Shown: piece after piece, positions 1 through 64,000 of the stretch | Position numbering within the stretch: position 1 is the first letter of the stretch | How the letters are laid out: every line of letters begins with the position of its first letter | Virus record (IMG/VR): IMGVR_UViG_3300035227_000232 | Location: 25,414 to 89,413 of that record | Strand: one strand, 5' to 3' | DNA: 64,000 bases | Source: a virus | Taxonomy: Duplodnaviria > Caudoviricetes | Notes under the pieces: generated by a model | Told to the model about the DNA's origin: nothing | Database searches by the model: none | Seen by the model: only the letters and a program-made list of their open reading frames with translations | Translations under genes and position numbers: made by a program

Positions 1-2
1 CC

Positions 3-515
3 GCCTTGGGGAAAGACAGAAGAATCTCCCCTTACTATATAAAAGCAGGACTAGCGTTCGGTGGCACTTGTTTCCCAAGGGATACTTGGGCATTCGATGA
101 ATTTTCTACTCAATTAGGTCTAAATGCAGTCCATGTAAAAGCAGCAGAGGAAATAAATAAGATGCAGCACGATGTTTTATATGACAAAGCAGTTGGCCTT
201 AACCGAAGTAAAATCGCTATCTTAGGATTAGGATTTAAAGCTAACACACCAGTAGTAGTAGAATCTCCAGCTATCATTTTAGCAGAAAGACTATCAAATA
301 ATGGCTATACGGTAAACTTATGTGATCCGTTAGCACTTATTGAAGCGAAGTTAACCTTAGGAAATAAGGCGAACTACTTCGACAGCATGGAAGCGTGCCT
401 TACATCCTCCGAGTGTTGCGTCATTGCAACTCCTTATCTCGGATTTAAGGATATAACAAAACTCGTCGGGGAAGATTTTCCGATCCTAGATTGCTGGGAT
501 ATTTTAAACAAATAA
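3..515 (+). CDS. UDP-glucose/GDP-mannose dehydrogenase family, C-terminal part (5' truncated by the window)
   Basis: Catalytic-Cys motif FGGTCFPRD and C-terminal IAILGLGFKANT..ESPA, both typical of the family. The frame is open to the window edge. Confidence 0.9.
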   Translation, partial: ALGKDRRISPYYIKAGLAFGGTCFPRDTWAFDEFSTQLGLNAVHVKAAEEINKMQHDVLYDKAVGLNRSKIAILGLGFKANTPVVVESPAIILAERLSNNGYTVNLCDPLALIEAKLTLGNKANYFDSMEACLTSSECCVIATPYLGFKDITKLVGEDFPILDCWDILNK

Positions 516-527
516 CTAACACATAAA

Positions 528-1496
528 ATGAGTAAAAAAATATTAGTGACCGGAGGCGGAGGATTTATCGGAGGATATTTAGTTAAAGACTTCGTAGAGA
601 AAGGGTATCAAGTCACCATAGCTGACATTAAACCATTCGATCAATGGTATCAGCTTTTCGAGGAATGCGACAACCATTCCCTTGACATGGAGGTAAAGGA
701 AAATTGCTACAAGATGATAGATGGACAAGACGAAGTCTATAACTTGGCTTGTAATATGGGTGGCATGGGGTTCATCGAAAATAATAAAGCCATGTGTATG
801 CAAGCGGTACTCGTCAATACTCATATGCTTATGGCATGTAAGGAAGTACATAACCCCAAGAAATATTTCTATTCTTCGAGTGCATGTGTATACAACGCTT
901 CGAAACAAACCAGCGTCGATCTTGTGGCCCTAAAAGAAGCAGATGCTTACCCAGCAGATGCAGAGGACGGATACGGATGGGAGAAACTATTTAGCGAAAG
1001 GATGTGTCGCCACTTTAGCGAGGACTTCGGAATCAACGCCTACATAGCTCGATTTCACAATGTGTATGGGCCACTCGGCACGTATGATGGAGGAAGAGAG
1101 AAAGCCCCTGCTGCTATCTGTCGCAAAGTAATTCAAGCCAAACTAGACGGTACGAGTGATATCGAAATCTGGGGAGACGGGGAACAAACGAGGAGCTTCA
1201 TGTATATTGATGACTGCGCTACTGGCATCAATAAGTTAATGGAGAGTGGTTGGCATGAACCTATCAACCTCGGCAGGGACGATCTAATTTCGATTAACCA
1301 TCTCGTGACCCTTGCGGAAGGCTTTGCGGGGATAAAGTTAAATAGAAATTATAAACTCGATGCCCCCTTGGGAGTGCGTGGTAGGAATAGTGATAATACC
1401 CTCATTCAAAATGTTCTCGGGTGGCAACCCAGTATTATAATGGAAGAAGGTCTCAAGAAGACATACGATTGGATATATGGGGAAATGACAAAATGA
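528..1496 (+). CDS. NAD-dependent epimerase, GDP-mannose 3,5-epimerase-like
   Basis: VTGGGGFIG Rossmann motif, NLACNMGGMGFI, YSSSACVY, AEDGYGWEK (YxxxK) and GGREKAPAAICRK, which are GME-type signatures. Confidence 0.85.
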   Translation: MSKKILVTGGGGFIGGYLVKDFVEKGYQVTIADIKPFDQWYQLFEECDNHSLDMEVKENCYKMIDGQDEVYNLACNMGGMGFIENNKAMCMQAVLVNTHMLMACKEVHNPKKYFYSSSACVYNASKQTSVDLVALKEADAYPADAEDGYGWEKLFSERMCRHFSEDFGINAYIARFHNVYGPLGTYDGGREKAPAAICRKVIQAKLDGTSDIEIWGDGEQTRSFMYIDDCATGINKLMESGWHEPINLGRDDLISINHLVTLAEGFAGIKLNRNYKLDAPLGVRGRNSDNTLIQNVLGWQPSIIMEEGLKKTYDWIYGEMTK

Positions 1497-2209
1497 ACCA
1501 GCAGCAAAAATGTGTGGTAGAATTAAGACCCTTCCCCATGTGGGGCCCACACTTGGTCGGCAAGGCTGACGAAGGCGAAGATGATTTTGTTATAGACTTT
1601 TTTAATGGAGAGAAAGGACTTACGGTCGTTGATGTCGGCGCAGCAGATGGAGTTACTGGTAGCAATTCTTTTCGATTGATTACTGAGTACGGGTGGACAG
1701 GTTTGTTAATTGAGCCTCACCCAGCATTTACTAGATATCTGAAAAAGTTATACAAAATGTTTCCCTGTAATGTTTCTATCCTCGAGGTGGCCATAGACAA
1801 AGAAGACGGAGAAAAAACTTTCCACTTCCCTCCAATGCACGCGCATGGGATGGGAACCATTTCGGAGGAATTTAGATATGAAGCACAGAAAGAATCATTT
1901 GAGTGTCCAAAAACTGGATTAAAAGGAGAAACCGCTGTGAAAACTCTTACTCTCAATAGCGTGCTGGAAAATTCTGAATTAGAGATAGACGAAATAGATT
2001 TTCTTTCCATCGACACAGAAGGACATGACTTGGTTGTGTTGGAATCTTTAGATTTCGAAAAATATTCTCCCAAAATCATCTGTATCGAACAATACATAAG
2101 CAAGGTTAAAGGAGAAGCTGAAAGGTGGACCGAAAGACTCCGCTTGAAAATGAAAAATTTAGGCTACTTTAATATAAAAAAAACGCATTCTAATCTACTC
2201 TTCTCATGA
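1493..2209 (+). CDS. FkbM-family SAM-dependent methyltransferase
   Basis: VVDVGAADGVTGSNS, GWTGLLIEP, IDFLSIDTEGHDLVVLESLDF and PKIICIE. Start placed at the ATGA overlap (1493) rather than 1421. Confidence 0.85.
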   Translation: MNQQQKCVVELRPFPMWGPHLVGKADEGEDDFVIDFFNGEKGLTVVDVGAADGVTGSNSFRLITEYGWTGLLIEPHPAFTRYLKKLYKMFPCNVSILEVAIDKEDGEKTFHFPPMHAHGMGTISEEFRYEAQKESFECPKTGLKGETAVKTLTLNSVLENSELEIDEIDFLSIDTEGHDLVVLESLDFEKYSPKIICIEQYISKVKGEAERWTERLRLKMKNLGYFNIKKTHSNLLFS

Positions 2210-3258
2210 AAAAAGTTTTGGTAACTGGAATACTGGGGCAAGACGGTGCTAATATGGCCGAGTACTTACTTGCAAAAGACGAGCCTATTAAGGTGTATGG
2301 TATGATGCGGAGAACAGCTACTCCTAATTTTATTAATGCTATTGCCTTTAAGGACCATGAAGATTTCAAATTGGTTTACGGAGACCTTGCTGACGAAGTG
2401 AGTATTAATAATTTGGTTAAGTCAATTCAACCAGACTATTTTGTAAACTTCGGAGCGAACAGCTTTGTCGGTTGCAGTTGGGACATGCCAATACAGGTTT
2501 TTGATGTAAACGCTTTAGGAGTAATAAGGTGTCTCGAAGCTATAAGAAAACACTACCCTCCTTGTAAGTTTTACAGTGCTGGGAGCAGTGAGGAAATGGG
2601 TGATGTAGAATATTCTCCTCAAGATTTGGAACACCCAATCAAACCGAGAAGTCCATACTCCGCATCGAAAGCAGCAGCACGACACATCGTTAAGGTCTAT
2701 AGAGAGTCTTATAATATGTTTGCTGTCCACGGAGTCCTGTTTAATCACGAAGGAACGAAACGCGGTGAAGAGTTTGTCACCAGAAAGATAACTAAAGGGG
2801 TTGCTAGAATCCATAAAGCCATTAAGGACGGAGAGGACTTTGACCCCATTGAGTTGGGCAACCTCGACGCAAGGAGAGATTGGAGTGACTCTGAAGACTT
2901 CGTAGATGGCGTATGGCTAATGCTGAATCAAGAGGAGCCTAAAGACTATATCTTGGCCAGCGGAGTATCCTACAGCATAAAAGATTTTGTAGAAAGAGCC
3001 TTCAAACACGCTGATCTCGCAGGAAGCTGGATTGAAAATGAAGGTGACCCATTGTCTACTAAATATGTTCTAAACCTCCATGACTACAAGGTTGCAGTGA
3101 AAGTAAACGAGGAATACTATAGGCCAGCGGAAGTATCGAGCCTCACGGGAGATGGCAGTTTAGCAGTCACTGAATTAGGATGGAGCCCGAAAGTCACATT
3201 TGACATGCTCGTAGAGAAGATGGTAAAATGGGACCTTGACGAAGAAAGAAATACATAA
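2206..3258 (+). CDS. gmd: GDP-mannose 4,6-dehydratase
   Basis: LVTGILGQDG, SSEEMG, PRSPYSASK, LFNHE, FVTRKIT, LGNLDARRDW and YYRPAEV. Confidence 0.93.
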   Translation: MKKVLVTGILGQDGANMAEYLLAKDEPIKVYGMMRRTATPNFINAIAFKDHEDFKLVYGDLADEVSINNLVKSIQPDYFVNFGANSFVGCSWDMPIQVFDVNALGVIRCLEAIRKHYPPCKFYSAGSSEEMGDVEYSPQDLEHPIKPRSPYSASKAAARHIVKVYRESYNMFAVHGVLFNHEGTKRGEEFVTRKITKGVARIHKAIKDGEDFDPIELGNLDARRDWSDSEDFVDGVWLMLNQEEPKDYILASGVSYSIKDFVERAFKHADLAGSWIENEGDPLSTKYVLNLHDYKVAVKVNEEYYRPAEVSSLTGDGSLAVTELGWSPKVTFDMLVEKMVKWDLDEERNT

Positions 3259-3631
3259 GAACTGCCTCTTCTTGATTAAGAAGTTTTGCCGAAGCCCCAC
3301 TCAACTAAGCAAGGATAATCTCTACGGCAGAGAAATCAAAACTGCCAAACAGCTTTTAGACTTGTACCCCGTCTCTTTTTGGGAAAGGCTCGGCTTGCCT
3401 TTTCAGGTTAGTAGCTTGATGTGGTTCCTTTCAAAGAAAGGGAAAGCTCTCCTTCAGATAGAAGACATGAAGACTGGGCTTAAGACTCCAGAGATAAAAG
3501 AGCATGAATTGGCTGAAGAAAATTTCGGCGAAGATGTAGAATTCGAAAAAAATACAAAACCTAAATCAATATTAGATTTTTTAAGGACAGACTATGGCGA
3601 AAGTAAAACAAGCACCGAAGAAGGAAGTTAA
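3236..3631 (+). CDS. Hypothetical protein
   Basis: 131 aa ORF overlapping both neighbours on the coding strand. No family recognised. Confidence 0.7.
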   Translation: MTKKEIHKNCLFLIKKFCRSPTQLSKDNLYGREIKTAKQLLDLYPVSFWERLGLPFQVSSLMWFLSKKGKALLQIEDMKTGLKTPEIKEHELAEENFGEDVEFEKNTKPKSILDFLRTDYGESKTSTEEGS

Positions 3632-4730
3632 TTACAGTAGTTTAATTAATTCTTTCCTGAAGGGAAGCGAATATAAAAATTATCACTTTGCGTTCGAGAA
3701 ACCAATCGACTACAAGGTCTCGACAGGGAGTCTATTATTCGACCTAGCAACAGACGGTGGGTTTGGCCCCGGCTTAATAAGATTTATTGGGCAATTTTCG
3801 GGAGGCAAAACTTCCGAGTGTCTAGAGGTAGCAAAGAATTTTCAAAAGACAGTACCCAAACCATTCGTGCTCTACATCAATGCCGAAGGAAGATTAAATC
3901 ATGAGATGCTTGAGAAATCAGGGATCGATTACAATGATGAGACTAAATTTAAAGTCTTACCGACTAACACTCTCCATGTATGTTTCGATACTATCAGAAA
4001 ATGCATAATGGAAAATATGGCCTTACCAGAAAACGAAAGGTCGCAGTTCTTGTTTGTAATTGACTCTATGGATGCTCTTTCTTCAGCAGCAGACCAAGAT
4101 AAAAATGCGAAAGAGGCAACAAGGGTTGCGGGAGGGGCGGTGGTTACCAGTCAATTCCTTAAAACGATGGGGCTCGTAATTAACATACAAGGGCATATGT
4201 GTATTTGTATTAGCCAACGTCGAGACACTATACAGGCATCTCAATATGCGCCGAGGTCTTTCAAAAGTCATAGTGGCTCTGGTGGCCACGCTTTAGACCA
4301 TCATGCTAATTGGATTTTTGAATTCGAAGGTAGATACAAGAAGGATAAGATTTTAAAGAATGAAGGAAGTGCATATGACGACGATAAGAATCCAGCAATA
4401 GGGCACTTTTGCAAAATGAGAATCAAGAAATCCCCTAATGATAAGAATGATATACTGGTTTCTTACCCGATAAGATACGGAAGAAGCGGAGACGGAAACA
4501 TCTGGGTTTCTAAAGAACTCGTAGAAATGATGGAAAAGACCGGATGGTACGAACAAAAAGGAGCTTGGATTAATTTCGCGGAAAGTATTACAGAAGAGTG
4601 TAAATCAGAAGGAATAGAATTACCCGAGAAAGTGCAAGGGCAAAAAGCTCTTTTCCAATTCATTGAAGAGAACGAGAAATTCAGGCAGTTCGCTTACAGC
4701 AGATTCAAAGAAGTGTTCTCTGGAGTTTAA
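3594..4730 (+). CDS. recA: RecA/UvsX-like recombinase
   Basis: VSTGSLLFDLATDGGF, Walker A GQFSGGKTS, YINAEG, Walker B FVIDSMDAL and SGGHALDHHA. Confidence 0.9.
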   Translation: MAKVKQAPKKEVNYSSLINSFLKGSEYKNYHFAFEKPIDYKVSTGSLLFDLATDGGFGPGLIRFIGQFSGGKTSECLEVAKNFQKTVPKPFVLYINAEGRLNHEMLEKSGIDYNDETKFKVLPTNTLHVCFDTIRKCIMENMALPENERSQFLFVIDSMDALSSAADQDKNAKEATRVAGGAVVTSQFLKTMGLVINIQGHMCICISQRRDTIQASQYAPRSFKSHSGSGGHALDHHANWIFEFEGRYKKDKILKNEGSAYDDDKNPAIGHFCKMRIKKSPNDKNDILVSYPIRYGRSGDGNIWVSKELVEMMEKTGWYEQKGAWINFAESITEECKSEGIELPEKVQGQKALFQFIEENEKFRQFAYSRFKEVFSGV

Positions 4731-4751
4731 GTATGGGAAGACTAAATTGGG

Positions 4752-5165
4752 ATGAGGCTCTTTGATATCAAGGGTAGATTAAGATTTAAAAACGTGAGCA
4801 AAAAGCTCATCAGTTGGAATAAAAAAAGTAGATCAAAATTACAAAAAAAAGTTAAAGATTTCCTCAAACCTTACTGGAAGAGCCACATTTGCTACGAAGA
4901 GTTTCCTGTATACGGAACCAGAATGTCTGTGGATTTACTAAACGCAACGAGGAAAATCGCCATAGAAGTCAACGGAGAGCAACACGAAAAATATAATAAG
5001 TTTTTCCATAAAAATCGTCTAAACTATTACTATAGTATCAAGAGAGACTTTGATAAGAAAAAATGGTTAGAAATGAACGAGTATACAGTTATTGAGATTA
5101 ATCACGATGAAATAGACCAACTTAGTGAGGAATTCTTCCTCTCTAAATTTAACATTAGACTTTAA
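4752..5165 (+). CDS. Vsr/DUF559-like PD-(D/E)XK endonuclease
   Basis: EEFPV..MSVDLL...IAIEVNGEQH and KRDFDKKKWLEMNEYTVIEI. Confidence 0.75.
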   Translation: MRLFDIKGRLRFKNVSKKLISWNKKSRSKLQKKVKDFLKPYWKSHICYEEFPVYGTRMSVDLLNATRKIAIEVNGEQHEKYNKFFHKNRLNYYYSIKRDFDKKKWLEMNEYTVIEINHDEIDQLSEEFFLSKFNIRL

Positions 5166-5170
5166 TCTCT

Positions 5171-5184
5171 GTGTAATATATAAT
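5171..5184 (+). promoter_or_regulatory. Putative phage promoter element GTGTAATATATAAT upstream of the tubulin gene
   Basis: The same GTGTAA core recurs in the intergenic DNA at 42590-42595, 43494-43499 and 43535-43540. Here it is followed by a TATAAT. Confidence 0.5.
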
Positions 5185-5206
5185 GTGAATTACGAAGAAT
5201 ACCTTA

Positions 5207-5216
5207 AAGGAGGAGG
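5207..5216 (+). promoter_or_regulatory. Shine-Dalgarno sequence for the tubulin gene
   Basis: AAGGAGGAGG ends 4 nt before the ATG at 5221. Confidence 0.65.
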
Positions 5217-5220
5217 AAAA

Positions 5221-6438
5221 ATGCCAGAAGCAGAAAGCACACCACCAGAGAACCAAACGCCAGAAGAAGAGAACGGTAAGATAGAACAAGCGGATGGTTC
5301 CATCGAAGACCTTGGGCTTGAACTACCAGATATTCCGCTTCCTATGACTGAGCCTGACAGGGCAGTCATAGAGGATGCATTTAAAGGGAAGTCAGCATTT
5401 CGTTTAGCTATCGTCGGAGTCGGCCAAGGTGGTTCTAGGATAGCTGAAGCCTTTTGGAATCTCGGGTACAGGAGGGTTTGTATTCTTAACACAGCTAAAC
5501 AAGATTTAGCCAGTGTTGATGTGCCAGAAGACAATAAACTCCTTGTCGGGGATAGTGGCGGTGCTGGAAAAGACCCTGATAAGGCTAGGGCAGTGTTCGA
5601 GCGCAATTATGAAGACATCCTTGATTTTCTCCGACGATCTTTCGAAGGAGGATTCGACAGGGTTATTGTGTGTGCTGGTGCTGGAGGAGGAACCGGAGCA
5701 GGAGGCGTCGAAGTAATAGTGAATGTCTGTCATGACTTGTGTCAATCTCTTGGAATAGAGAGAGGCTCTAGCTTCAGTTCTCAAGTAGGTGCTGTTGTTG
5801 CCCTACCTACAAGAGCAGAAGGTCAAAAAGTCCAAAGCAACGCTGAAAGTACATGCTCTTCACTCATTAGGATGAGCAAAGAAAATAAACTTTCTCCTAT
5901 GGTCCTTTTAGACAACGAAAAAATTAAACAAATTTATCCGGGGCTATCCATCAGTAAATTTTGGAAAACCGCGAATAACAGTATCGTCTCGTTGCTCCAT
6001 GTTTTCAATAGGATTAGCGCACAAGATAGTGAATTCACATCTTTTGACAGGGCAGACTTGGATACAGTCTTTGCATCAGGGATTATTACTTTCGGTGCAA
6101 CACCGATTGACCCTGAAAAAATCAATGAAACGGCCATTAGCCATGCCATCAGGGATAATTTAAGGAATAGCATATTAGCTGGAGTTGACCTTTCCACTGG
6201 GAATATCGCAGCAGCAGTTCTGATAGGCCATAAAGATTATCTTGACGAGATACCACAGGAAAGTATAGAACACGGGTTCGAACAGTTAACAAGACAGCTA
6301 GGAGAGGGCTCAACAGTACATCGAGGTATTTACCCGAGCAATCAGAAGACGTTAGCCGTGTATACAGTTATAGGTGGGTTACAGCCACCAGAAGAATTAT
6401 TTTCATACTTCTTCAAAACGGACAGACGTTATAAGTAA
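5221..6438 (+). CDS. Tubulin/FtsZ-superfamily GTPase (TubZ/CetZ/PhuZ type) with an acidic N-terminal extension
   Basis: T1 GVGQGGSRI, NTAKQDL, GAGKDP, signature loop GGGTGAG, LLDNE and T7-like SFDRAD. Start chosen from the SD site. Confidence 0.9.
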   Translation: MPEAESTPPENQTPEEENGKIEQADGSIEDLGLELPDIPLPMTEPDRAVIEDAFKGKSAFRLAIVGVGQGGSRIAEAFWNLGYRRVCILNTAKQDLASVDVPEDNKLLVGDSGGAGKDPDKARAVFERNYEDILDFLRRSFEGGFDRVIVCAGAGGGTGAGGVEVIVNVCHDLCQSLGIERGSSFSSQVGAVVALPTRAEGQKVQSNAESTCSSLIRMSKENKLSPMVLLDNEKIKQIYPGLSISKFWKTANNSIVSLLHVFNRISAQDSEFTSFDRADLDTVFASGIITFGATPIDPEKINETAISHAIRDNLRNSILAGVDLSTGNIAAAVLIGHKDYLDEIPQESIEHGFEQLTRQLGEGSTVHRGIYPSNQKTLAVYTVIGGLQPPEELFSYFFKTDRRYK

Positions 6439-6441
6439 GAG

Positions 6442-6465
6442 CCTTCTTTCCCTAGAGGAAAGAGG
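6442..6465 (+). promoter_or_regulatory. Stem-loop overlapping the dnaB ribosome-binding region
   Basis: CCT-T-CTTTCC / CTAGA loop / GGAAAG-AGG. There is no U-tract. Confidence 0.35.
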
Positions 6466-6470
6466 ATGAA

Positions 6471-8003
6471 ATGCAAGAAAGTATTAGGAACGAAATAAGT
6501 TCCATAACTAGGTCACCTGAAGTCGAACGGAATTTACTCCGTGGCCTAATCAAACACCCAGACGTATTCCCTACGGTAGATTTAGTATTGCAGGAGTGCG
6601 ACTTCTCTAGCGATGTCCACTACACTCTATACTGTATAGTAAAAGATTGTCGCCTGAACAAAGAGGAGATCGATCCAATAATGCTCGCTCACCGTGTGCA
6701 AAGTTTGGGGATCACCTTCGAAGATCAAGCTATAGACATCTTTGACTATATAGAAAACATTTGCTACAAGCACGTCTCTTCAGAAGCGACACTTCAGTAT
6801 GCCCAATCGCTCATAGACATGAGAGTGAGAAGAACTGTAATTGGTCAATGTGAAAGGGCCATTTCTTTTACTAAAAAAAGTGGCGGTATAAAATTCGATG
6901 AGTATAGGTCAGAGGTAGATAAAATCCTGTATGGAGAGATGATGGAGTTCGAGAAAGATGACGGTCCCAAAAATGTCTTTGATGGAGCCGAAGAATCAAT
7001 TGAGGAAAAAGCGAAAAAGGAAAACCAAATGGAAGACGTAGGCTTAGCTACACCGTTCGAAGAGTTCAATAATTTTTATGGAGGGCTCGAGCCCGGAAAC
7101 GTATATGGAGTTGTCGCAAGACCCGGACAAGGGAAAACGACTTTTCTTAACTACATGGCAATGTATACATCTCAAATAAACAACGTCCCTGCCCTCATGC
7201 TGGACACGGAGATGACTTACGAAGAAATTCAAGAGAGAATTGTGGCTTCTATGTCGGGAGTTCCTCTTTGGCATATTAAAACGGGTAACTGGAGAAGAAA
7301 TGAAGAGATGTCCAAAAATATTCGTGACGTTTGGGCCAAGATAAAAAACCTTAAGTATGACCATATGCACGTAGGGAATAAAGATATAGATGAACTTGTC
7401 TCAATAGCTCGTCGTTGGCATTTTTCTGAGGTCGGAAGGGATAAACCCTCCATAATATGCCTAGACTATATAAAGCTCACCGGAGAAAAAGTAGGACAAA
7501 ACTGGGCTGAGTATCAAGCGATAGGAGAAAAAGTAGATAAGATCAAAAGACTCGCTATAGAACTGAATTGCCCCATCTTTACCGCGATGCAAATGAATCG
7601 TAGTGGAGAAAGCTTCAACAGGAACTCTGGGCAAGTGACTGATGATGCATCCGTTATAGCTATCTCTGATAGATTTACTTGGTTCGCTTCTAATGTGTTT
7701 CTTTTCCGACAAAAGACAGCAGACGAGAGGGCTTTAGATGGAGAAAGGTGGGGTACTCATAAATTGATTCCAGTGAAGACAAGGATACAAGGTAAAATGG
7801 CTTATGGTCATAGCCCTTATTTGGACAGACCAATGCCTCCAGACGGAGAAAATAAACCATGCCCATTCTATCTTAATTTTGACATAGATAATTTCAGAGT
7901 TACCGAAAGGGGCTCTCTTAGGCATGTAATTGAGGAGGCTAGGGAAAACTATCAGCTAAACGATAATCAAAACAATGAAGAAAGAAGTAACGTCTCGGTA
8001 TGA
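6471..8003 (+). CDS. dnaB: DnaB-like replicative helicase
   Basis: N-terminal ERNLLRGLI, Walker A ARPGQGKTT, LDTEM, Walker B ICLDYI and AMQMNR. Confidence 0.93.
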   Translation: MQESIRNEISSITRSPEVERNLLRGLIKHPDVFPTVDLVLQECDFSSDVHYTLYCIVKDCRLNKEEIDPIMLAHRVQSLGITFEDQAIDIFDYIENICYKHVSSEATLQYAQSLIDMRVRRTVIGQCERAISFTKKSGGIKFDEYRSEVDKILYGEMMEFEKDDGPKNVFDGAEESIEEKAKKENQMEDVGLATPFEEFNNFYGGLEPGNVYGVVARPGQGKTTFLNYMAMYTSQINNVPALMLDTEMTYEEIQERIVASMSGVPLWHIKTGNWRRNEEMSKNIRDVWAKIKNLKYDHMHVGNKDIDELVSIARRWHFSEVGRDKPSIICLDYIKLTGEKVGQNWAEYQAIGEKVDKIKRLAIELNCPIFTAMQMNRSGESFNRNSGQVTDDASVIAISDRFTWFASNVFLFRQKTADERALDGERWGTHKLIPVKTRIQGKMAYGHSPYLDRPMPPDGENKPCPFYLNFDIDNFRVTERGSLRHVIEEARENYQLNDNQNNEERSNVSV

Positions 8004-8908
8004 ACGAAAGTGTCTACGAAATTTTAACTTCAATCGGTTATACCCTTACCGATAGCGGTCAAGAATATCGCACCACGCCATTATATCGTGACTCAGATAA
8101 TGAGAGCATCCTTTCCATAAGGAAAAAAGATGGGGCTTGGTTCGACTTTAAGGAACAGATAGGCGGAGACCTAGAAAAGTTAGTACAGATAACTCTTAAA
8201 TTAAGTAGCCCGGAAGACGTAAGAAAAGCCCTCGGAAATAAATACCGCTTGATAGAGAAGGCAGAAGGCCAAAAGCTCCTGCTTAAGACCCAGAAGAAAT
8301 ACCCTAAGGAGATGTTAGACCGCCTAATAAAAAGACACAAATACTGGGAACTGAAGGGGATTAGTGAAGAAACAGTTTCACTCTTCCGAGGAGGGATAGC
8401 CTATAAAGGACAAATGGCTAGCAGATACGTTTTCCCTATCTTCAATATGAGAGAAGACGTCGTCGGTTTTTGCGGAAGAGATTTGCTAAAAATTGAGAAC
8501 TCTCAAAGACCAAAATGGAAAATAATAGGCGAAAAAAAACAATGGATGCATCCCTTCTTCTTCAATCACGAGATAATAAAGGATAAAAAAGAAGTCATAA
8601 TTGTAGAGGGGATCGGAGACATGATGGCTCTCTGGGATTGCGACATTAAGAATACCTTATGCGTGTTTGGAGTAGGAGGATCGAGCGGTATCGTAAAAGC
8701 TCTCTTGAAGTGCGAGCCAGAAAGTATCATAATATCTTTAGACAACGACTCAGACTCTGGAGGAGCCGGAAATCGCGGAGCGAAAAGATTACGGAATGGG
8801 CTTTGTAAACTCTTCTCTCCTAGTAATATTAAGGTTAGGCTTCCTTCTAGGAATGACTTCGGGGACATGTCGAAGCCTGAAATAAAGGAATGGTATGCAC
8901 AAATTTAA
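8000..8908 (+). CDS. dnaG: DnaG-like primase (TOPRIM) with a Cys-less N-terminal domain
   Basis: FPIFN...VVGFCGR, PKWK, IIVEGIGDMMAL, SLDND..GAG and NDFGD. Confidence 0.88.
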   Translation: MNESVYEILTSIGYTLTDSGQEYRTTPLYRDSDNESILSIRKKDGAWFDFKEQIGGDLEKLVQITLKLSSPEDVRKALGNKYRLIEKAEGQKLLLKTQKKYPKEMLDRLIKRHKYWELKGISEETVSLFRGGIAYKGQMASRYVFPIFNMREDVVGFCGRDLLKIENSQRPKWKIIGEKKQWMHPFFFNHEIIKDKKEVIIVEGIGDMMALWDCDIKNTLCVFGVGGSSGIVKALLKCEPESIIISLDNDSDSGGAGNRGAKRLRNGLCKLFSPSNIKVRLPSRNDFGDMSKPEIKEWYAQI

Positions 8909-8932
8909 ACTTAGAAGAGTCTGGAGATAATT

Positions 8933-9886
8933 TTGAAAAAGGTAAGAGATAACAATACATTATACTTGTCTGCCTCGAGGATAAAAACCTTGGAGACATG
9001 TTCTTGGCTTTTTTGGACAAAGTATTTTCTAAAAATGCCCGACACAACCAATGACGGGGCCATAAGAGGAACTGTCTGCCATCTAGTCTTTGAGATGTTG
9101 CTCCATGAAAAACATAGGCGTCACTACGATTTAATTTTATTAAACGATGGGATACAAGGAAGTGCTGCTGTTAATAGATTGGTGATTAAGAAGCTTAATG
9201 AGTATGAAGCATTCACCCAAGAAAACTATGATATGTGCAGCGATATGATAACCCTTGGACTAGGCCAAGACTTCTTTGGCGAGGGCGGAGAACTATCTGA
9301 ACCAGAAATTAAATTCGAACTAACGAAGAGAAGCCCCAAATACAAAGCATTAGGATTCATTGATAAAATTACTAGATACGAAGAAGAAGGTGTCGTAAAA
9401 ATCACTGACTATAAATCTAGTAAGAATAAATTTAGAGGAGAAGAACTCACTACTAATGTCCAAGCAATGATGTATTCATTGGCCAGCAAAAAATTGTGGC
9501 CAAAGCTAAAGCCTGTCGTCGAATTCTTGTTCCTTCGTTTCCCGAGGAGCCCAATTCAACGACTCGAATACACGAATGCTCAACTAAAAGGCTTCGAGCA
9601 TTATCTCTCTCATATCTACGACCTAATGGTTAATTTCACTGAGAACGATGCCAAGAGTAATTACGCTTACAACAACAAGAAGAATAAGTGGCTATGTGCT
9701 GCTGGTAAAACTTGGGTTTGTCCCATGAGGGACCCATTTACTTATTACGTGATAAGAAATAAAGAAGGCAAGATTAAGAAAAGTTCATTCAGTAAAGATG
9801 AATTAAAGCCTGATAAAAAAGAAGATATAGAAAAAATAGAATATGATGGTTGCCCCAAGTTTCACGGCGAGAACAAGCTCTTATGA
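8933..9886 (+). CDS. PD-(D/E)XK nuclease, RecB/AddB/Cas4-like exonuclease
   Basis: LSASRIKTLETC, RGTVCH, GFIDK, ITDYKSS, QAMMY and C-terminal Cys residues. TTG start. Confidence 0.85.
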   Translation: MKKVRDNNTLYLSASRIKTLETCSWLFWTKYFLKMPDTTNDGAIRGTVCHLVFEMLLHEKHRRHYDLILLNDGIQGSAAVNRLVIKKLNEYEAFTQENYDMCSDMITLGLGQDFFGEGGELSEPEIKFELTKRSPKYKALGFIDKITRYEEEGVVKITDYKSSKNKFRGEELTTNVQAMMYSLASKKLWPKLKPVVEFLFLRFPRSPIQRLEYTNAQLKGFEHYLSHIYDLMVNFTENDAKSNYAYNNKKNKWLCAAGKTWVCPMRDPFTYYVIRNKEGKIKKSSFSKDELKPDKKEDIEKIEYDGCPKFHGENKLL

Positions 9887-10665
9887 GTAATAAAACGATC
9901 CCATTATTCAAAAGCCACTACAGCCTTGGGAAGAGCATCCTAACTCTCTCCGACGAGGACGATCCTTCTGGTCCTGACTCTATCATAGGAATTTGTAAAA
10001 ATCATAATCTCAGTCAAATGTTTCTAGTGGAAGACTCCATGAGTGGTTTCCTCGAGGCTTATACGAATTCTGAAAAAAACAAAATCCAATTAATATACGG
10101 GATACGTTTAACAATTTGCAGGGACATGGAGAAAAAGAATGAGCAGTCCTTATCCGAGGAAAGCAAATATATCATTTTCGCCAAAAACAAAAACGGATAC
10201 AAAAAGCTTATAAAAATTTATTCAGAAGCAGCTACGGAAGGCTTTTACTACGTCCCTCGTTTCGACTTCGATAGGCTCAAAGAAAACTGGGATGATAAGA
10301 GTTTAGAACTATGTGTTCCATTCTACGATTCTTTCTTATTTAAGAACTGCCTTCTATCTAAAAGGGTATTACCCAATGTGGATTTTACCGAGATGACCTT
10401 CTTCGAAGAAGAAAATAATCTCCCTTTCGATGGCTTACTAAGAAGAAGGTTGAGGGATTATACTGACGATGGGAAAAAATATAATTCAATCCCCGTGCAA
10501 ACAATTTATTATAAAGGGAGAGAAGATTTTCTTGCTTACCTTACCCATCGTTGCATTAACAAAAGGAGTACCTTAAACAAACCTAACTTAGACCACATGC
10601 ACTCTAGGGAATTCTGTTTTGAAAGCTGGCTTGAAGGAGAAGGAGGCAAGTTATGTGCGGAATAG
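9883..10665 (+). CDS. Stand-alone PHP domain of DNA polymerase III alpha (degenerate metal site)
   Basis: KSHYSLGKSI, GIRLTI, FAKNKNGYKKLIKIYS and FYYVPR follow the DnaE N-terminus. Start placed at the ATGA overlap (9883). Confidence 0.85.
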   Translation: MSNKTIPLFKSHYSLGKSILTLSDEDDPSGPDSIIGICKNHNLSQMFLVEDSMSGFLEAYTNSEKNKIQLIYGIRLTICRDMEKKNEQSLSEESKYIIFAKNKNGYKKLIKIYSEAATEGFYYVPRFDFDRLKENWDDKSLELCVPFYDSFLFKNCLLSKRVLPNVDFTEMTFFEEENNLPFDGLLRRRLRDYTDDGKKYNSIPVQTIYYKGREDFLAYLTHRCINKRSTLNKPNLDHMHSREFCFESWLEGEGGKLCAE

Positions 10666-12518
10666 TCGGCTATATAGGGCCTAAAGACGCCTACGAGGAG
10701 GTTTACAGAGGTTTGATTGACCTAGAATACCGAGGGTATGATTCTTGCGGTATAGCCCTCTTAAATGAATCCTCAGGCCATGTACACATAGAGAAAGAGA
10801 TTGGACCCCCTTCCTTATCTCTTCCCAAAACAATCGCTGAAAAGAACTCTATCGGGGAAATAAAGGGCGGGGTCGCGATAGGGCATACTAGATGGGCTAC
10901 TCATGGGAAAGTCACAATTGAAAACACTCATCCTCATAAAAGCGCAGATGGAAAGTTCCATCTAGTGCATAACGGAATCATCGAAAACCACTCTGAATTA
11001 AAGACGATGCTTATCGATGAAAAGTATTGTTCTTTTTATTCTGATACCGATAGTGAAGTTCTAGTAAACCTTATCTCTTATTACTACGACAAATTTGAGA
11101 GCTTAGAGATGGCCATTACGAAGGCACTATCAAAAGTGGAGGGTACTTTCGGGATAGGGGTTATTTGCTCTGACAGGCCAAACTTATTAATAGCAGCAAG
11201 GCGTAGCTCTCCCATCTCTATAGGACTGAGCGAAAATGGAAACTACTTATCTAGCGATTCTTCAGTATTCTCTGGCAATTTCTCTGGAGTCGTTGATCTA
11301 GACGACAACAGGATAGCTTGGATCACTGGAAACGATGTCAGAGTGCAGGATTTTTATCAGTCTGAAGTTCCTCTTGAGATTAAGGATATACAGGATCGGC
11401 TAAAAGATAATTCTACTGATAGCCATCCTCTGCTGGGCGAGTATTCCTCACATATGGAAAAAGAAATATTCGAACAGCCCGATTCTATACGGAGAGCAAT
11501 AAGAGGAAGACTAAAAGAAGGAAAAATAAAAATACCTTCCATTGAAAAAATTTACCCCGATAGGATTCTGATTATCGGGTGCGGTACATCATATCATGCC
11601 GGACTTCTAGGGAAATATTATTTCGAAGACATATCAGGAATTCCTACTGAAGTCGAAACAGCTTCAGAATTTAATTATCGGTCAGTCCCAAAAGAAGAAA
11701 ACGTTTTGGCGATATTTATAAGCCAATCCGGGGAGACAGCAGACACAATAACTTCTTTACTAAAATGCAGAGACTTAGGGTATGATCTTTTTACTATAAC
11801 AAACTCTGTTTGTAGTACATTAGCTAGAGAGGCTGGCAAAGGAATATATCAATACGCGGGTAAAGAAGTGTCGGTCGCATCGACGAAAACATTCACATCA
11901 CAAGCAACGATTCTATTAATGATGGCGTGCTACTTTGGTAAGGCAGAAGCAGATTACATATCCAAGATTCCAGAACTAATAAAAGAAGTTCTCGAAGGAA
12001 ATGAAATTGATGATTTGGTGAATTCATTGCCATCTCGAGCAATGTACGCATCTGGACCGTCACTCCAGACATTAGAGGAGGTCATCTTCCTCGGTAGGCA
12101 GTCAATGTATCCCGTGGCACTTGAAGCCTCCCTTAAGCTCAAAGAAGTGTCTTATATCAACAGTCAGGCTTACCCTTCTGGTGAAATAAAACATGGCCCC
12201 TTAGCCTTAATCACAGAAGATACCCCTGTGATTCTATTCGCTGCTCAAAATAATTTAGAGAAAAAGAATTCCTCTACAAGTAGTGAAGTATCATTAAGAG
12301 GTGGGGAGGTCGTTATAGTAAGAAAATCTAACCAACAGATAACAGGGAAAAAATTTGCTGAAGTAGTAATGCCGGATTGCAATGACTACGTTGCTCCGAT
12401 CCTGTCCGTAATATTCTTCCAACTCTTTGCTCTCCGTGTCGCAATCAGGAAACATCAATTTGAGAACATAAATATAGACAAACCTAGAAACTTAGCTAAA
12501 TCTGTAACTGTAGAATGA
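10653..12518 (+). CDS. glmS: Glutamine-fructose-6-phosphate amidotransferase
   Basis: MCGIVG, EYRGYDS, GHTRWATHG, HNGIIEN, SQSGET, STKTF, KHGPLAL and PRNLAKSVTVE. Confidence 0.97.
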   Translation: MCGIVGYIGPKDAYEEVYRGLIDLEYRGYDSCGIALLNESSGHVHIEKEIGPPSLSLPKTIAEKNSIGEIKGGVAIGHTRWATHGKVTIENTHPHKSADGKFHLVHNGIIENHSELKTMLIDEKYCSFYSDTDSEVLVNLISYYYDKFESLEMAITKALSKVEGTFGIGVICSDRPNLLIAARRSSPISIGLSENGNYLSSDSSVFSGNFSGVVDLDDNRIAWITGNDVRVQDFYQSEVPLEIKDIQDRLKDNSTDSHPLLGEYSSHMEKEIFEQPDSIRRAIRGRLKEGKIKIPSIEKIYPDRILIIGCGTSYHAGLLGKYYFEDISGIPTEVETASEFNYRSVPKEENVLAIFISQSGETADTITSLLKCRDLGYDLFTITNSVCSTLAREAGKGIYQYAGKEVSVASTKTFTSQATILLMMACYFGKAEADYISKIPELIKEVLEGNEIDDLVNSLPSRAMYASGPSLQTLEEVIFLGRQSMYPVALEASLKLKEVSYINSQAYPSGEIKHGPLALITEDTPVILFAAQNNLEKKNSSTSSEVSLRGGEVVIVRKSNQQITGKKFAEVVMPDCNDYVAPILSVIFFQLFALRVAIRKHQFENINIDKPRNLAKSVTVE

Positions 12519-13156
12519 ACGAAGAACTATTAAGATATGATAACGAAAAGACTCTAGTCTTTATAGACTGCGAGACTGAAAACCTTTGTCTGAGTTTTGA
12601 GAAAAATTTGCCTTGGCAAATTGCGATGATCAAAATCCGAGGGAATTCAATAATAGAAGAAAAAGACTGGTACGTTAAATGGCCCCAGAGAGACATTGAT
12701 GTAAGTAAGGAGGCAGCGAGAGTAACTAGATTTAACTATCAAAATTATATTTCTAAAGCAGTACCTTTCGAAGAAATGAGTGACACTATTTTCGATTGGC
12801 TTGATGACGCGGATCATATAGTCGGCCATAACGTGTTAGGCTTCGATATCTATCTAATTAGAGAGATGTATCGTCATTGCAAGAGGGACAGTGACCATTT
12901 AACAGAAAAAATTATAGATACGATGTGTATGGCGAGAGGGATAAAAGGAGAACACTTCTACCAAAAAGGATCAGACTTCTTAGAATACCAATACAGGATG
13001 CTCCACTTCCGAAAAAGAGGGTTGAGGAACAGGCTAGACCAGCTAGGGGAACAGTATGGTATTGCACATAATTACGATATGCTACACAATGCGCTGAACG
13101 ACTTGCAGCTTAATGTCAAAGTCTGGCATAAAATAAAATACCAAGTAGAAATTTGA
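12515..13156 (+). CDS. DEDDh 3'-5' exonuclease, DnaQ/epsilon-like
   Basis: FIDCETE (ExoI), GHNVLGFD (ExoII) and HNALND (ExoIII). Confidence 0.88.
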   Translation: MNEELLRYDNEKTLVFIDCETENLCLSFEKNLPWQIAMIKIRGNSIIEEKDWYVKWPQRDIDVSKEAARVTRFNYQNYISKAVPFEEMSDTIFDWLDDADHIVGHNVLGFDIYLIREMYRHCKRDSDHLTEKIIDTMCMARGIKGEHFYQKGSDFLEYQYRMLHFRKRGLRNRLDQLGEQYGIAHNYDMLHNALNDLQLNVKVWHKIKYQVEI

Positions 13157-13157
13157 T

Positions 13158-13394
13158 ATGGCTTCATTAGATAATGTTTACGATCTCAAAGATCGACTAG
13201 ACGAGGAGGGACTAGATTACCTTATAGTCACTTCTAAACATTCCGAAAAATCTGATAAGAGAAGGAGTGATGTTTTTTATAGACTAAGGACTCAAGATTC
13301 TGCCGAATCTCTATATGGGATTGTTAATGATTTATGTGAGAACTTTCACATATTAGAAATAGGCCCCCCACCAAGGAAAAATAAAAATGATTGA
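13158..13394 (+). CDS. Small hypothetical protein
   Basis: 78 aa ORF filling the gap and coupled to both neighbours. Confidence 0.6.
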   Translation: MASLDNVYDLKDRLDEEGLDYLIVTSKHSEKSDKRRSDVFYRLRTQDSAESLYGIVNDLCENFHILEIGPPPRKNKND

Positions 13395-14049
13395 GTATGA
13401 TGATGTAGAATTCGAAATGTACGATCTGGACTTGTGGATCGAGGCGCAAGCTAAAGACCAAGGGATAGAGATAAAAGGAGAACAACTAGAGTTCCTTAAG
13501 GAAAAAATCAGAATGTACCCACCCATTCCTGCTAAAGATATGCTTCCCCCTTGGTACACGAAAGACCACATTTTAAGACATTGCTATGGGATAAGATGGG
13601 TGACTTCTCGTGGATATCTCGTGAGGGCTCCCATTAATTTCATGATCCACAATTTCATGATTAAACCGATGACAGAAGAAGCAGTGAAGCAAGGGTTTCC
13701 GTTCGAGAACGGAGATTTACCGCATGTTTTCAAATGCAACCTTCCTTGGATGATCCGATCTAAGGATGAGAAGCCAATTGATATTCTTTGCATTACGCCA
13801 GCGTATCACTTCAAAAGCGATATAGATATTAGGATTCAACCGGGAATTTTAGCTGGGGATCATAGACTTTCTTATGAAAAGACCAAAAATAGAGTCGAAA
13901 AAAAGGGCGAAGAGATGCCCGATTTTCTAAAGGACCCTTTCGGGGAAGAGGTAAATCCACTCTTTTGTTCTAAACCTATCAAAGACGAAAAAATGTTGGT
14001 ATTTAAAGAGGGATATCCGATGGTCCAATTAATCCCGATCTATAAATGA
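13387..14049 (+). CDS. Hypothetical protein, possibly DUF6065/dUTPase-like beta fold
   Basis: PIPAKDMLPPWY, GYLVRAP, KCNLPWMI, IQPGIL and EGYPMVQLIP resemble a widespread aquatic-phage family. The family assignment is from memory only. Confidence 0.55.
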   Translation: MIEYDDVEFEMYDLDLWIEAQAKDQGIEIKGEQLEFLKEKIRMYPPIPAKDMLPPWYTKDHILRHCYGIRWVTSRGYLVRAPINFMIHNFMIKPMTEEAVKQGFPFENGDLPHVFKCNLPWMIRSKDEKPIDILCITPAYHFKSDIDIRIQPGILAGDHRLSYEKTKNRVEKKGEEMPDFLKDPFGEEVNPLFCSKPIKDEKMLVFKEGYPMVQLIPIYK

Positions 14050-16622
14050 GTTTCTCAGAGAAATTTAAGCCTTATAATCTAAACCTTCATGGAGTCAGGC
14101 TACCCACGTTTGATACCCCAGAAGGAGAGACTAGTAACGAAGAATTTTTAAGGTCCCTTGGCCTCGAAGGTTTTAGAAAACTAGGACTAAAAAAAGGTTC
14201 CGAAGAATACAAGAAATATTCTGACAGAGCGAAGCGCGAACTCGGCATCCTCAGGGAACTCGGATTCATCGATTATATCTTACTGGTATGGAAAGTCGTC
14301 GATTTCTGTAACTCTAATAATATACCCACTGGTCCGGGGAGAGGGAGTGCTGCTGGAAGCCTCATCCTCTTCTTGATAGGAGTTACCAAGATCGATTCAG
14401 TGAGACACGACCTTTACTTTGAAAGATTCGTGTCAAAAATCAGAGCAAAGAAGAAAGTAGTAAATGGAATAACTTATCTCGATGGGTCATTAATGTGCGA
14501 TGTCGATCTCGACATATGTTATTACAATCGAGGGAAAGTAATTGAGTTCCTACAAAAAGAATTCGTAGGTAAAACTTCCAAAATCCTGACTTTAAGCAAG
14601 CTAAGTGGCAAAATCCTAATTAAAGATTGCGGAAAAGTAATTTCTGGTAAGACAGAAACAGAGATGAACGGAGTCACTGCTCTAATACCTAAAGTGTTCG
14701 GCATAGTGAAAGACATCGAAGAAGCATATACCTCTGAGGATTCATTCAGGGAATGGTGTGATGAGAACAGGAAGGTCTATGATATATCACTAAAGCTAAA
14801 AGGTCTCATTAGGAACAAGGGAGTCCATGCCTCCGGTATGCTTCTGTCAAGAGACCAACTTAGAAAAAATTGCCCAGTAGAATTAACATCTGACAAGGAC
14901 TTCGTGTCTGGTTATGACATGAACTGGGCCTCTTTACTTAACGTGAAGCTCGACCTACTTGGCTTGCGAAGCGTTACCGTGGTAGACGACGTTTGTAAAC
15001 AGATAGGAATAGATTCTTCAGATATCGATGTAGATGATCCGTCTATTTATAGGAACTTACAAAAACTTAAATGCCCGCACGGTCTCTTTCAATTAGAGGC
15101 AGGAACCAATTTCAAAGTTTGCCAAAAAGTAAAACCCCGGAACATAGAAGAATTGAGTGCTGTCCTTGCTCTTGCAAGACCCGGAGCCTTAGCCTTCCTA
15201 GACCAGTACGCAAAATATGTAGAGACAGGTGAAGCAGTTCCCATACACCCATTCTTTGATGACATTTTATCATCAACGGGGGGAGTAGCTCTTTACCAAG
15301 AGCAGTTGATGCAGATGGCTCACAAGATCGGTTTCACATTAGACGAAGCAGAAGTCCTCAGGCGAATAGTCGGCAAAAAAAAGGTCAGCGAAGTAAGAAA
15401 ATGGAAAAAGAAAATTAGAGAAAAAATAAAAGAAAACAAATTAGACCCAGAGATAGGGGACGTCCTCTGGAGAGTCCTTGAAGATTCGGCTAATTATTCT
15501 TTCAATAAGTCTCACTCTATCGCCTACGCTAATCTCTCAGCTACTACTATTTACCTAAAGTTTAATCACCCCAAAGAATTTTTCTTATCTCTTTTAAGGA
15601 TGACGAGATTCGAACCTGATCCTATTTCTGAAATCTCTAAAATACATAGAGAGTTAAAGAAATTTGGCGTTGAACTCCTTCCTCCTCACCTTATAAAATC
15701 TGATATGAGTTTCTCTATTGAGAAAGGGAATATTAGGTTTGGCCTTCTCTCTATCAAAGGCATATCTGATAAATCTATAGAGAAAGTGAACAGCTTTAGG
15801 AATAAGTACTCTAATAAATTTGAAATTTTTCAAGCAGCACAAGATGCTGGAATCCCTATGGGCATTCTATCATCTTTAATTCAAGCAGGAGCACTGGAAG
15901 GATTCAAGCAGTCCAGAAGTCAAGTCGTCCTAGAATCGCAATTATGGAAAATCCTCACGGATAGAGAAAGACGCTTCGTTATACCTCTCGGGGAAAAGTT
16001 CGAGTATGATTTGCCTAAAATCGCTAGACACTTATGTTCCTTTAAAGATGAGAAAGGGAAGGTCATAATTAAGCCATCAAGAAGAGAGACTATCAGAAGA
16101 AAGTATTCTCCTTACGTCAGGATTTACCAGCAAAACAACAAGTCTAAGAGGTTCGCTAATTGGTATTATGAAAAAAGTTGCTTAGGGTATGCTTATGATG
16201 TCTCTCTGAGGGATATTTTTCTTGAAAAAAAGCCTAATCTGGCGACACTGGACACAGTAGACGAGACTCCTGCGAATTCTATAGTCTCATTCGTAGGAGA
16301 AATAAAAGATGTCTACAAGAGTAAATCTAAGAAAGGTACTAAATATGTTAAATTTCTCATCACTGATGAAACCAACAGCATCGATGCTTTGTTATTCGAG
16401 AATAGCTTCGATAAAGTAAAAAACGTCAATAGAGGCTCTATCCCTGAGAAGGGAAACATTGTAATCGTCAACGGGCGTAAAAAAGGTGACGCAGTTTTTA
16501 TAAACTTAATGGGGGCTCAGGATCATAGGGTTTATACTAAGCTATCCGAACTACCCAACGAAATTAACGAAGAAACAATAAGACAAATAGATTCTATCTT
16601 AGATCAACTAGGAATTAACTAA
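14046..16622 (+). CDS. dnaE: DNA polymerase III alpha catalytic subunit lacking the PHP domain
   Basis: GRGSAAGSL, catalytic DVDLD and KLDLLG, GVHASG, YSFNKSH, IRFGLLSIKGI and a C-terminal OB fold. Confidence 0.95.
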   Translation: MSFSEKFKPYNLNLHGVRLPTFDTPEGETSNEEFLRSLGLEGFRKLGLKKGSEEYKKYSDRAKRELGILRELGFIDYILLVWKVVDFCNSNNIPTGPGRGSAAGSLILFLIGVTKIDSVRHDLYFERFVSKIRAKKKVVNGITYLDGSLMCDVDLDICYYNRGKVIEFLQKEFVGKTSKILTLSKLSGKILIKDCGKVISGKTETEMNGVTALIPKVFGIVKDIEEAYTSEDSFREWCDENRKVYDISLKLKGLIRNKGVHASGMLLSRDQLRKNCPVELTSDKDFVSGYDMNWASLLNVKLDLLGLRSVTVVDDVCKQIGIDSSDIDVDDPSIYRNLQKLKCPHGLFQLEAGTNFKVCQKVKPRNIEELSAVLALARPGALAFLDQYAKYVETGEAVPIHPFFDDILSSTGGVALYQEQLMQMAHKIGFTLDEAEVLRRIVGKKKVSEVRKWKKKIREKIKENKLDPEIGDVLWRVLEDSANYSFNKSHSIAYANLSATTIYLKFNHPKEFFLSLLRMTRFEPDPISEISKIHRELKKFGVELLPPHLIKSDMSFSIEKGNIRFGLLSIKGISDKSIEKVNSFRNKYSNKFEIFQAAQDAGIPMGILSSLIQAGALEGFKQSRSQVVLESQLWKILTDRERRFVIPLGEKFEYDLPKIARHLCSFKDEKGKVIIKPSRRETIRRKYSPYVRIYQQNNKSKRFANWYYEKSCLGYAYDVSLRDIFLEKKPNLATLDTVDETPANSIVSFVGEIKDVYKSKSKKGTKYVKFLITDETNSIDALLFENSFDKVKNVNRGSIPEKGNIVIVNGRKKGDAVFINLMGAQDHRVYTKLSELPNEINEETIRQIDSILDQLGIN

Positions 16623-16623
16623 A

Positions 16624-17181
16624 ATGCAAACACAATTTTATAAAGCGAACCCGAAAGGGACAGGGGCTGCATGTCAGTTCTATCTCAGCAGTAGCAGTAT
16701 TATGCTCAGCATGATAAAGCAAGACAGTTGGGACGCAGAAAAGAAAAAGGGCGACTTTAAGAAAAACAAGAACACCCCGACGGGGAGTCTTTTCATGAAG
16801 CTTACTAGAGTAGAAACCGCTGGACTAATAAGAGGGATCGAACGCTGTCAGGAGTGGAGTTGCTATCACCGAAGCCCCACTCAGGAAGCGTCTCTTAAAT
16901 TAACTATCTGGAGAGACGATGAATCTGGAGGTAGCCCAAAAGGATATGGAATTACTGGGAATAAGAAGGTAACCACCACAGAACGAGCAGGGGAAACTGC
17001 GTCCTTCTTCGTAACTCTGACCCTAGATGAGGCTCGGTTATTAAAAAGCGATTTAGAAAGCTTCCTTTATGTTACTCTTCAGTCCACCGGACATGGGAAT
17101 AAGACAGGAAAAACGATAGGAGTAAAAGGGAACGCTGGGCCTAAGGAGACTTATTCTAATAGGAGCAACTATCAACAATGA
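16624..17181 (+). CDS. Hypothetical protein, candidate Whirly/PC4-like ssDNA-binding protein
   Basis: Lies directly after dnaE, with a beta-beta-beta-helix pattern repeated twice and a low-complexity tail. The function is inference. Confidence 0.5.
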   Translation: MQTQFYKANPKGTGAACQFYLSSSSIMLSMIKQDSWDAEKKKGDFKKNKNTPTGSLFMKLTRVETAGLIRGIERCQEWSCYHRSPTQEASLKLTIWRDDESGGSPKGYGITGNKKVTTTERAGETASFFVTLTLDEARLLKSDLESFLYVTLQSTGHGNKTGKTIGVKGNAGPKETYSNRSNYQQ

Positions 17182-19121
17182 GCGATAAACTCAAAGTATT
17201 AGTTCATACTGATTCGAGCTTAGCAAAAACTGGGTTTGGTCGAAACGCTAGGGCTATACTCTCTCATCTTTATAATACAAAGAAATATGAGTTAGTCCAT
17301 TATTGCATAGGGACACAGGAAAATTCTCCGGTGCTGAAGAAGACCCCTTGGCGTTCAGTAGGTTGTTTGCCTTCAAACCAATCTGAGTTGGAAAGAATAA
17401 ATAGAGACCCTACCTTCGCTAGGATGGCTGGATATGGTTCATACTTTATAGATAAGGTAATAGACGAGGAAAAACCTGATGTTTACATAGGGGCACAAGA
17501 TATCTGGGGGCTTGATTACACCGTAGATAAATTTTGGTTTAACAAGATACCTAGTGTAATCTGGACAACTCTAGATTCTCTTCCGTTACTTCCCACTGCC
17601 GTAGAAAAGGCGAAGAGCATAAAGGACTATTGGATTTGGGCTGACTTCGCCACCAAAGAGATGCACCGTCTTGGGCACAAGCACGTCAGAACGATGCGCG
17701 GATCAGTAGATACTCAATTTTTCCACAAACTTCCAGACTCAGAAAAAACGGAACTAAGGAAGAGACACGGAATCTCCGAAGATGTTTTCATAATTGGGTT
17801 CGTGTTTAGAAACCAACTAAGAAAAACCATATATTCTCTTTTAGAGGGTTTCAAAATGTTTAAATCTCGAGAGCCAAAGGCTCAAAGAGCTAAACTCCTT
17901 CTGCATACTCATTTCTCGGAAGGCTGGGACATCCCTAAGTTGGCAAGCGAATATGGGGTTGACATGGAGGATATACTAACCACTTACGTTTGCCGTACTT
18001 GTAAATTCTATTTTATTGCAACGTTTCAAGGGCAGGATAAAAAATGCCCCGCTTGTGGATCGGAGAAAGAGGCAGGACTCATCACCACTAACACTAATAA
18101 TGGTGTTACAGAAAGCCAACTTAATGAAGTATATAATCTGATGAACGTATATTGCCACCCATTCACTTCTGGTGGTCAAGAAATACCGATACAAGAAGCG
18201 AAGCTTACTGAACTAATCACATTAGTGACGAACTATAGTTGTGGAGAGGACCTTTGCGTTGATGAAGCTTGCTCTATACCTCTCGATTGGAAAGCATACA
18301 GGGAACCTAATACTCAATTTATTAAAGCCCAAACTCATGAAAGCTCGATATCTAAACAGTTAGCGAAGGTTTTCAAAATGAAACCAGCCCAACGAAAAAA
18401 GATGGGCGAAAAGGCTAGAGAATGGGTCATCAATAACTTTTCGGTAGAAGTTATATCTAAGCAAATAGAAGATTTTTTGGACGGATGTGAGAAAACCGAT
18501 TTTGACTTTAAAAATACGGAAGAGAAAAAAGACCCGAATATACAAATCCCGACAGGGTTAAGTGATAAGGATTGGCTGATATGGATGTACCACAACATTC
18601 TAAAGATGGAGCATGTGGACGAAAAAGATGACGGATACAAATACTGGACTCAAGAATTGGAAAAAGGTACAGACAAGAAACAGATAGAAGACTATTTTAG
18701 ACATGTAGCGGTCAATGAAAACAGCAAGGGAGATAATAAAGGCGATCTCACTGACGTCCTTGATGAAGACGATGATGGGAAAAGGATGCTATACGTAATG
18801 CCTGAGGCGATAGGAGATATATACATATCGACTAGCCTCTTCCGGTCAATGAAAGAACAATATCCAGATTATAATTTATATGTCGCTGTACGTCCTGAAT
18901 TCTCAGAGGTCCTAGATGGGAATCCATACGTACATAAGACGATTCCTTATGCTCCGCAGATGGATAGCCTCCCTTGGTTAGAAGGATCGAAGACTCACAA
19001 AGGTTACTTCAAGATTGCGTTCCTTCCTTTTGTGAATACTCAGAAAATCCTGACTTGGATGCATAACGGATTAACAAACATAGCTTACAAAGATTTGAGG
19101 TACGAAAATGCACTTGATTGA
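17178..19121 (+). CDS. Multidomain glycosyltransferase: GT4 (GT-B) + Zn ribbon + DUF4214-like + GT9-like N-lobe
   Basis: TGFGRNAR, FIIGFVFRNQLRK, LYNLMNVYCHPFTSGGQEIPIQEA, CRTC..CPAC, DDGYKYWTQEL and AIGDIYISTSLFRSMKEQYPD. Confidence 0.85.
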   Translation: MSDKLKVLVHTDSSLAKTGFGRNARAILSHLYNTKKYELVHYCIGTQENSPVLKKTPWRSVGCLPSNQSELERINRDPTFARMAGYGSYFIDKVIDEEKPDVYIGAQDIWGLDYTVDKFWFNKIPSVIWTTLDSLPLLPTAVEKAKSIKDYWIWADFATKEMHRLGHKHVRTMRGSVDTQFFHKLPDSEKTELRKRHGISEDVFIIGFVFRNQLRKTIYSLLEGFKMFKSREPKAQRAKLLLHTHFSEGWDIPKLASEYGVDMEDILTTYVCRTCKFYFIATFQGQDKKCPACGSEKEAGLITTNTNNGVTESQLNEVYNLMNVYCHPFTSGGQEIPIQEAKLTELITLVTNYSCGEDLCVDEACSIPLDWKAYREPNTQFIKAQTHESSISKQLAKVFKMKPAQRKKMGEKAREWVINNFSVEVISKQIEDFLDGCEKTDFDFKNTEEKKDPNIQIPTGLSDKDWLIWMYHNILKMEHVDEKDDGYKYWTQELEKGTDKKQIEDYFRHVAVNENSKGDNKGDLTDVLDEDDDGKRMLYVMPEAIGDIYISTSLFRSMKEQYPDYNLYVAVRPEFSEVLDGNPYVHKTIPYAPQMDSLPWLEGSKTHKGYFKIAFLPFVNTQKILTWMHNGLTNIAYKDLRYENALD

Positions 19122-20304
19122 ATCTTATGCTACCCATTGCGGGTTAAAAATCGATAAACCGTTTATATCGGAGAAATTTTTTCCGTTATGCTTCGATAAA
19201 TATATCACCTTTCATCCTACTACGAAGTCATCTAGATTTTATGACTACTGGCAAGAGGTAGTCTCAATCCTCGCCCCATATTTAGCAGAGGCGGATATTA
19301 GGATTCTTCAATTAGGAACACAAGCTGAACACTCGTATGCCGGATGTAGTCACTTGCAAGGACAAACTAACATTGGCCAAACTGCATACGTACTAAGGGG
19401 AGCAATGCTGCACTTGGGCTGCGATAGCTTTCCTACTCACATGGCGAGTGGACTCAATAAAAAAATAGTTTCTACTTACGGGGTTTGTTCTCCGGGTAAT
19501 ACAACTCCCTACTGGGGAAATCCAGATGACCATAGGCTTTTTCATCCAGACAGGAAAGGAGAGTCTCCGTGTTATAGCAATGAAGATGATCCGAAGATGA
19601 TTAATAATCTGAAGCCTGAAGATATAGCAAGATCAGTATGCGATCTCTTAGGACTAGAGTTCGATTACCCATACAGAACTCTTTATTTAGGCCCTACTTA
19701 TTCGAGTAGACTCGTAGAATCAGTTCCCGATTCTTTGGTAGATATAAAAAATCTTGGAATCGATAACCTTATCATTCGAATGGATTATTCGTTTGATGAG
19801 GATATATTATCTAAGCAATTGCAACTAAACCACTGCTCCATCATTACTGATAAGCCTATCAGTGAAGACATTTTAAGGAACTTCAATAAACAGATCAGTG
19901 AAGTCATATATATCTTAGACGAAAACCATAGCCCCGAATTTGCGAAGCTTGTCCAAGGGCTTAATATAAAGATGATGCTTCTTTCGGCTCTCGATGAAGA
20001 AAAAATAAATGACATCAAGATTCCCTATTTAGACTTTGATTCTGTGATAACCGAAAAACAAAAATTTAAAATCGAAGAAGTATCGAAGGAAGGAAACCCA
20101 CTAGCTGTTTTTAAAGACAAGAAACTAGACGATCTTTTTTATAAATCTTCTAAAGTAACCCTCAGCAAAGAAAAAGTATATTTGAGTAAGTTAGATTGGC
20201 AGAATGGAGACAGTGTTGAATCAACAGACGATATAAGACCAGTAATTAATATAGAAGAATTCTGGTATGACCTAGAATACATGACAATATTGGAGAAAAT
20301 ATAA
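19108..20304 (+). CDS. GT9 (heptosyltransferase-like) C-lobe plus an unknown C-terminal domain
   Basis: YITFHP..YDYWQEVV, LQGQTNIGQTAYVLRGAMLHLGCDSFPTHMASGLNKKIVSTYG. Confidence 0.8.
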   Translation: MHLIESYATHCGLKIDKPFISEKFFPLCFDKYITFHPTTKSSRFYDYWQEVVSILAPYLAEADIRILQLGTQAEHSYAGCSHLQGQTNIGQTAYVLRGAMLHLGCDSFPTHMASGLNKKIVSTYGVCSPGNTTPYWGNPDDHRLFHPDRKGESPCYSNEDDPKMINNLKPEDIARSVCDLLGLEFDYPYRTLYLGPTYSSRLVESVPDSLVDIKNLGIDNLIIRMDYSFDEDILSKQLQLNHCSIITDKPISEDILRNFNKQISEVIYILDENHSPEFAKLVQGLNIKMMLLSALDEEKINDIKIPYLDFDSVITEKQKFKIEEVSKEGNPLAVFKDKKLDDLFYKSSKVTLSKEKVYLSKLDWQNGDSVESTDDIRPVINIEEFWYDLEYMTILEKI

Positions 20305-21095
20305 TGAGCAACCCTATGGAACTAAATAAAAATACATCAGCCGATACGAGAGACAATCGCGGGCTGATGAATAATGAACATATAGAATACAAATTTAATG
20401 AAGACGGCTCTATTGATTGGAGAGCTATGGTCTCAGAGAAATATCTTTACCCGAATAGACAATGGTTCGAGAGCAGAGAGAAGACTGTTCCTACTTCTAT
20501 AGAAGGTCTCAAAGACAATCAGCTTCTCATCATGATAGGGGGGCTGAAGGAACTCGCTCAAGTAAGAGGTTATTCGAGCGTGTCATATCAAGTTTATACA
20601 GCCGAACCTGATTTCGTAACAGTTTCTTGCCAAATAGATTGGCTCCCAAATTATGAGACTCAAGGTAAGCCAATTCAATTTCAGTCCTTATCTTGTGCGT
20701 CGGTATCAAACACTGACGGTTTCGCCAGATATTACCTACCTGAGATAGCAGAGAACCGCGCTTTTACTCGTTGCGTTCGCAATTTCTTAAAGATCAATAT
20801 TGTCGGTCAGGATGAAGTAGCAAGGACACCCCAAGAATTATCGAAGACAGCCGAAACCATCGATGTGACCAAGAAGTCTGTAGTGTCAGATCAGTTTGAG
20901 AATAGGGCGAACGTACACTACATGCTGGAAAAACTCATGAGAGATAAAGATATTTCTTTCGAACAGGTCAAAAAGAAATGTATTAGCATGAAGGTAGATG
21001 GCGCGGAAAATTTTGAAGGCTTACATAATATCCCGAATATCACCGTCTATGAATTAACGACGGCCCTTCAAAAGTATAAGCCTAAAGAGAGCTAG
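20304..21095 (+). CDS. Rad52/Sak-like single-strand annealing protein (putative)
   Basis: [25 protein letters not shown] and [19 protein letters not shown] match the Rad52-like AxTRAxxRA helix. Confidence 0.6.
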
Positions 21096-23305
21096 TAAGC
21101 GTACCACATGCCTTCATCTGATCCGTGTGGTTGGGTCCACCAAAAGCCATCTCCATCACTAACAAGGGTTAAGGGTTGGTAGGCGTACATGGTACTCATG
21201 CCATTACCGTTCGAAAGACCCCCGCTCATACTATTGTACTCGTTGTAAGCGTCATAGATAACATCACTTCCAGAAGCAGAGGCGGTGACCTTCACGCTAT
21301 TCATGCCAATGTCAAAGATAATACAAGTTATCTTCGTCCCCGCTCCTGCGCTGGATGCAGTCGGGAGAGTTAATACAAAATCCTGACTAGACCCGTTGTT
21401 GTCTATTATGTACAGGGTATCGCCTGTTACACTGGACGTAATATCACCATCTGAAGTAACTACTACCCTAGTTAAACCTCCGCCAGCACCAGTAGGGCCT
21501 GTGGGTCCAGCAGCACCACCGGAACCTGTAGGACCAGCGGGCCCAGCACCTCCAGCACTTCCAGTAGGCCCAGCGGGTCCAGCACCTCCAGCAGGGCCTG
21601 TCGGTCCAGCAGGACCACCAGCGGGACCAGCGGGACCTGTGGGTCCAGCAGGACCACCAGCGGGACCCGTAGGGCCAGCAGGACCAGCGGGGCCAGCACC
21701 TCCAGCACCACCAGCGGGGCCAGTAGGCCCAGCGGGACCAGCACCTCCAGCACCACCAGCGGGACCTGTAGGTCCAGCAGCACCAGCAGCACCAGCAGGG
21801 CCTGTCGGACCCTGATCACCACCACCCGGACCCGGATCACCTTGAGGACCAGCGGGGCCTGTCGGTCCAGCAGGACCACCAGAGGGACCAGCAGGACCAG
21901 CAGAACCAGCAGGACCTGTAGGTCCAGCAGGGCCAGCAGGGCCACCAGCGGGACCAGTAGGACCAGCAGGACCAGCAGGACCAGCACTACCTGTTGGACC
22001 AGCAGGACCACCAGAGGGACCCGTGGGGCCAGCAGGGCCAGCAGAACCACCAGAACCAGTAGGACCAGCAGGGCCAGCAGCACCTCCAGAACCAGCAGGA
22101 CCTGTCGGTCCAGCAGGACCACCAGAAGGGCCAACAGGGCCAGTAGGACCGAGAGGACCAGCGGGACCAGCAGGACCTGTAGGACCCCCAGCGGGCCCAG
22201 CAAGACCTTGAGGACCAGTAGGCCCACTAGAACCCACAGCACCTGTCGGACCTTGCGCTGCGGGAGAAAAAGACATCACTAAGATATCCGAATTGGAAAA
22301 GCTTCCTAACGAATCATTACTAGATACGTTCAGTTTCTTGTAATAACCACCGCCTTCTTCACTCGCTGAAGTGATGGTAAGACTCACCCATTTTGTAATA
22401 GGGGAATCTTGTTTAAAAATCTTTATCCTTGATCCGAGAACATCATCTAAGGACGCCAACCAAGTAGCTATGTTCCCCCCAGCATCGAAATAATTAACAT
22501 AGACTTTAGTGACTGCCATAAGATCAGAATCATTTAATCTTAATTCCCCTGTTCCGGGGTCAGCATCAGTAGTAGAACTGTCGAAAGTAAATTGATACGA
22601 GTCTCCGCCAAACCCTCCAATAGGGCCAGTAGCACCCGTGGAACCCGCAGAACCTGTAGGCCCAGCAGGACCAGCAGAACCAGTGCTGCCATCGTCGCCA
22701 TCAGGGCCAGCGTCTCCTTTTTCACCCGTAACAGAAAATGCAACGACTAGTTCATTGTCGTTTCCGAACACAGCAGTAATAGTATTACTACTATAAGTAA
22801 TTGCAGATACGCTTATTTTTCGGTACTGACTCCCCGATACATTCGCTGCATTAATCTTAAATGTTACGAAATTCTCAGGCGCAGACTTCTTAAAAATCTT
22901 GATTCTCCCTCTGTTGGTAGAGTTACTAGAGTTATCGTCGAAGGAATCCAACCAAGTAGTAATATTATTTTCTCCTTGGTCGTAAATGCTAATATACGCA
23001 GTATCAACTGATGAAAAGTAGCCGGAATGATTAAGTCTCAGATATCCTATTCCGGGGTATGAATCAGTTGTAGAAGTGGAAAATTTATATGGTTGCGCGT
23101 CTCCTGCAAAACCGCCTTGAGGACCAGTAGACCCCTGAGGGCCAGCAGCACCAGCACTTCCTGTATCCCCAGTTGACCCAGCGGGCCCGATAGGACCAAT
23201 AGGCCCAGTGGGTCCAGTAGCTAGTGGTCCGGTCGGCCCGATAAAAGTACTACCTTCTTCAGTCGTAACTGCGTCTTTGTCTAAAATTGTTTTTCTTCTA
23301 GCCAT
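21092..23305 (-). CDS. Collagen-like tail fibre protein
   Basis: Long Gly-Pro-X tracts, two copies of a ~130 aa globular domain (GGFxGD..F.STTD.xPG.G.LRLN) and a C-terminal [10 protein letters not shown]-type head domain. Confidence 0.88.
21478..22255 (-). repeat. Gly-Pro-Ala/Thr collagen repeat tract with extra-Gly interruptions
   Basis: Reiterated GGACCAGCAGG/GGGCCAGC units, visibly more GC-rich than the flanks. Confidence 0.95.
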
Positions 23306-23310
23306 TGGTC

Positions 23311-26300
23311 TTAACTATCCTGTGTTAAAAAACCTTTAAAATAAAACTTACCTTCTAACGCTCCCGCCGTTGCGCCACTGCTTATAGTCACTATCATATG
23401 ATCGGTTGCCTTCGTATCATTCAACGCCAGATACCTTTCTCTTTGACCCTCTGTGATTGCATCAATAGCATTCTTATCCGTATACCCCTCTAAGTCACCA
23501 CTATAACCCATCATGAACTCGGGGCCAGTTAGAACTGGGTTAGTTGATTCGGTAATTAACAATCCCGCCTCATCCGCATAAAAATAACCTTCTGGGCTCA
23601 TATGAATAACATGTTTTCCGGTCTGAGTAAGGTCTATCTTCTTGGTCATCATGACCGTCTCGGCCATCAGGTGGTCTCTATAGAATGTGTCAGAGTTTCC
23701 GAATGCGGTAGAACCCACATATTTCGTGGGATATATATTCGCCCCCGTATTTTGCGGAAAGATATGAGTACCAGAGAAATGGGGACTAACGATAAGGTGA
23801 CCGCCGTTTACTACTTGAGCAACTTCTACGACAGAGGAACCAAAGCTAGATGGGGCCACCTCAGTTAATTGGCCAGAGGTCACGTCACTCAAGTAGAGGG
23901 GTTGTCCTGCTGTATAACCAGTTATGTAAGGAATCTGACCGTGGGAAACATATTCAAAACTCGATCCTAAAACCGATTTAACCACGCCTAAGGGAGTCGA
24001 AGTGCTAATGTTGTTGGCGCAAGCCTTAACATATCCTGAAATAGCGGGGACGCCGGGAGATACTACAGGTTGTTGTTCGTATCTGATTACATCTCCAATC
24101 GCAAACCCATGACTCAATTGCCCATGATGAATTATAGTATTAGCTGCTAAATCACCAGTGGTAAGATTAAAAGTGACTGGATTCGTTCCCAAAACCTGAG
24201 TTAGACCGCCGTAAACATTTACTGATCCACCAATATTGGAGTCGATTACAGAGACGTTACTATCAACGTTCTGAGCGTCATTGAAATTTTGAAGAACGAT
24301 TTCGTGTGCATCGATTATCTGCACCGACCCAGAAACATTTAACTGTTTGTTTATCCCTGTGAACGTCATACTGCTGACGTTGCCGATTATGTTTCCTGTC
24401 GGCTGTTCCAGATGCACAGCCCCGTCGATATAGATATTGACTGTATTTCCTGAATCAAAATTGGTCTGACCGATATTATCGTAAGTCCCCGTTATCGTAA
24501 CCGTGGAGTTATGTATCGTGTTAGTGTTTGTAAACTCATTATCCGAAATTGTGCTACTGAAAGTAGGAGAGAAGTTGCTCTGAGAATAGTAGCCAACAGC
24601 AGAGAATGTGTTATCCCTGTAATCAGCATGTACTCTTGGGGCATTGTATATGTTAACAACCCCACCTGAAATATTTGTAGTATTGCTTACCCCCGTAACA
24701 TTATGAACTGATCCTGTTATGGAAGGATTATTGTACTGGTATGATGTAGCCGAGCCAGCATACCCGTAATTGGCGGAGTTCGAGGTGTGCGTATTGTACT
24801 GATAATGCAGGGCCTCTGGGCCAATATGATTTATATCTGTAAACGCACCGCTGTGTTTTTCTATATTCCTGAACTGGTAAACATTTGTTAGGCCACCGGA
24901 TATTATAACCCTAGCATCATTAGAGGTTCCATCTGTTTGAGTATACCAAACATTAATTTCGTTCGGATGATCTGTGATGTTGGTAGTTCCGTGGTAAATA
25001 TCTATATCGTGACCAGAAACATAGGAGATCGAACCTCCTGTCACTACCATAGTACTATTATACAGCAAGACATCCTCACCAGAAAGGGTGACGTAATTAA
25101 TTCCTCCTGAAATATCGATGTTGCGACCAGTGAATGTATTTATGCCACCAGTAATATAAATGTTGCTGCTGTCGCCTTGGAGGATAACATCAGAATCGTG
25201 AATATTATTGCTGCCCTGATAGATATTTACCCCAGTAGCATAATCGAGATTCGTTAAACCGGAATTTATGGTTATTGATCCAATACCATCAGAGGCATAC
25301 ACCGGAATATTCGTCGTCCCAGTATAGATATTAGCGGTCTCTATCAGCTTCCCTGTTACATTTCCAGTTATGTACGTAGTCCCTCCAGTGATAGTCGTAA
25401 CTTGAGTCAGATAATTCTTTATTACCGATGAGGAGGAAGCATCAACCGTTTGGAGCAATGAATTGTCTATGTTCGCTACGCCCGAACGATTGTCTATGTA
25501 GTTGGTGTTTAAGCCACCTGTAATATTCAAGTTAGAGAAGTCGTTGGCTGTAACCGTGCTTTCATACACGAAGATATCACCATCTGTCTGAGTGGCATTA
25601 AGAACGCTGGTAGTGAGGTTTATTGCATTGTTCTGACCAGTGATAGAAGTCGTACCATCTGTAATATTAACCGTGAAGTCCGTGCCAGTTACCGTTACTC
25701 CCGTATTGTATTGGAGATGGAAGGTTCCGCCATAAGCATCAATATTATCAATATCTTGGTTATGGTTGATGTAGTTCGTGCCACCCGTGATTCCTACATA
25801 GTGGCCTGTTATATCATTTATTCCTCCGTCAACCTGTATAGTTCCGCCCGTTACAGTATTAACGCTATCTTTGAGGGTAAGGTTCGCGATATCTCCGATG
25901 ATTGTTGCAGTACCACCATCGATGGTATTATCTCCACCGCTAATATTTACGATCTGATCGTCTCCTCCAGATATGGCATTAACACCGCCCGTAATCCTTA
26001 AGCTAGTTATCGCATCAGAATTAACATTAACAGTACCGCTAATTACCGTATTTACATGAGAATGATCACCCGTAAGATTTACCGTGTTGTTGGTACTCTT
26101 GTTGAGGGTGTTATATACATTTAAGACACCTGACCCTGTGACAGTGTTTCCTGTAGTTACGAATGATCCGGTCGTTACCGAATTATCCGTGTTGCGTAGC
26201 GTCCCGATGTAAGCTGCGTAAAGTGTTAGATTATCACCTTCAAGGTCGTTAATGCCTCCAGTAATAATAACATTCTCAATGATTCCAGTAGCATATTGAG

Positions 26301-29300
26301 TACCACTAAATATTTGATTGATGGTGACGCCAGAATAAAGGTTTTCGACATTTCCAGTGATGTTAATGAAGCCACCTTCTTCAATGTAATGTCCAGAAAC
26401 GGTAGTCGCTCCTGTAAAGATGTTTTGTGCTCTCGTATATATTTCGTTATGACCGCCTGTCACGAATATGGCATTCGTGGTTTTGGCCAAATCGAGATTG
26501 GAGTCGTATGCGTATACGGTCGATCCAGAGATGATTGGATTCGACCCTGTTATGTTCGCTGTTCCAGTAATGCTAATTGTGTCAGCATCGTAGATATGAA
26601 TCCCATCAGACCCAGTGATATGAACAATTCCATCACCAGTTATTGAAACCTGATAAACGTTTCCAGTGTTAGTGAAAGTGTTTGTACTGCCATAATAGGA
26701 ACTGGTACTTTGAGAAATGCTATTTGTGAAATTCGCATTCAGGAACAAATCTGATCCAGACTCAAGGACGATATCCACGGTTACTGGTGAATTGTCCTTG
26801 GTAAAGACTTGGCTACTAGAATTGTTTGATGCATACCCCCCAGCGGGAGATGCCGTCGATGAGTAATATGTCGATAAATCTATAGTCGAATCTCCTACGT
26901 GACTTCCAATATCCAGCCTAATAGCACCAACTTCTTGATCGGCACTTGCCGAAGTAGTGGCCACCGCGCCACCGCCATAGTAACTCGAAGTAGCATAACT
27001 CGATTGAGTATTCTCGTAGTTCTGGAAAGCGTTTACTGTTAGATCACCCGATTGATAGTCGATATCAAAATCACCAGTGCTCGTTCCGGTTAGGTAAACA
27101 TTTCCAATAATTCCGGTGTCGATATCCAGAATCCCCGATCCAAGGAAGATATTAGTTATCTCGCTGTTGTTTACATAGAAGTTATCTATGTTCGACTCAG
27201 AATAAATATTATTACCACTTCCAGTAATGATTGTGTCCGTCAAATCGAGATAAGAAGAAAGCTGGATAGTCCCGATAGTCCCGCTAATCAAATCGATATC
27301 GAAATCACCTATATTTCCTGTGTGATTTAGCGTTCCTATCGAATGATCAGTGCCCGCTTGACTTATACTTTCGATAGTTCCTGTGGACTGCCAATTGGTA
27401 ATGTCTCCGTACACATATGTGCCAGTTGGCATATACAGGTAATTGTCCCCTCCGTGAATATCTATCTGCGAATTAGTACCCGTAATCGTAACTTCGCCCG
27501 AGTTGATGGTTAAATTATGTCCATCGCCCGAATGATAAATAAATATATCCCCTTCCTCTACGGATATGGAACCTGATCCAGTGACAGTGTTCCCTGTAAT
27601 CGTGGGCTTATTATTTATCGTTATGTCCCCACCGTAGCTATGAATAGTATTATTTAAACCGCTACTCAGGGTTGCTACGAATCCAGCACCACCAGAAATG
27701 TAATTAATTCCTCCTGTTATATAAGCCGAACCGGAGATGTGACTTACTCCACCGCTTATGTAGTTGGTGCTATTGGTAAGCGTCAATGATGCATCAGAGC
27801 CAGAAGCAATATTTACCTCTATGTCGTTTATACTTTCTTGGACTGTGATTTCACCACCTGTGATATTAGTGTGGCCGGAGATTATTGTTACCGTGCTCGT
27901 GTTTATGTAGTTTGTATTTCCGCCTGTGTAGTGGTTTATCTCCACTGAACTTTCATCTACATCAACGTTACTAGTAAGAGTGTTGCTGTTTAATGTTACG
28001 TGACCGCCTGTTACGCTAAGGTTATTTACGGTTCCCGTTATCCCCACCGAGCCTGATGCATATGGTCCCGTGAAATATCCGGTCCCCGAACCTGTAATAG
28101 TAACATTAAGAGGACCATTGGTAATCCCTATGACCAGATTTCTAACCGTGTTTAACTCTACGTCTCCAGTAACTAAACCGCTTTCGTGGACCGATGGACC
28201 ATATGCAGTTAAACTCGAAAACGCATTAGTACCCCCCAGACTCACGGTGTTGAACGTATTATGAGCCTGTGAAATTGTGCCAGCATTTATATTCTGAGAA
28301 CCCGTTAAATAAACGTTAGAATAATTGGCGTTGAAAGTATCTATAAGGTGATGGTGGGTGGCTGCATTATCATGCGACGCCAAATCAACATCGATGTTGG
28401 TTGTTCCACCAGCTTGAGAGGTAGCGGTGATGTTGTTCGTCCCTGCGTTGCTTGATCCAGCCTCAAACGTATTCCCTGTGATGTATAACTTAATATCCGT
28501 TAGCTCATTTCCTGTGGCGTAGATATTTGTGTCTTGTCCAGACATCAAATTCACATAACCGGAATGAAGAATATTGAACGTGTTCACGCCTCCGGTGACG
28601 GAATTCACGTTGTCGGTAGTGATCGTATTAACGCCACCCGTTATGGCCCTAACATCCCCACTGACGACCATAGTATTAACACCGCCGTCTAAACCGACGG
28701 TCTGGGAAAACACATTGTTAACGCCACCGGAAAGGGTGGCTGTGTTGGTGAATATGTTAGCTACTGAATCATAGATACTATTTTCACACCCTGAATTAAT
28801 GGCGACGGTCGATCCAGTTATGCCGATGGTGAAAGTCGGACTTGCTCCAGATGCTATGCCACTTCCTATATGTACTAAGCCACCAGAAATGTGCGCTATT
28901 CCAGTATCGACATTAACTACGCTCCCATCTTGTGGGAAGAAGTAGTTATCATTTCCATATATCCCAAGCTCTCCGTACAGGTCTGCCGTTCCCGTAAGGT
29001 AAATGCTTTCATTACCTGAGAGAGAATTAGTACCTTCATAAATGTTGACTTCACTATCTGAAATAGAATTTTTGCCACCAGAGACAGTAACTTCTCCAGT
29101 TATATTTACTATTGATGTCGTCCCAGAAACATTAATAAGAGTATTGCCAGCACCAGTAATGAAATAACCCGTATAGATATACTCTCCGGGATTAGTATAC
29201 GGACCATTAAAGACGGTTACGTCACTACCAGTAACGTCTACGATACCGCTATTAAGAATCTGAACATCACTATCTTCTACATTTACTATGCCACCTGATA

Positions 29301-32300
29301 GATTCGTGAAGTAAGCATTTCCGTCATAAATGTTCACGTTCTCTCCAGTGAAGTACTGGTTACCTCCGGTAATGGAAATATCATTTAGAGCGTTATAAAT
29401 ATGAACGTCACTATCGTAAATTATGTTAGTCGATAAATTTCTGGCCCCAGTAACGTATACGTCATCAGCACCAGAGAAAGTGTTATAGCCACCACTTATT
29501 CTTACGTCGAATATGTTTGTGGCGGTGACGTAGTTGATCTCTTGGCTATAATCGTTTACCGTGATTCCCGAGCCCGTGAAATGGAATGTATTCCCAGAGC
29601 CAGTGATGCTGTAGTACGAGAAGTCACCAGTCTTATCTATCTTTAATACGTTATTGTAAGTATTAGTTTGTGTTATCTCAGTTATCGTCTGATCAAAATA
29701 CGGATGATAACTATAGTCGTTTAAGGTAATTCCTGTTCCAGTGACGCTTACTGAATGGCCACTCCCCGTAACAGTCATGAACGTTCCAGATTTTTCTATC
29801 TGGTAAACGTTTGTGATTTGCTGTCTGTTGTCCTCAACAGTTATTCCAGTACTTCCGGTTATTGTGAAGGTCTGGTTAGTGCCAGTGATGGTTACGAACG
29901 ATCCCGATCTATCTATCTGGTAAACGTTTGTGGTATTTCTTGTATAATCATTTACGGTAATCCCGCTCCCAGTGATCGTTATTGAATTTCCGTCTCCCGT
30001 GATGCTGTAGAACTCTCCAGTTTTATCTACCTCATAAACATTTGTGGTCTTGCTCGAGTAGTCATTTACAGTAATCCCACTACCAGTAAACGTCAGGACA
30101 TTCGAATCTCCCGTGATGCTGTAGAACTCTCCTGATTTTTCTATCTCGTATACATCTGTATATGAATAAGAGGAGGAGTAATCATTGATAGTCGTTTGCC
30201 CTGAGCCAGTGACAGTAACGTTATCCCCAGTAACCGTTATGAATATTCCTGTTTTATCTACATCGTAAGTAACATTTGAGGAATAATCATATATGGTCGT
30301 CTGCCCAGAGCCAGTTATTGTATTGTTGTCTCCTGATACCGTAATAAATACGCCAGATTTTTCTACGAACCCACCATTATAAACATACGCATCCCCATCA
30401 AGGACTCTTATCGTCGCATTGTTATCACCCGAGATTGTTATATACGTTCCAGTGTTATCGAAGAACGTGTTGTAATTCTCGGTAGTCGAATAATCGAATG
30501 TCCCAGATTTTTCTACAACAGTAGTCGTTGTAGTTTTTGTGGAATAATCTTTTATGGTCGTCTGCCCAGAGCCAGTGATAATGTTGTTGTCACCGCTGAC
30601 GGTGATGTAGACTCCTGTCTCGTCGATTAGGTTAACCGTCGTATATCTGTTGGAGTAGTCTTTTATGGTCGTCTGCCCAGAACCAGTGACGATATTCTCA
30701 TTTCCATTTACGGTAATATAAGTTCCAGTTTCCTCAATTAGGTTAACCGTCGTATATCTGTTCGAATAATCGTTTATTGTCGTTTGGCCAGAGCCAGTGA
30801 CGATGTTCTCGTTTCCGTTTACGTCTATGAAAATTCCACTCTTATCTATCGAACTCCGTGTTACGTATCTATTGGAATAATCATTTATGGTCGTTTGTCC
30901 CGATCCTGTGACGATGTTATCATTCCCGCTAACATCTATGAACGTCCCGCTTTTACCGACGGTGGTGAACGTTCTGTTCGTGACGGTAAAATTCCTAACC
31001 TCTACGTCACCAGCACCAGTAATATTATTAGTAGTGTTATTCCCTGTTATGGTAACGAATGTTCCGCTCCTTGCGATTGCAAAAATATCGTTCCGGTTGA
31101 TGTACTGGCTATAGTCATTTATCTCCGCAAGCTCATTCCCCGTAACATTAATAGTATTTCCGCTCCCGGTTATACTTACGTAATGGAAGTCCCCGCTCTT
31201 ATCTACGAAAGCGGTAATATGATTCGTGGTATTGAAAGTATCTCTATCATCGAGGATGATATGATTGTTCCCGTTAAAGAAACGATTCAAATACCCACTA
31301 ATATAAGAACACTCACTATCGTAAAAGAAATTATAAAGGCCACTTATCTCTGCATTTCCTGTGAAATTATAGAAGTAGTTAAAGCCTTGTAAGATATCAC
31401 AATCATCAGTGGTGATTTCGTTATGGCCCGCTTGAGTCGTTACTCCCGTGGAATAAACGTAATTTACTCCCAGCTTAATTTCGACAGGACCACTGTATAT
31501 ATCATTTATACATCCAGAGATGTTAATCGTCGTGTCATCATAAGCGTTGATGAATGCGCCTGAGCCAGTGTGGTGCAGATTCACAGTAGATGTGTTATAA
31601 GAAACGACATCAACTGTTTGGCCTGTCTCTATGTAAATATGCCCAATCGAGTTATTAAGCTGAGCGGTTAAATTAGTGTCTACCCCTGTGAAAAAGGCAG
31701 TACCGCTATATACGCTAGCTGAATATACGTTATCAGCGACGAAGCTGGAATCATACGCGGTGATAGTAGAATTCCTATCTATGTCTATCTGAGTACCGCT
31801 ATAGATAGGAACAATTCCGTGATAAATACTTGGGTAGTCCCCGACGTTTACCTGACCGGAATAGTTTAGGATAGTATTATTGGTCGCAGTTACATCTACT
31901 CCCATCCCCGACACGAAAGTCATGGTGACATTTTCGCCGTTTACAATCCCCGAAACTGTTCCTGTAAAATTAGTAGTACCATTAGTTATCGTGGCCATCT
32001 CAACATCAGTCATGTTGACTGTAGAACCACTTATGATTGGGCTTTCTACGCCTAGAAAAATAAAGTCATCTCCAGAAAGATTTACGAAGTTAAGACCTCC
32101 TGTAATGTAAGGACTACTCGGCGTATTTACTACCGTGTGCCCGCCTGACAAACCAACGATACTAATATTTACACCTGTAACACTATTGACAATGCCCGTG
32201 ATGGTTACTAGATCATTATCATAAACTAGAATATCTCCGGTGCTAAGCCCAGAGATGTACACATTATGTGCATTTGTAACTGTTATGTTTCCTGACGCTA

Positions 32301-35300
32301 CGAGATTTGCGCTCGCGCCGGAATTAAAGAAAATATCATCTCCTGTTATAAGATTTTCACCGCCGTGGATGAAAACCGTACTCCCCGAAATCCTGTTATC
32401 GCCAGAGCCATAAATTGATACATTCCCGCCTATGACATCAAGGTTTCCGCCGTCATGAGTTATGGTCGCTGTTCCTTCTCCCGAAAGATTTATAAGTCCT
32501 ACATCTCCTTCTATAGTGTTGTTTCCATAATAGATCGTTCCCGTAGGAAGAGTATTAAACCCTCCGTATACTACGTTACTGGAAGGAGAATTTATTATCG
32601 GGTTTGAAGGATTATTTAAAGTGGTCGTTCCTTGATTTACCGTTACATCAGTTGCAGACCCTATGGTGGTCGTGCCACCTGAAATTGCGAATCCCCCTGT
32701 TCCTATATCTACAGTAGAATCAAAGAAGTACGATGTGTCGCTCGTGACATTAACAGTGCTTGATCCAGTATAGCCACTGAACGATATGTTCGGAGCCATG
32801 CCAGTAACGTTAGCTTCTGTCGCTCCATAGACATATGTATTAGCGTTTCCTCCGCTCTCTGGATTTTGGTTTATCGTGACAGTAGATAAACCTGTAACAA
32901 AATTCGTTCCATGATTTATTGTTAATTCACCAGAAAGATCGACAAGATTAAGACCACCGCTTATTGTAATCTCTCCACTAAAATCATTTTGCAGAACATT
33001 AGTGCCCCCACTAATTATGACAAGATTTCCGGTTACATTAGTTAGTCCCCCCGCTATGATAGCCTGACCGAAACCAGTTACTAAAGCTGTGCCATTAGAA
33101 TTCGTGTTATCTACGGTAACAATTGAACCATCACTAAATTGTAAGATGTGCGGAACATTGCCAGAGGCGTTAGAGTTATAAACGGAAACATAATTCCCAT
33201 CTCCAGAAAGAGTGATCAATTCGCTACCCGAAATATAGTTATTCGTTGTAGCTCCTGATACACCAAAGATATTTACTAAATTGCCGGAACCAGTATTAGA
33301 AAAATTTGAAAAGTCTAGCCAGTTATTTCCGTGATAAATATCTACGACATTGCCAGTGATAAGATTTTGTTGGGTGTAAACTACGAACCCACTTGAAGGA
33401 TGCGAGAAATCTCCTCTGACTACATAGATTCCAGTATTATCCGTCGGCGTAAAGTGTAGGCTCTGATACGCAATACCGATAGACGGATCATACATATTAA
33501 CGCTTGCGCCAGACCCTTCGAACGTAGTGATATCGCTATTCGTAATATTTACGATTCCACCGAACACATTTTCCGCTGATGTATTGGCATAGAAGTTAAC
33601 GACTCCAGAGTTATGGACTTGCGTGTCAACACCGCTAGTTATATTAAGTTCCCCTTGAATTGGGTTTGTTATGTCCACCGTTCCTGTGTAGACATTCATC
33701 GCCCCGTATACGGACGGAGAATTGACTCCATTAAAGATATCTAAATAATCAGTGGTAATCGTATTTACGCTATCATAGATATAATTTCTACTACCCGAGA
33801 GAGAGACGACGCTGTCGTTGATGGCCGTGTTTAAAACCCTCGAAAAATTTCCGTATGCACCGATAGTAACACCACTACTGTTCTGAATAGTTTGATTCCC
33901 ACTCGTTATATTTATGTTCTCTGAACCAGTGATAGTTATTGTGTTTACTTGCTCATTTATGTCTATCCCCGTGGAACTATGGATATGGATAATGTCGCCC
34001 GTGACATGAGCCAAAGAAGGGTTATTAACAGTTAGATTAACCTCATAAGCATCTCTAGCATCGACGTAAGAAATCCCTCCTGTAGCATTTAACTCAAGAT
34101 CGTATTCAGTACTGATAGTGTTGGTCGAATCATAAGCGTAGACAACAGAAGCATCGCTAATCGATACATTTTGATCAGCACCATTAATATATGCAGTATT
34201 AAGCTCGTTAATGTAAGAGTTCGATAGCGTCAGATTAATCGTTTGATCCCCGGTTATGTACGTGGAATAAGTTCCATAACCATTCTCATCACCAATGTTT
34301 AAAGTCGTGCATTCCGACCCGCTATTGAAAGTTACTATTCCCGTATGAGAAGTAATGTTTGCCGTACTTAGGACTGCGTCGCCTTGAAAAATTGCATAAG
34401 GATGAATGTCGATATTCGCCGTGGTCGGGTTCATCGTCCCCATGAAAATACCGCTGCCTGTGATATAGGCAGTCATAGTACCATTCGATGTGATGGTATT
34501 GTCTCCGTACCAGACGTTGATATCTGACTTACCCAAATAACTGTCATCGACAGTCATTGTATTAACGCCACCCGTTACTATTAGATATCCCCCGGTCTTT
34601 GCATGTAGGGCATTAACGCCTCCCGTAATATTGATTGGCACAGAGGAGCCGGAAGCGTTGTTCAGTACATTAATATTAGTAGTTAAGAGATCGCGGTTTA
34701 CAAACTGTACACCAGAATAAATTGTGATGTAATTCTCCTGATATCCGTAGTTCCCATTAGAGAATGATGGGGAATAATGTCCGCCCTCCTCGATATTGTT
34801 TTCTATAGTAGTATAAACTGGTGCTGGTTCATCGCCGGATACGTAATCCGTTATAAGGATGCTAGAGTGTGTGACATCAAGGGTTCCCGTTCCAAAAGAA
34901 ACGATAAAAGAAGAGTCGCTACCGGAAACACTGACTACTGAATCTGATATAACAGCATTACTTTGCTCTATATAAACTGGGTCTACAGTATTAACATGCG
35001 TAGTACCACTCCATATGCTAAACGCAGCACCCGTGGCGTTTATGTTGCCTCCTGTTATATAATTGCTGCCTCCTGAGATATGCACGAGCCCAGAATTCGC
35101 GATAGTCTGTTGTCCTCCGATGACCTGAAAAACTCCAGCTTCGTCTAAATCAATAGTGTTGATACCACCAGAAATATTTATATTACCAGTTATATTACCG
35201 GAGACATTTAGGATACCGCCATAATTTGAAATATAGTTATCGCCACTAATGTCTACACTTCCGCCAGAATTCCAGATGTTTAAAACCCCGCTGTTCCTGT

Positions 35301-36717
35301 CAATGAAAGCACGGTTTAAATTATAGACCGTATTTTGTGATCCGGGTTCAATGACAAACAAATAACCAGTGATATCAGCAATAATATTGGAACCATGATA
35401 GTTCCTCATTAAGACGGTCGAACCTATCCCTACATTATTTACTGAAAGCTGCTGATTCGAATCATCAATATTTAGGGTGATTACATCGTTAGTTCCACCG
35501 TCTACGGTTATGTCTCCAGCCGGATTGTTTACGTTGGTTGAATACGTAAGCTGCTCGATTACACCACCTGTTATCTGGACTCCAGCAGATGAAACGTCGA
35601 TGTTCTTGATTGTATCTCCGGTGACTGAAGCGTTGCCTCCATCTTCCACAAACACATTTATACCACTCTCAAAATCTAAAACGTTTTTACCGTTTACATA
35701 AAGCCCCCCGCTAATATTAACGTCCTTATGAAGAGTGAGAGTGCTTGTCTTAAGGAAATTTTTTCTAATCTCGAAATCAGGAAGAACACCCTCGTATAAA
35801 TGTACTGATTCTATGTTCCCGGTGAAGTGGTTATGGGTATGTGTCTCTCCCGTGTTATACCCTACTAGAAATGGCTGATCGTTATAAGATATTGCAGCCC
35901 CAGCTTGAGAAGAATCTCCTGTTATATATTTTCCATTAGCGTAAATGCTATGGGTCGTTCCGTCCCACTTCGCCGTAACGTAATGCCAGCCACTCCAATG
36001 TATATCATCTACCGCTACTTCTGAGGCTGAATCGTCAAACCTAATCCTATGGACAAGTCTTCCAGAATTATAATAGTGAAAGCCATAGCTCGTATCATTT
36101 CCTTTTGTTAGCTTACCAGCTACGAAGTTTCCTTCTCTGTGCCCTTCTTGAGTAGGATTAAAATACATCCCGAAAGTAAATACCTCAGGACGGATGGAGC
36201 TACTGTCTTCGATTCTTCCGAAATCGCCAGTTTCATCGACAATGAATTGATTGACATGAAACTCAGCCATCTGACCCGTACTCACGAATGATAGATCATT
36301 TTCGTAATACGATTGGTCATACCACTGTGCCCCAGTACCATGATAGCTGTCTAATTTGGAGGCATCTAAATCTAAACTAAGCCCTGACTTAACAATGGAG
36401 TTGGGGTCATTTGCTATCGTAGACCTAAGAGGAATCCCATTTATATAATAATCTCCAGCATTAAGGAACAAGCTTCCACTTTGTACGGATAAGTCACCAC
36501 CATAGATCGTTACATTTTTATCGAAGAAAGCGTCACTGTCATGAACGTGAAGAGCACCGAAAAGCTCGGAGTCTCCCTCTACTAATAAGCCCGTCCCTTT
36601 GACATGAAAAAGACCAGCGTTTACCTGTCCCAACTCATTAGAGAGGTAAACGTTGACATCCTGAGGTATCGGCACAAGCTCAGGAATGAAACCCGTAATT
36701 ATCGTACAATTCGCCAT
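23311..36717 (-). CDS. Giant 4468 aa fibre/adhesin: half IPT domain, LamG-like domain, long ITG/SG-rich beta-solenoid, C-terminal fibre domains
   Basis: Uninterrupted ORF. LamG-like segment ([39 protein letters not shown]) at about 36400-35750. The body is G/T/N/I/S/V-rich. Confidence 0.9.
29520..31210 (-). repeat. About 14 tandem 35-40 aa repeats (core period 111 nt) inside the giant ORF
   Basis: Consensus [22 protein letters not shown]...I[DE]K[ST]GxF. TATGGTCGTCTGCCCAGA occurs at 30553 and 30664. Confidence 0.92.
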
Positions 36718-36729
36718 TAAATCATCATC

Positions 36730-39021
36730 CTAGCATACCCTATAAGCAGTAAAACCTGTAATCTCAAAATCCCCGAATTTTATTGTTTTCACAAAATCTA
36801 AATTATCACCCGAAATCGTAAATGATCTAAACGGCTGACCAGCGACAGGGAACACTCCATCTACCCTCATGGGTCTCACGTTCGTAAAAATACCCGTAGA
36901 AACAGCGATTTCCCCTACAATATTCTCAGCTAAGAGATGACCAGAGCCACTAAAAGAATACGGAGGATTGAAGCTAAGTGAGTAGTCATCTGAAATAATT
37001 AAGTTATCTGCAAATCCAGATACTGACGGGAATGAATCAAATCCACTAAACATAACTCCCGTAATTTGAGAAAGACTGTATCCCTCCACGGAAACTGAAG
37101 TGTTTTGATATCCAAACTTCGGGGAAAATGAATTTATCGTCGGTAATGGTGGCAATAGTTGATATTTTTCATCTTTAAATAATATCCCATCTAGATGCCC
37201 TATTTCATTAAGGAAATGCATTCTCCCTGAAACGAGTGCTGATACCTGTGCCTCTGGGGTGGATGTTTCGAAAATGGGGTCCTCAGCTATCAAAGCAAAA
37301 TATCCACTTTCGAAATATTCAGTATCTGCGTCGTATGGTAGAACCCCAGAAAAATAAGAGTATCCGGGGTACGTATACGTAGGTGGATCACCGCTATCGC
37401 CATTAAGAAATATATCAGTTCTACCAAGACTTACCCCACCAGCTTTATTGTTTCCGGTATAACCCAGAACGAGTGATCTAATAGCATTAATCCCAGAGAC
37501 ACAAAACTGTGTAGCAGCGAATCTAATTGTATTTGGCGAAGATGGATTCTTTAAAGTCACACCTTCTATAGTCGGGATTACCGTGAAATTTCCTATATCT
37601 GGATAGTAAAAGGCGTTTCCCGCTATTCCAGAAACGTACACTTGCGAAGAAAAAGTTTCTTTCGGTACTTGAAACGTCGCTCCAGTTTCATTCGTGTATA
37701 TAAGATTGTCCCCTTTAAGAGTATTAGCATCCGTTACACCATCAGCATTTCTGAAGAAAAATTCTGCTCCTGATAGATTAAGTCCAGACACAGTGATTAC
37801 ATCAGAATATCTCCCAGATAATGGAGTCATGCTTTGGACAGCAGCATCAAAAATTACATTAAATTCATTAGCAGAAGAAGTGGAGCCTCCCTCATTCGTC
37901 ACTCTTATCTCTCCATCTATAGCGTCATTAGGAACGTTGACTCCGATTGCCCTATTGTTTAGTAACTTAAAACTAGTCGAATTTATTCTGGACTCTGTTT
38001 CATTCTCTCCCGAAAAATCCACATTAAGAGCAGAGGGCATCCTTGCACCGCTAAGGATTATGTAATCTCCTCTTCTCCCAAGGGGGGGATTGATATCATC
38101 TATAGAGACAGGAGACATCAATAACTTAAAATCCTCGCTTGAGGTAGCTCCCCCACCTGTCGCGACGATATGAATCCTATTATCTCCGACTAACGAATCA
38201 GGTACTTTAAACTGTATTTCCCCAGAGCTTATTACAGTGTCTGCGTCATTCTCTATCCCTGTTATGCCATTCACCACAAACCCAGAAGCGTGAATATATC
38301 CCCCGAACCCAATGCTTGAAACGTTTATGTAGTTGGCTCCCGAAACCGTGATAGTCTCCCCAGTGAGGCCGGACGCTGGAGAGAATCCTTTTATGTAAGG
38401 AGGAGGTATTACTTTAAACGGATGGCCTACCCCGGTGTGCCACTGATCATAGCGATTACTTAATACAATCTCGTAATCTATAGTTCCTGATACTGCTGAT
38501 TCATATTTATTATCATATCCAGAAAGAGAAACAGTTTCTGGAACAGAAAATCTAAGTTGATCACCATTGGTTATATCCCAACTATCTGAGTCTATCGTTA
38601 GCGGTATTCCCGAAACACTTATCCCCGGAGTATTAAAATATGCTTTAGTTCCATCAAAAAACCCTGTCTGCGGGAATAGGTTTCTTCCAGTAACAAGAAC
38701 TTCGTTCCCCCCGATCCCACTACTCGGAATAACTCCTGAAATAGTTGCTGGGCCTAATTGCCTGAGTCCTTGGCCATAATCGTATTGCCCTGTTATAATT
38801 CCAGCAGGAGTAGTAACATAGGCATCATATTCTCCTTCTGGCAATCCAGCAGGAACTTCGAATAAAAGGAAACTTGCTCTAGTTATCGGGTCTTCAGATA
38901 CTGATATAATATCTACGCCTGTCGTGAGCGAACCACAGTAAATGACAGAGCTCAAGGAACACTTAAAGGTAAGGTCTGTAGCCCCCCCTAATCTAAACCC
39001 TTGAATGTATCCTCTAGGCAT
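36730..39021 (-). CDS. IPT/TIG (Ig-like) repeat structural protein
   Basis: About 8 repeats of I..xxP.xG..G..(V/I)T(V/I)xGxNL...F...VP..G.(I/V).V. Confidence 0.88.
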   Translation of the reverse strand: MPRGYIQGFRLGGATDLTFKCSLSSVIYCGSLTTGVDIISVSEDPITRASFLLFEVPAGLPEGEYDAYVTTPAGIITGQYDYGQGLRQLGPATISGVIPSSGIGGNEVLVTGRNLFPQTGFFDGTKAYFNTPGISVSGIPLTIDSDSWDITNGDQLRFSVPETVSLSGYDNKYESAVSGTIDYEIVLSNRYDQWHTGVGHPFKVIPPPYIKGFSPASGLTGETITVSGANYINVSSIGFGGYIHASGFVVNGITGIENDADTVISSGEIQFKVPDSLVGDNRIHIVATGGGATSSEDFKLLMSPVSIDDINPPLGRRGDYIILSGARMPSALNVDFSGENETESRINSTSFKLLNNRAIGVNVPNDAIDGEIRVTNEGGSTSSANEFNVIFDAAVQSMTPLSGRYSDVITVSGLNLSGAEFFFRNADGVTDANTLKGDNLIYTNETGATFQVPKETFSSQVYVSGIAGNAFYYPDIGNFTVIPTIEGVTLKNPSSPNTIRFAATQFCVSGINAIRSLVLGYTGNNKAGGVSLGRTDIFLNGDSGDPPTYTYPGYSYFSGVLPYDADTEYFESGYFALIAEDPIFETSTPEAQVSALVSGRMHFLNEIGHLDGILFKDEKYQLLPPLPTINSFSPKFGYQNTSVSVEGYSLSQITGVMFSGFDSFPSVSGFADNLIISDDYSLSFNPPYSFSGSGHLLAENIVGEIAVSTGIFTNVRPMRVDGVFPVAGQPFRSFTISGDNLDFVKTIKFGDFEITGFTAYRVC

Positions 39022-39024
39022 TTT

Positions 39025-41721
39025 TTAAAGTGTCCCCGGCGTAATACTGGTAATATATCCAAGGGGCGGTATTACATATAGGTATTTCCCAGAAGGGTAT
39101 AATGAACCATCCTGCCCATTCATGTATACGTTCCCCGGAACTGCATCGGGCGGAATTATCCCTGTCAACGTAAATTGATTTATTCCTGTAAACGCTGCTC
39201 TCGCGTTATTGGTGAAAGTCGTTTGAAACGCACCAGAAAAGTCAATCGCAGAATCTGCATATACAAGACTATCTAACCTAGTGGGCCAAAAGTTTTTCCC
39301 TTGTATTATTATATCAGTCCCCGCACTGCCCGTCGTAATAGAGTAGGTCCTTATATCTCCATAGATAGCCTTGATAGCCTCTTCCTCTTGATAAGAACCT
39401 TTAATACCATTAGGAAATTTCGAAGAAAAGACATCTGTCGAATAGTAGAGAGGGTATAACAAAGATTGGACATTACTGTTATGCCCGATTCCTAATACGT
39501 GACCTATCTCATGCGCTGCAATTAACTTAACGCTATAAGAATTAGGATCACTTGAAGCAGGATCACCGTCTGGTCGCCAATCATCTTGAGAGTCAAATAC
39601 TACATCACCGCCAATGTTTCCCACGCTCCCAAGGCTCCCTCCCGGTTGGTATGCGTAAGCTAATGTTTTATGCTGCCCATCTACAGGAGACATACTGAAT
39701 CTCCAATCACCGATACCCGACGGAGAAACTGTCGGTATATCATAGTCTACACCATAATAATCTGTAGCTAGACCAGTGGTCCTTTCTGTCCCGAGGTCTA
39801 TAAAATTCATCGAGAGTCCGGGGAACCAATCTTCAAAGGCGTCTTTCCACTCTCCTATCGCTGACACGATCTCTCCAGAGAACTCTACAGCATTGAGAGA
39901 ACCATCAAGATAGTCCTCCATATCAACGTTCTCAACGATGACATTATCCGAGCCCCTCCTTAAACTCCCCCCCGACATGAAGCTGTACCTAATAGTTACG
40001 GTCTCTGTCCCGCCAGCGATGACATTCTTTACGGCGGTTTTAAGAGTTGGCCAACCATCGTAAGATTCCCAGCTCCTGAGATGGTAAACGTCTTGTTGGA
40101 ATCCTGTTATAGCTACGTCTTGTTCCAAAGGATCAGAACTTATAGATTGATAGGACCTTCTATCTGGAGATTGCGACTCAATCCAATGCCCCGGAGGCTG
40201 ATAGAGATACAGCGGGATATGGTCTGTATAGCCCATTAATTTTATTTTCCCTTGGGCATCGTTATTCGGAACGATAGCTTGTACTTCGTAACCATCAACA
40301 ATTGAAAATGTCGAATTCAAGCCATTAAATTGAACTCCTGTTAGTCCCAAGAAACTCTGCCCTTTTACGCTAATGGTAGTATCGACATCCCCGGCGGAAG
40401 GACTAAAGCCACTGATCTTAGGTAACGGCAACCACGTCTCAGAAAGGACGGTCTGATCTTTATCAGACGAAACGACTTTTATTCTACCCTTGCAAGACAG
40501 GTCTGGAACTTTAACTTTGACTTTGGTAGGCGACTCTTCTCCATTATTCAGCAAGTCTACTGTCCCAACGATACTGAAACTATTAGAAGGGATGTCGTTA
40601 GGAGGGAAAAGAACCTCTGTAATTCTATCAAAATTCTGCCCGTGAATCGTAATTTCATCACCGGGATAACCAGTAAATGGAACAGCGTGGGTCGCAACCA
40701 TATCTGCGAATAAAAGGGTGTAAGTGTTTGGGCTTCTACTCTCTCCACCAAAGTTTGTAATGCTTATATAAGAGTCAACCTTAGAAGCCCCATATGGAAC
40801 TTTAACCTGAACTCTTTCATCCGATATGACCGTAACATCATTAGTACAAGCTTTCCCGAAGCAAGCTTTCACTGCCGTCGAAAGATTATATCCATTTACC
40901 GTTACCGTGTCATGTTCCCTGAAGGCCAAGGGAGAGAAAGATGTAATTTCTGGTTCCGAAACAACGTTGTCTTGCCTTACGGACAAGCTCGTCATTAATG
41001 GTTCATTCGCTGCTGCCCTTATATTCTTAGCAGTGACCTTTCCCCTTACCCCATAACTCTCAACAGTCACAGAACTATCTATAGGCTTAAGGTTTATTTG
41101 GATAGCTGAATTATTCCCTGTGACGGAAAGGTCTCCGCTCAGATTGTCTATGTCTATAGTTAAGCCTACCTGTTTCTTCCCAAATTTTACGTCGCTGGGG
41201 ACAGTTTCTCCTGCCTTTAGAGCGGGCTCGACTTCAGCACTATAGTTATATCCGAACCTTAAAATATTAGAAATGTCCCCTATCCCAGAGCCACCGTCTA
41301 AGACAGCGTCAGAGAAGTTTAAAAAATCTGTTTTTTCCGCTTGTTCGTATGTTGGATTAAATTCGCCTTTCAACTCATCGAAAAATACAATCTGTGCTTG
41401 AACCGTAACGGGACTTGCAGGGACAGCATTGAAAGAATAACTGGATAGATAACCACTCTTAAAATTTAGCCCACCAAAATCTCCTGTTATCGAATGTATT
41501 TCATCCTCAAAATATTCCTTCAGAGGGTCTACGCCTGTAAGTATGTACGCTATGTCAAATCTACCGCCGATTGCATTAGTCGATAAATAGTCGAATGAGT
41601 GTCTTTGCTCTGAGTAATATTGAGGCTCTGGACGAGCAGAAAACTCTACAGTAGCGTTCGTAACATAGATAGGCTGCTCATTTATCTGAATCTTGCAGTT
41701 CTTGTAAGTATAGTAAGCCAT
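39025..41721 (-). CDS. Tail-tube-fold protein fused to IPT/TIG repeats and an M10/matrixin-like zinc protease domain
   Basis: The N-terminal ~250 aa are paralogous to the two upstream genes. IPT repeats follow, then GGDVVFDSQDDW and HEIGHVLGIGH (39481-39513). Confidence 0.85.
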   Translation of the reverse strand: MAYYTYKNCKIQINEQPIYVTNATVEFSARPEPQYYSEQRHSFDYLSTNAIGGRFDIAYILTGVDPLKEYFEDEIHSITGDFGGLNFKSGYLSSYSFNAVPASPVTVQAQIVFFDELKGEFNPTYEQAEKTDFLNFSDAVLDGGSGIGDISNILRFGYNYSAEVEPALKAGETVPSDVKFGKKQVGLTIDIDNLSGDLSVTGNNSAIQINLKPIDSSVTVESYGVRGKVTAKNIRAAANEPLMTSLSVRQDNVVSEPEITSFSPLAFREHDTVTVNGYNLSTAVKACFGKACTNDVTVISDERVQVKVPYGASKVDSYISITNFGGESRSPNTYTLLFADMVATHAVPFTGYPGDEITIHGQNFDRITEVLFPPNDIPSNSFSIVGTVDLLNNGEESPTKVKVKVPDLSCKGRIKVVSSDKDQTVLSETWLPLPKISGFSPSAGDVDTTISVKGQSFLGLTGVQFNGLNSTFSIVDGYEVQAIVPNNDAQGKIKLMGYTDHIPLYLYQPPGHWIESQSPDRRSYQSISSDPLEQDVAITGFQQDVYHLRSWESYDGWPTLKTAVKNVIAGGTETVTIRYSFMSGGSLRRGSDNVIVENVDMEDYLDGSLNAVEFSGEIVSAIGEWKDAFEDWFPGLSMNFIDLGTERTTGLATDYYGVDYDIPTVSPSGIGDWRFSMSPVDGQHKTLAYAYQPGGSLGSVGNIGGDVVFDSQDDWRPDGDPASSDPNSYSVKLIAAHEIGHVLGIGHNSNVQSLLYPLYYSTDVFSSKFPNGIKGSYQEEEAIKAIYGDIRTYSITTGSAGTDIIIQGKNFWPTRLDSLVYADSAIDFSGAFQTTFTNNARAAFTGINQFTLTGIIPPDAVPGNVYMNGQDGSLYPSGKYLYVIPPLGYITSITPGTL

Positions 41722-42560
41722 CAGTAATTCCTATTCACGCCTATCTTCGTTCTTACTATATCACCAACTCTTGCTTCAAGTGATGTATTTACGACAAGAC
41801 CGCCCGACATAGTTAGAGACAAGTGAGAGTTCTCCAAAGAGTCGCAAAGTAAATCTACTTCAAAGGCTTCTATGACCATGTCAGAGCCAAACTCGGTGCT
41901 GAACGCATCTTCTGCTCTTTCTCCAGAAAAAGTGATATGCCTATGCACGCTACTCGTTAGATTTAACATCTCTGAAGCATTCATTAACTGCACTTGTTTG
42001 GGATATTTTCCTCCAATCGCATATATCGGAACCCATTGAGCCCTGAATTGATAAGAGAAATCGTAAGTGGGAAATTCTCCGTGGGCTCCGCTACTCGTTA
42101 TGAAGGTATTCCAACCATTCACTATCGAATTCGACTGATTATAGTTGACCGCATCGCCCCCGACTTTCTTAGAAGACAAACTTCCCTTTAGTGGCTCATA
42201 TGTAACGAATTGGACGCTTGCTTGAGCAGCACTGTTTGGTTTTAGTGCCAGAGTGTAATCTTGTACGTAGAAAGTCCCAGATACTCCCGCGACTTCGACA
42301 GTAAATCCTTTCGCTACGTGGTCGTCGCTTCTGAATTGTTTGATGGTCTCAATGATTTCCAAATTCGGCTCGTTATCAGCTTCGACCATATAGCTAATCT
42401 GAACCATAGAACGGATGGAATCTTTAACTGGCTGGCCAGCTTCTCCCCTTTTCTCAAGAACGTAAGCTGGGTCAAGATAATTTACAGACTGCACTGAAGC
42501 AGAATCTGCCAGAATGCCAGAGCCATTTATTACTACATCACAATTATCGAAATAGACCAT
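41721..42560 (-). CDS. Tail-tube/hub-fold structural protein (paralog 2)
   Basis: Two-fold internal repeat. FSYQFRAQWVPIYAIGGKYPKQV matches the tube-like S..R.P.Y.LG..P pattern. Confidence 0.65.
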   Translation of the reverse strand: MVYFDNCDVVINGSGILADSASVQSVNYLDPAYVLEKRGEAGQPVKDSIRSMVQISYMVEADNEPNLEIIETIKQFRSDDHVAKGFTVEVAGVSGTFYVQDYTLALKPNSAAQASVQFVTYEPLKGSLSSKKVGGDAVNYNQSNSIVNGWNTFITSSGAHGEFPTYDFSYQFRAQWVPIYAIGGKYPKQVQLMNASEMLNLTSSVHRHITFSGERAEDAFSTEFGSDMVIEAFEVDLLCDSLENSHLSLTMSGGLVVNTSLEARVGDIVRTKIGVNRNY

Positions 42561-42561
42561 A

Positions 42562-42595
42562 CCTTTTCCCTTATTCCACCCACTTGAATTTACAC
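42562..42595 (-). promoter_or_regulatory. GTGTAAATT...GGAATAAGG upstream element
   Basis: The minus strand reads GTGTAAATTcaagtgggtGGAATAAGGgaaaaggtATG, the same two boxes as upstream of 43562. Confidence 0.55.
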
Positions 42596-42599
42596 TATT

Positions 42600-43481
42600 T
42601 TATGGTCTGAGAAGATATGTTTTATAGGTTAAACTTACATTTGCGTTCGCTCCTGCCCCGACATTGTAGGATTGATCTGTGAGCCTGAGGTTTGGTAGGT
42701 GATACTGATTCACGATTTCATTAGTATGATAGTCTTTGACCGTTATTGTTAAGTCTCCAGAATTTGGCGTGCATGGAGAATCGAAATTATTGTTAATTGC
42801 GAAATTATCTCTCGTTATGTCCATATTAAAGTTACATTGAACCTCGACTGGATACGTAAGCTCTACAGATGCAGGGTATCTCTTGCCTAAGACATAGAGT
42901 GGGTTTCTATTGCTAGTTACGCTAATTGAGTAAGAGTTTACTCTGTTTGTGGTGAGTTCATCCTTAAAGTCTATCTCTATTGATCCGGGGGCTATCACCC
43001 TTAATGGATAGGTAGTACCAGCGTTATTTTGGATGTCCGTAAGGTGAGAAGGGGAATCATCCAGCATTTCTCCTGCTGTTGTGGGGATTTTACCAATTTT
43101 GCCGAATACTACCATATTCGCGTTTATTTGAGGGATATCCCCAACTGAACAAGTGTGGCTATACTGAGCCAGATATCCTGAAGTAAAACTAAAGTTATCT
43201 GCGATATTTGAGTTATTTTCTAGAAGATAGCCATTAAATCCGACGTCCCCGGTCTTATCTATAAAGTGGTCATGACTGAGAAAGTATGAAGTCAATTGCA
43301 CCTGACCGACTACAGGTCCATCTGAAGTGTAATTTAACTCACTCATCCCCAAGTGAACTATCGGCTTCACAGGAACATTGAAATTTGACACAACGCTCTG
43401 TACCCCTGATACTTCTGAGTCGTTCAGGAAGAAGTGTTGTTTCCTCCTGCTTAATCGAGTAGATGTGTTAAAGTCGATCAT
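42600..43481 (-). CDS. Tail-tube/hub-fold structural protein (paralog 1)
   Basis: Two halves: VSGVQS..PVKPIVHLG..SGYLAQYS and RVNSYSIS..RNPLYVLGKRYP..L.DQSY. Confidence 0.65.
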   Translation of the reverse strand: MIDFNTSTRLSRRKQHFFLNDSEVSGVQSVVSNFNVPVKPIVHLGMSELNYTSDGPVVGQVQLTSYFLSHDHFIDKTGDVGFNGYLLENNSNIADNFSFTSGYLAQYSHTCSVGDIPQINANMVVFGKIGKIPTTAGEMLDDSPSHLTDIQNNAGTTYPLRVIAPGSIEIDFKDELTTNRVNSYSISVTSNRNPLYVLGKRYPASVELTYPVEVQCNFNMDITRDNFAINNNFDSPCTPNSGDLTITVKDYHTNEIVNQYHLPNLRLTDQSYNVGAGANANVSLTYKTYLLRP

Positions 43482-43561
43482 AGGTACTGATAATTACACT
43501 CAGCTAATTTTATATCCTAAAATACAGCAAAATCGTGTAAATTACAGCAAGGAATAAGGTA
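43482..43561. promoter_or_regulatory. Divergent promoter region with outward-facing GTGTAA boxes
   Basis: This is the only strand-divergence point in the window. It is AT-rich, with TTACAC at 43494-43499 and GTGTAA at 43535-43540. Confidence 0.6.
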
Positions 43562-44119
43562 ATGGCTAATATTTACGACGACATACTTTTCTCAACAACT
43601 GACCCGTATACTGTAAACGATGTGGTATACGTGGCAACACTATCGGAGCAGGAAGGATATTCGTCCCGATCTTACTTCTATTCCTTAACTGACCATACAG
43701 CATCAACCACTAACCCCGCTTGGGATACTACCAATTGGGCTGGGTGGAAGGCAGACAGCTTAACAGGGAAAAAAAAGCCATCGTTCCATTGGACCCCATC
43801 ATATAATGTCCAAAGCAAACATGAGCCTAGAGTTAAAAAGATTATGCTCGGGGATGGGTACGAACAAAGAAGTCCAGATGGATTGAATAGTTCCCTTTTA
43901 GATTTACAGCTAACTTTCGAACTGAGAAATCAAAAAGAGGCGAATGCAATACTCCACTTTTTAGAGACGATGGGAGGAACGGCATCTTTCTTATTCACCG
44001 CTACTCCGCCATTCGATAAGGAAAAAAGATTCCTGTGCCCTAACTGGAGTAGCACGTATGTTTTCTTTGACAACTTCAGTATCAATGCTCAATTTTCCGA
44101 AACTTCGGTTATAAACTGA
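43562..44119 (+). CDS. Minor tail protein, lambda gpM-like, with an N-terminal extra module
   Basis: WTPSY...PRVKKIMLGDGYEQRSPDGLN...F....ANAILHFL..GG..SFLF. Confidence 0.9.
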   Translation: MANIYDDILFSTTDPYTVNDVVYVATLSEQEGYSSRSYFYSLTDHTASTTNPAWDTTNWAGWKADSLTGKKKPSFHWTPSYNVQSKHEPRVKKIMLGDGYEQRSPDGLNSSLLDLQLTFELRNQKEANAILHFLETMGGTASFLFTATPPFDKEKRFLCPNWSSTYVFFDNFSINAQFSETSVIN

Positions 44120-45156
44120 TGGACAAAACTACTGCAAGGAACTCCGGTAAAAAAATTAACGCAGAACTGTTTTCCCTTGGGCCTTCTGCTTTAATGACTT
44201 TTTTCGAAATAGATTTAACTGACATCTTATTTGACAAGGGAATAATAGGTCAGCCCGACAGTACGAATGAGCACCAAAGAATCTTCAGATTTCATAACAA
44301 TTTACATTTAACTAAATCGAGCCTTCAATGGCAGGGCAAGACATTCGTCGCTATCCCTGCGGAATCAGAAGGGTTCGAATATAATTCTACTGGAACTTTA
44401 CCTCAGCCAAAAATGAGGATTTCTGTAAGTGAAGAAGGTGTCCCTACTCTCTCTCTTCTTAAAACGACGATGGAGCAAGTCGGAGACGCTGTAGGTGCTA
44501 AATTCACAAGGAGAAGAACCTTGGCTAAATATTTAGACGCTGCTAATTTTGCTGGGGACGCTCCCGACAGACATTCGGAAGATCAAAACGCAGAGTTTCC
44601 AAGGGACGTATATTTTATCGAGAGAAAATCAGAAGAGAGTAAGACGACTCTCGAATTTGAGTTAGCTTCAGTGCTCGACATAGAAAACATAAGACTACCA
44701 GCCAGACTTATGATAGCGAAGAGATGCATGTGGTTTTATAGGGGGGAAGGCTGTAGCTATGAATACAGTTCGGCAGTGGATGAATGGGCTGCGGAGTATG
44801 GAATGACTCGTAGTGAAGGAGCTGCTTCTCTTCCAGCGTCTGCTGGCCCGAAGGCTACGGAAAACGATGAAAAATTTTCAGACCTTCTTCCGGGGGTGAG
44901 CCTCACAGGCCCTTTCATATTTTCACTTACTAGGACATTTCTGACTGGGCAATTTGTATACATAACAAAAGATAATCTAAGGTATTATTTCGTGGCTAAA
45001 AAAGCGACCGTTGGAAATGAAGTAACTAATACAGAATACTGGTGGGCGGACCAATGTTCCAAAACCATCAGAGGATGTAAGTTCAGATGGGATAACATAA
45101 ATGACGGGAGTTTGCCGTTCGGAGGGTTCCCTGCCCTCGGTAGGATAGGACAATAA
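44119..45156 (+). CDS. Minor tail protein, lambda gpL-like (4-Cys Fe-S motif)
   Basis: WQGKTF..P..EGFE, RRRTLAKYLDAANF, FELAS.LD, CMWFYRGEGC and DQCSKTIRGCKFR..LPFGGFP. Confidence 0.93.
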   Translation: MDKTTARNSGKKINAELFSLGPSALMTFFEIDLTDILFDKGIIGQPDSTNEHQRIFRFHNNLHLTKSSLQWQGKTFVAIPAESEGFEYNSTGTLPQPKMRISVSEEGVPTLSLLKTTMEQVGDAVGAKFTRRRTLAKYLDAANFAGDAPDRHSEDQNAEFPRDVYFIERKSEESKTTLEFELASVLDIENIRLPARLMIAKRCMWFYRGEGCSYEYSSAVDEWAAEYGMTRSEGAASLPASAGPKATENDEKFSDLLPGVSLTGPFIFSLTRTFLTGQFVYITKDNLRYYFVAKKATVGNEVTNTEYWWADQCSKTIRGCKFRWDNINDGSLPFGGFPALGRIGQ

Positions 45157-45923
45157 TGTATTTAACAGAAGAAATTAAGAGATGCATTAAAGAGCATTCT
45201 CTTGAAGACTCAAGGAAAGAGGCTTGCGGTTTGATCATCGCAAGTAACCGCTCCCATGAGTTAAGAGCATTCAGATGTAAAAATGCATCCTCTCACCCAG
45301 AAGATCATTTCGAAATTTCTCCCAGAAGTTACGTTAGGGCATCAAGGACAGGTAAAATAGTTGCAATATATCACTCTCATACTTCTGGAACCAGAGGGTT
45401 CTCAGGATTAGATATATCAGTAAGTGAAAATCACAACCTCAAATCTATCCTCTATAATGTTGAGGATGGTTCTTTCCATAATCATGAGCCATCCAATTAT
45501 AAAGCTAATATTTGGACCAAGAAACCGGACCCAAGTGCATTTACTTGTTTCAAGGCGGTCATAGACTTTTATAAGGAAGTCCTTTCTCTCGATATCTCAT
45601 CTAATACGAAAGAGCTTCAGAATTTAACAGACCAAAGGACATTGAGAAAAAATATAGAGATTCTCGACGAAAAAGAATTCTACAGAAAGGAGGGATTCTT
45701 CCCAATCCATGAGGGACCAATCGATGCAGAAAGTAAGAAGCTCCTTAGGAAGTACGACGTCATTGCCTTAAAATATTTTGACATAACGGCCCACTTGTTA
45801 ATATACTTAGGAGACAATAAAGTGTTCCATCACACGAGGTATGGATATCCTAGAATAGAAAAACTAACTCACCCTATGGAAGTAAGAACAAGGGGGATAG
45901 TAAGACATCTAAAATTCGCATGA
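45156..45923 (+). CDS. Tail assembly protein, lambda gpK-like (JAB/MPN + NlpC/P60)
   Basis: EACGLI and HSH-x7-S-x2-D JAB motif, then FTCF..DFY and HLLIYLGDNKVFHH. Confidence 0.9.
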   Translation: MYLTEEIKRCIKEHSLEDSRKEACGLIIASNRSHELRAFRCKNASSHPEDHFEISPRSYVRASRTGKIVAIYHSHTSGTRGFSGLDISVSENHNLKSILYNVEDGSFHNHEPSNYKANIWTKKPDPSAFTCFKAVIDFYKEVLSLDISSNTKELQNLTDQRTLRKNIEILDEKEFYRKEGFFPIHEGPIDAESKKLLRKYDVIALKYFDITAHLLIYLGDNKVFHHTRYGYPRIEKLTHPMEVRTRGIVRHLKFA

Positions 45924-46639
45924 GTCAATTCACTACAATTCGTTTGCATGGTCAACTGGGAGAAACAGTCGGCAATGAGTGGGATTTACTGGTAAGCAGT
46001 GTCGCTGAAGCAGTCAACGCAATAGAAACTCTCTCTAAGAGAAAACTATTCAAATACCTTCTAGAAGAAGAAAAAAAGAACATTAGATACAAGGTATATA
46101 TAAATGAAAAAGAAGTAGAATTTGATGATGATTATGAAGATATCGAAAAGATAGCGAAGACTGAAGTATGTATGGAATTTGATGACCTCCAGTCTATCGA
46201 CATCGTCCCCGTAATCGAAGGAGCGGATGATGGTCTCTTGAATATCATTATGGGAGCAGCACTTATTCTAGCTGTGTTCACCGTTTTCGCTGGAGCAGCT
46301 TTTGCTGTAAAGGCTGCAATATTTGCTGCGGGAGCAGCCCTTCTGTCATCTGGAATTATGGCGATGTTAGCAAAACCGCCTACTCTAGACCCTCCTAAGA
46401 ATATAGAACTGAAAGGTGCAACTTCTTATTTGTTTCAAGGGACAATAAACACGAACAAAGAAGGCAACCCAGTCCCTATCGTTTACGGGAGATTGCCAGT
46501 TGGTTCCTATGTCTTAGAATCGAACTATGAATCATATAACGTCATTGCATACGACAGCCCGAGCGATACTGAGCAAATTTCCACGATCCATACAGAACTT
46601 GCTGTATTGCGTGAAGCCTACGATATAATTCACACTTAG
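45920..46639 (+). CDS. Tail assembly protein, lambda gpI-like
   Basis: IRLHGQLG, AEAVNAI, IDIVPVIEGA, a hydrophobic Ala-rich stretch, and SYLF.G..NT..EG.PVPIVYG...VGS. Confidence 0.9.
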   Translation: MSQFTTIRLHGQLGETVGNEWDLLVSSVAEAVNAIETLSKRKLFKYLLEEEKKNIRYKVYINEKEVEFDDDYEDIEKIAKTEVCMEFDDLQSIDIVPVIEGADDGLLNIIMGAALILAVFTVFAGAAFAVKAAIFAAGAALLSSGIMAMLAKPPTLDPPKNIELKGATSYLFQGTINTNKEGNPVPIVYGRLPVGSYVLESNYESYNVIAYDSPSDTEQISTIHTELAVLREAYDIIHT

Positions 46640-46642
46640 ACG

Positions 46643-49600
46643 ATGATTTTAAAAAGACAAATATCCTCTGCTAAGCATCATTTATCGAGAGAGCTTATCC
46701 GTAGAGGAGAGAATTTCAAAGACTCCGAGTTCATTGAATCATTCGGATTACTTCACCCTGCCGAAGCAAGTATGTTCTTCGCTGAGGTTCCTGAGGAAGT
46801 TGACGAAGGTATCACTGGGCAGAAAGATTCAGAAGGCGTAGATATAGAGAGAGCCATATCTATAACAGAACTTCGATGTATTGACTTGCTCTGCGAAGGA
46901 GAAGTGGAAGGACTCGTTACTTCAGAATATGTAGGGAGCGGGACGTCGGGGAATATTGGATATGATACAGTAAAAGAAAAAGTCTTTGCGGAGATCGGGA
47001 TAAAAGGAGAAGTGCTAGGGTCTGGCTTAAAATGGCTAAAATCTATCAAATGGAACGACGTTCCATTAATAAATGGATTAAACAAATTAAATTATCAACA
47101 AATCGATCTAACATTTTCGCCCGGAACTAATATAGGTGGCGTGTCAGACGGGCTTAGCACCCCATTAACAGTCAACAGGCCAGTTGGGGAAAGGCTCCGT
47201 GGCGGTGGGGATACTGGGGATGAATTTGCGAAAGTATATAGAATCGAAAACTCAAGATGCAAAGGTATCGGTGCTACTGTTAAAGTAAATCAATTAATGT
47301 ACACAGAAAAAGTAAACACTGATGATTATGGTGACATCAGAGATACTAGCGTAACGTACTACATATATTACCGCCCAATATGGAATATAGAAAATAAGGC
47401 TGAAGAAAACTATGTGTTAGGAGCATCTGAAACCGTGACAGGTAGAGCTTCTACGCCATATCTAAAGCAGTCAAACATCACCTTCGGGAACGTACCTAAT
47501 ATTAGCGAGGAGGGACACGTCGGTTGGGAGATAAAATTCGTTCGAGAAACAGCAGAGTCTCTTGATACTGGCCTCAGGAATCAAACTTTCGTCGATAGTT
47601 TCTTTGAGGTTTACGGAGATGTTTTTAAGTACCCCAATTCATGCTGTGTCCAAACAAGATTCAGTGCTGAATTCTTTTCGAGTATCCCTGATAGGAAATT
47701 TGACCTGAGGGGAACGCTGGTTAATATCCCCGCTGACTATAATCCCATTACCAAAAAATACGGTCAGACCTACGAAGGTATAGCGAATCCTTATTGGAAA
47801 GGGAACTTCAAGAACGAGAGAGTCTGGACTGATAATCCAGCTTGGTGCTTTTATGACATATTGACAAATAAAAGGTATGGCCTAGGCAAATACATAGAGT
47901 CACATTTTATAGATAAATGGACACTCTATGAGATCGCAAAATATTGCGACACAATGGTCCCGGATGGATATGGCGGACAGGAACCACGATTCACTTGTGA
48001 CATGGCGATACAGAGCAGGGATGAGGCTTATAAAGTCGTAAACGATATGGCTAGCATTTTTCGCGCTGTAACATATTTTTCTGGAGGGACTATCCATGCG
48101 AGTCAAGACTCCGAAAAAGATACGCTAGCAGTGTTTACAAACGCTAGCGTAGAAAACGGAAACTTTACCTATTCATCAAGCGCGAGAAAAGCCAGACACA
48201 CTGTAGCAATCGTCAAGTACAAGGATAAAAGAAATAATTACGAAAACGCTGTAGAGTATATAGAAGACGTAGATGGCATACGCAAATTCGGAATTAGAGA
48301 AATCGAAATGGCTGGGGTTGGAGTTACTTCCCGTGGTCAAGCACATAGATATGGTAAATGGGCTCTTTTGAGCGAACAATCGAACGTAGATACCGTAAAT
48401 TTTAGCACTGGTATAGAAGGTTCTACTCTGAGGCCGGGAGACATTATAGGGATATCTGACTCTAATAAATATACGAAAAGATATGGAGGAAGAACTATAT
48501 CGATACAACCGACTATGATTTCGTACCACGACTATGTAGTAGGTGGGACAGAAATAAAGTTCGATCAAAAATTAAACTTAACGCAGAATGGAACCTATAA
48601 GATCACCCTTCTGACGCCTACATATCAATATGACACCTCATTAGTAGATCAATCTACTGGAGCAGTAGATGATGTTGGGACCATCGACTCTCGTGATTAC
48701 TCAGATATTAGAAGATCACATCTCCAATCGTTCGAATTCGTAGAATCTGAGGTAAGTACTGGTTCAGATGGATTTAGCGTACTCACCAAGTACGAGGGTG
48801 GGCTTCTCAATACCACTGATTACGAAATACCTGATCATATGGTCTGGATGATCGAACCTACCGGGAGCACAGCATCGCTTCAAGGGGAGGCCAGCAAAAA
48901 GATAAAAGATTTTAAAGTCCTAAATATCTCAGAAAAAGAGCCTAATATATATAGCGTTTATGCATTAGAATATTTGAGGAGTAAATTCGCTGCAATTGAC
49001 GGAACAGCAGATTTCGATGATGATATAACATCCCCCCCCACTAATCCTCCCGCTGCTGTCCTTCTTTCTCTAGAGTTAATCTCCTCTAATACGAAAAAAA
49101 TAAAATACCAAATAATACCAGCTACTGATCAATCGAACGTCCTTTCTTATCTGGTTTATATTAAGTTCGGGTCCGATTGGAATGAATCGGATTTTGATTC
49201 TGAATACGGTGTCCCATCGAACCCCCCTCCTCCGACCGGAACTCCAATTGACCGTTACCTTGTGGGCTCTCATCCGAGAGATGATCTTGACGGAGAATAT
49301 ATTCCTCAAGAAAATGGTAAATATTATGTCAGGGTTTATTCTGGAAACAGAATAGGATCGCCGTCTACGTATGGGACAAACGCTGAAGACACTGAAGGAA
49401 ATTTCTACATCGAAGTTGCTGGAATTAATCCGATTCTCGATACAATGATCCATGCGTTAACTATAACAGGCGAAGATTTTTCAGCAGGAGATGCAACTGA
49501 TCTTGCTGGAACCAGAATAGAAGTTCAGCATGATTTAGCTGAACCTGTTTTCGTTTGGAAGGTCTCGATAAACGGCGAATCTCCAGCCGTTATATACGAC

Positions 49601-51091
49601 TATAAGATTACAATCAGAGAGCCTTCCAATAGTAATATACCCTCTTCGACAGTCCTTTACACTACCACATTAGAGGATAGACTCCCGCAGCAATTGTCTT
49701 GGGAATTCGAGCTACAGACTCATATTCGAGAATTGTCAACGTTAAGTAGGGACTATGACGTGACGGTAGAAGCGATAGATAGAAGCGGAGCAAGTTCTGC
49801 TGGTACATTCACACCCGGAGCTGGATACAGCAACACCAACGGGTATGATATCGTTAATGTGAAAAATCCAGACATAGGATATATACCACTTACCGAATAT
49901 GATTCCGTATCGGAGTGCGAAGATTCTGATGCTGTCTGGTGTTCTGATCAGTGGCTAACTCCTGATGGGGACGTTAAACTCCTATTCGGAAGAGGTCCAA
50001 ATTCTTTGAATGCTGCTATGGGGGTTTTATGGATATCTGCTGTTGAATCTGCAATAACTAATGCGACAGACGCCCAACTTCTGAGCGATTCTTACCTTAA
50101 TGCAAACTCTATACGGAGAGTAGACTTTTACAATAACAGTAATAATCCGATGGGTGTAGATATTTCCATGGTGAACTTCACTGATGATACGACAGCGTAT
50201 ATAAGTGTCGCGTTTGGAGATGGAGTAGATAAAGTATTGCTCGCTGAATCTTTAAATAGAGGGAGACCGGATATACATCCTGCTATAGGTCTAGTCAAAC
50301 ATCGATCCAACGTGGTGAAGGTAGTCTCTAGAGGTGATTTCGTAGCTAATTACGGAACTGGATTCTTCAGAAAATACATCTCTGGTTTTTGGGAAGGAGG
50401 CGTCGGCGGAGGAATCAAGATAACTCATAATTACGGAATAAATGCTATATATAGTACCGCCAAATATCCCCACAGGGATCACAATACAGAACCTAATGCT
50501 TACGAACCGAGAATGGATGGGAGGCATCCCACTACGCAGTTGGATGGGGGGAAGACTCATCAAACGGATTACATGTTTCTGAAAACTCCTTATGGAGTCA
50601 AATCCTCTTATTACAGTGGCCATCGGGCTACCTATCGAAAAACTGCACATTACGCTCACTGTTATCTGGTGACTTACGTATTTCAGTTTGACAGAGCAAT
50701 GCCGAATAACGAATACCACGTTGTTTTCATACCCGGATTGACCACATACGGAGATAACCTTGATAGGTCTCTATTTACAGAGATAGTAGAAGTAAAGGTA
50801 GGGGGGCTTTCGGCTGGTAACATTAAGCCAACAGAACTTACTGATGGACAAACTGGTGTGGGGACTTGGTCCTCAACTCGCGGTGCAGGGCAATATAGCA
50901 GTTTTCCAGTTGGAATGTATACTCGCCATTACCAACATGGTTATGTACCTTATTCAGGAGACATGAAGGGCAGAAAGGCTGTCATCTATAAGGCCCCAGA
51001 AGGTTTCGCTATAAAGATACAAACTAGCGATTATAACACGGGAAATTTCACTAACAGACCAATTTATATTGGTATCGTATCAGCGACTTAA
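46643..51091 (+). CDS. Central tail-tip/host-specificity protein, lambda gpJ-like
   Basis: IDLLCEGEVEGL, WTDNPAWCFYDILTNKRYGLG, LYEIAKYCD..VPDG.GG.EPRFTC, FTYSSS and GVTSRGQAHR.GKW. Confidence 0.95.
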   Translation: MILKRQISSAKHHLSRELIRRGENFKDSEFIESFGLLHPAEASMFFAEVPEEVDEGITGQKDSEGVDIERAISITELRCIDLLCEGEVEGLVTSEYVGSGTSGNIGYDTVKEKVFAEIGIKGEVLGSGLKWLKSIKWNDVPLINGLNKLNYQQIDLTFSPGTNIGGVSDGLSTPLTVNRPVGERLRGGGDTGDEFAKVYRIENSRCKGIGATVKVNQLMYTEKVNTDDYGDIRDTSVTYYIYYRPIWNIENKAEENYVLGASETVTGRASTPYLKQSNITFGNVPNISEEGHVGWEIKFVRETAESLDTGLRNQTFVDSFFEVYGDVFKYPNSCCVQTRFSAEFFSSIPDRKFDLRGTLVNIPADYNPITKKYGQTYEGIANPYWKGNFKNERVWTDNPAWCFYDILTNKRYGLGKYIESHFIDKWTLYEIAKYCDTMVPDGYGGQEPRFTCDMAIQSRDEAYKVVNDMASIFRAVTYFSGGTIHASQDSEKDTLAVFTNASVENGNFTYSSSARKARHTVAIVKYKDKRNNYENAVEYIEDVDGIRKFGIREIEMAGVGVTSRGQAHRYGKWALLSEQSNVDTVNFSTGIEGSTLRPGDIIGISDSNKYTKRYGGRTISIQPTMISYHDYVVGGTEIKFDQKLNLTQNGTYKITLLTPTYQYDTSLVDQSTGAVDDVGTIDSRDYSDIRRSHLQSFEFVESEVSTGSDGFSVLTKYEGGLLNTTDYEIPDHMVWMIEPTGSTASLQGEASKKIKDFKVLNISEKEPNIYSVYALEYLRSKFAAIDGTADFDDDITSPPTNPPAAVLLSLELISSNTKKIKYQIIPATDQSNVLSYLVYIKFGSDWNESDFDSEYGVPSNPPPPTGTPIDRYLVGSHPRDDLDGEYIPQENGKYYVRVYSGNRIGSPSTYGTNAEDTEGNFYIEVAGINPILDTMIHALTITGEDFSAGDATDLAGTRIEVQHDLAEPVFVWKVSINGESPAVIYDYKITIREPSNSNIPSSTVLYTTTLEDRLPQQLSWEFELQTHIRELSTLSRDYDVTVEAIDRSGASSAGTFTPGAGYSNTNGYDIVNVKNPDIGYIPLTEYDSVSECEDSDAVWCSDQWLTPDGDVKLLFGRGPNSLNAAMGVLWISAVESAITNATDAQLLSDSYLNANSIRRVDFYNNSNNPMGVDISMVNFTDDTTAYISVAFGDGVDKVLLAESLNRGRPDIHPAIGLVKHRSNVVKVVSRGDFVANYGTGFFRKYISGFWEGGVGGGIKITHNYGINAIYSTAKYPHRDHNTEPNAYEPRMDGRHPTTQLDGGKTHQTDYMFLKTPYGVKSSYYSGHRATYRKTAHYAHCYLVTYVFQFDRAMPNNEYHVVFIPGLTTYGDNLDRSLFTEIVEVKVGGLSAGNIKPTELTDGQTGVGTWSSTRGAGQYSSFPVGMYTRHYQHGYVPYSGDMKGRKAVIYKAPEGFAIKIQTSDYNTGNFTNRPIYIGIVSAT

Positions 51092-51093
51092 AA

Positions 51094-51864
51094 ATGGATA
51101 AAGTTTCTACAGTCTTTGTGCTTGGTGATGGGGATATGTTTTCTCTAAATAGTGCAGATGATGATGTTCTGAAAGAGAGCCTCAAATTCGAACTTCAAAT
51201 GAGGGAAAAAGACGAAGACGCCGTCATCAAGGCAATAAAAATGACAGCCAAGGAACATTCTACATTCTCTTGGGAATTAGATGAGAAACTAGAGCCAATA
51301 TACAAAGCATCCAATGAGACAGGTATTTCCGAAACGGTAGAAACCCCAATAGAAAGAATGAATTCCGTGGTATCTGAGATAAATGGAGCTAAAGAAGGAT
51401 TTTTCTCAATACTAGACATTGCCTTTCAAAAAGCCTTAGAAGAAGAAGACCCTCAATTACTAAGCAAAAAGAAAAAATCTGTCGTTGAAAAAAAACATTT
51501 TATAAGGAACTTACCTAAGACACTCGATGAGTGGCTTGGCATGTATAGTGAAAATAAGTTTCTCACCTTCGATTCTAGTACACCATACGGAAACATTTTT
51601 GATATAGAGATAACTAACAGGGGCTCGGGGTATCGTTCTGCTCCACATATAACAATCACCTCTCCTGAAAGTGAGAACGGGGAGGTAGCAAAAGCTCAAG
51701 CCTCGGTTCTCGATGGCGAGATCGACATAATTTCTATGATAAACTACGGTCAAGGGTACGTAGAAGTTCCCAATTTAACGATCTCCCCTCCTGAAGATGC
51801 AGATGGAGTCATAGCAGAAGCGAAAGTAACATCAATAACTAACCCAATCCAATTCGATATTTAA
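51094..51864 (+). CDS. Tail-associated protein with GSGY-type beta repeats
   Basis: IEITNRGSGYRSAPHITI and ISMINYGQGYVEVPNLTI. Confidence 0.65.
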   Translation: MDKVSTVFVLGDGDMFSLNSADDDVLKESLKFELQMREKDEDAVIKAIKMTAKEHSTFSWELDEKLEPIYKASNETGISETVETPIERMNSVVSEINGAKEGFFSILDIAFQKALEEEDPQLLSKKKKSVVEKKHFIRNLPKTLDEWLGMYSENKFLTFDSSTPYGNIFDIEITNRGSGYRSAPHITITSPESENGEVAKAQASVLDGEIDIISMINYGQGYVEVPNLTISPPEDADGVIAEAKVTSITNPIQFDI

Positions 51865-51878
51865 AACTAAGGAAAGTC

Positions 51879-52796
51879 ATGGCGAAAAACATAAATTATC
51901 TAGCTTCAATTCAAAAAGGATCAAGTAGGGTCGTAGGCGAATCCCAGAATGATTGGAAAACCATTAGACCCGGAAGCCTCTTAAGATTTAGAGAAGATTC
52001 AGTCCCTTACACTGTGTCTACCTCAAACGAATTCTTCTATATAAAGGACTTCGAAACGGAAGATGGGCTGAGCCTTGAAGTCGGGGAAGACGTTGGTATT
52101 AACCTAATGACTAACGATATCCTAACAATCACCTACAAGGAGTATAAGGCTATAAATGTATCCAATATAGTTGAAGCAGGGGAAGGTCACGCCGAAGGAG
52201 ACGAGCTGGTATGTCAAAGCGGAGAATTGTCTGTTGAGCCAAACAGCAATTTATCTTTACCTACAAGACTAAGAATAGACGAAGTATCTGAAGCAGGAGC
52301 TATTAAATCCGTAACTATTCTTGAACCGGGGAAATATCTCATATGTCCAGAAGAATCCATTTTTTACGGAGGAAAAGGAAATAAGGCCAAGATAGCTCTT
52401 ATCATTGAATTGGTAAACGAAAGGCTAACATCCGAAAGAGAAATATCCAAAACCTCTTTCAGTAACGGGAAATCGCATATTAAACTCAATTACAAACTCC
52501 CAGTTGGAGTCAAGAAAGGGAAGCTCTCTGTAAAAAAACGAGAACTTCTCCTCAACGCTCCTTATACGAATGACTCTAAAACCGAAAAAATCTGCAACAT
52601 AACGAGGGACTTCACTGAACACTCTAACTTCCCTGTCGTATCTCCTAGCAGCCAATCAGCGTTAATGAATCTCGAAGTGGCATACAATGACTTGGTCGTA
52701 AAACTCGACAAACAGATTTTTGAACTTGAAGACGAGATAAAAGAACTTAAGTATCAGGTAGGAAGGCTCGAGAAAGGAATGACTAACGAGAGTTAG
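51879..52796 (+). CDS. Tail-associated protein with degenerate GSGY-type repeats and a C-terminal coiled coil
   Basis: IVEAGEGHAEGD, VTILEPGKY and LDKQIFELEDEIKELKYQVGRLE. Confidence 0.6.
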   Translation: MAKNINYLASIQKGSSRVVGESQNDWKTIRPGSLLRFREDSVPYTVSTSNEFFYIKDFETEDGLSLEVGEDVGINLMTNDILTITYKEYKAINVSNIVEAGEGHAEGDELVCQSGELSVEPNSNLSLPTRLRIDEVSEAGAIKSVTILEPGKYLICPEESIFYGGKGNKAKIALIIELVNERLTSEREISKTSFSNGKSHIKLNYKLPVGVKKGKLSVKKRELLLNAPYTNDSKTEKICNITRDFTEHSNFPVVSPSSQSALMNLEVAYNDLVVKLDKQIFELEDEIKELKYQVGRLEKGMTNES

Positions 52797-55700
52797 CCTT
52801 GTCATCTAATAGACCGCCCGGACGCTTCTGCTCTGTGATCACTTTCAAAATCTCCATTTCCATCATTTGGCCCAACGCCTTGTTCTTGTCTTTATCCTTG
52901 CGGTCTTGATCTTTCTCGTCCCCGTCACCTTTACCCCCGCTCCCCTCTTGGCTGTCATTTTCACTTCTGCCACTTACTTCGCCATTCTTGTCTATGTTGA
53001 CAGTAATACTAATATTGTTAGCGATTTCTCTAGTTCCCTTACTCCCTCCAGAACTAGACCTATTCGGGGAGTCTTCTCCTGAGTCCTGCTCTATAGAATC
53101 CCTAACCCCATCGACAGAGTCGATTAGTTTTACTAAATTTTGGTTAACTACATCGAATGAATTTGATCCTCCTCCTGAATCTCCACCTGTTGACAAACTC
53201 GGCAATCCAGCCCCCACATAACCGCCTTCGGCGTATCCTTTCATATTGCCTAAGTTACTTAAATCCATGAAGCCTTGTATATCTCCTCTATTGAGACGGT
53301 CCAAAGCGTCGGCTCCAAGGTAACTAGTCGATTTCGGGCTGAATATAAACTCTCCTTTAGATACCCTTGCTAATATATTATCTAATCCGAAGTTTCTCAT
53401 ACCCCCACCGTTAGAGTACATTCCTGAATCTTTAACCATCCCTAAACCACCCATAAGAGAACTTGTTCCATCAACAGTCATAGCATTAGAACCTGTATCC
53501 ATCGTTTCCGAAGAGGAAAATGATCTGCTCATTTCCTGAAATTGTCCCGTAGGATTACTAACGATTCCTCCTAACGCTCTTCTAACTAAGCCACCTCGTG
53601 CTTGACGTCTAAAAGGATTCGTAAACAAGTCCATCCCCGGATTGCCCCAGAAATCAGCCCCGAATGGAGCCTTAGCACCTTTCCATAATGCCCCCGGAGT
53701 GTCCTTGATTCCTTTGCCAATCTTGGATGCACCGCCCCTCAAGCCTTCCCAAAAACCCTTCGCCTTCGTTGCCTGACGATTTGGGTTTCTGAATGCGGGG
53801 TTCAAATCATGAAGCTCCGATTCGATTTTGCTCAACCTAGCCCTATCCTTATAAACATTCTTAAATTCTTGTGGTACATTTTGGGCTCCCCACATATGCA
53901 GTTCATCAGGGGCTCCTGTAGTGTTGAGACCTTGCCTCTCTTTCTGTAATGCTAGCTGTTTCTGAAAACTCGGCTTAGCCATCATTTCAGACAAGTCCTT
54001 TTCAAATTCCAAAGCCTTTTTCGCGTCATCTTCCTTTTGCCACTTGCCCAAGAGCCCAGCACCGAGTCCGCTTATACCACCCGCTATTGCACCTTTCGTA
54101 CCGCCGAAAGCTCCACCAATCCCTGCGCTTACAAGCGTTTTTCCTCCGGTAGAATTAAGGAATTTACCTATAGCATTTGTATCTCCCCATTGGGCTGCAC
54201 CCGCACTAACGAGACTCATAGCAGCAGACATCCATCCAGACTTAATCATCTGCTTCTTCTTCTCTCTGAATGCCTTCATCTTCTCTGCATTTGCTTTTTC
54301 CCTTTCGTATTCGCTTTTGCGATGACTATAAAAAGCCTCTTCTCTCTCAAAACGTTCCTTGTTCTGCGGGTTACTTTGGTTCTCTTGTCCGAGAATTGAA
54401 AACATCGGGTCTATGTTTTTAATCATTTTCTCCGGCTGCTCAGGATTATCAAAATCAATTTGATTCCTTAAGACAGCAGATATCCCGCCCCCTCTCGAGT
54501 ATCCCTTTAATGAGTTGAGCTTTTCTAAATTGTCATATCCAATTCTCTTGGCTGAATCTGCCCGTATTACATATTCTCCTCCTGAACCGAACATCGGGAC
54601 ATCATCAGACCTTGGCCCAGTTCCTCCCGTAACTCTACCTCCGTTCGCATAACCCTTGACCAATCCGCCACTGGCGTGTCTCTGCCCCATCAAGTAAGAC
54701 ATAAAATTCTCTGATGAGAAGTCCAGCATTCTGGAAAAGATATTACTCGTAATATCCATAGCCAAATCCCTGAAAGCTTCTTTAGATGACTTGGTTCCGA
54801 ATGCAAATTCTTTGAATGCTTTTTTAAACCCATCTCTCATTCCAATAGCCGTAGAATCGATTAGGTCCTTAAGGTCCTGCATGTCATCTTTAGCATTCCT
54901 TATAAAATGAGAAGTAAATTGACCACCCATGTCACCCATTCCATAAGTTCCATCATTTACCTTCCCTTGATAATACTGTTTATTACCAGCGCGAGCAGTA
55001 CGACCGGATATCTCTCCTTTTGCAAGCTTCATGTCCAGAGCTACTTTCTTCATCTCGTTTGCCATTGCTGACATAGTAGCATTAACAGAGAGCCCATTCT
55101 TCGCTGCTTCTTTCGCCACCCGCGCAAATCTTTGCTGCACCTTAGTCCTGAATTCCGTAGCTGTTTTAAGGTTCTGCATTACATTGAAAGAACGATCCAT
55201 AGACCCTGCATATTTATCGTACTCTTGAGAAAGTTTACCCATATCAAGAGTGCCTTTAAACTTAGGCTGATCCAAATATTCGGCCATCTTATGAGGAGCT
55301 AGCTTATTTCCAAATTCATCTGTAAGCATTTCGTCCTTATTGAGGCCAGAAGCCGACGCTCTTTTATTCCACTGCGTATCATAGTCGGTCTCCAACTTCT
55401 TAAGAGCCTCGGGGGTCTGCGTCTTTAGGAAGGTCTCGTGCATATCACGCTGTTGCTGGAGTTTTAGTTTGTCATGCTTAAGTTTTTTTAATTCTTCACT
55501 GTCTTCTGGTCGTCCAGTTACGTATTCTTCGGTTTCTAATCTTGCTATAGTCTTGTCTAAAGAACCGATTGTTTTTTTGATCCCCTCTACCTTTTTCTGT
55601 ACTTCGGGCCGATCTTTTATGTTCTGTTTCATCTCATAGGAGTCCATTGCTATGTCTCCCGTAGCTTGGCCACCTATACCCCAATATCCTGCTCTTCTTC

Positions 55701-58700
55701 CCGCAGCGTCAACGTTCCTTTTCTCAGTCATTCCCGATCCATCGTCCAATCGCCTGAAGAATATTTCTCCCCTCATCATCTGAGCAGCTTCTTTTCTTTC
55801 TTGATCCACCATCGCTTTTTTCTTCTCGGGGGATAACGGGACGTACTTGCCGGAATCATGCTGAACAAGCTCTCTCTTTATTATTGATTGCAAACCGTGA
55901 TCCTTTTGGGCGGAGGTCATTGTCAGTCCTTCTCCCTTCATGAAATCGGACAGATCAAGACCTGACGCCTCAAATTTATCAGCTAACCCATGGGATACAG
56001 CCTTATTCATTTGATTCGTATAGTCACCAATCATAGGCTGTTGACTTCGTTGATTAATGAATGAATCACCCAGACTAGTCATGCCCTTCCACTGACTATT
56101 CTCTAATCGATAATTTTCTATCTCTCTCCTAGTGGGTTTTCCGAATCCTTCCGTTCCCCATTTGTCCTGCAATGCATCTTTTGCTTCATCTTGGGAAGGT
56201 CGCTCGTATCTTCCGTAGATATCGCCAAGAAGATTTCTCATCCCCTCCTTTCTTCGGGTTCGAGCTTCTTTGACTCTTTTAGAGTAATCTGTTACTTCCC
56301 CCGGACGGGCACGTTCTGTCGCAATGCCCAACTGTAAATGACCCTTCCTCTGCTGAATCAGTGCTTGCTCTGTCAGTAATTTTCTTTGCTGCAAGTCTAA
56401 TGGTCCGGTCATTGCCGAATTGCCCCCAGCAGCAATCCTTTTTACCCTTATCCCCTCTAATTCTTTACCAATCTTTTCTAACCTTTCCGAAAACTCACGG
56501 TACTTTTTCTCCATCTTACTAAGGCTCGTGGGAAGCTCACCTAACGAATCTTCTATGGGTTTGACCCAAGAGGGCTGTGTCGGTACGACTTGATTCGCTG
56601 GATCAAGTTTTTTGGGAACTGCTTTTGATGCTTGGGTAAGCCATAGAGTTTTAAACTCCGATAGACTCAAGTTCATTTTAGCAGCAGCCCTTACAATACT
56701 CTGCAAATCAGTAGCTTTGTTTCCTTCTTGAGTTGCCCATTTTGTTTGGCCCGCCGTCTGCCACTTGGTCTGCTGAACCCTTAGCTCTGCAATAACATCC
56801 TCAGCACCAGTATTGGTATTCTTGGCTATAGCATCTTCTAAAGCTTTCAGAGCATTTCCGGGTCGCAGCTTGTAGGTATCTGAGGGGTAAGCCTTGTCCT
56901 CTAGTCCCTTTACGAATGCATCCACGCCATCCTTAAAATCCTTTATCACTTTAGGCGTTATTTGTTCAGTTTGCCAAGGGGTCTTTCCTTCACCGCCATA
57001 GCCCATAGTGCTCCTCTGCCTAGCATTGGTGGGGGACATGAAGTAGCCTGTAGGTAAGTCCGTTGCGGGAGCATACGACCCTCGAGCTTGGCGTTGAGTC
57101 CAAGGGTTAGTATTACTGTCAGGATATTGGTTGGCGTAGCCACCTTGTGCAGAGTAAAGCACATCACCTGAATTCAATGCCTCCAAGAAAGCCCTATTTT
57201 TCTTCGTGGTCTTTGCGTTTACAATAAATTCTCCGGGGGTAAGCATAGCTGGAACGACGTCTGTTCCTCTTGCTGTTAAACCCATCGACTCGAGAATACC
57301 TCCGCTGTGTCGTACTACGGGAGGAGTAATTGGGGCGGTATTCGGATATGTAGTTTGTACTGGTCCCAAGCCGACAGTTCTCGGCAGCATTCTTTGCCCA
57401 TATTGATTTGCGAAATCATTGATGCTTTGGATAAGGTTCGTTTCCGCTGTCATTCTATCCGCGTTTATAGTCCTTAAATCACTAACGGACTGATTATATT
57501 CATCGACAAGTCCTTGGTATCCGCCAGAAGTAAACATCTCATTAACAAAAGCATCTATAGTCTCAGCACCATGCATAATTCTACCCATGAACGCTCCCTC
57601 TTCCACAGAACTCAGGGCCAAATCTTCGAAATCTTCTCCACTGTCAATATATTTGTCCTTCTGTTTCGCAGCAAATTTTTGCATCGCATCTTGAACATTC
57701 ATGCCCTTGTAAGGCATGTCGGTCTTGCCGTCTGTTGTTACTGAGTAGTTACTTAACCACTCCTCTATCTCACTTAGACGTTCCGCATATAATTCTTGGA
57801 TGTCGGTCATTGATGTCGGCACGCCACCCACACTTGCTGCTTGCGCGTCAACTACTCGCGCTCCTCCTAATGTGCTCGTTACAAATTCTTGCTGAGTCTT
57901 TCCTGAGCCAGCGCGTCCACTATGAGGTGCGCCCATCGCTAGGTTCCTGAAAGCAGACATCATTGAATTGCTTTCCTGAAGAAGCTTTAATCTAGATGAA
58001 TCTGCTTTAGTTGATTGAGCCTGAGTATCCACTTGAAAGTCTAAAACTTTCTTTTGGTCCACTTGCATGGTAAACAACTTGGCTTGCTGCTCAATAAGGG
58101 ATAGGATTGTCCCCCTCCCGCCTCCTGTAATATTAGTTGCTCCTGTACCGAAAACATTTTCTGTAGCCGTCCGAAATTGCGTTTGCATCTTGTCCATCGT
58201 AGTCACATTCTCGGATACGATAGTCTCTTGAAGTTTCAAAATTTGCGACCTTACCTCCTCTAACTTTGCGGGGACAGCATCTTTCAATGAAGCTTGAACT
58301 TGATTCGTCGCAGCCTCGATTGTCCCTTCGCTGCCCATATCCTTCATCCATCCGGGTAACTCAGTCCCCGTCTGTATCTCATATTCTCGGGCTGTCTGAG
58401 CCATCTGACTGGCTCTTCCAGCGATTGCATCACCCATTAAATTTTTCGGAATATTTTCAGCCCCAAAGAAATTCTTAAACATATCCGCACCTTTAAATGA
58501 TGCTATACCTTCTGATATCGTTGGACTGATGCTTCTCGGTGCTCTCTGAGTTTCTGCCGTTAAGCTATCGATAGCCAGAAGACCAGAGTGTGTTCCCTTC
58601 GTATATGACTGAATTCCACCTTGGTAACTTAACGTTTTTTGGATTCTTATTAATTCTTGAGCATATTGACCCTGAAGTTCATTAAGTTTAAGTTGTTGGC

Positions 58701-61700
58701 CTAATTGTTCATTGGCCTTCAACAATGAAGCATTGCTGCCCTCACTCGACACTCTTATAGCCTCAAGAAGATTCTGCAAAACTGTGTTATCTCCGGTGAT
58801 CGCGCTGAGGCCCGAACCCGGAGTATTGAGTTTATTTTGCACGAATTTCAGTAAGTCATCCGTACTAGTACCTTGCTTCATCTGATCGCCAACCATATCT
58901 ACTAACCTAGCTAAAGCATTTGCCTGTGGTCTAGTCTGTCCCGCTTTGGTCAAATAACTTTCCAGTTTACTTCTGTCTCCCCGAACCGCTGACTGAAAAG
59001 CTTTACTCATATTAGTAGAAGACTTTCCAAATTCGCTGGCTATGTTTTTCAACAAATCTTTTCTAATTCCACGATCAATAGACTCAAGAACCCCTGTATG
59101 CCGACCTAAAATCTGCGATACCTTTATCGAATCCTCTAATCGTTGGCTTGATTCCGGTCCAAGAAATGGCTTAAGCAAATCTGCCCCAAGATTCATCTCT
59201 GTCATCGCGAAGTTCCTCTTCCCCGCTGACCTCAGTCCCCTAACATCTTCAGCAGTACCAGATGATCTTGTTAACGCATTTACCGCATTCCCAGTCTTCA
59301 TATATACTGACTGCATAACGTCTTCCATGCGTTGTAACGCTTCTCTTGCTCTATCCGCAGCATCTTTCTGACTATTAATACTTCGGGTTAACAATTTTGT
59401 CATCTCCGCATCAAGGATAAGAGCCTGTACCTTTTCTTGGTATGCGCTTGCTATATATTGAGCATCCGCGAGAGTAGAATTTTTTATAGCAGTTACATCA
59501 CCGCCGAGTTTGCCAAATATATCCATGATACCCTTTTGGGTATACCCTGCCATGCCTGTGGTTGAATCGAAGACACTGTCCATGTCTTTCATCAGTTGGG
59601 TAAGTTCCGCTGTTGATTTTCCGCCCAAGTCTAAAGTCTGAACATATTTACCTGTAAATTGATCAAGCTTCTCCATCCCCTCTACGGTCCTCATCAGAGG
59701 ATTAGACCAATCGGAAGTTTCTGCATACCACGGGTCATCCGCCGACTTGCCTGTTGCTCGGGCAGCTTGTCGAGCTGCATCTCTATGCGAGTCCTGCTTA
59801 CTATCACCTCCCGTAATTGCTCGCGACCAATTCGAAGATTCAAAGAACGACGTACCCCAGAATCCGCCTCTTCTTTCGTCTTGCATCTTACCCATAGAAG
59901 CAGCAAGAGATTTAGATTCAGCATCGGCAGCTAATCTCAACTGCTCCTTGCTCATGACCGCATTCATTCTCTTGGGGTCATTCATAGTCGCAATTATTTT
60001 GCCTCGCGCTGAATCAGGGATATTACCCATAGCAGTCATCATTACATCCCTTCTATCTTTAAGGTCTTGGGGTGTAAGTCTTCCTGTCTTATCCCGAAGT
60101 GCATCTGAATAATCTCCTAATGCTCTCATGAATCCGCTCGTTCCATTCTGAAAATCTTTAAGTGCTGCTGAAGCTAATTCTGATGAAGCAGCTAACTCAG
60201 GTAAGACCTTCATGTACGCATCAGCCCCGGCGGTCAAAGCCATTAACCCCCCTGCTGTCAAACCTACAGCAGCACCAATAGCTGCACCCGCTGGGCCTCC
60301 GCCTCCCATGCCCCACGCTGCGCCCGTGTACATCGAGCCCATCATTGCGCCTATCCCAGTATAACCAGCAGCAGTGCCCCACGCTTGTGTCTCGGCTTTC
60401 TTGGCCCTTTCATGTTTAGACGTTCCGGGCATTCCGGCAGCAAACATCCCACCGATCATTGGGCCCATGAATGCCAGTGGAAGACCCATCTTCTGCATCA
60501 TCGCACCACCGCGATGAAACCTCTCAGCACCCTTACTCTTATAAGCCTTACCTGTCTGCGGATTGATTATTTGGCCGTGGCTCGCTAGCTTTGATTTTGA
60601 ATCTCTGACCTCCGCTGCGGATTTCGTGGTCGCCGTTCTTGCTTTGTCATATGCTGCTGCTGCTGCTGCTGTAGATGCGTTTAATTTTGCAAGTTCGCGT
60701 TCTAGGACAGCTACATTTGATCCCGGTCTCGGAGCTGTTGGATCAGCACCAAACCCTAAGGGCTTCGCCTTGGCAACTTTTTCAGCAGCCAAGTTAGAAG
60801 TTGCCTGAGCGTGCCGTGCTTGCTCATTCCTGTAAGCTATTCTGGTTGTTCTCGTGTTTTGCCTAGCTTCTTTAAGTTTATTTTGTTCATCCAACAGGGT
60901 GTTCTGGAGCAACTTCTTGGAAGCTGTCTCAGCATTCTCCCCCATCCCCATGAAAGCGAATGCAAGCATTCCGATGCCCATTCCACCACCAGCAGCATCT
61001 GTTCCCTCAAAGAAGTTCGGGACATGACCTTTCGCATTACTAGCTGCCCCTTGTAGCCCCATTCCTGTACGGCCTAAAGTTGAACGAGGTTGACCAGCGG
61101 ATAGATGTTGATTGATTGCATTAGAAAGACTTCCTTGGTTATCAGTATAAACTCCAACTCCTACTCTCGCATCATAACCTATCTTAGGAGTACCTCCTCT
61201 TCCCGACATCTGAATACCGAGTTTTTCTCCTCTGATCGATCTCTCTAATGGGTCTTTAGAGAAACTAGGAATAAATCCATCGGACGCCCTAGCATAATGG
61301 GCTTGCCAACCGGGTATACTCCCTTGTGACATATAACCCTCAATCGATTTCTTCCCTGCTCCGCGTGCAGCGAGATTCATGTATCTGTCATATCGCCCTA
61401 TTTTCTCATTGTTCGATAATTTTTTTGAAGCACCTAACCATTCTGCGATTTTGACTTTGGACTGCTTTGGTATTCCTAAGAATCCTTTCAAGTCTAAACC
61501 ACGAAATCCGTGGTCTGGATTTGTCCACATGTTCTCTCTTCGGGGAACGCTTTCAGCCAACTGTTTTCTAATCCTACCTCCTTGACCACCGCCAAACTTC
61601 ATATACTGGGAGAACATTTGGCCCATCCCAAAATTAGGAACATGTCCTCCTGATACAAATTGTACTCCAGTTTTTTGACTACCTAGGCCAAGAAAGTCTG

Positions 61701-63999
61701 CCATCTTATAGTTGCCCTCTGCTCTTTTAAGGTATTCACTTATTGCAACAGGGTCTCTTCCTGCTGAACCCGGCCCATGTTGCTTAAGATACTTCGTAAA
61801 ATTTGCGGTGGAAATTATTGGTTGTAATCCTCCTGCATCTAAAATTTGAACAAGACCCTTGTCTACCATTGATTTAGCTGATGCTCCCTCTAGGAAAGCT
61901 TTCTCGAACTTTTCTACATCTCGGACAGAGTAATTATCCGCCTTCATCAAATCGTTTGCTAAGAATTTAGAACTCTTACCCGTCAGCCCCTTTACAACCA
62001 TTGCTTCGCTCAATTCGCCTATGAATTTGCTATCAAGCATACCCATTTCACTTAAAGAAGTTTTATGAAGTGGGGTTACCATTTTTCTAACTATCCCCGC
62101 TGCTGGAGCATGGCCGACCAAAGGCTCAACTGGTACACCTGATTTTTTGGCAGCTTTTATTACCTGAGCTTCAAAAGCGAGTGTATCCAAGCGCATCGCC
62201 ATCAGCGGATCATTTTTTGCTATGTTATTATAAGTTCCTTGAGTCCCTTGTCTTAATCCCTTCAAGACATCCGCTGCACTCATCTCTATGGGCGATTTCA
62301 TGACCAATGCAGTTTTTGCTAAGGCTTTACTTTTTGGAAAAGGCGATTTTGATGGCGTTCTCATTGCTTCCCGTATGGCCTCATTATCCCATTTTACGCC
62401 AGCTTTCCCCGCAACATTTTGAGAAGTCAATGATTTCCAATCGAGCTTCGGTGTTGCCCACGCTGTTCCTTCTGCACCTCCACCTATGCGTGTTAAATCT
62501 TTAGCCTTCGCTGTCTTAGCCCACATCGACAAAGCTGCCATGTTAAAGTTCGGAACAAATCCATCGAATCTGTTTTCCATTGCTTTCGTCAGCCCCGGAG
62601 ATGTTTTCATTTCTCCCCATTTTCTTCCAGAAGCTGCAAGGACGTTATCCAACGCTAACTTTTTATCGGTTGCTAATAATCCTTTAAATTGATGTTGATG
62701 AGGGATGAAGCTAGCGTAATCATCAGATAATTTTGTAAAGTCTAAATCTTTGCTTCCTCTTTGTTTTTGTATATACTTAAGCCACTCTACTTGGTTTTTG
62801 TTTCTCCACCCCCAGTCTGCCAGATACTGTTGAGTGGGTGCTCCCGTTCCAAATTCTTTTTTATGCGCTGCTTTTGTTGCAGACATACGTTGAGCCATTG
62901 AACCCACCATGAAGTTAGGAACGAAGCCACCGGAATAATTCCGACCTCTTCTGAAATTAGCCATCTCTTCTTCCCAGTCCCTACGGCTAGATGGAGTTGG
63001 ATTCCTTTTCATTTTTGCCATAGATAGAGGGTCAGCACCCTGATTGTATCTCCTTGATGCCCCCGGCCCAATGCCCCCATGACCCCTCAATTGACCAACA
63101 CCCATACCCTCTTTATCAAAAAGTGGTCTGAACAGTTTCGCTGATCCAATTACAGCATCTTGTGTCAATGTTGGTTTTGATCCCATTCCCCTGAACATTC
63201 GCAGATTAAGTTCTGGGTCCGCCTCCAGTTTTGCTATTTTGTTTTCTAAATAAGTCTGCTGCGCTCGGGCGTTCGGATTCTGCGTTAGTACACGTTTCTT
63301 CAGGAAATCGTATGCTTTAAGATCGTCCATCTTTTGCAATCTTCCTAATTCTGGCCCTTTGAAATCGAATCGCGTTTCTGCCCATTTCATGGGAAACGTG
63401 GGTAGACCCGCATCAGCGCGTAGAGAATTGAAACTCCCGCTAAAACCATCTTTGGTTTTCGAAGTTTTCAGGACTGGCCTTTGCCGTATAATCGAACCTA
63501 AATTCGGAACTGGCATCATGGCTTGGAGGTCTGAAATTTCGTCCGTCGCACGCTGCCTTCTTCTCAGTAGACCCTTCTCGTACTGGTATCTTTGTTTAGC
63601 TGGTAAATTATTAATATAATAAGCACTCCCCGGACCTTCCCAGTCTCTCTCCCATTTGTTAAATTTCCTAAATTTAATATCTTGAATAGGTTCACGACTC
63701 TGACGCCTCAAACTTTCCCGCGCATGTCTAGCTAGTACATTCGGCATCACCATGAAATTCGGAACAAAACCCTCAGCCAAAGTATATGGGTCTATACCTG
63801 TCTGAGACATTGCTTCTTTTCTATGAGATATCCCTGCTTCGGAATTTTTAGGAGGACTAATAAACGGTTGAGAGAACCCCGGAACTGAGGAAACTTTCTC
63901 TGCTGTATTATAAGTAACCTTACCCAACCCCGGCATGTCCATGCTCTTTATCTGTCCGGGTTTATATCCGCCTAAAGCAGCACCGACAGACTCAGCCAT
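52783..63999 (-). CDS. Tape measure protein, >=3738 aa, probably 5' truncated, with an internal cassette array
   Basis: Long helical/coiled-coil body, Gly/Ala/Met-rich membrane-like segments, three GG..D.VP....GE[FY][IV] motifs, and a C-terminus NISITVNI...EQKRPGGLL typical of lambdoid-type TMPs. The frame is open to the window edge. Confidence 0.9.
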   Translation of the reverse strand: MAESVGAALGGYKPGQIKSMDMPGLGKVTYNTAEKVSSVPGFSQPFISPPKNSEAGISHRKEAMSQTGIDPYTLAEGFVPNFMVMPNVLARHARESLRRQSREPIQDIKFRKFNKWERDWEGPGSAYYINNLPAKQRYQYEKGLLRRRQRATDEISDLQAMMPVPNLGSIIRQRPVLKTSKTKDGFSGSFNSLRADAGLPTFPMKWAETRFDFKGPELGRLQKMDDLKAYDFLKKRVLTQNPNARAQQTYLENKIAKLEADPELNLRMFRGMGSKPTLTQDAVIGSAKLFRPLFDKEGMGVGQLRGHGGIGPGASRRYNQGADPLSMAKMKRNPTPSSRRDWEEEMANFRRGRNYSGGFVPNFMVGSMAQRMSATKAAHKKEFGTGAPTQQYLADWGWRNKNQVEWLKYIQKQRGSKDLDFTKLSDDYASFIPHQHQFKGLLATDKKLALDNVLAASGRKWGEMKTSPGLTKAMENRFDGFVPNFNMAALSMWAKTAKAKDLTRIGGGAEGTAWATPKLDWKSLTSQNVAGKAGVKWDNEAIREAMRTPSKSPFPKSKALAKTALVMKSPIEMSAADVLKGLRQGTQGTYNNIAKNDPLMAMRLDTLAFEAQVIKAAKKSGVPVEPLVGHAPAAGIVRKMVTPLHKTSLSEMGMLDSKFIGELSEAMVVKGLTGKSSKFLANDLMKADNYSVRDVEKFEKAFLEGASAKSMVDKGLVQILDAGGLQPIISTANFTKYLKQHGPGSAGRDPVAISEYLKRAEGNYKMADFLGLGSQKTGVQFVSGGHVPNFGMGQMFSQYMKFGGGQGGRIRKQLAESVPRRENMWTNPDHGFRGLDLKGFLGIPKQSKVKIAEWLGASKKLSNNEKIGRYDRYMNLAARGAGKKSIEGYMSQGSIPGWQAHYARASDGFIPSFSKDPLERSIRGEKLGIQMSGRGGTPKIGYDARVGVGVYTDNQGSLSNAINQHLSAGQPRSTLGRTGMGLQGAASNAKGHVPNFFEGTDAAGGGMGIGMLAFAFMGMGENAETASKKLLQNTLLDEQNKLKEARQNTRTTRIAYRNEQARHAQATSNLAAEKVAKAKPLGFGADPTAPRPGSNVAVLERELAKLNASTAAAAAAYDKARTATTKSAAEVRDSKSKLASHGQIINPQTGKAYKSKGAERFHRGGAMMQKMGLPLAFMGPMIGGMFAAGMPGTSKHERAKKAETQAWGTAAGYTGIGAMMGSMYTGAAWGMGGGGPAGAAIGAAVGLTAGGLMALTAGADAYMKVLPELAASSELASAALKDFQNGTSGFMRALGDYSDALRDKTGRLTPQDLKDRRDVMMTAMGNIPDSARGKIIATMNDPKRMNAVMSKEQLRLAADAESKSLAASMGKMQDERRGGFWGTSFFESSNWSRAITGGDSKQDSHRDAARQAARATGKSADDPWYAETSDWSNPLMRTVEGMEKLDQFTGKYVQTLDLGGKSTAELTQLMKDMDSVFDSTTGMAGYTQKGIMDIFGKLGGDVTAIKNSTLADAQYIASAYQEKVQALILDAEMTKLLTRSINSQKDAADRAREALQRMEDVMQSVYMKTGNAVNALTRSSGTAEDVRGLRSAGKRNFAMTEMNLGADLLKPFLGPESSQRLEDSIKVSQILGRHTGVLESIDRGIRKDLLKNIASEFGKSSTNMSKAFQSAVRGDRSKLESYLTKAGQTRPQANALARLVDMVGDQMKQGTSTDDLLKFVQNKLNTPGSGLSAITGDNTVLQNLLEAIRVSSEGSNASLLKANEQLGQQLKLNELQGQYAQELIRIQKTLSYQGGIQSYTKGTHSGLLAIDSLTAETQRAPRSISPTISEGIASFKGADMFKNFFGAENIPKNLMGDAIAGRASQMAQTAREYEIQTGTELPGWMKDMGSEGTIEAATNQVQASLKDAVPAKLEEVRSQILKLQETIVSENVTTMDKMQTQFRTATENVFGTGATNITGGGRGTILSLIEQQAKLFTMQVDQKKVLDFQVDTQAQSTKADSSRLKLLQESNSMMSAFRNLAMGAPHSGRAGSGKTQQEFVTSTLGGARVVDAQAASVGGVPTSMTDIQELYAERLSEIEEWLSNYSVTTDGKTDMPYKGMNVQDAMQKFAAKQKDKYIDSGEDFEDLALSSVEEGAFMGRIMHGAETIDAFVNEMFTSGGYQGLVDEYNQSVSDLRTINADRMTAETNLIQSINDFANQYGQRMLPRTVGLGPVQTTYPNTAPITPPVVRHSGGILESMGLTARGTDVVPAMLTPGEFIVNAKTTKKNRAFLEALNSGDVLYSAQGGYANQYPDSNTNPWTQRQARGSYAPATDLPTGYFMSPTNARQRSTMGYGGEGKTPWQTEQITPKVIKDFKDGVDAFVKGLEDKAYPSDTYKLRPGNALKALEDAIAKNTNTGAEDVIAELRVQQTKWQTAGQTKWATQEGNKATDLQSIVRAAAKMNLSLSEFKTLWLTQASKAVPKKLDPANQVVPTQPSWVKPIEDSLGELPTSLSKMEKKYREFSERLEKIGKELEGIRVKRIAAGGNSAMTGPLDLQQRKLLTEQALIQQRKGHLQLGIATERARPGEVTDYSKRVKEARTRRKEGMRNLLGDIYGRYERPSQDEAKDALQDKWGTEGFGKPTRREIENYRLENSQWKGMTSLGDSFINQRSQQPMIGDYTNQMNKAVSHGLADKFEASGLDLSDFMKGEGLTMTSAQKDHGLQSIIKRELVQHDSGKYVPLSPEKKKAMVDQERKEAAQMMRGEIFFRRLDDGSGMTEKRNVDAAGRRAGYWGIGGQATGDIAMDSYEMKQNIKDRPEVQKKVEGIKKTIGSLDKTIARLETEEYVTGRPEDSEELKKLKHDKLKLQQQRDMHETFLKTQTPEALKKLETDYDTQWNKRASASGLNKDEMLTDEFGNKLAPHKMAEYLDQPKFKGTLDMGKLSQEYDKYAGSMDRSFNVMQNLKTATEFRTKVQQRFARVAKEAAKNGLSVNATMSAMANEMKKVALDMKLAKGEISGRTARAGNKQYYQGKVNDGTYGMGDMGGQFTSHFIRNAKDDMQDLKDLIDSTAIGMRDGFKKAFKEFAFGTKSSKEAFRDLAMDITSNIFSRMLDFSSENFMSYLMGQRHASGGLVKGYANGGRVTGGTGPRSDDVPMFGSGGEYVIRADSAKRIGYDNLEKLNSLKGYSRGGGISAVLRNQIDFDNPEQPEKMIKNIDPMFSILGQENQSNPQNKERFEREEAFYSHRKSEYEREKANAEKMKAFREKKKQMIKSGWMSAAMSLVSAGAAQWGDTNAIGKFLNSTGGKTLVSAGIGGAFGGTKGAIAGGISGLGAGLLGKWQKEDDAKKALEFEKDLSEMMAKPSFQKQLALQKERQGLNTTGAPDELHMWGAQNVPQEFKNVYKDRARLSKIESELHDLNPAFRNPNRQATKAKGFWEGLRGGASKIGKGIKDTPGALWKGAKAPFGADFWGNPGMDLFTNPFRRQARGGLVRRALGGIVSNPTGQFQEMSRSFSSSETMDTGSNAMTVDGTSSLMGGLGMVKDSGMYSNGGGMRNFGLDNILARVSKGEFIFSPKSTSYLGADALDRLNRGDIQGFMDLSNLGNMKGYAEGGYVGAGLPSLSTGGDSGGGSNSFDVVNQNLVKLIDSVDGVRDSIEQDSGEDSPNRSSSGGSKGTREIANNISITVNIDKNGEVSGRSENDSQEGSGGKGDGDEKDQDRKDKDKNKALGQMMEMEILKVITEQKRPGGLLDDKANSR
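53284..57309 (-). repeat. Three dispersed copies of the TMP GG-x-D-x-(V/I)-x-GE motif
   Basis: HSGG..GTDVVPAMLTPGEFIV..LN (57167-57309), ASGG..SDDVPMFGSGGEYVI..LN (54514-54675) and NGGG..DNILARVSKGEFIF..LN (53284-53418). Confidence 0.8.
61012..63771 (-). repeat. Six G[FH][VI]P[NS]F motifs punctuating the TMP N-terminal region
   Basis: GFVPNF at 63754-63771, 62911-62928 and 62545-62562; GHVPNF at 61630-61647 and 61012-61029; GFIPSF at 61261-61278 (aa 77, 358, 480, 785, 908, 991). Confidence 0.9.
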
Positions 64000-64000
64000 C

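Follow-up and report, generated by a model that had tools for sequence, protein, structure and literature searches.

Three adjacent tail genes of an uncultivated marine phage, ORF1, ORF2 and ORF3, are likely to be separate genes derived from a single ancestral gene that was cut twice, each time within an Ig-like domain of the IPT type. The two parts of each cut domain would rejoin non-covalently, and the reading frame common to the three genes would be a relic of this history. Chaining by a shared Ig fold is supported at junction 2, between ORF2 and ORF3, by a conserved fission, unsplit relatives, purifying selection and a two-chain structural model, while at junction 1, between ORF1 and ORF2, it is plausible only. 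An earlier, sequence-only reading of the same DNA had offered two explanations for the arrangement, namely subunits that complete each other's Ig fold, or readthrough of both stops by an ochre-type suppressor to give a protein of ~6136 aa. The first is the one we favour, with the difference between junctions just stated. The second did not hold up.

Layout of the appendage operon

The window, that is the whole stretch of 64,000 nucleotides analysed here, is the last 64 kb of one 89,413-bp contig (41.6% G+C), which lacks a terminal repeat and carries a single tRNA, Arg(TCT). A giant minus-strand ORF (52783-63999, listed as 3738 aa) reaches to 1 base from the end of the window and of the contig, and its true start may lie past the contig end. 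Since this ORF runs to the contig end, the genome is incomplete; head genes, most tail genes and any further tRNAs are absent from the contig. The features of the appendage operon are collected in Table 1.

Table 1. Genes, domains and junctions of the appendage operon, in the order of transcription (window coordinates)
Feature	Coordinates	Strand	Description
Two genes upstream of ORF1	41721..43481	-	293 aa and 279 aa; first in the operon
ORF1	39025..41721	-	898 aa; tube-like N-domain, ~residues 1-255
ORF1 IPT repeats			Residues 257-499; Pfam TIG (E 4e-14) and internal IPT profile
ORF1 matrixin-type metalloprotease domain	39433-39699		Residues ~675-763; Pfam Peptidase_M10 (E 1.4e-16)
ORF1 end			Last IPT-like domain, then C-terminal tail
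ORF1 last 14 residues	39028..39069	-	Putative strand A for the domain continued in ORF2
Junction 1	39022..39027	-	TAA (39027-39025) and one-codon spacer, then ATG of ORF2
ORF2	36730..39021	-	763 aa
ORF2 domain order			Ig-like N-domain without its own strand A, 5 complete IPT repeats, non-IPT insert, half IPT
ORF2 residues 719-763	36733..36867	-	Strands A to C', first half of the split IPT domain
Junction 2	36718..36732	-	TAG (36732-36730) and four-codon spacer, then ATG of ORF3
ORF3	23311..36717	-	4468 aa; no Pfam match; would form the giant distal body of the appendage
ORF3 residues 1-42	36592..36717	-	Strands E to G, second half of the split IPT domain
Collagen-like tail fibre protein	21092..23305	-	737 aa; closes the operon; matches PHROG tail fibre families (best E 1.9e-49)

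The N-domain of ORF1 gave language-model leads, to be taken as leads only, to Phage_tube_2 and the T5-type Baseplate_Tube_p140 (scores 0.90-0.93), and a PDB sequence search with the same domain returned nothing meaningful. The 279-aa product is a weak paralog of this domain (blastp E 2e-7 over 198 residues), and the 293-aa gene shows a marginal resemblance to it. The pair of small genes also precedes ORF1 in the related loci L001, L002 and L008, and in L001 the operon is adjoined by divergent lambda-type tail tip genes (Phage_min_tail, Phage_tail_L, a JAB protein and a GpJ-like protein). The TIG family (Pfam PF01833, cut-off 20.9) is matched by ORF1 residues 257-335 with 52.7 bits and by ORF2 residues 208-298 with 30.3 bits, and PHROGs gave no match for ORF1 or ORF2. 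The N-terminal 400 residues of ORF3 are 42% identical to P0011, a protein of 4435 aa.

From these features, ORF1 would be a tube- or baseplate-ring protein bearing a metalloprotease and an arm of IPT beads that points outward, ORF2 would lengthen the arm, and the giant ORF3 would form the distal body. The metalloprotease sits within the IPT arm, and Peptidase_M10 is also recorded in the ORF1 of L001, L002 and L006. The end of ORF3 lies 5 nt from the collagen-like fibre gene, which is in a different frame (23306-23313).

Both stops fall within Ig-like domains

An internal IPT profile of 77 positions was made from 35 repeats of ORF1 and ORF2, taken from all lineages. The C-terminus of ORF2 matches only positions 3 to 35-40 of this profile in the window, L001, L002 and L006 (28-34 bits; positions 3-35 and 33 bits in the window itself), and ORF2 therefore ends everywhere with half a domain. 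The N-terminus of ORF3 contributes ~0 bits to the profile score, and Pfam found no TIG match in the fused junction translations or in each half taken separately.

The other half can be placed by means of relatives that are not split. An exhaustive search, for which the query was ORF2 extended by the first 430 residues of ORF3, gave 7 proteins in which the single best alignment crosses junction 2 (P0065, P0088, P0072, P0074, P0079, P0108 and P0146). The junction 2 domain is continuous in all of them, with the N-terminus of ORF3 aligning to its second half, and in a MAFFT alignment all 5 split lineages break in one loop, past the C/C' region and before strand E. Ten proteins (1118-1551 aa) have the N-domain of ORF1 at their start (E 1e-46 to 1e-64) and continue uninterrupted. 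Six of these ten are continuous at junction 1, where the MAFFT alignment puts the break of the window in the A-B loop. As the unsplit relatives span both breaks, the stops cut real domains, one in the A-B loop and the other before strand E, and collinear single-chain homologues across each break identify the division as gene fission. The sequence-only reading had placed both stops inside Ig-like domains and had seen the two halves of one IPT domain on either side of junction 2, and on both points it was right. It had also observed that the domain at junction 1 keeps the spacing of other repeats if the stop is counted as a residue. By our own alignment count, the window with the stop so counted has the same length as the unsplit P0072, which fits an origin of this stop by point mutation. 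When the 159 retrieved proteins were scanned for further ends in half an IPT domain, the only ones found were apparent contig-end fragments.

The unsplit relatives from marine metagenomes (P0072, P0157, P0068, P0079, P0074, P0108 and others) have the same tube-like N-domain and the same order of IPT repeats, with the same two domains at the positions of junction 1 and junction 2. They differ from the window in forming one polypeptide, without the giant ORF3 body, that ends soon after the junction 2 domain. The phage context of P0072 is similar, in that glycosyltransferase genes and separate PHP and DNA polymerase III alpha genes adjoin it, but P0072 has no Peptidase_M10 match on record, unlike ORF1 of the window.

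Related loci with the same division

The ORF2 of the window is 77% identical overall to that of L001, and ORF2 homologues of similar length are found in L002 to L005 (31% identity), in L006 and L014/L015 (39%) and in L007 (29%). Both gene boundaries are kept in five split lineages, which form one clade (support 100/98) with terminal branches of up to 2 substitutions per site. The start methionine of ORF2 and of ORF3, and the residues that follow it, are conserved in every lineage. For ORF2 of L001 the gene caller chose an internal TTG (754 aa; L001:9971-10001); the conserved ATG two codons past the stop is the likelier start.

Both junctions are in frame in L007, where the ATG follows the stop immediately. 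L002 has a one-base overlap of ORF1 with ORF2, and a 13-nt gap with a change of frame between ORF2 and ORF3. In L006 no two of the three genes share a frame, and the spacers measure 10 and 19 nt; in the L006-like L014/L015, junction 2 is out of frame. Across the split lineages the spacer varies from -1 to 19 nt. As to the conservation of the stops in homologs, which the sequence-only reading had put forward as a check, the gene boundaries are conserved and the shared frame varies between lineages.

A maximum-likelihood tree of the ORF2-equivalent region has the form (L007,((window,L001),(L006,L002))), and its midpoint root falls between the split and the unsplit groups. The in-frame state is found on the basal L007 branch and on the window/L001 branch, and is lost only in L006 and L002. 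This is the pattern expected from a nonsense mutation with a new start nearby, followed by indels in the spacer that were tolerated. On this comparison of sequences, the in-frame layout is most simply seen as an ancestral relic of fission by nonsense mutation, and it would have no function.

L008, from Tara Oceans, is split at junction 1, continuous at junction 2, and has a new boundary further down. Its three genes (L008:8124-25310) are of 625 aa, 1769 aa and more than 3777 aa, in this order; the second runs on through junction 2 and carries a Laminin_G_3 domain. Both boundaries are overlapping stop-start sites. Since the layout differs from that of the other split loci, the appendage has been partitioned more than once.

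A tblastn search of ORF1 and ORF2 against cultured-phage records gave no match, and the split clade is thus known from metagenomes only. In viral contigs, ORF2 as a query retrieved no related loci, and an alignment of the ORF3 N-terminus retrieved no more than a single L006-like locus in each of two collections.

Probable reassembly of the split domain at junction 2

The two halves at junction 2 are under strong purifying selection. Between the window and L001, the 60 codons before the stop hold 21 synonymous and 0 nonsynonymous differences, and the 60 codons after the ATG hold 19 and 0, which makes the halves the most constrained part measured in this comparison. At larger distances both halves exceed the average identity of their own protein, with sliding-window percentiles of 78 and 88; the second of these values belongs to the N-terminal window of ORF3, which is 52% identical to that of L006.

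A two-chain prediction was made with the last 154 residues of ORF2 and the first 75 residues of ORF3, with a four-row alignment for each. The model reached an ipSAE of 0.66 in 3 of 3 runs, while the best of 3 controls reached 0.00. Of 80 solved complexes, 58 reached the mark used for ipSAE, as did 2 of 110 mismatched pairs; the mark is a rough guide here because the alignments are our own. The pLDDT of the partner was at least 83, and at least 93% of the contacts were common between runs. The interface comprises positions 117-154 of the ORF2 chain (A1) and residues 2-42 of ORF3. The contacts with the lowest error (ORF2 positions 123-127 with ORF3 7-11, and ORF2 138-141 with ORF3 22-26) would, by our own reading, join strand B to E and strand C to F, as in a canonical Ig domain.

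Single-chain IPT domains are common among solved structures, and the passing score of the predicted pair may reflect likeness to these many domains; for this reason the model shows fit to the Ig fold rather than binding. What the prediction shows is that the two pieces of junction 2 fit one IPT fold. The profile, the alignment of 7 relatives and the positions of strands E, F and G in the model all place the two pieces together in one IPT domain. Of the models proposed with the sequence-only reading, for each junction fused and as a pair, the pair at junction 2 passed, and AF2 on the fused junction 2 was uninformative (pLDDT 42).

The halves could also be leftovers of the fission that do not reassemble, in separate genes whose proteins join in some other way or act independently. 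The absence of a significant IPT profile match at the N-terminus of ORF3 is in keeping with this, as are the weak evidence at junction 1 (see below) and the first cut of L008, which seemingly leaves the first domain of ORF2 complete. Leftovers would, however, be expected to decay. Instead, the two flanks of junction 2, of 60 codons each, hold 40 synonymous differences against 0 nonsynonymous, in a pair of loci where ORF2 is 77% identical, and in lineages at 31-39% identity the halves still exceed the average conservation of their proteins. The two-chain model also rebuilds a canonical Ig sheet that the controls do not. We regard idle leftovers as unlikely, and favour reassembly of the halves into one domain.

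The candidate strand at junction 1

The case at junction 1 is weaker. In the AF2 model of the fused junction, confidence was confined to the N-domain of ORF2 (block-mean pLDDT 60-88 from residue 3), so that, of the two sides, the ORF2 domain folds and the ORF1 tail is left unplaced. Foldseek gave weak Ig-like matches for this model (E ~0.04), and joining the ORF1 tail to ORF2 brought no gain in profile score. The tail does align to positions 6-20 of the profile of the unsplit domain, which is the strand A segment. For the window, the score of this alignment was marginal, being reached by 39 of 500 shuffles, and for the tails of L006 and L008 it was reached by none of 500. The tail of L002 has diverged and did not match the strand A segment of this profile. 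It is plausible from these alignments that the ORF1 tail supplies the missing strand A of the ORF2 N-domain, the support coming from collinearity and a marginal motif match.

Termination and readthrough

ORF1, ORF2 and ORF3 are all in one frame, with starts at 41721, 39021 and 36717 and with an ATG after 1 intervening codon (TAA) or 4 (TAG), exactly as the sequence-only reading had reported. Three adjacent genes would share a frame by chance in about 1 of 9 cases, and the contig has 3 further pairs of neighbours in the same frame, so the shared frame alone means little. One same-frame pair, at 46637-46643, consists of a 239-aa gene ending in TAG and a 1482-aa GpJ-like protein; the equivalents in L008 overlap, and are hence out of frame, and the site looks like an ordinary gene boundary.

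Readthrough, or suppression of the ochre type, would yield one polypeptide of ~6,136 residues, with the stops tuning the ratio of short to long products. It would suit the in-frame junctions of the window, L001 and L007 and the agreement of the read-through length at junction 1 with the unsplit P0072, and phages reportedly add Ig-like domains to their proteins by recoding. It is very unlikely on the remaining evidence. The genes of L002 and L006 overlap or change frame at both junctions, and those of L014/L015 change frame at junction 2. The spacer is variable in length, and at junction 2 its 4 codons hold 0 synonymous and 2 nonsynonymous differences between the window and L001, against 0 nonsynonymous in the 120 flanking codons (Fisher p = 0.0008), which argues that this spacer is not read as part of the constrained protein. 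Translation through the stop would, by alignment count, lengthen the junction 2 loop by 6-8 residues relative to the unsplit relatives. A suppressor tRNA was sought on the incomplete 89,413-bp contig and none was found, Arg(TCT) being its sole tRNA, and other genes of the contig terminate normally at TAA and TAG. Reassignment of TAG or TAA in the genetic code was considered and rejected, as genes across the contig end normally under table 11. Stop readthrough as the working mechanism is thus not supported by the sequence comparisons; minor readthrough may occur in the in-frame lineages.

The weakest explanations can be dealt with briefly. Recent nonsense mutations in a pseudogene, or errors of assembly, might be suspected from in-frame stops with minimal spacers, and the sequence-only reading had named assembly error or a rare nonsense variant as what would overturn it. 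Independent assemblies were compared to verify the stops at the consensus level. The four assemblies L010-L013, from 4 samples, match the window at every nucleotide of ORF2 and of the junction DNA, and the same TAA and TAG are present in L001, which comes from a fifth sample. Identical junctions in five assemblies from different samples exclude an assembly error or a rare variant at the consensus level; with start codons and N-termini conserved, and the split common to a clade with such long branches, this explanation is improbable in the extreme. Joining of the pieces by frameshifting, ribosomal bypass or protein trans-splicing has nothing but the adjacency of the genes in its favour and can be given almost no credence, as the shift needed differs by lineage (0, +1 or -1), inspection by eye of the L002 and L006 junctions showed no slippery heptamer or matched take-off and landing codons, and half domains of 42-45 residues of IPT sequence have no room for an intein.

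A model for the appendage

The preferred reading, of three separate genes whose products share Ig domains, can be set out as follows. An ancestral single gene for a tube-anchored IPT-repeat appendage would have been cut once in one IPT domain, in the loop that follows strand A, and once in another, ahead of strand E. Each ORF would be translated from its own conserved ATG, and the close stop-start spacing probably couples translation, so that adjoining ends would be synthesised together. The 42-residue N-terminus of ORF3 would then pack on the 45-residue C-terminal half of ORF2 to form one Ig sandwich, and the ORF1 tail would probably donate the missing first strand to the N-domain of ORF2. 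In this way ORF1, ORF2 and ORF3 could be held end to end without a peptide bond, in an appendage of ~6,100 residues. The in-frame layout would be what is left of fission by nonsense mutation.

If the halves do reassemble, the split Ig domain is a natural, compact and non-covalent protein connector, and an appendage of ~6,100 residues can be mounted without being translated as one chain. It would also offer a recombination-friendly joint for exchanging receptor-binding parts, and annotators would have reason to keep such in-frame gene pairs as they are, neither merged nor discarded. A neat in-frame stop within a domain need not imply recoding. A broader proposal, which we hold tentatively and consider somewhat less probable than its opposite, is that split Ig-fold joints are a general plug-and-socket device for building very long heteromeric fibres from exchangeable pieces. 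This operon would show two grades of the device, a strand and a half domain, together with its birth mark of an in-frame stop and a new ATG. If so, the conservation at junction 2 marks a standard connector for swapping distal fibre bodies.

Comparison with known systems

In a full-text literature search of incomplete coverage, the term "split Ig-like domain" was used only for single-chain proteins, and nothing was found on fibre genes that share an Ig domain. The layout of one segment per gene is familiar from other phages. In T4 (gp34-gp35-gp36-gp37), and in T2 and T6 (gp37 plus gp38), consecutive genes encode successive segments of one fibre. The window has the same layout as these multi-gene fibres, which are its nearest biological parallel, without any relation in sequence, and we know of no description of an Ig domain shared between two chains at the joints of the T4, T2 or T6 fibres. 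The Ig-like domains that are added to phage structural proteins by programmed frameshifting likewise lie at the ends of tail genes; here, in contrast, the frame relation varies, and each downstream gene has its own conserved start.

The joints themselves are best compared with bacterial pili. In chaperone-usher pili (Fim, Pap) and in type V pili, a strand from the neighbouring subunit completes an incomplete Ig-like fold, which gives a non-covalent chain. There is no homology between these pili and the appendage. In pili an N-terminal extension fills the groove of the G strand, whereas here a C-terminal tail would donate the first strand at junction 1, and half a domain would be contributed at junction 2. 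Chaperone-usher pili also need a dedicated periplasmic chaperone and an usher, with a pilin fold that lacks the G strand, and no candidate for either protein was seen among the annotated neighbouring genes of the window. The likeness would be one of mechanism, donor-strand complementation, and by this analogy junction 1, with its one donated strand, would be the closer counterpart.

Follow-up and report, generated by a model that had tools for sequence, protein, structure and literature searches.

The window, that is the whole stretch of DNA analysed here (64,000 nucleotides, positions 25,414 to 89,413 of IMG/VR record IMGVR_UViG_3300035227_000232), ends where its contig ends (89,413 bp), and at this point one very large open reading frame, together with the array that it encodes, is cut. 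The gene adjoins the M-L-K-I-J tail-tip genes, placing it in a tail-morphogenesis location. The main features of the region are the following.

43562–52796, plus strand: lambda-like tail-tip operon M, L, K, I, J (PHROG hits), convergent with the tape measure gene
52783–63999, minus strand: giant tape measure protein gene, a single open frame with 3738 codons present
53341–57261, minus strand: rod and C-terminal part, in which a second family motif occurs three times and the C-terminus is conserved
60214–60996, minus strand: Gly-rich hydrophobic, membrane-like segments (hydropathy windows) which open the long rod part

A Pfam scan of the 3738 amino acids in the window revealed neither PF10145 nor any other domain, and a PHROG scan of the whole tape measure ORF was also without matches. 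PF10145 is missing because the contig ends five codons after the expected site of the first motif; about 550 codons at the 5' end, which comprise the PF10145 domain and this first motif, are lost. In the closest relative, L097, a 547-aa piece of the same gene with PF10145 and PHROG tape measure matches (E 4e-54) lies directly upstream, and 80 of the 84 giant relatives possess PF10145. The first block (F0), the terminal block, the rod and the C-terminus of the window protein align in order with the PF10145-bearing proteins P0002–P0004 and others, and the C-terminal consensus is common to the window protein and the family. The second family motif (GG...D.VPA.L..GE[FY]V...LN.G) has its GE[FY]V element at aa 2256, 3141 and 3549, while the hydrophobic segments, around aa 1002–1020, 1171–1191 and 1235–1261, are also found in the family consensus. 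L097 has the same tail-tip arrangement (Pfam Phage_min_tail, Phage_tail_L, Prok-JAB and Phage-tail_3), and in the relatives two conserved unnamed genes precede the tape measure gene. An earlier note, made from the nucleotide sequence alone, had called the product a tape measure protein; through its relatives (PF10145 and PHROG tape measure families) this is borne out, and by homology this is the 5'-truncated gene of a giant TP901-family tape measure protein, with a PF10145 domain predicted from the relatives.

The note had further drawn attention to six copies of a motif, G[FH][VI]P[NS]F, at aa 77, 358, 480, 785, 908 and 991, and the minus-strand translation of 52786–63999 has all six at these places. 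They divide the N-proximal part of the protein as follows.

63772–63999, minus strand: module A, aa 1–76, conserved "F0" bookend (GGYKPG ... YN.AE ... QPFI.PP ... DPY)
63754–63771, minus strand: junction peptide 1, GFVPNF, aa 77–82
62929–63753, minus strand: module B, aa 83–357, 275 aa, net charge +22, an orphan which is replaced in L097
62911–62928, minus strand: junction peptide 2, GFVPNF, aa 358–363
62563–62910, minus strand: module C, aa 364–479, 116 aa, orphan
62545–62562, minus strand: junction peptide 3, GFVPNF, aa 480–485
61648–62544, minus strand: module D, aa 486–784, 299 aa, orphan
61630–61647, minus strand: junction peptide 4, GHVPNF, aa 785–790
61279–61629, minus strand: module E, aa 791–907, 117 aa, orphan
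61261–61278, minus strand: junction peptide 5, GFIPSF, aa 908–913
61030–61260, minus strand: module F, aa 914–990, conserved terminal bookend (ER...G...IG.D.R.G.GVY...GSL..AI)
61012–61029, minus strand: junction peptide 6, GHVPNF, aa 991–996, the final motif before the hydrophobic segments

The motif is absent from every other frame of the window and of the whole 89,413-bp contig, and this confinement to the tape measure gene excludes chance. The six copies differ at most of their synonymous positions (GGT/GGC/GGA, TTT/TTC, CCG/CCT, AAT/AAC) and the amino acids are kept, which argues that selection acts upon the peptide and not upon the DNA. Where junction 5 has Ser for Asn, its nearest relatives likewise have Ser or Gly. 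The suggestion that the array continues beyond the window proved right by a small measure: L097 has one more motif, GHIPNF, five residues upstream of the equivalent of window aa 1, and before it lies the PF10145 domain of approximately 540 aa.

The sizes given in the note for the five blocks between motifs (275, 116, 299, 117 and 77 aa) are exact, and its description of them as mutually unrelated and Lys/Arg-rich also holds. In pairwise local alignments with 100 shuffles each, z was at most 2.6, in agreement with BLAST clustering, and the net charges are +22, +7, +14, +11 and +5, respectively, versus +28 over the remaining 2742 aa. An HMM of 83 F0 blocks matches module A at aa 2–73 (E 9e-34); the module is 60–64% identical to those of P0002–P0004, the rods of which are only 30–40% identical. 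An HMM of 76 terminal blocks matches module F at aa 917–978 (E 1.7e-9), and the region of this module is the part covered by most matches in the search for giant relatives. Blocks B–E matched none of the family module HMMs, and phmmer against 1.84 billion representative proteins found for them only one close fragment (P0085), which is the sole match of module B. The dN/dS of module C versus L097 is about 0.97, a value which rests on few substitutions. Relative to L097 and P0085, module D carries an insertion of 32–45 aa, and the DNA homology of this module to L097 is interrupted between aa 521 and 565. The last 70–85 or so residues of module E (from aa ~824–835) align with P0003 and P0004. From these alignments the first and last modules can be described as conserved bookends, and B–E as probably lineage-specific, basic modules.

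A "kinase-like" reading of module D is unsupported, since the best ESM Atlas score (0.79) lies below the usable level, the AlphaFold pLDDT is mostly below 50, Pfam gave no match and phmmer found no relatives beyond the close fragment among the 1.84 billion proteins.

Across the family the hexapeptide forms the core of a junction peptide, [AS]xG[FHY][VI]PNF[AS]. Nearly all complete relatives (more than 564 viral contigs) contain it 2–11 times, and 80 of the 84 giant relatives carry 1–11 copies. An independent set, 80 IMG/VR loci out of more than 564 matching stretches, was selected by the N-domain alone, and nearly all of its complete ORFs bear motifs. Four motifs, at about 540, 622, 890 and 965, are both the commonest and the median form. 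A logo of 324 instances has G and P at 100%, N at 93% and F at 91%, with A or S at -2 and +1 and with unconserved flanks. The arrays are more basic than the rods in all 144 relatives compared. Their modules, 1 to 10 per array, fall into families whose lengths and invariant residues are maintained even in distant phages, among them families of 110, 137 and 354 aa and a mid module of the canonical array with an invariant G..FE ... D.K ... K and a majority-consensus DFD, which is absent from the window protein. The 157 proteins compared have their modules in 73 different orders, and of the 126 module families 39 are found with more than one set of neighbours.

Neither aa 1–1300 of the window protein nor the canonical array matched any of 50,697 GenBank phages by tblastn, and GenBank phages lack the junction peptide. 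A related-locus search with the 996-aa N-part was empty because its patterns derived from orphan blocks, and a search for free-standing F0-sized proteins gave only a frameshifted piece of L097. Full-text searches of the literature with six spellings of the hexapeptide returned no relevant papers, and the architecture appears to be undescribed in the literature searched.

The check proposed in the note, whether motifs are conserved while inserts vary, gave a positive answer, the inserts being exchanged among relatives exactly at the motifs. Insertions and deletions between relatives begin and finish there, and 72.8% of 1,860 internal HSP ends (HSPs with at least 60% identity, from sequences which are non-independent) are no more than 5 aa away from a motif edge, versus 7.8% in 200 randomisations (maximum 9.8%). 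The window and L097, in which the ORF called is P0001, provide the clearest case. Their DNA is 89–93% identical as far as aa 82.3 and then from aa 356.7 onward; between these points L097 has an unrelated 98-aa module in place of block B, a clean motif-to-motif replacement with breakpoints one to two codons from the motif edges. Comparison of the relatives shows modules which, to judge from the alignments, were gained, lost, duplicated or exchanged whole, with the junction peptide as the exact boundary. Recombination is not confined to the motifs; dS versus L097 varies from 0.01–0.27 in the array and C-terminus to 0.7–1.3 in mid-rod. The corresponding dN/dS values are 0.45–0.97 in the array versus 0.25–0.46 in mid-rod. 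The clustering of HSP ends at motifs may also arise simply because the conserved motif anchors the alignment amid blocks which have diverged to different degrees.

Structure was modelled for the canonical array of a relative (37 sequences, pLDDT 70), in which AlphaFold predicted three folded modules at pLDDT 75–90, with all four motifs in or overlapping segments below pLDDT 50. In this model the motifs are shown in the linkers, and the earlier proposal of the motif as a conserved joint is upheld to the extent that the canonical blocks are predicted to be independently folding modules with flexible, motif-bearing linkers between them. The model of window aa 70–1005, built upon a 3-sequence alignment, reached a pLDDT of 32.5, which is uninformative and no evidence of disorder, because the terminal block, which is folded in a deep alignment, also scored low. 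Searches with the canonical array model gave no significant matches (Foldseek against the PDB, VIA-align wide and BFVD), nor did the 37 canonical arrays match Pfam or, as a sequence profile, the PDB. For the canonical middle module ESM Atlas gave no usable match. Its invariant G..FE, D.K and K residues and the consensus DFD are suggestive of a PD-(D/E)xK nuclease fold, and the best matches reached E 0.27 in Foldseek and a Z of at most 3.8 in VIA-align, with no nuclease among them. Overall, no recognisable enzyme or effector family was found in the window protein or in the canonical array by Pfam, PHROG, phmmer, PDB and fold searches.

In our opinion the best explanation, with a probability of roughly 60%, is that the junction peptide fences swappable modules within the tape measure protein and that a single conserved partner recognises every junction in trans. 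The array lies between the N-terminal PF10145 domain (predicted from the relatives) and the hydrophobic start of the rod, with the peptide in flexible linkers as in the canonical model, and over evolution modules have been inserted, deleted, duplicated and replaced whole at this peptide. During tail assembly or ejection the partner would read each junction, either by cutting it, as in a polyprotein, or by using it as a docking site for a chaperone which handles the adjacent module. Since it is the peptide and not the DNA which selection has kept in every copy, we infer that the junctions are recognised in trans, and likewise whatever the modules may do in the host. When the pair of conserved proteins encoded upstream was modelled in complex with a motif-F0-motif segment, the score was 0.00, which is no evidence either way.

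Perhaps, though this is the less likely course, the protein is an injected-effector polyprotein, in line with the injected-effector platform of the note; the junctions would be protease cut sites and the freed modules would be ejected before the DNA as enzymes or anti-defence factors. Short conserved peptides in the linkers flanking each module follow the pattern known from the cut sites of viral polyproteins, and the modules turn over fast and are specific to lineages, which is expected of host-facing parts. The lumen of the usual tail tube measures about 4 nm, and folded modules of 260–1000 aa in three copies would, from general knowledge, be hard to fit into it. Against this, neither the window modules nor the canonical ones match Pfam, PHROG, PDB-sequence, PDB-fold or BFVD-fold entries, the Pfam scan detected no protease domain in the window protein, some copies of the motif have Ser or Gly for Asn, and free-standing F0-sized proteins were not recovered beyond the frameshifted piece noted above; moreover, a cut at the first junction would sever the PF10145 domain from the rod. 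Cutting of a tape measure protein has a precedent in phage T5, in which pb2 is proteolytically cut after R1127 (PMC10038345). The T5 sequence at the cut reads SFVPR|AEGG, but only F-V-P is in common with G[FH][VI]PNF, three residues in another part of the T5 protein, and as support for cleavage this likeness is a weak lead. Somewhat more doubtful is a true polyprotein in which every junction would be cut during tail assembly or ejection, as is T5 pb2 after SFVPR, with the release of basic, fast-evolving, phage-specific proteins which would be stored unfolded in the tail lumen and would enter the cell ahead of the DNA.

It is less probable again that the array is a passive row of spacers, the modules being loosely constrained filler for length or bulk and the peptide a hinge or turn for packing. 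That blocks B–E have no relatives, that dN/dS is higher in the array than in mid-rod, that the modules showed no enzymatic signature and that module number is so variable are all compatible with filler. Nine conserved residues, with invariant G and P, in hundreds of copies from proteins which are under 30% identical elsewhere are however beyond the needs of a hinge, and filler agrees poorly with the fixed lengths and invariant residues of the module families, with the predicted folding of the canonical modules and with the basic character of every array.

Two further explanations are very improbable. The note had also offered the motif as a recombination joint; at the DNA level the 18-nt motif-coding stretch would then be a site for a recombinase or for homologous recombination and the peptide would have no role, which would suit the breakpoints next to motif edges in the L097 replacement and the family-wide clustering at motifs, but the synonymous variation among the six copies largely refutes it. 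Equally, Met residues after the motifs might be start codons for modules or for the downstream part. Met does lie within two residues of four of the six window motifs, as the note had remarked, and of three of five in P0001, and the swapped module of L097, upstream of the P0001 start, opens with G-M-M-M after its motif; but family-wide this is true of only 7.7% of 686 motifs versus 4% expected, the usual +1 residue being Ala or Ser, which rules out Met-initiated internal products as a family feature. The window protein is Met-rich overall (4.4%), ribosome-binding-like sequences before these codons are absent, and Met after the motif is a quirk of the window lineage.

The usual view of a tape measure protein is of a helical ruler which now and then includes an enzyme domain. 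In this clade of hundreds of uncultured phages the ruler contains a variable row of predicted folded, basic modules, each fenced by an invariant nine-residue peptide, and the peptide furnishes a simple sequence rule with which to locate the hypervariable, probably host-facing part of a tape measure protein. What the window contributes is a near-isogenic pair in which one module has been cleanly replaced from motif to motif, together with four modules (B–E) without known relatives beyond one close fragment. The biochemical question posed is what reads the junction peptide and whether cutting occurs there. If cutting and delivery take place, the array would offer a natural scaffold on which to load phage tails with foreign proteins; if it is read as a polyprotein, it would constitute a natural, reprogrammable protein-delivery system of hundreds of uncultured aquatic phages.

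Several known systems resemble parts of this arrangement. The nearest cultured example by N-domain is YomI of the Bacillus phage SPbeta, which has PF10145 (PhageMin_Tail) and belongs to the TP901-1 family. The resemblance to this family lies in the N-terminal PF10145 domain (in the relatives and the upstream piece of L097), the giant size, the hydrophobic segments and the position among tail genes; however, the N-domain is about 27% identical to that of YomI, YomI is without the junction peptide, and the window gene is convergent with the tail-tip operon. Mycobacteriophage tape measure proteins reportedly contain embedded peptidoglycan-hydrolase-like motifs (a finding attributed to Piuri and Hatfull, 2006). 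They too would have extra non-ruler modules inside the tape measure which differ between related phages, but their motifs are recognisable and have no shared delimiting peptide, whereas the window modules match nothing known and are fenced by an invariant one. The polyvalent proteins of phages and conjugative elements, said to have been described by Iyer et al. in 2017, are reportedly defined by enzymatic domains that can be recognised as such, and often contain a protease as well. Like them, the window protein is a giant polypeptide of many unrelated modules in variable order (six unrelated blocks here, three separate folds in the canonical model), and polyvalent proteins are thought to travel with the DNA; in contrast, enzymatic domains or an embedded protease were undetectable in the window protein, and recognisable enzyme or effector families were likewise lacking from the canonical array. 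T5 pb2 is similar in having a defined cut site which parts a functional domain from the rest, but its single site is close to the C-terminus and neighbours a metallopeptidase motif, while the window protein has six or more candidate sites in its N-proximal third and no peptidase motif. Finally, the Sle1-type effectors of actinobacterial contractile injection systems are described as tape-measure-related and reconfigurable (PMC13277306). They belong to a contractile injection system and not to a phage, and vary in one C-terminal domain, with no repeated junction peptide reported; they share with the array a tape-measure-derived scaffold with exchangeable functional modules, loaded in a tail-like tube.

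The tape measure gene lies at one end of the window:

52783-63999, minus strand: tape measure ORF, a single open frame of 3738 codons

Since the last base of the window is also the last base of the 89,413-bp IMG/VR contig, which is rated 56% complete, the gene is truncated at its 5' end. Neither Pfam nor PHROG gave a match to the ORF itself. When amino acids 1-1000 were used in a word-seeded HMMER search, 84 giant proteins (2147-5354 aa) were retrieved; PF10145, the TP901-type tape measure domain, is present in 80, and the sources of several name them as tape measure proteins. The hydrophobic Gly-rich segments and conserved C-terminus of its C-terminal half are both common to this family. On homology, we assign the ORF to the TP901-type tape measure family as a 5'-truncated gene. 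Its closest relative, P0001 on ENA contig L097, is 71% identical across aa 355-3738. Immediately upstream on L097 is a 547-aa piece which contains PF10145 and, at E 4e-54, matches tape measure families of PHROG. Read over three frames, the order there is N-domain, GHIPNF, five residues, the opening sequence of the window ORF (MAESVGAALGGYKPG...) and GFVPNF; all that the window gene lacks is thus the PF10145 part and a single motif. L097 is a low-coverage (3x, from the contig name), frameshifted assembly, and the break of its tape measure gene into pieces called as 547, 47 and 3524 aa (L097:8055-10001) probably comes from sequencing error, not from biology. In both contigs the gene is convergent with a lambda-like M-L-K-I-J tail-tip operon (window 43562-63999 for gene and operon together), rather than preceding it on the same strand. 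A second repeated motif, GG...D.VPA.L..GE[FY]V...LN.G, occurs twice in the family consensus and three times in the rod (the long part after the array) and C-terminal part of the window protein:

57223-57261: second family motif
54565-54579: second family motif
53341-53355: second family motif

Translation places GFVPNF at aa 77, 358 and 480, GHVPNF at 785 and 991, and GFIPSF at 908; these are the six residues listed in the earlier note. The pattern is absent from every other frame of the window and of the whole 89,413-bp contig. Between one and 11 copies are present in 80 of the 84 relatives. As that set had been chosen on the motif region, a second was drawn on the N-domain alone; this search found relatives on more than 564 stretches of IMG/VR sequence. 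Eighty loci were retained, and almost every complete ORF in them carries motifs; the commonest and median form has four, at approximately aa 540, 622, 890 and 965. A logo of 324 distinct instances gave the consensus [AS]-x-G-[FHY]-[VI]-P-N-F-[AS], in which G and P never vary, N reaches 93% and F 91%, and the flanks outside these nine positions show no conservation. The six window copies use different codons at most synonymous positions, so it is the peptide that is under selection. Since Ser or Gly replaces Asn in some copies, Asn-driven self-cleavage is disfavoured. In the window lineage Met follows within two residues at four of the six junctions (window 63754-61012); it also follows the motif in the swapped module of L097, and is rare in the rest of the family.

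The earlier note had also described the inter-motif blocks as mutually unrelated and Lys/Arg-rich. Both descriptions hold: no pair shows similarity (z ≤2.6 relative to shuffled sequences), and all five are net basic (+22, +7, +14, +11 and +5). Basic character is stronger in the array than in the rod for every one of 144 proteins. Clustering of the blocks revealed a fixed frame consisting of the PF10145 part, motif, a module of about 78 aa (F0), motif, variable modules, motif, a terminal module of 57-81 aa, motif, hydrophobic segments and rod. The F0 profile matches window aa 2-73 (E 9e-34) and the terminal-module profile aa 917-978 (E 1.7e-9). The modules between them, B to E, matched none of 25 module-family profiles. 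When aa 78-912 were searched by phmmer in a set of 1.84 billion representative proteins, the only matches were a close fragment, P0085, at 74% identity, and a second, marginal one. Against the next-closest relatives (P0002-P0004), F0 is 60-64% and the rod 30-40% identical, and window aa ~90-824 has no counterpart.

That the peptide is a joint between swappable modules, as the earlier note proposed, is supported. When related arrays are aligned, indels start and end at motif columns. Of 1,860 HSP ends (at least 60% identity, internal, inside arrays), 72.8% lie at most 5 aa from a motif edge, versus 7.8% in 200 randomisations (maximum 9.8%), figures to be read with the caveats that the sequences are related, not independent, and that a conserved anchor also ends alignments at its own edge. 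The clearest case of exchange, judged from aligned DNA, is the window/L097 pair: identity is 88.7% as far as aa 82.3, where motif 1 ends, and 92.7% again starting at aa 356.7, one to two codons ahead of motif 2. The stretch in between encodes a module of 275 aa in the window and an unrelated one of 98 aa in L097. Among 157 proteins there are 73 distinct module orders; 39 of the 126 module families are found in two or more neighbour contexts, and tandem duplications are present.

Recombination also occurs outside the motifs. Between window 52783-63999 and L097:10001-20575 divergence is mosaic, with dS of 0.01-0.27 in the array and C-terminus (0.01-0.09 at aa 2801-3738 and blocks C, E and F) and 0.7-1.3 at aa 997-2800; the mid-rod has thus been swapped between phages that are otherwise close. 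Block D contains an insertion of 32-45 aa (window 62295-62427, about aa 525-568) missing from L097 and P0085, so modules are altered inside as well.

AlphaFold modelling of the canonical four-motif array (L005; 37-sequence alignment, pLDDT 70) predicted three folded units, namely F0 (helix, four strands, helix), an alpha/beta module of about 250 aa and the terminal module. Segments with pLDDT <50 contain or overlap all four motifs, so in this relative the peptide is a linker between independent modules. Fold and family searches with this model gave no match. In the middle module (L005:11885-12640), which most four-motif relatives keep but which is missing from the window protein, G..FE, D.K and K are invariant and DFD is the majority consensus. 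These residues are ordered as in a PD-(D/E)xK site; the confident model matches no known fold and no nuclease. Window aa 70-1005, with only three close sequences for alignment, reached pLDDT 32.5, which is uninformative for the folds of B to E. A kinase-like reading of block D finds no support in Pfam, in the phmmer search, in ESM Atlas (best score 0.79, below the usable level) or in this model.

The peptide is invariant in proteins that otherwise share little, lies in the flexible linkers flanking each module, and the modules are uniformly basic; we therefore infer that one conserved partner reads every junction. This partner could cut there, in polyprotein fashion, or a chaperone could dock there and keep the module next to it compatible with the tail tube. 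Candidates for docking are the products of the two genes that immediately precede the tape measure gene (about 250 aa, acidic, and about 335 aa), kept in approximately 70 loci and in L097, which could form a new pair of tail assembly chaperones. They lie at L097:6162-8017 and L005:8205-9948, the corresponding region being past the window contig end. Distant members are 38-54% identical, and Pfam and PHROG gave nothing convincing beyond one marginal PHROG match of function not known (E 0.008). For cutting, the T5 tape measure protein pb2, cleaved after R1127 (PMC10038345), is a weak lead by analogy: the sequence there (SFVPR/AEGG, the slash marking the cut) has only F-V-P in common with the junction peptide and lies elsewhere in the protein. 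The residues just past the cut (AEGG...GEHGTEVV) loosely resemble the second family motif.

The modular-joint reading is thus supported, with effectors, cleavage and delivery as candidate readings of the array. The family was seen in uncultured material only, genome collections yielding only aquatic metagenome-assembled genomes, and tblastn of the window and canonical arrays against 50,697 GenBank phages gave no match. The literature searched contained no report of a shared junction peptide fencing swappable modules. Extra domains in tape measure proteins, and processing of such proteins, are already known, as are modular effectors derived from them (PMC13277306). The nearest cultured N-domain is that of SPbeta YomI (27% identity), which, unlike the family of the window protein, lacks the junction peptide.

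Follow-up and report, generated by a model that had tools for sequence, protein, structure and literature searches.

A giant tape measure protein (TMP) encoded by a virus of the Caudoviricetes contains a module that most likely represents a pared-down and diverged protein-kinase-like domain, whose relatives, as far as its sequence tells, are the small kinases of phage T7. The gene lies in the window, i.e. the whole stretch of 64,000 nucleotides analysed here, which is the final 64 kb of an 89,413-bp linear IMG/VR record (IMGVR_UViG_3300035227_000232) that is 56% complete. As the module is most likely such a domain and sits within a TMP, the tail may bring a preformed kinase into the host. Our best explanation, that aa 486-784 are a diverged minimal protein-kinase-like (PKL) cassette in a giant TMP, catalytically active in the window copy and delivered to the host, is held tentatively, at slightly under an even chance; a kinase-like fold of the cassette family, taken by itself, is probable.

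The carrier protein

The cassette is encoded within a giant minus-strand ORF (Table 1) that is assigned as a TP901-type TMP. It is matched by 84 giant TMPs, nearly all of which contain a PhageMin_Tail (PF10145) domain; in the window ORF the position of this domain falls beyond the contig end. Residues 1-82 align with residues ~547-627 of these homologues, and the missing N-terminus amounts to ~550 residues, including the PF10145 domain. In one related locus (L001), a 547-aa PF10145 ORF is found directly upstream of the TMP ORF. Lambda-like tail genes (gpM/L/K/I/J) adjoin the window ORF, in a layout that is the same in L001 and L003-L005. Together, the giant homologues, the tail genes and the common layout bear out the earlier sequence-only reading, which had taken the protein for a TMP. 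Pfam and PHROGs searches with the whole ORF gave nothing informative, tblastn against 50,697 phage records gave no match, and a search for related loci in IMG/VR, JGI metagenomes and GTDB genomes, with the cassette or gpJ as query, found nothing.

The kinase-like stretch corresponds to exactly one cassette, running from one G[FH]VPNF joint to the next, and thus is the discrete module it had been proposed to be. Its coordinates hold, although its description as the third cassette, at aa 486-784, counts from an ORF that lacks ~550 residues at the contig end. All seven motifs proposed for it are present in the ORF.

Table 1. Features of the tape measure protein ORF and its kinase-like cassette (positions in the window; residues numbered from the first residue of the truncated ORF)
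Feature	Position	Strand	Residues	Remark
Giant TMP ORF	52783-63999	minus	3,738 aa within window	5′ end lost at contig end
Joint motif GFVPNF	62545-62562	minus	480-485	opens cassette; joint class also bounds cassettes in relatives
Cassette 3, kinase-like module	61648-62544	minus	486-784	299 residues
Glycine-rich loop IGGGAEG	62467-62487	minus	505-511	GxGxxG
K522 (DWK)	62434-62436	minus	522	first candidate for the ATP-binding β3 Lys
41-residue insert	62311-62433	minus	523-563	peculiar to window copy
ALVMK	62296-62310	minus	564-568	second β3 strand and Lys candidate; VMK at aa 566-568, 62296-62304
EAQV		minus	610-613	αC Glu motif of the sequence-only reading
GVPVEPLVGHAPAAGIVRKMV	62077-62139	minus	621-641	conserved PV.P..G..P.AG block
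GVPV		minus	621-624	
IVRKMV		minus	636-641	hinge of the sequence-only reading
NDLMKADN	61933-61956	minus	682-689	catalytic-loop-like
27-residue insert	61852-61932	minus	690-716	catalytic loop to DxG strand; none in T7 gp0.7
ILDAG	61831-61845	minus	719-723	DFG-like Mg-binding motif
61-residue C-terminal extension	61648-61830	minus	724-784	common to P0004-6, none in P0085
Joint motif GHVPNF	61630-61647	minus	785-790	closes cassette

A family of related cassettes

An exhaustive phmmer search of 1.84 billion representatives returned one fragment alone (P0002), while local HMM searches of the 84 TMPs revealed colinear cassettes in P0004-6 and P0085. The window subfamily aligns with P0004-6 over 253 columns (hhalign Prob 95.3%, E 2.3e-8), and cassette 3 is homologous to these cassettes of other giant TMPs. 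Word-indexed searches yielded no further members, either for a six-sequence alignment (longer proteins) or for the P0005 cassette, leaving seven known copies of the family.

The layout predicted for the family consists of an N-terminal helix, a GxGxxG loop, a Lys strand, a PV.P..G..AG block, a D-L-H-x-G-N loop, an insert of ~30-50 residues and an hhD(P/A)G strand, with no C-lobe. The related TMP cassettes show canonical motifs (MGRGIDGAFF...WGIKAF, PSDLHAGNIMISN and HVVDPGHF), as does P0085 (LGSGVYGDFY, IGKKIV, PSDLHWSNVVV and SVVDPGDF), and both P0004-6 and P0085 carry the canonical DLHxxN catalytic loop. P0085 (5,354 residues) has the most canonical and most compact copy, at aa 1258-1465, which a global alignment scatters. 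The window copy is the least canonical of its family and a derived one, with an insert by its Lys strand and an overlong catalytic loop that lacks the His.

Kinase-like motifs in the window copy

None of the six aligned copies departs from G506, G508 and G511 in the glycine-rich loop, although the relatives are only 25-29% identical, and the G-loop of the window family falls on that of T7-type kinases in hhalign. The Lys strand is less clear-cut. Each relative has a single clear strand-3 Lys (YAIK, WGIK or IGKK), whereas the window copy offers two candidates, K522 and K568, with the 41-residue insert between them; at the site of this insert P0003 has 9 residues (aa 245-253) and P0002 has none. 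K568, in the VMK that had been proposed as the β3 Lys, is aligned to the Lys of YAIK in P0002, but K522 lies 2 residues before the Lys of P0003 and P0004-6 and 3 before that of T7 gp0.7, which leaves the assignment ambiguous. The αC Glu proposed at E610 is not supported: this residue is not conserved among the relatives, and no αC Glu can be identified in the window copy. The conserved block at aa 621-641 possibly represents β4-β5 and the hinge.

The catalytic-loop-like NDLMKADN is present and one residue longer than usual, as had been described, but it spans 61933-61956 rather than 61933-61953. A one-residue gap brings it into line with the (S/H)DLH(A/Y)(G/E)N of P0004-6; it keeps the Asp, loses the His and places Asp-Asn at the Asn position, such that D684-L-M-K-A-D-N reads D-x4-D or D-x5-N instead of D-x4-N. 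The distance between the loop Asn and the DxG Asp is 31 residues in the window copy, 48 in P0005 and 47 in P0085. ILDAG aligns with the VVDPG of relatives and corresponds to ITDP in T7-type kinases, and all copies long enough to include them retain both the Asp of the catalytic loop and that of DxG. The C-terminal extension offers no place for a kinase C-lobe.

The 41-residue insert and the overlong loop without His are the reasons why the window copy may be a pseudokinase, i.e. a kinase-like fold without phosphate transfer that would serve as a nucleotide- or protein-binding module (e.g. a decoy or scaffold for a host factor) or as a tolerated length of the ruler. The window copy also gives no kinase profile or language-model signal where its relatives do, and its dN/dS of 0.45 (cassette 3, window versus L001) indicates moderate constraint only, though the value also counts in favour of our best explanation. 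On the other hand, the G-loop is intact, and the window copy shares with its close relative P0003 a Lys, the Asp of the catalytic loop and the Asp of DxG; the Asp at the Asn position, or the Asn next to it, might still bind metal. Many active atypical kinases deviate as far as the window copy does. We consider a pseudokinase rather unlikely.

The motif set as a whole exceeds what chance would give. When its order was captured in a loose pattern (G.G..G, [VILMA].K, D[LIVM]x3-4N and hhD.G), this pattern occurred in just 3 of 20,000 shuffles of the window cassette, and within the 262,000 residues of 86 giant TMPs it is confined to members of the kinase-like cassette family.

Evidence for and against a kinase-like fold

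No public profile recognises the cassette family. Pfam returned no kinase family, and no match at all, for the window cassette at E<=1 or for its relatives at E<=10, and PHROGs gave nothing informative for the window cassette itself. Kinase-PolyVal (PF18762) matched neither the cassette nor its relatives and was absent from all six frames of the genome at E<=10, where PF01636 found nothing either. Sequence searches of the PDB brought up no kinase, whether the query was the single sequence or a profile, and the best ESM Atlas score of the window cassette was 0.79, without a family. When the window subfamily was taken by itself, hhalign to T7-type kinases gave only P 0.05-0.08 and a Prob of about 1%.

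The kinase signal appears at the level of the family. Among 38,880 PHROG families, the sole match of the P0004 and P0005 cassettes is phrog_18305 ('kinase'), at the catalytic loop, with E-values of 0.011 and 0.037, respectively (T7 gp0.7 itself scores 8e-21). The named ESM-Atlas neighbours of the P0005 cassette core, at 0.90-0.92, are Phage_T7_kinase (10 hits), Kinase-PolyVal, OspG_kinase, YrbL and APH. Local hhalign of the related cassettes against 9-15 T7-type kinases results in a score of 36 (P 2.4-3e-4, Prob 40-44%, short alignments) with the G-loop, Lys and catalytic loop colinear, compared with a maximum score of 20.5 in 60 column-permuted nulls; adding six diverse T7-type kinases brought no gain in probability. 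Against E. coli APH paralogues the catalytic loops alone align (P 0.025). Conversely, a T7-kinase HMM run against the 86 TMPs ranks P0006, P0005 and P0004 on top, though at no better than E 0.016-0.1. With canonical-motif homologues, a T7-type PHROG, language-model neighbours that are all kinases and an hhalign P of 3e-4, the protein-kinase-like identity put forward by the sequence-only reading is the best-supported one at the family level.

An alternative is that the cassette is an orphan, mostly helical cargo or ruler module, with short motifs that resemble those of kinases by convergence or chance. AlphaFold2 produced largely helical models, of a confidence too low for use, of both the window cassette (pLDDT 38.7, 3 sequences) and the P0005 cassette (pLDDT 35.8, 6 sequences), and Foldseek found no match for the latter low-confidence model. 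Moreover, there is no profile match at a curated threshold, the hhalign alignments to kinases are short and reach just 40-44%, and matching motifs by eye is error-prone. Yet four independent methods (the PHROG profile, ESM-Atlas features, and hhalign to T7-type kinases and to APH) point to kinases with equivalent functional segments aligned, the columns conserved throughout the copies that extend that far are kinase catalytic positions, and the ordered motifs are as rare as described above, in shuffles and in other TMP residues. The absence of a kinase fold is unlikely in our view.

One other identity was considered. A three-sequence profile matched the ketosynthase region of a polyketide synthase (7zma, E 0.0086) over aa 116-262, including an HG.G...DP...LGS.K-like stretch, and the single sequence did so at E 0.12, as if the cassette were a fragment related to the ketosynthase (thiolase-fold) domain. 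This identity was rejected because the match vanished with the wider six-sequence profile; in addition, the cassette is too short and lacks an active-site Cys region, and the matched columns differ from those conserved in the family. We deem it very improbable.

Relation to known kinases

The nearest known families are the T7 gp0.7-type and the Kinase-PolyVal/OspG-type minimal kinases, and T7 gp0.7 thereby emerges as the closest sequence relative. The T7 comparison, which had been drawn as an analogy, accordingly goes further than that. The T7 gp0.7-type Ser/Thr kinases, involved in host takeover (PHROG 2828, 15752 and 18305; Phage_T7_kinase, PF27024, in the ESM Atlas), are the best hhalign partner of the family and its nearest relatives by sequence. 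Like the cassettes, they are small proteins without a classical C-lobe, in which an N-terminal helix is followed by LGxGxF..A, a Lys strand (V/G)IK(V/A)(G/F) with K two positions on, a catalytic loop D(L/M)H(S/A)GN(I/V)M and a metal-binding hhDP strand. P0004-6 and P0085 conform to the broader form of their loop, D(L/M)H(S/A/K/R)(G/A/E/S)N(I/V/M/A)M, whereas the window copy, with DLMKADN in place of DLHxGN, does not. T7-type kinases also reach ITDP within ~10 residues of the catalytic loop, whereas every TMP copy that extends to this region has 31-48 residues before hhD(P/A)G, and the similarity is under any family threshold. Finally, T7-type kinases are free-standing early products made after entry, while the TMP domain is a cassette within a virion tail protein.

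By architecture, the family seems closest to Kinase-PolyVal (PF18762), a domain of injected polyvalent proteins. For such proteins of phages and conjugative elements, Iyer et al. (2017, PMC5512222) predicted kinases that have no C-lobe and in which an insert separates the catalytic His from the metal-binding Asp. The idea of an injected kinase is thus already known, and the suggestion that a virion-delivered kinase had not been described has to be qualified, although the term 'tape measure' is absent from that paper, and its Kinase-PolyVal domains differ from the cassette in this respect. Both sit in giant multidomain proteins thought to enter the host with the DNA, and in both the C-terminal subdomain is gone and an insert separates the catalytic loop from the metal-binding Asp; in the alignment, the cassette ends 61 residues past DxG (about a dozen in P0085) and has the 31-residue Asn-Asp gap. 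An acidic residue directly before strand 2 (GAEG in the window) is a further likeness, and Kinase-PolyVal appears at 0.91 among the ESM-Atlas neighbours of the related P0005 cassette. In contrast, neither the cassette nor its relatives match PF18762 (27 bits or more), and the last N-lobe strand has its conserved Gln in P0004-6 (PQAG(I/M)IK) but not in the window copy (PAAGIVRK).

The sequence-only reading had likened the module to Bud32/RIO/Kdo-type kinases. The general PKL motif order, the small size and a GVPVP-like turn after the presumed αC are indeed similar, but these kinases have no insert before the DxG strand and retain more of the C-lobe. Profiles, language model and hhalign give no signal for them: RIO1, Kdo and Bud32-type Pfam families are absent at E<=1 (window) or E<=10 (relatives), and from the ESM-Atlas neighbours. 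The specific likeness is not supported, and the nearest types are T7 gp0.7 and Kinase-PolyVal/OspG instead.

Proposed delivery with the tail and possible roles

If the cassette is an active PKL domain, it would be built into the virion as part of the TMP, exit the tail before the DNA and reach the cytoplasm, perhaps after being cut at the G[FH]VPNF joints. There, it would phosphorylate host proteins with host ATP, as T7 gp0.7 does after its expression. What we observe are the motifs, the homology to cassettes with canonical motifs, weak but concordant kinase signals and the TMP context; what we infer are the fold, cutting, delivery and catalysis by the window copy, in which a Lys and both Asp residues (catalytic and DxG) persist while the loop is altered. 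A point against this explanation is that a folded 30-kDa domain has no obvious fit in the lumen of a siphovirus tail. A more far-reaching version, which we think improbable, sees the TMP as a magazine of host-takeover proteins: the kinase-like cassette would be freed at G[FH]VPNF during ejection or afterwards, be cytoplasmic before the DNA, phosphorylate its host targets before expression of any phage gene, and be exchanged among phages by recombination at the joints. The TMP-delivered kinase would then be the virion-borne counterpart of T7 gp0.7.

Should the cassette be a real kinase, long-tailed phages would be able to equip the tail itself with a host-takeover kinase like that of T7. Such a kinase could be at work before the incoming genome is transcribed, its targets being, for instance, defence or transcription factors. 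TMPs would then follow the 'polyvalent protein' principle, in which polypeptides with multiple effectors are injected. With seven known copies and no public profile that recognises them, the family is in any case a test case for kinase diversity hidden in phage structural genes.

Enzyme domains embedded in TMPs have precedents, including the Rpf-like motif of mycobacteriophage TM4, the peptidase of T5 Pb2 and gp96 of Thermus phage P23-45. Like these, the cassette is a non-ruler module that is expected to work at or after ejection. The TM4 and T5 Pb2 modules act on the cell wall, outside the cytoplasm, whereas a kinase requires cytoplasmic ATP. In a further difference from these precedents, the window module is one in a row of cassettes fenced by G[FH]VPNF.

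The tape measure protein and its joints

The cassette read as kinase-like lies in a giant ORF for which Pfam and PHROGs give no naming match. Its first 1,000 residues, used as a query, retrieved 84 giant proteins (2,100-5,400 residues), nearly all of which contain the TP901-type tape measure domain PF10145. Residues 1-82 of the ORF align with residues ~547-627 of these homologues, the closest relative (locus L001, 82% identical) has a 547-residue PF10145 ORF directly upstream of its tape measure protein (TMP) ORF, and the domain was found nowhere on the window's whole contig. These alignments therefore indicate that the ORF is a TMP from which the contig end has removed the first ~550 residues, so that the residue numbers of the earlier, sequence-only reading start at the cut and not at the true N-terminus. 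The record is linear (89,413 bp, CheckV completeness 56%), with the window as its last 64 kb. The lambda-like genes M, L, K, I and J of the tail adjoin the TMP gene on the opposite strand and converge with it, a layout shared with L001, L004 and L005; lambda itself, by contrast, has its TMP gene upstream of M with both on one strand. In L001, gene calling breaks the TMP gene into three ORFs, each in a different frame, within ~300 bases (547 aa with PF10145, 47 aa and 3,524 aa). These are probably frameshift errors, since L001 is a 3x long-read assembly; a really split TMP is a less likely alternative.

The first 1,000 residues are partitioned by six joints, copies of the motif G[FH][VI]P[NS]F (aa 77, 358, 480, 785, 908 and 991), and residues 486-784 are exactly one cassette, between the third and fourth. 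Cassette exchange between the window and L001 falls exactly at the joints: DNA identity is 89-93% on both sides of the swap (window aa 1-82 and aa 356 onward), whereas the interval from the first to the second GFVPNF holds a 275-residue cassette in the window and an unrelated one of ~100 residues in L001. Synonymous divergence from L001, a noisy measure given the errors of that contig, is 0.27 for the kinase-like cassette versus 0.05-0.08 for three neighbouring cassettes, which suggests a recombinational origin for the cassette, with a more distant allele as donor; against L001 the cassette's dN/dS is 0.45. In Pseudomonas phage Luutsna-6, a free-standing T7-type kinase is followed, in the C-terminal part, by a joint-like VPNF string (EEMRVPNFQPQ), which may be chance.

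Positions of the features discussed
Feature	Location	Strand	Remarks
Giant TMP ORF	window 52783-63999	-	3,738 codons
Kinase-like cassette	window 61648-62544	-	aa 486-784
Cassette swap region	window 61012-63999; L001:9744-10781	- (window)	DNA comparison
TMP and tail-tip genes gpM-L-K-I-J	window 43562-63999		convergent
TMP gene of L001 in three ORFs	L001:8055-10001
Catalytic-loop-to-DxG region	window 61852-62002		L001 cassette aa 164-233
Metalloprotease protein	window 39025-41721	-	898 residues; PF00413 (1.4e-16), IPT/TIG repeats
Giant ORF	window 23311-36717	-	4,468 residues; no PHROG match; adjoins 737-residue collagen-like tail fibre protein
Further G-loop-plus-Lys cassettes, P0085	aa ~1030-1095, ~1495-1680, ~1935-2140		by eye

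The cassette in the window

The series of kinase motifs on which the sequence-only reading rested is real: each motif is present at its position, with one end coordinate wrong by three bases. When the cassette is shuffled 20,000 times, a loose ordered kinase pattern arises in just 3 of the shuffles; across 86 giant TMPs (262,000 residues) it is confined to this cassette family, so the series exceeds chance. Direct searches with the window's cassette returned no Pfam match at E<=1, no PHROG match below 0.08, no kinase among PDB matches and no informative ESM Atlas neighbour, and exhaustive phmmer gave a single match, the 421-residue fragment P0002. A weak PDB match to a ketosynthase was lost with a wider profile. 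AlphaFold2 modelling with three close copies reached a pLDDT of 38.7.

The window's copy retains its G-loop and both aspartates, the catalytic D684 and D721 of the DxG motif. Its catalytic loop, NDLMKADN, aligns with SDLHAGN only through a one-residue gap, with the His lost and Asp-Asn replacing the single Asn. Next to the lysine strand lies an insert of 41 residues (aa 523-563), so that two lysines are candidates: the originally proposed K568 aligns with YAIK of P0002, but K522 competes, lying two residues before the Lys of the related proteins P0003 and P0004-6 and three residues upstream of the T7 gp0.7 Lys. The proposed alphaC Glu, E610, is not conserved among relatives. Aligned alone with T7-type kinases, the window subfamily gives P 0.05-0.08 (hhalign). 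The window's copy is the least canonical of its family and may be catalytically altered; it may be either an active kinase or a pseudokinase.

The catalytic-loop-to-DxG region of the L001 cassette matches phrog_35628 (E 0.0016), and both close copies weakly match phrog_13354. These families of unknown function may be unannotated relatives in isolated phages.

Related cassettes in other giant TMPs

When HMMs of the close copies were run on the 84 TMPs, motif-bounded and colinear cassettes emerged in P0004, P0005 and P0006; P0085 was added by a subsequent search. The window subfamily aligns with the P0004-6 cassettes over 253 columns at 28% identity (hhalign probability 95.3%, E 2.3e-8), and all belong to one family. 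Textbook kinase motifs follow in the correct order in these relatives, and the ~210-residue P0085 copy ends about a dozen residues past its DPG.

Kinase motifs of the related cassettes
Motif	P0004-6	P0085
G-loop	MGRGIDGAFF	LGSGVYGDFY
Lys strand	WGIKAF	IGKKIV
Catalytic loop	PSDLHAGNIMISN	PSDLHWSNVVV
Metal-binding strand	HVVDPGHF	SVVDPGDF

P0085 is a TMP of 5,354 residues with 18 joints of the form G.(I/V)PN(Y/F) and, in its precomputed Pfam annotation, a ParB-like domain (PF02195). It shows by eye more cassettes with G-loop-plus-Lys patterns (e.g. YIGEGGEHIVHRF and LGKGGSRTAFDIGDEAILKL) and may carry several kinase-like modules.

Links to known kinases

Among 38,880 PHROG families, the sole match of the P0004 (E 0.011) and P0005 (E 0.037) cassettes is phrog_18305, annotated 'kinase', at the catalytic loop; T7 gp0.7 matches the same family at 8e-21. 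The named ESM Atlas neighbours of the P0005 cassette core (0.90-0.92) all belong to protein-kinase-like families: Phage_T7_kinase (ten), Kinase-PolyVal, OspG_kinase, YrbL and APH. Against T7-type kinases from GenBank phages (a set of 9, then 15), hhalign scores the relatives at 36 (P 2.4-3e-4, probability 40-44%), pairing G-loop, lysine strand and catalytic loop with their counterparts in order, while sixty column-permuted controls reach at most 20.5. Against four E. coli APH-family paralogues, there is a single local alignment, catalytic loop on catalytic loop (P 0.025). Four independent methods thereby point from the related cassettes to kinases, each link being sub-threshold for family assignment and none decisive singly. 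An AlphaFold2 model of the P0005 cassette with six sequences has a pLDDT of 35.8, and Foldseek found no match for this low-confidence model. We consider a kinase-like fold for the family quite probable; a kinase-like identity, carried by the signals from the relatives, is the best reading at hand, though structurally unconfirmed.

No search supported the likeness to Bud32, RIO and Kdo kinases originally drawn, and we reassign the family, from these comparisons, as T7 gp0.7/Kinase-PolyVal-like. T7 gp0.7, first invoked as an analogy, counts as a relative, because T7 gp0.7-type kinases are the closest family by sequence. By architecture, the closest appears to be Kinase-PolyVal: Iyer et al. 2017 (PMC5512222) describe kinases of injected polyvalent proteins in which the C-terminal subdomain is gone and an insert separates the catalytic His from the Asp. 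Both features, with the insert before the metal-binding Asp, occur in the TMP cassettes, where 31-48 residues separate the catalytic-loop Asn from the DxG Asp, compared with ~10 in T7-type kinases. The PF18762 model, however, does not match the TMP cassettes, and the conserved Gln of Kinase-PolyVal is missing from the window's copy. A kinase inside a TMP, of which the sequence-only reading knew no description, is described nowhere in the literature searched, and Iyer et al. 2017 (PMC5512222) do not mention tape measure proteins; injected kinases as such had already been predicted there.

Possible delivery

Since TMPs are assembled into the tail and would exit first at infection, a TMP-borne cassette could arrive at the host before the DNA. 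To obtain ATP it would have to enter the cytoplasm, and it might be set free at the joints. How the lumen of a siphovirus tail would accommodate a folded domain of 30 kDa is not obvious, and no protease domain was found in the window's TMP. The sole recognisable protease near the TMP is the matrixin-type metalloprotease protein.
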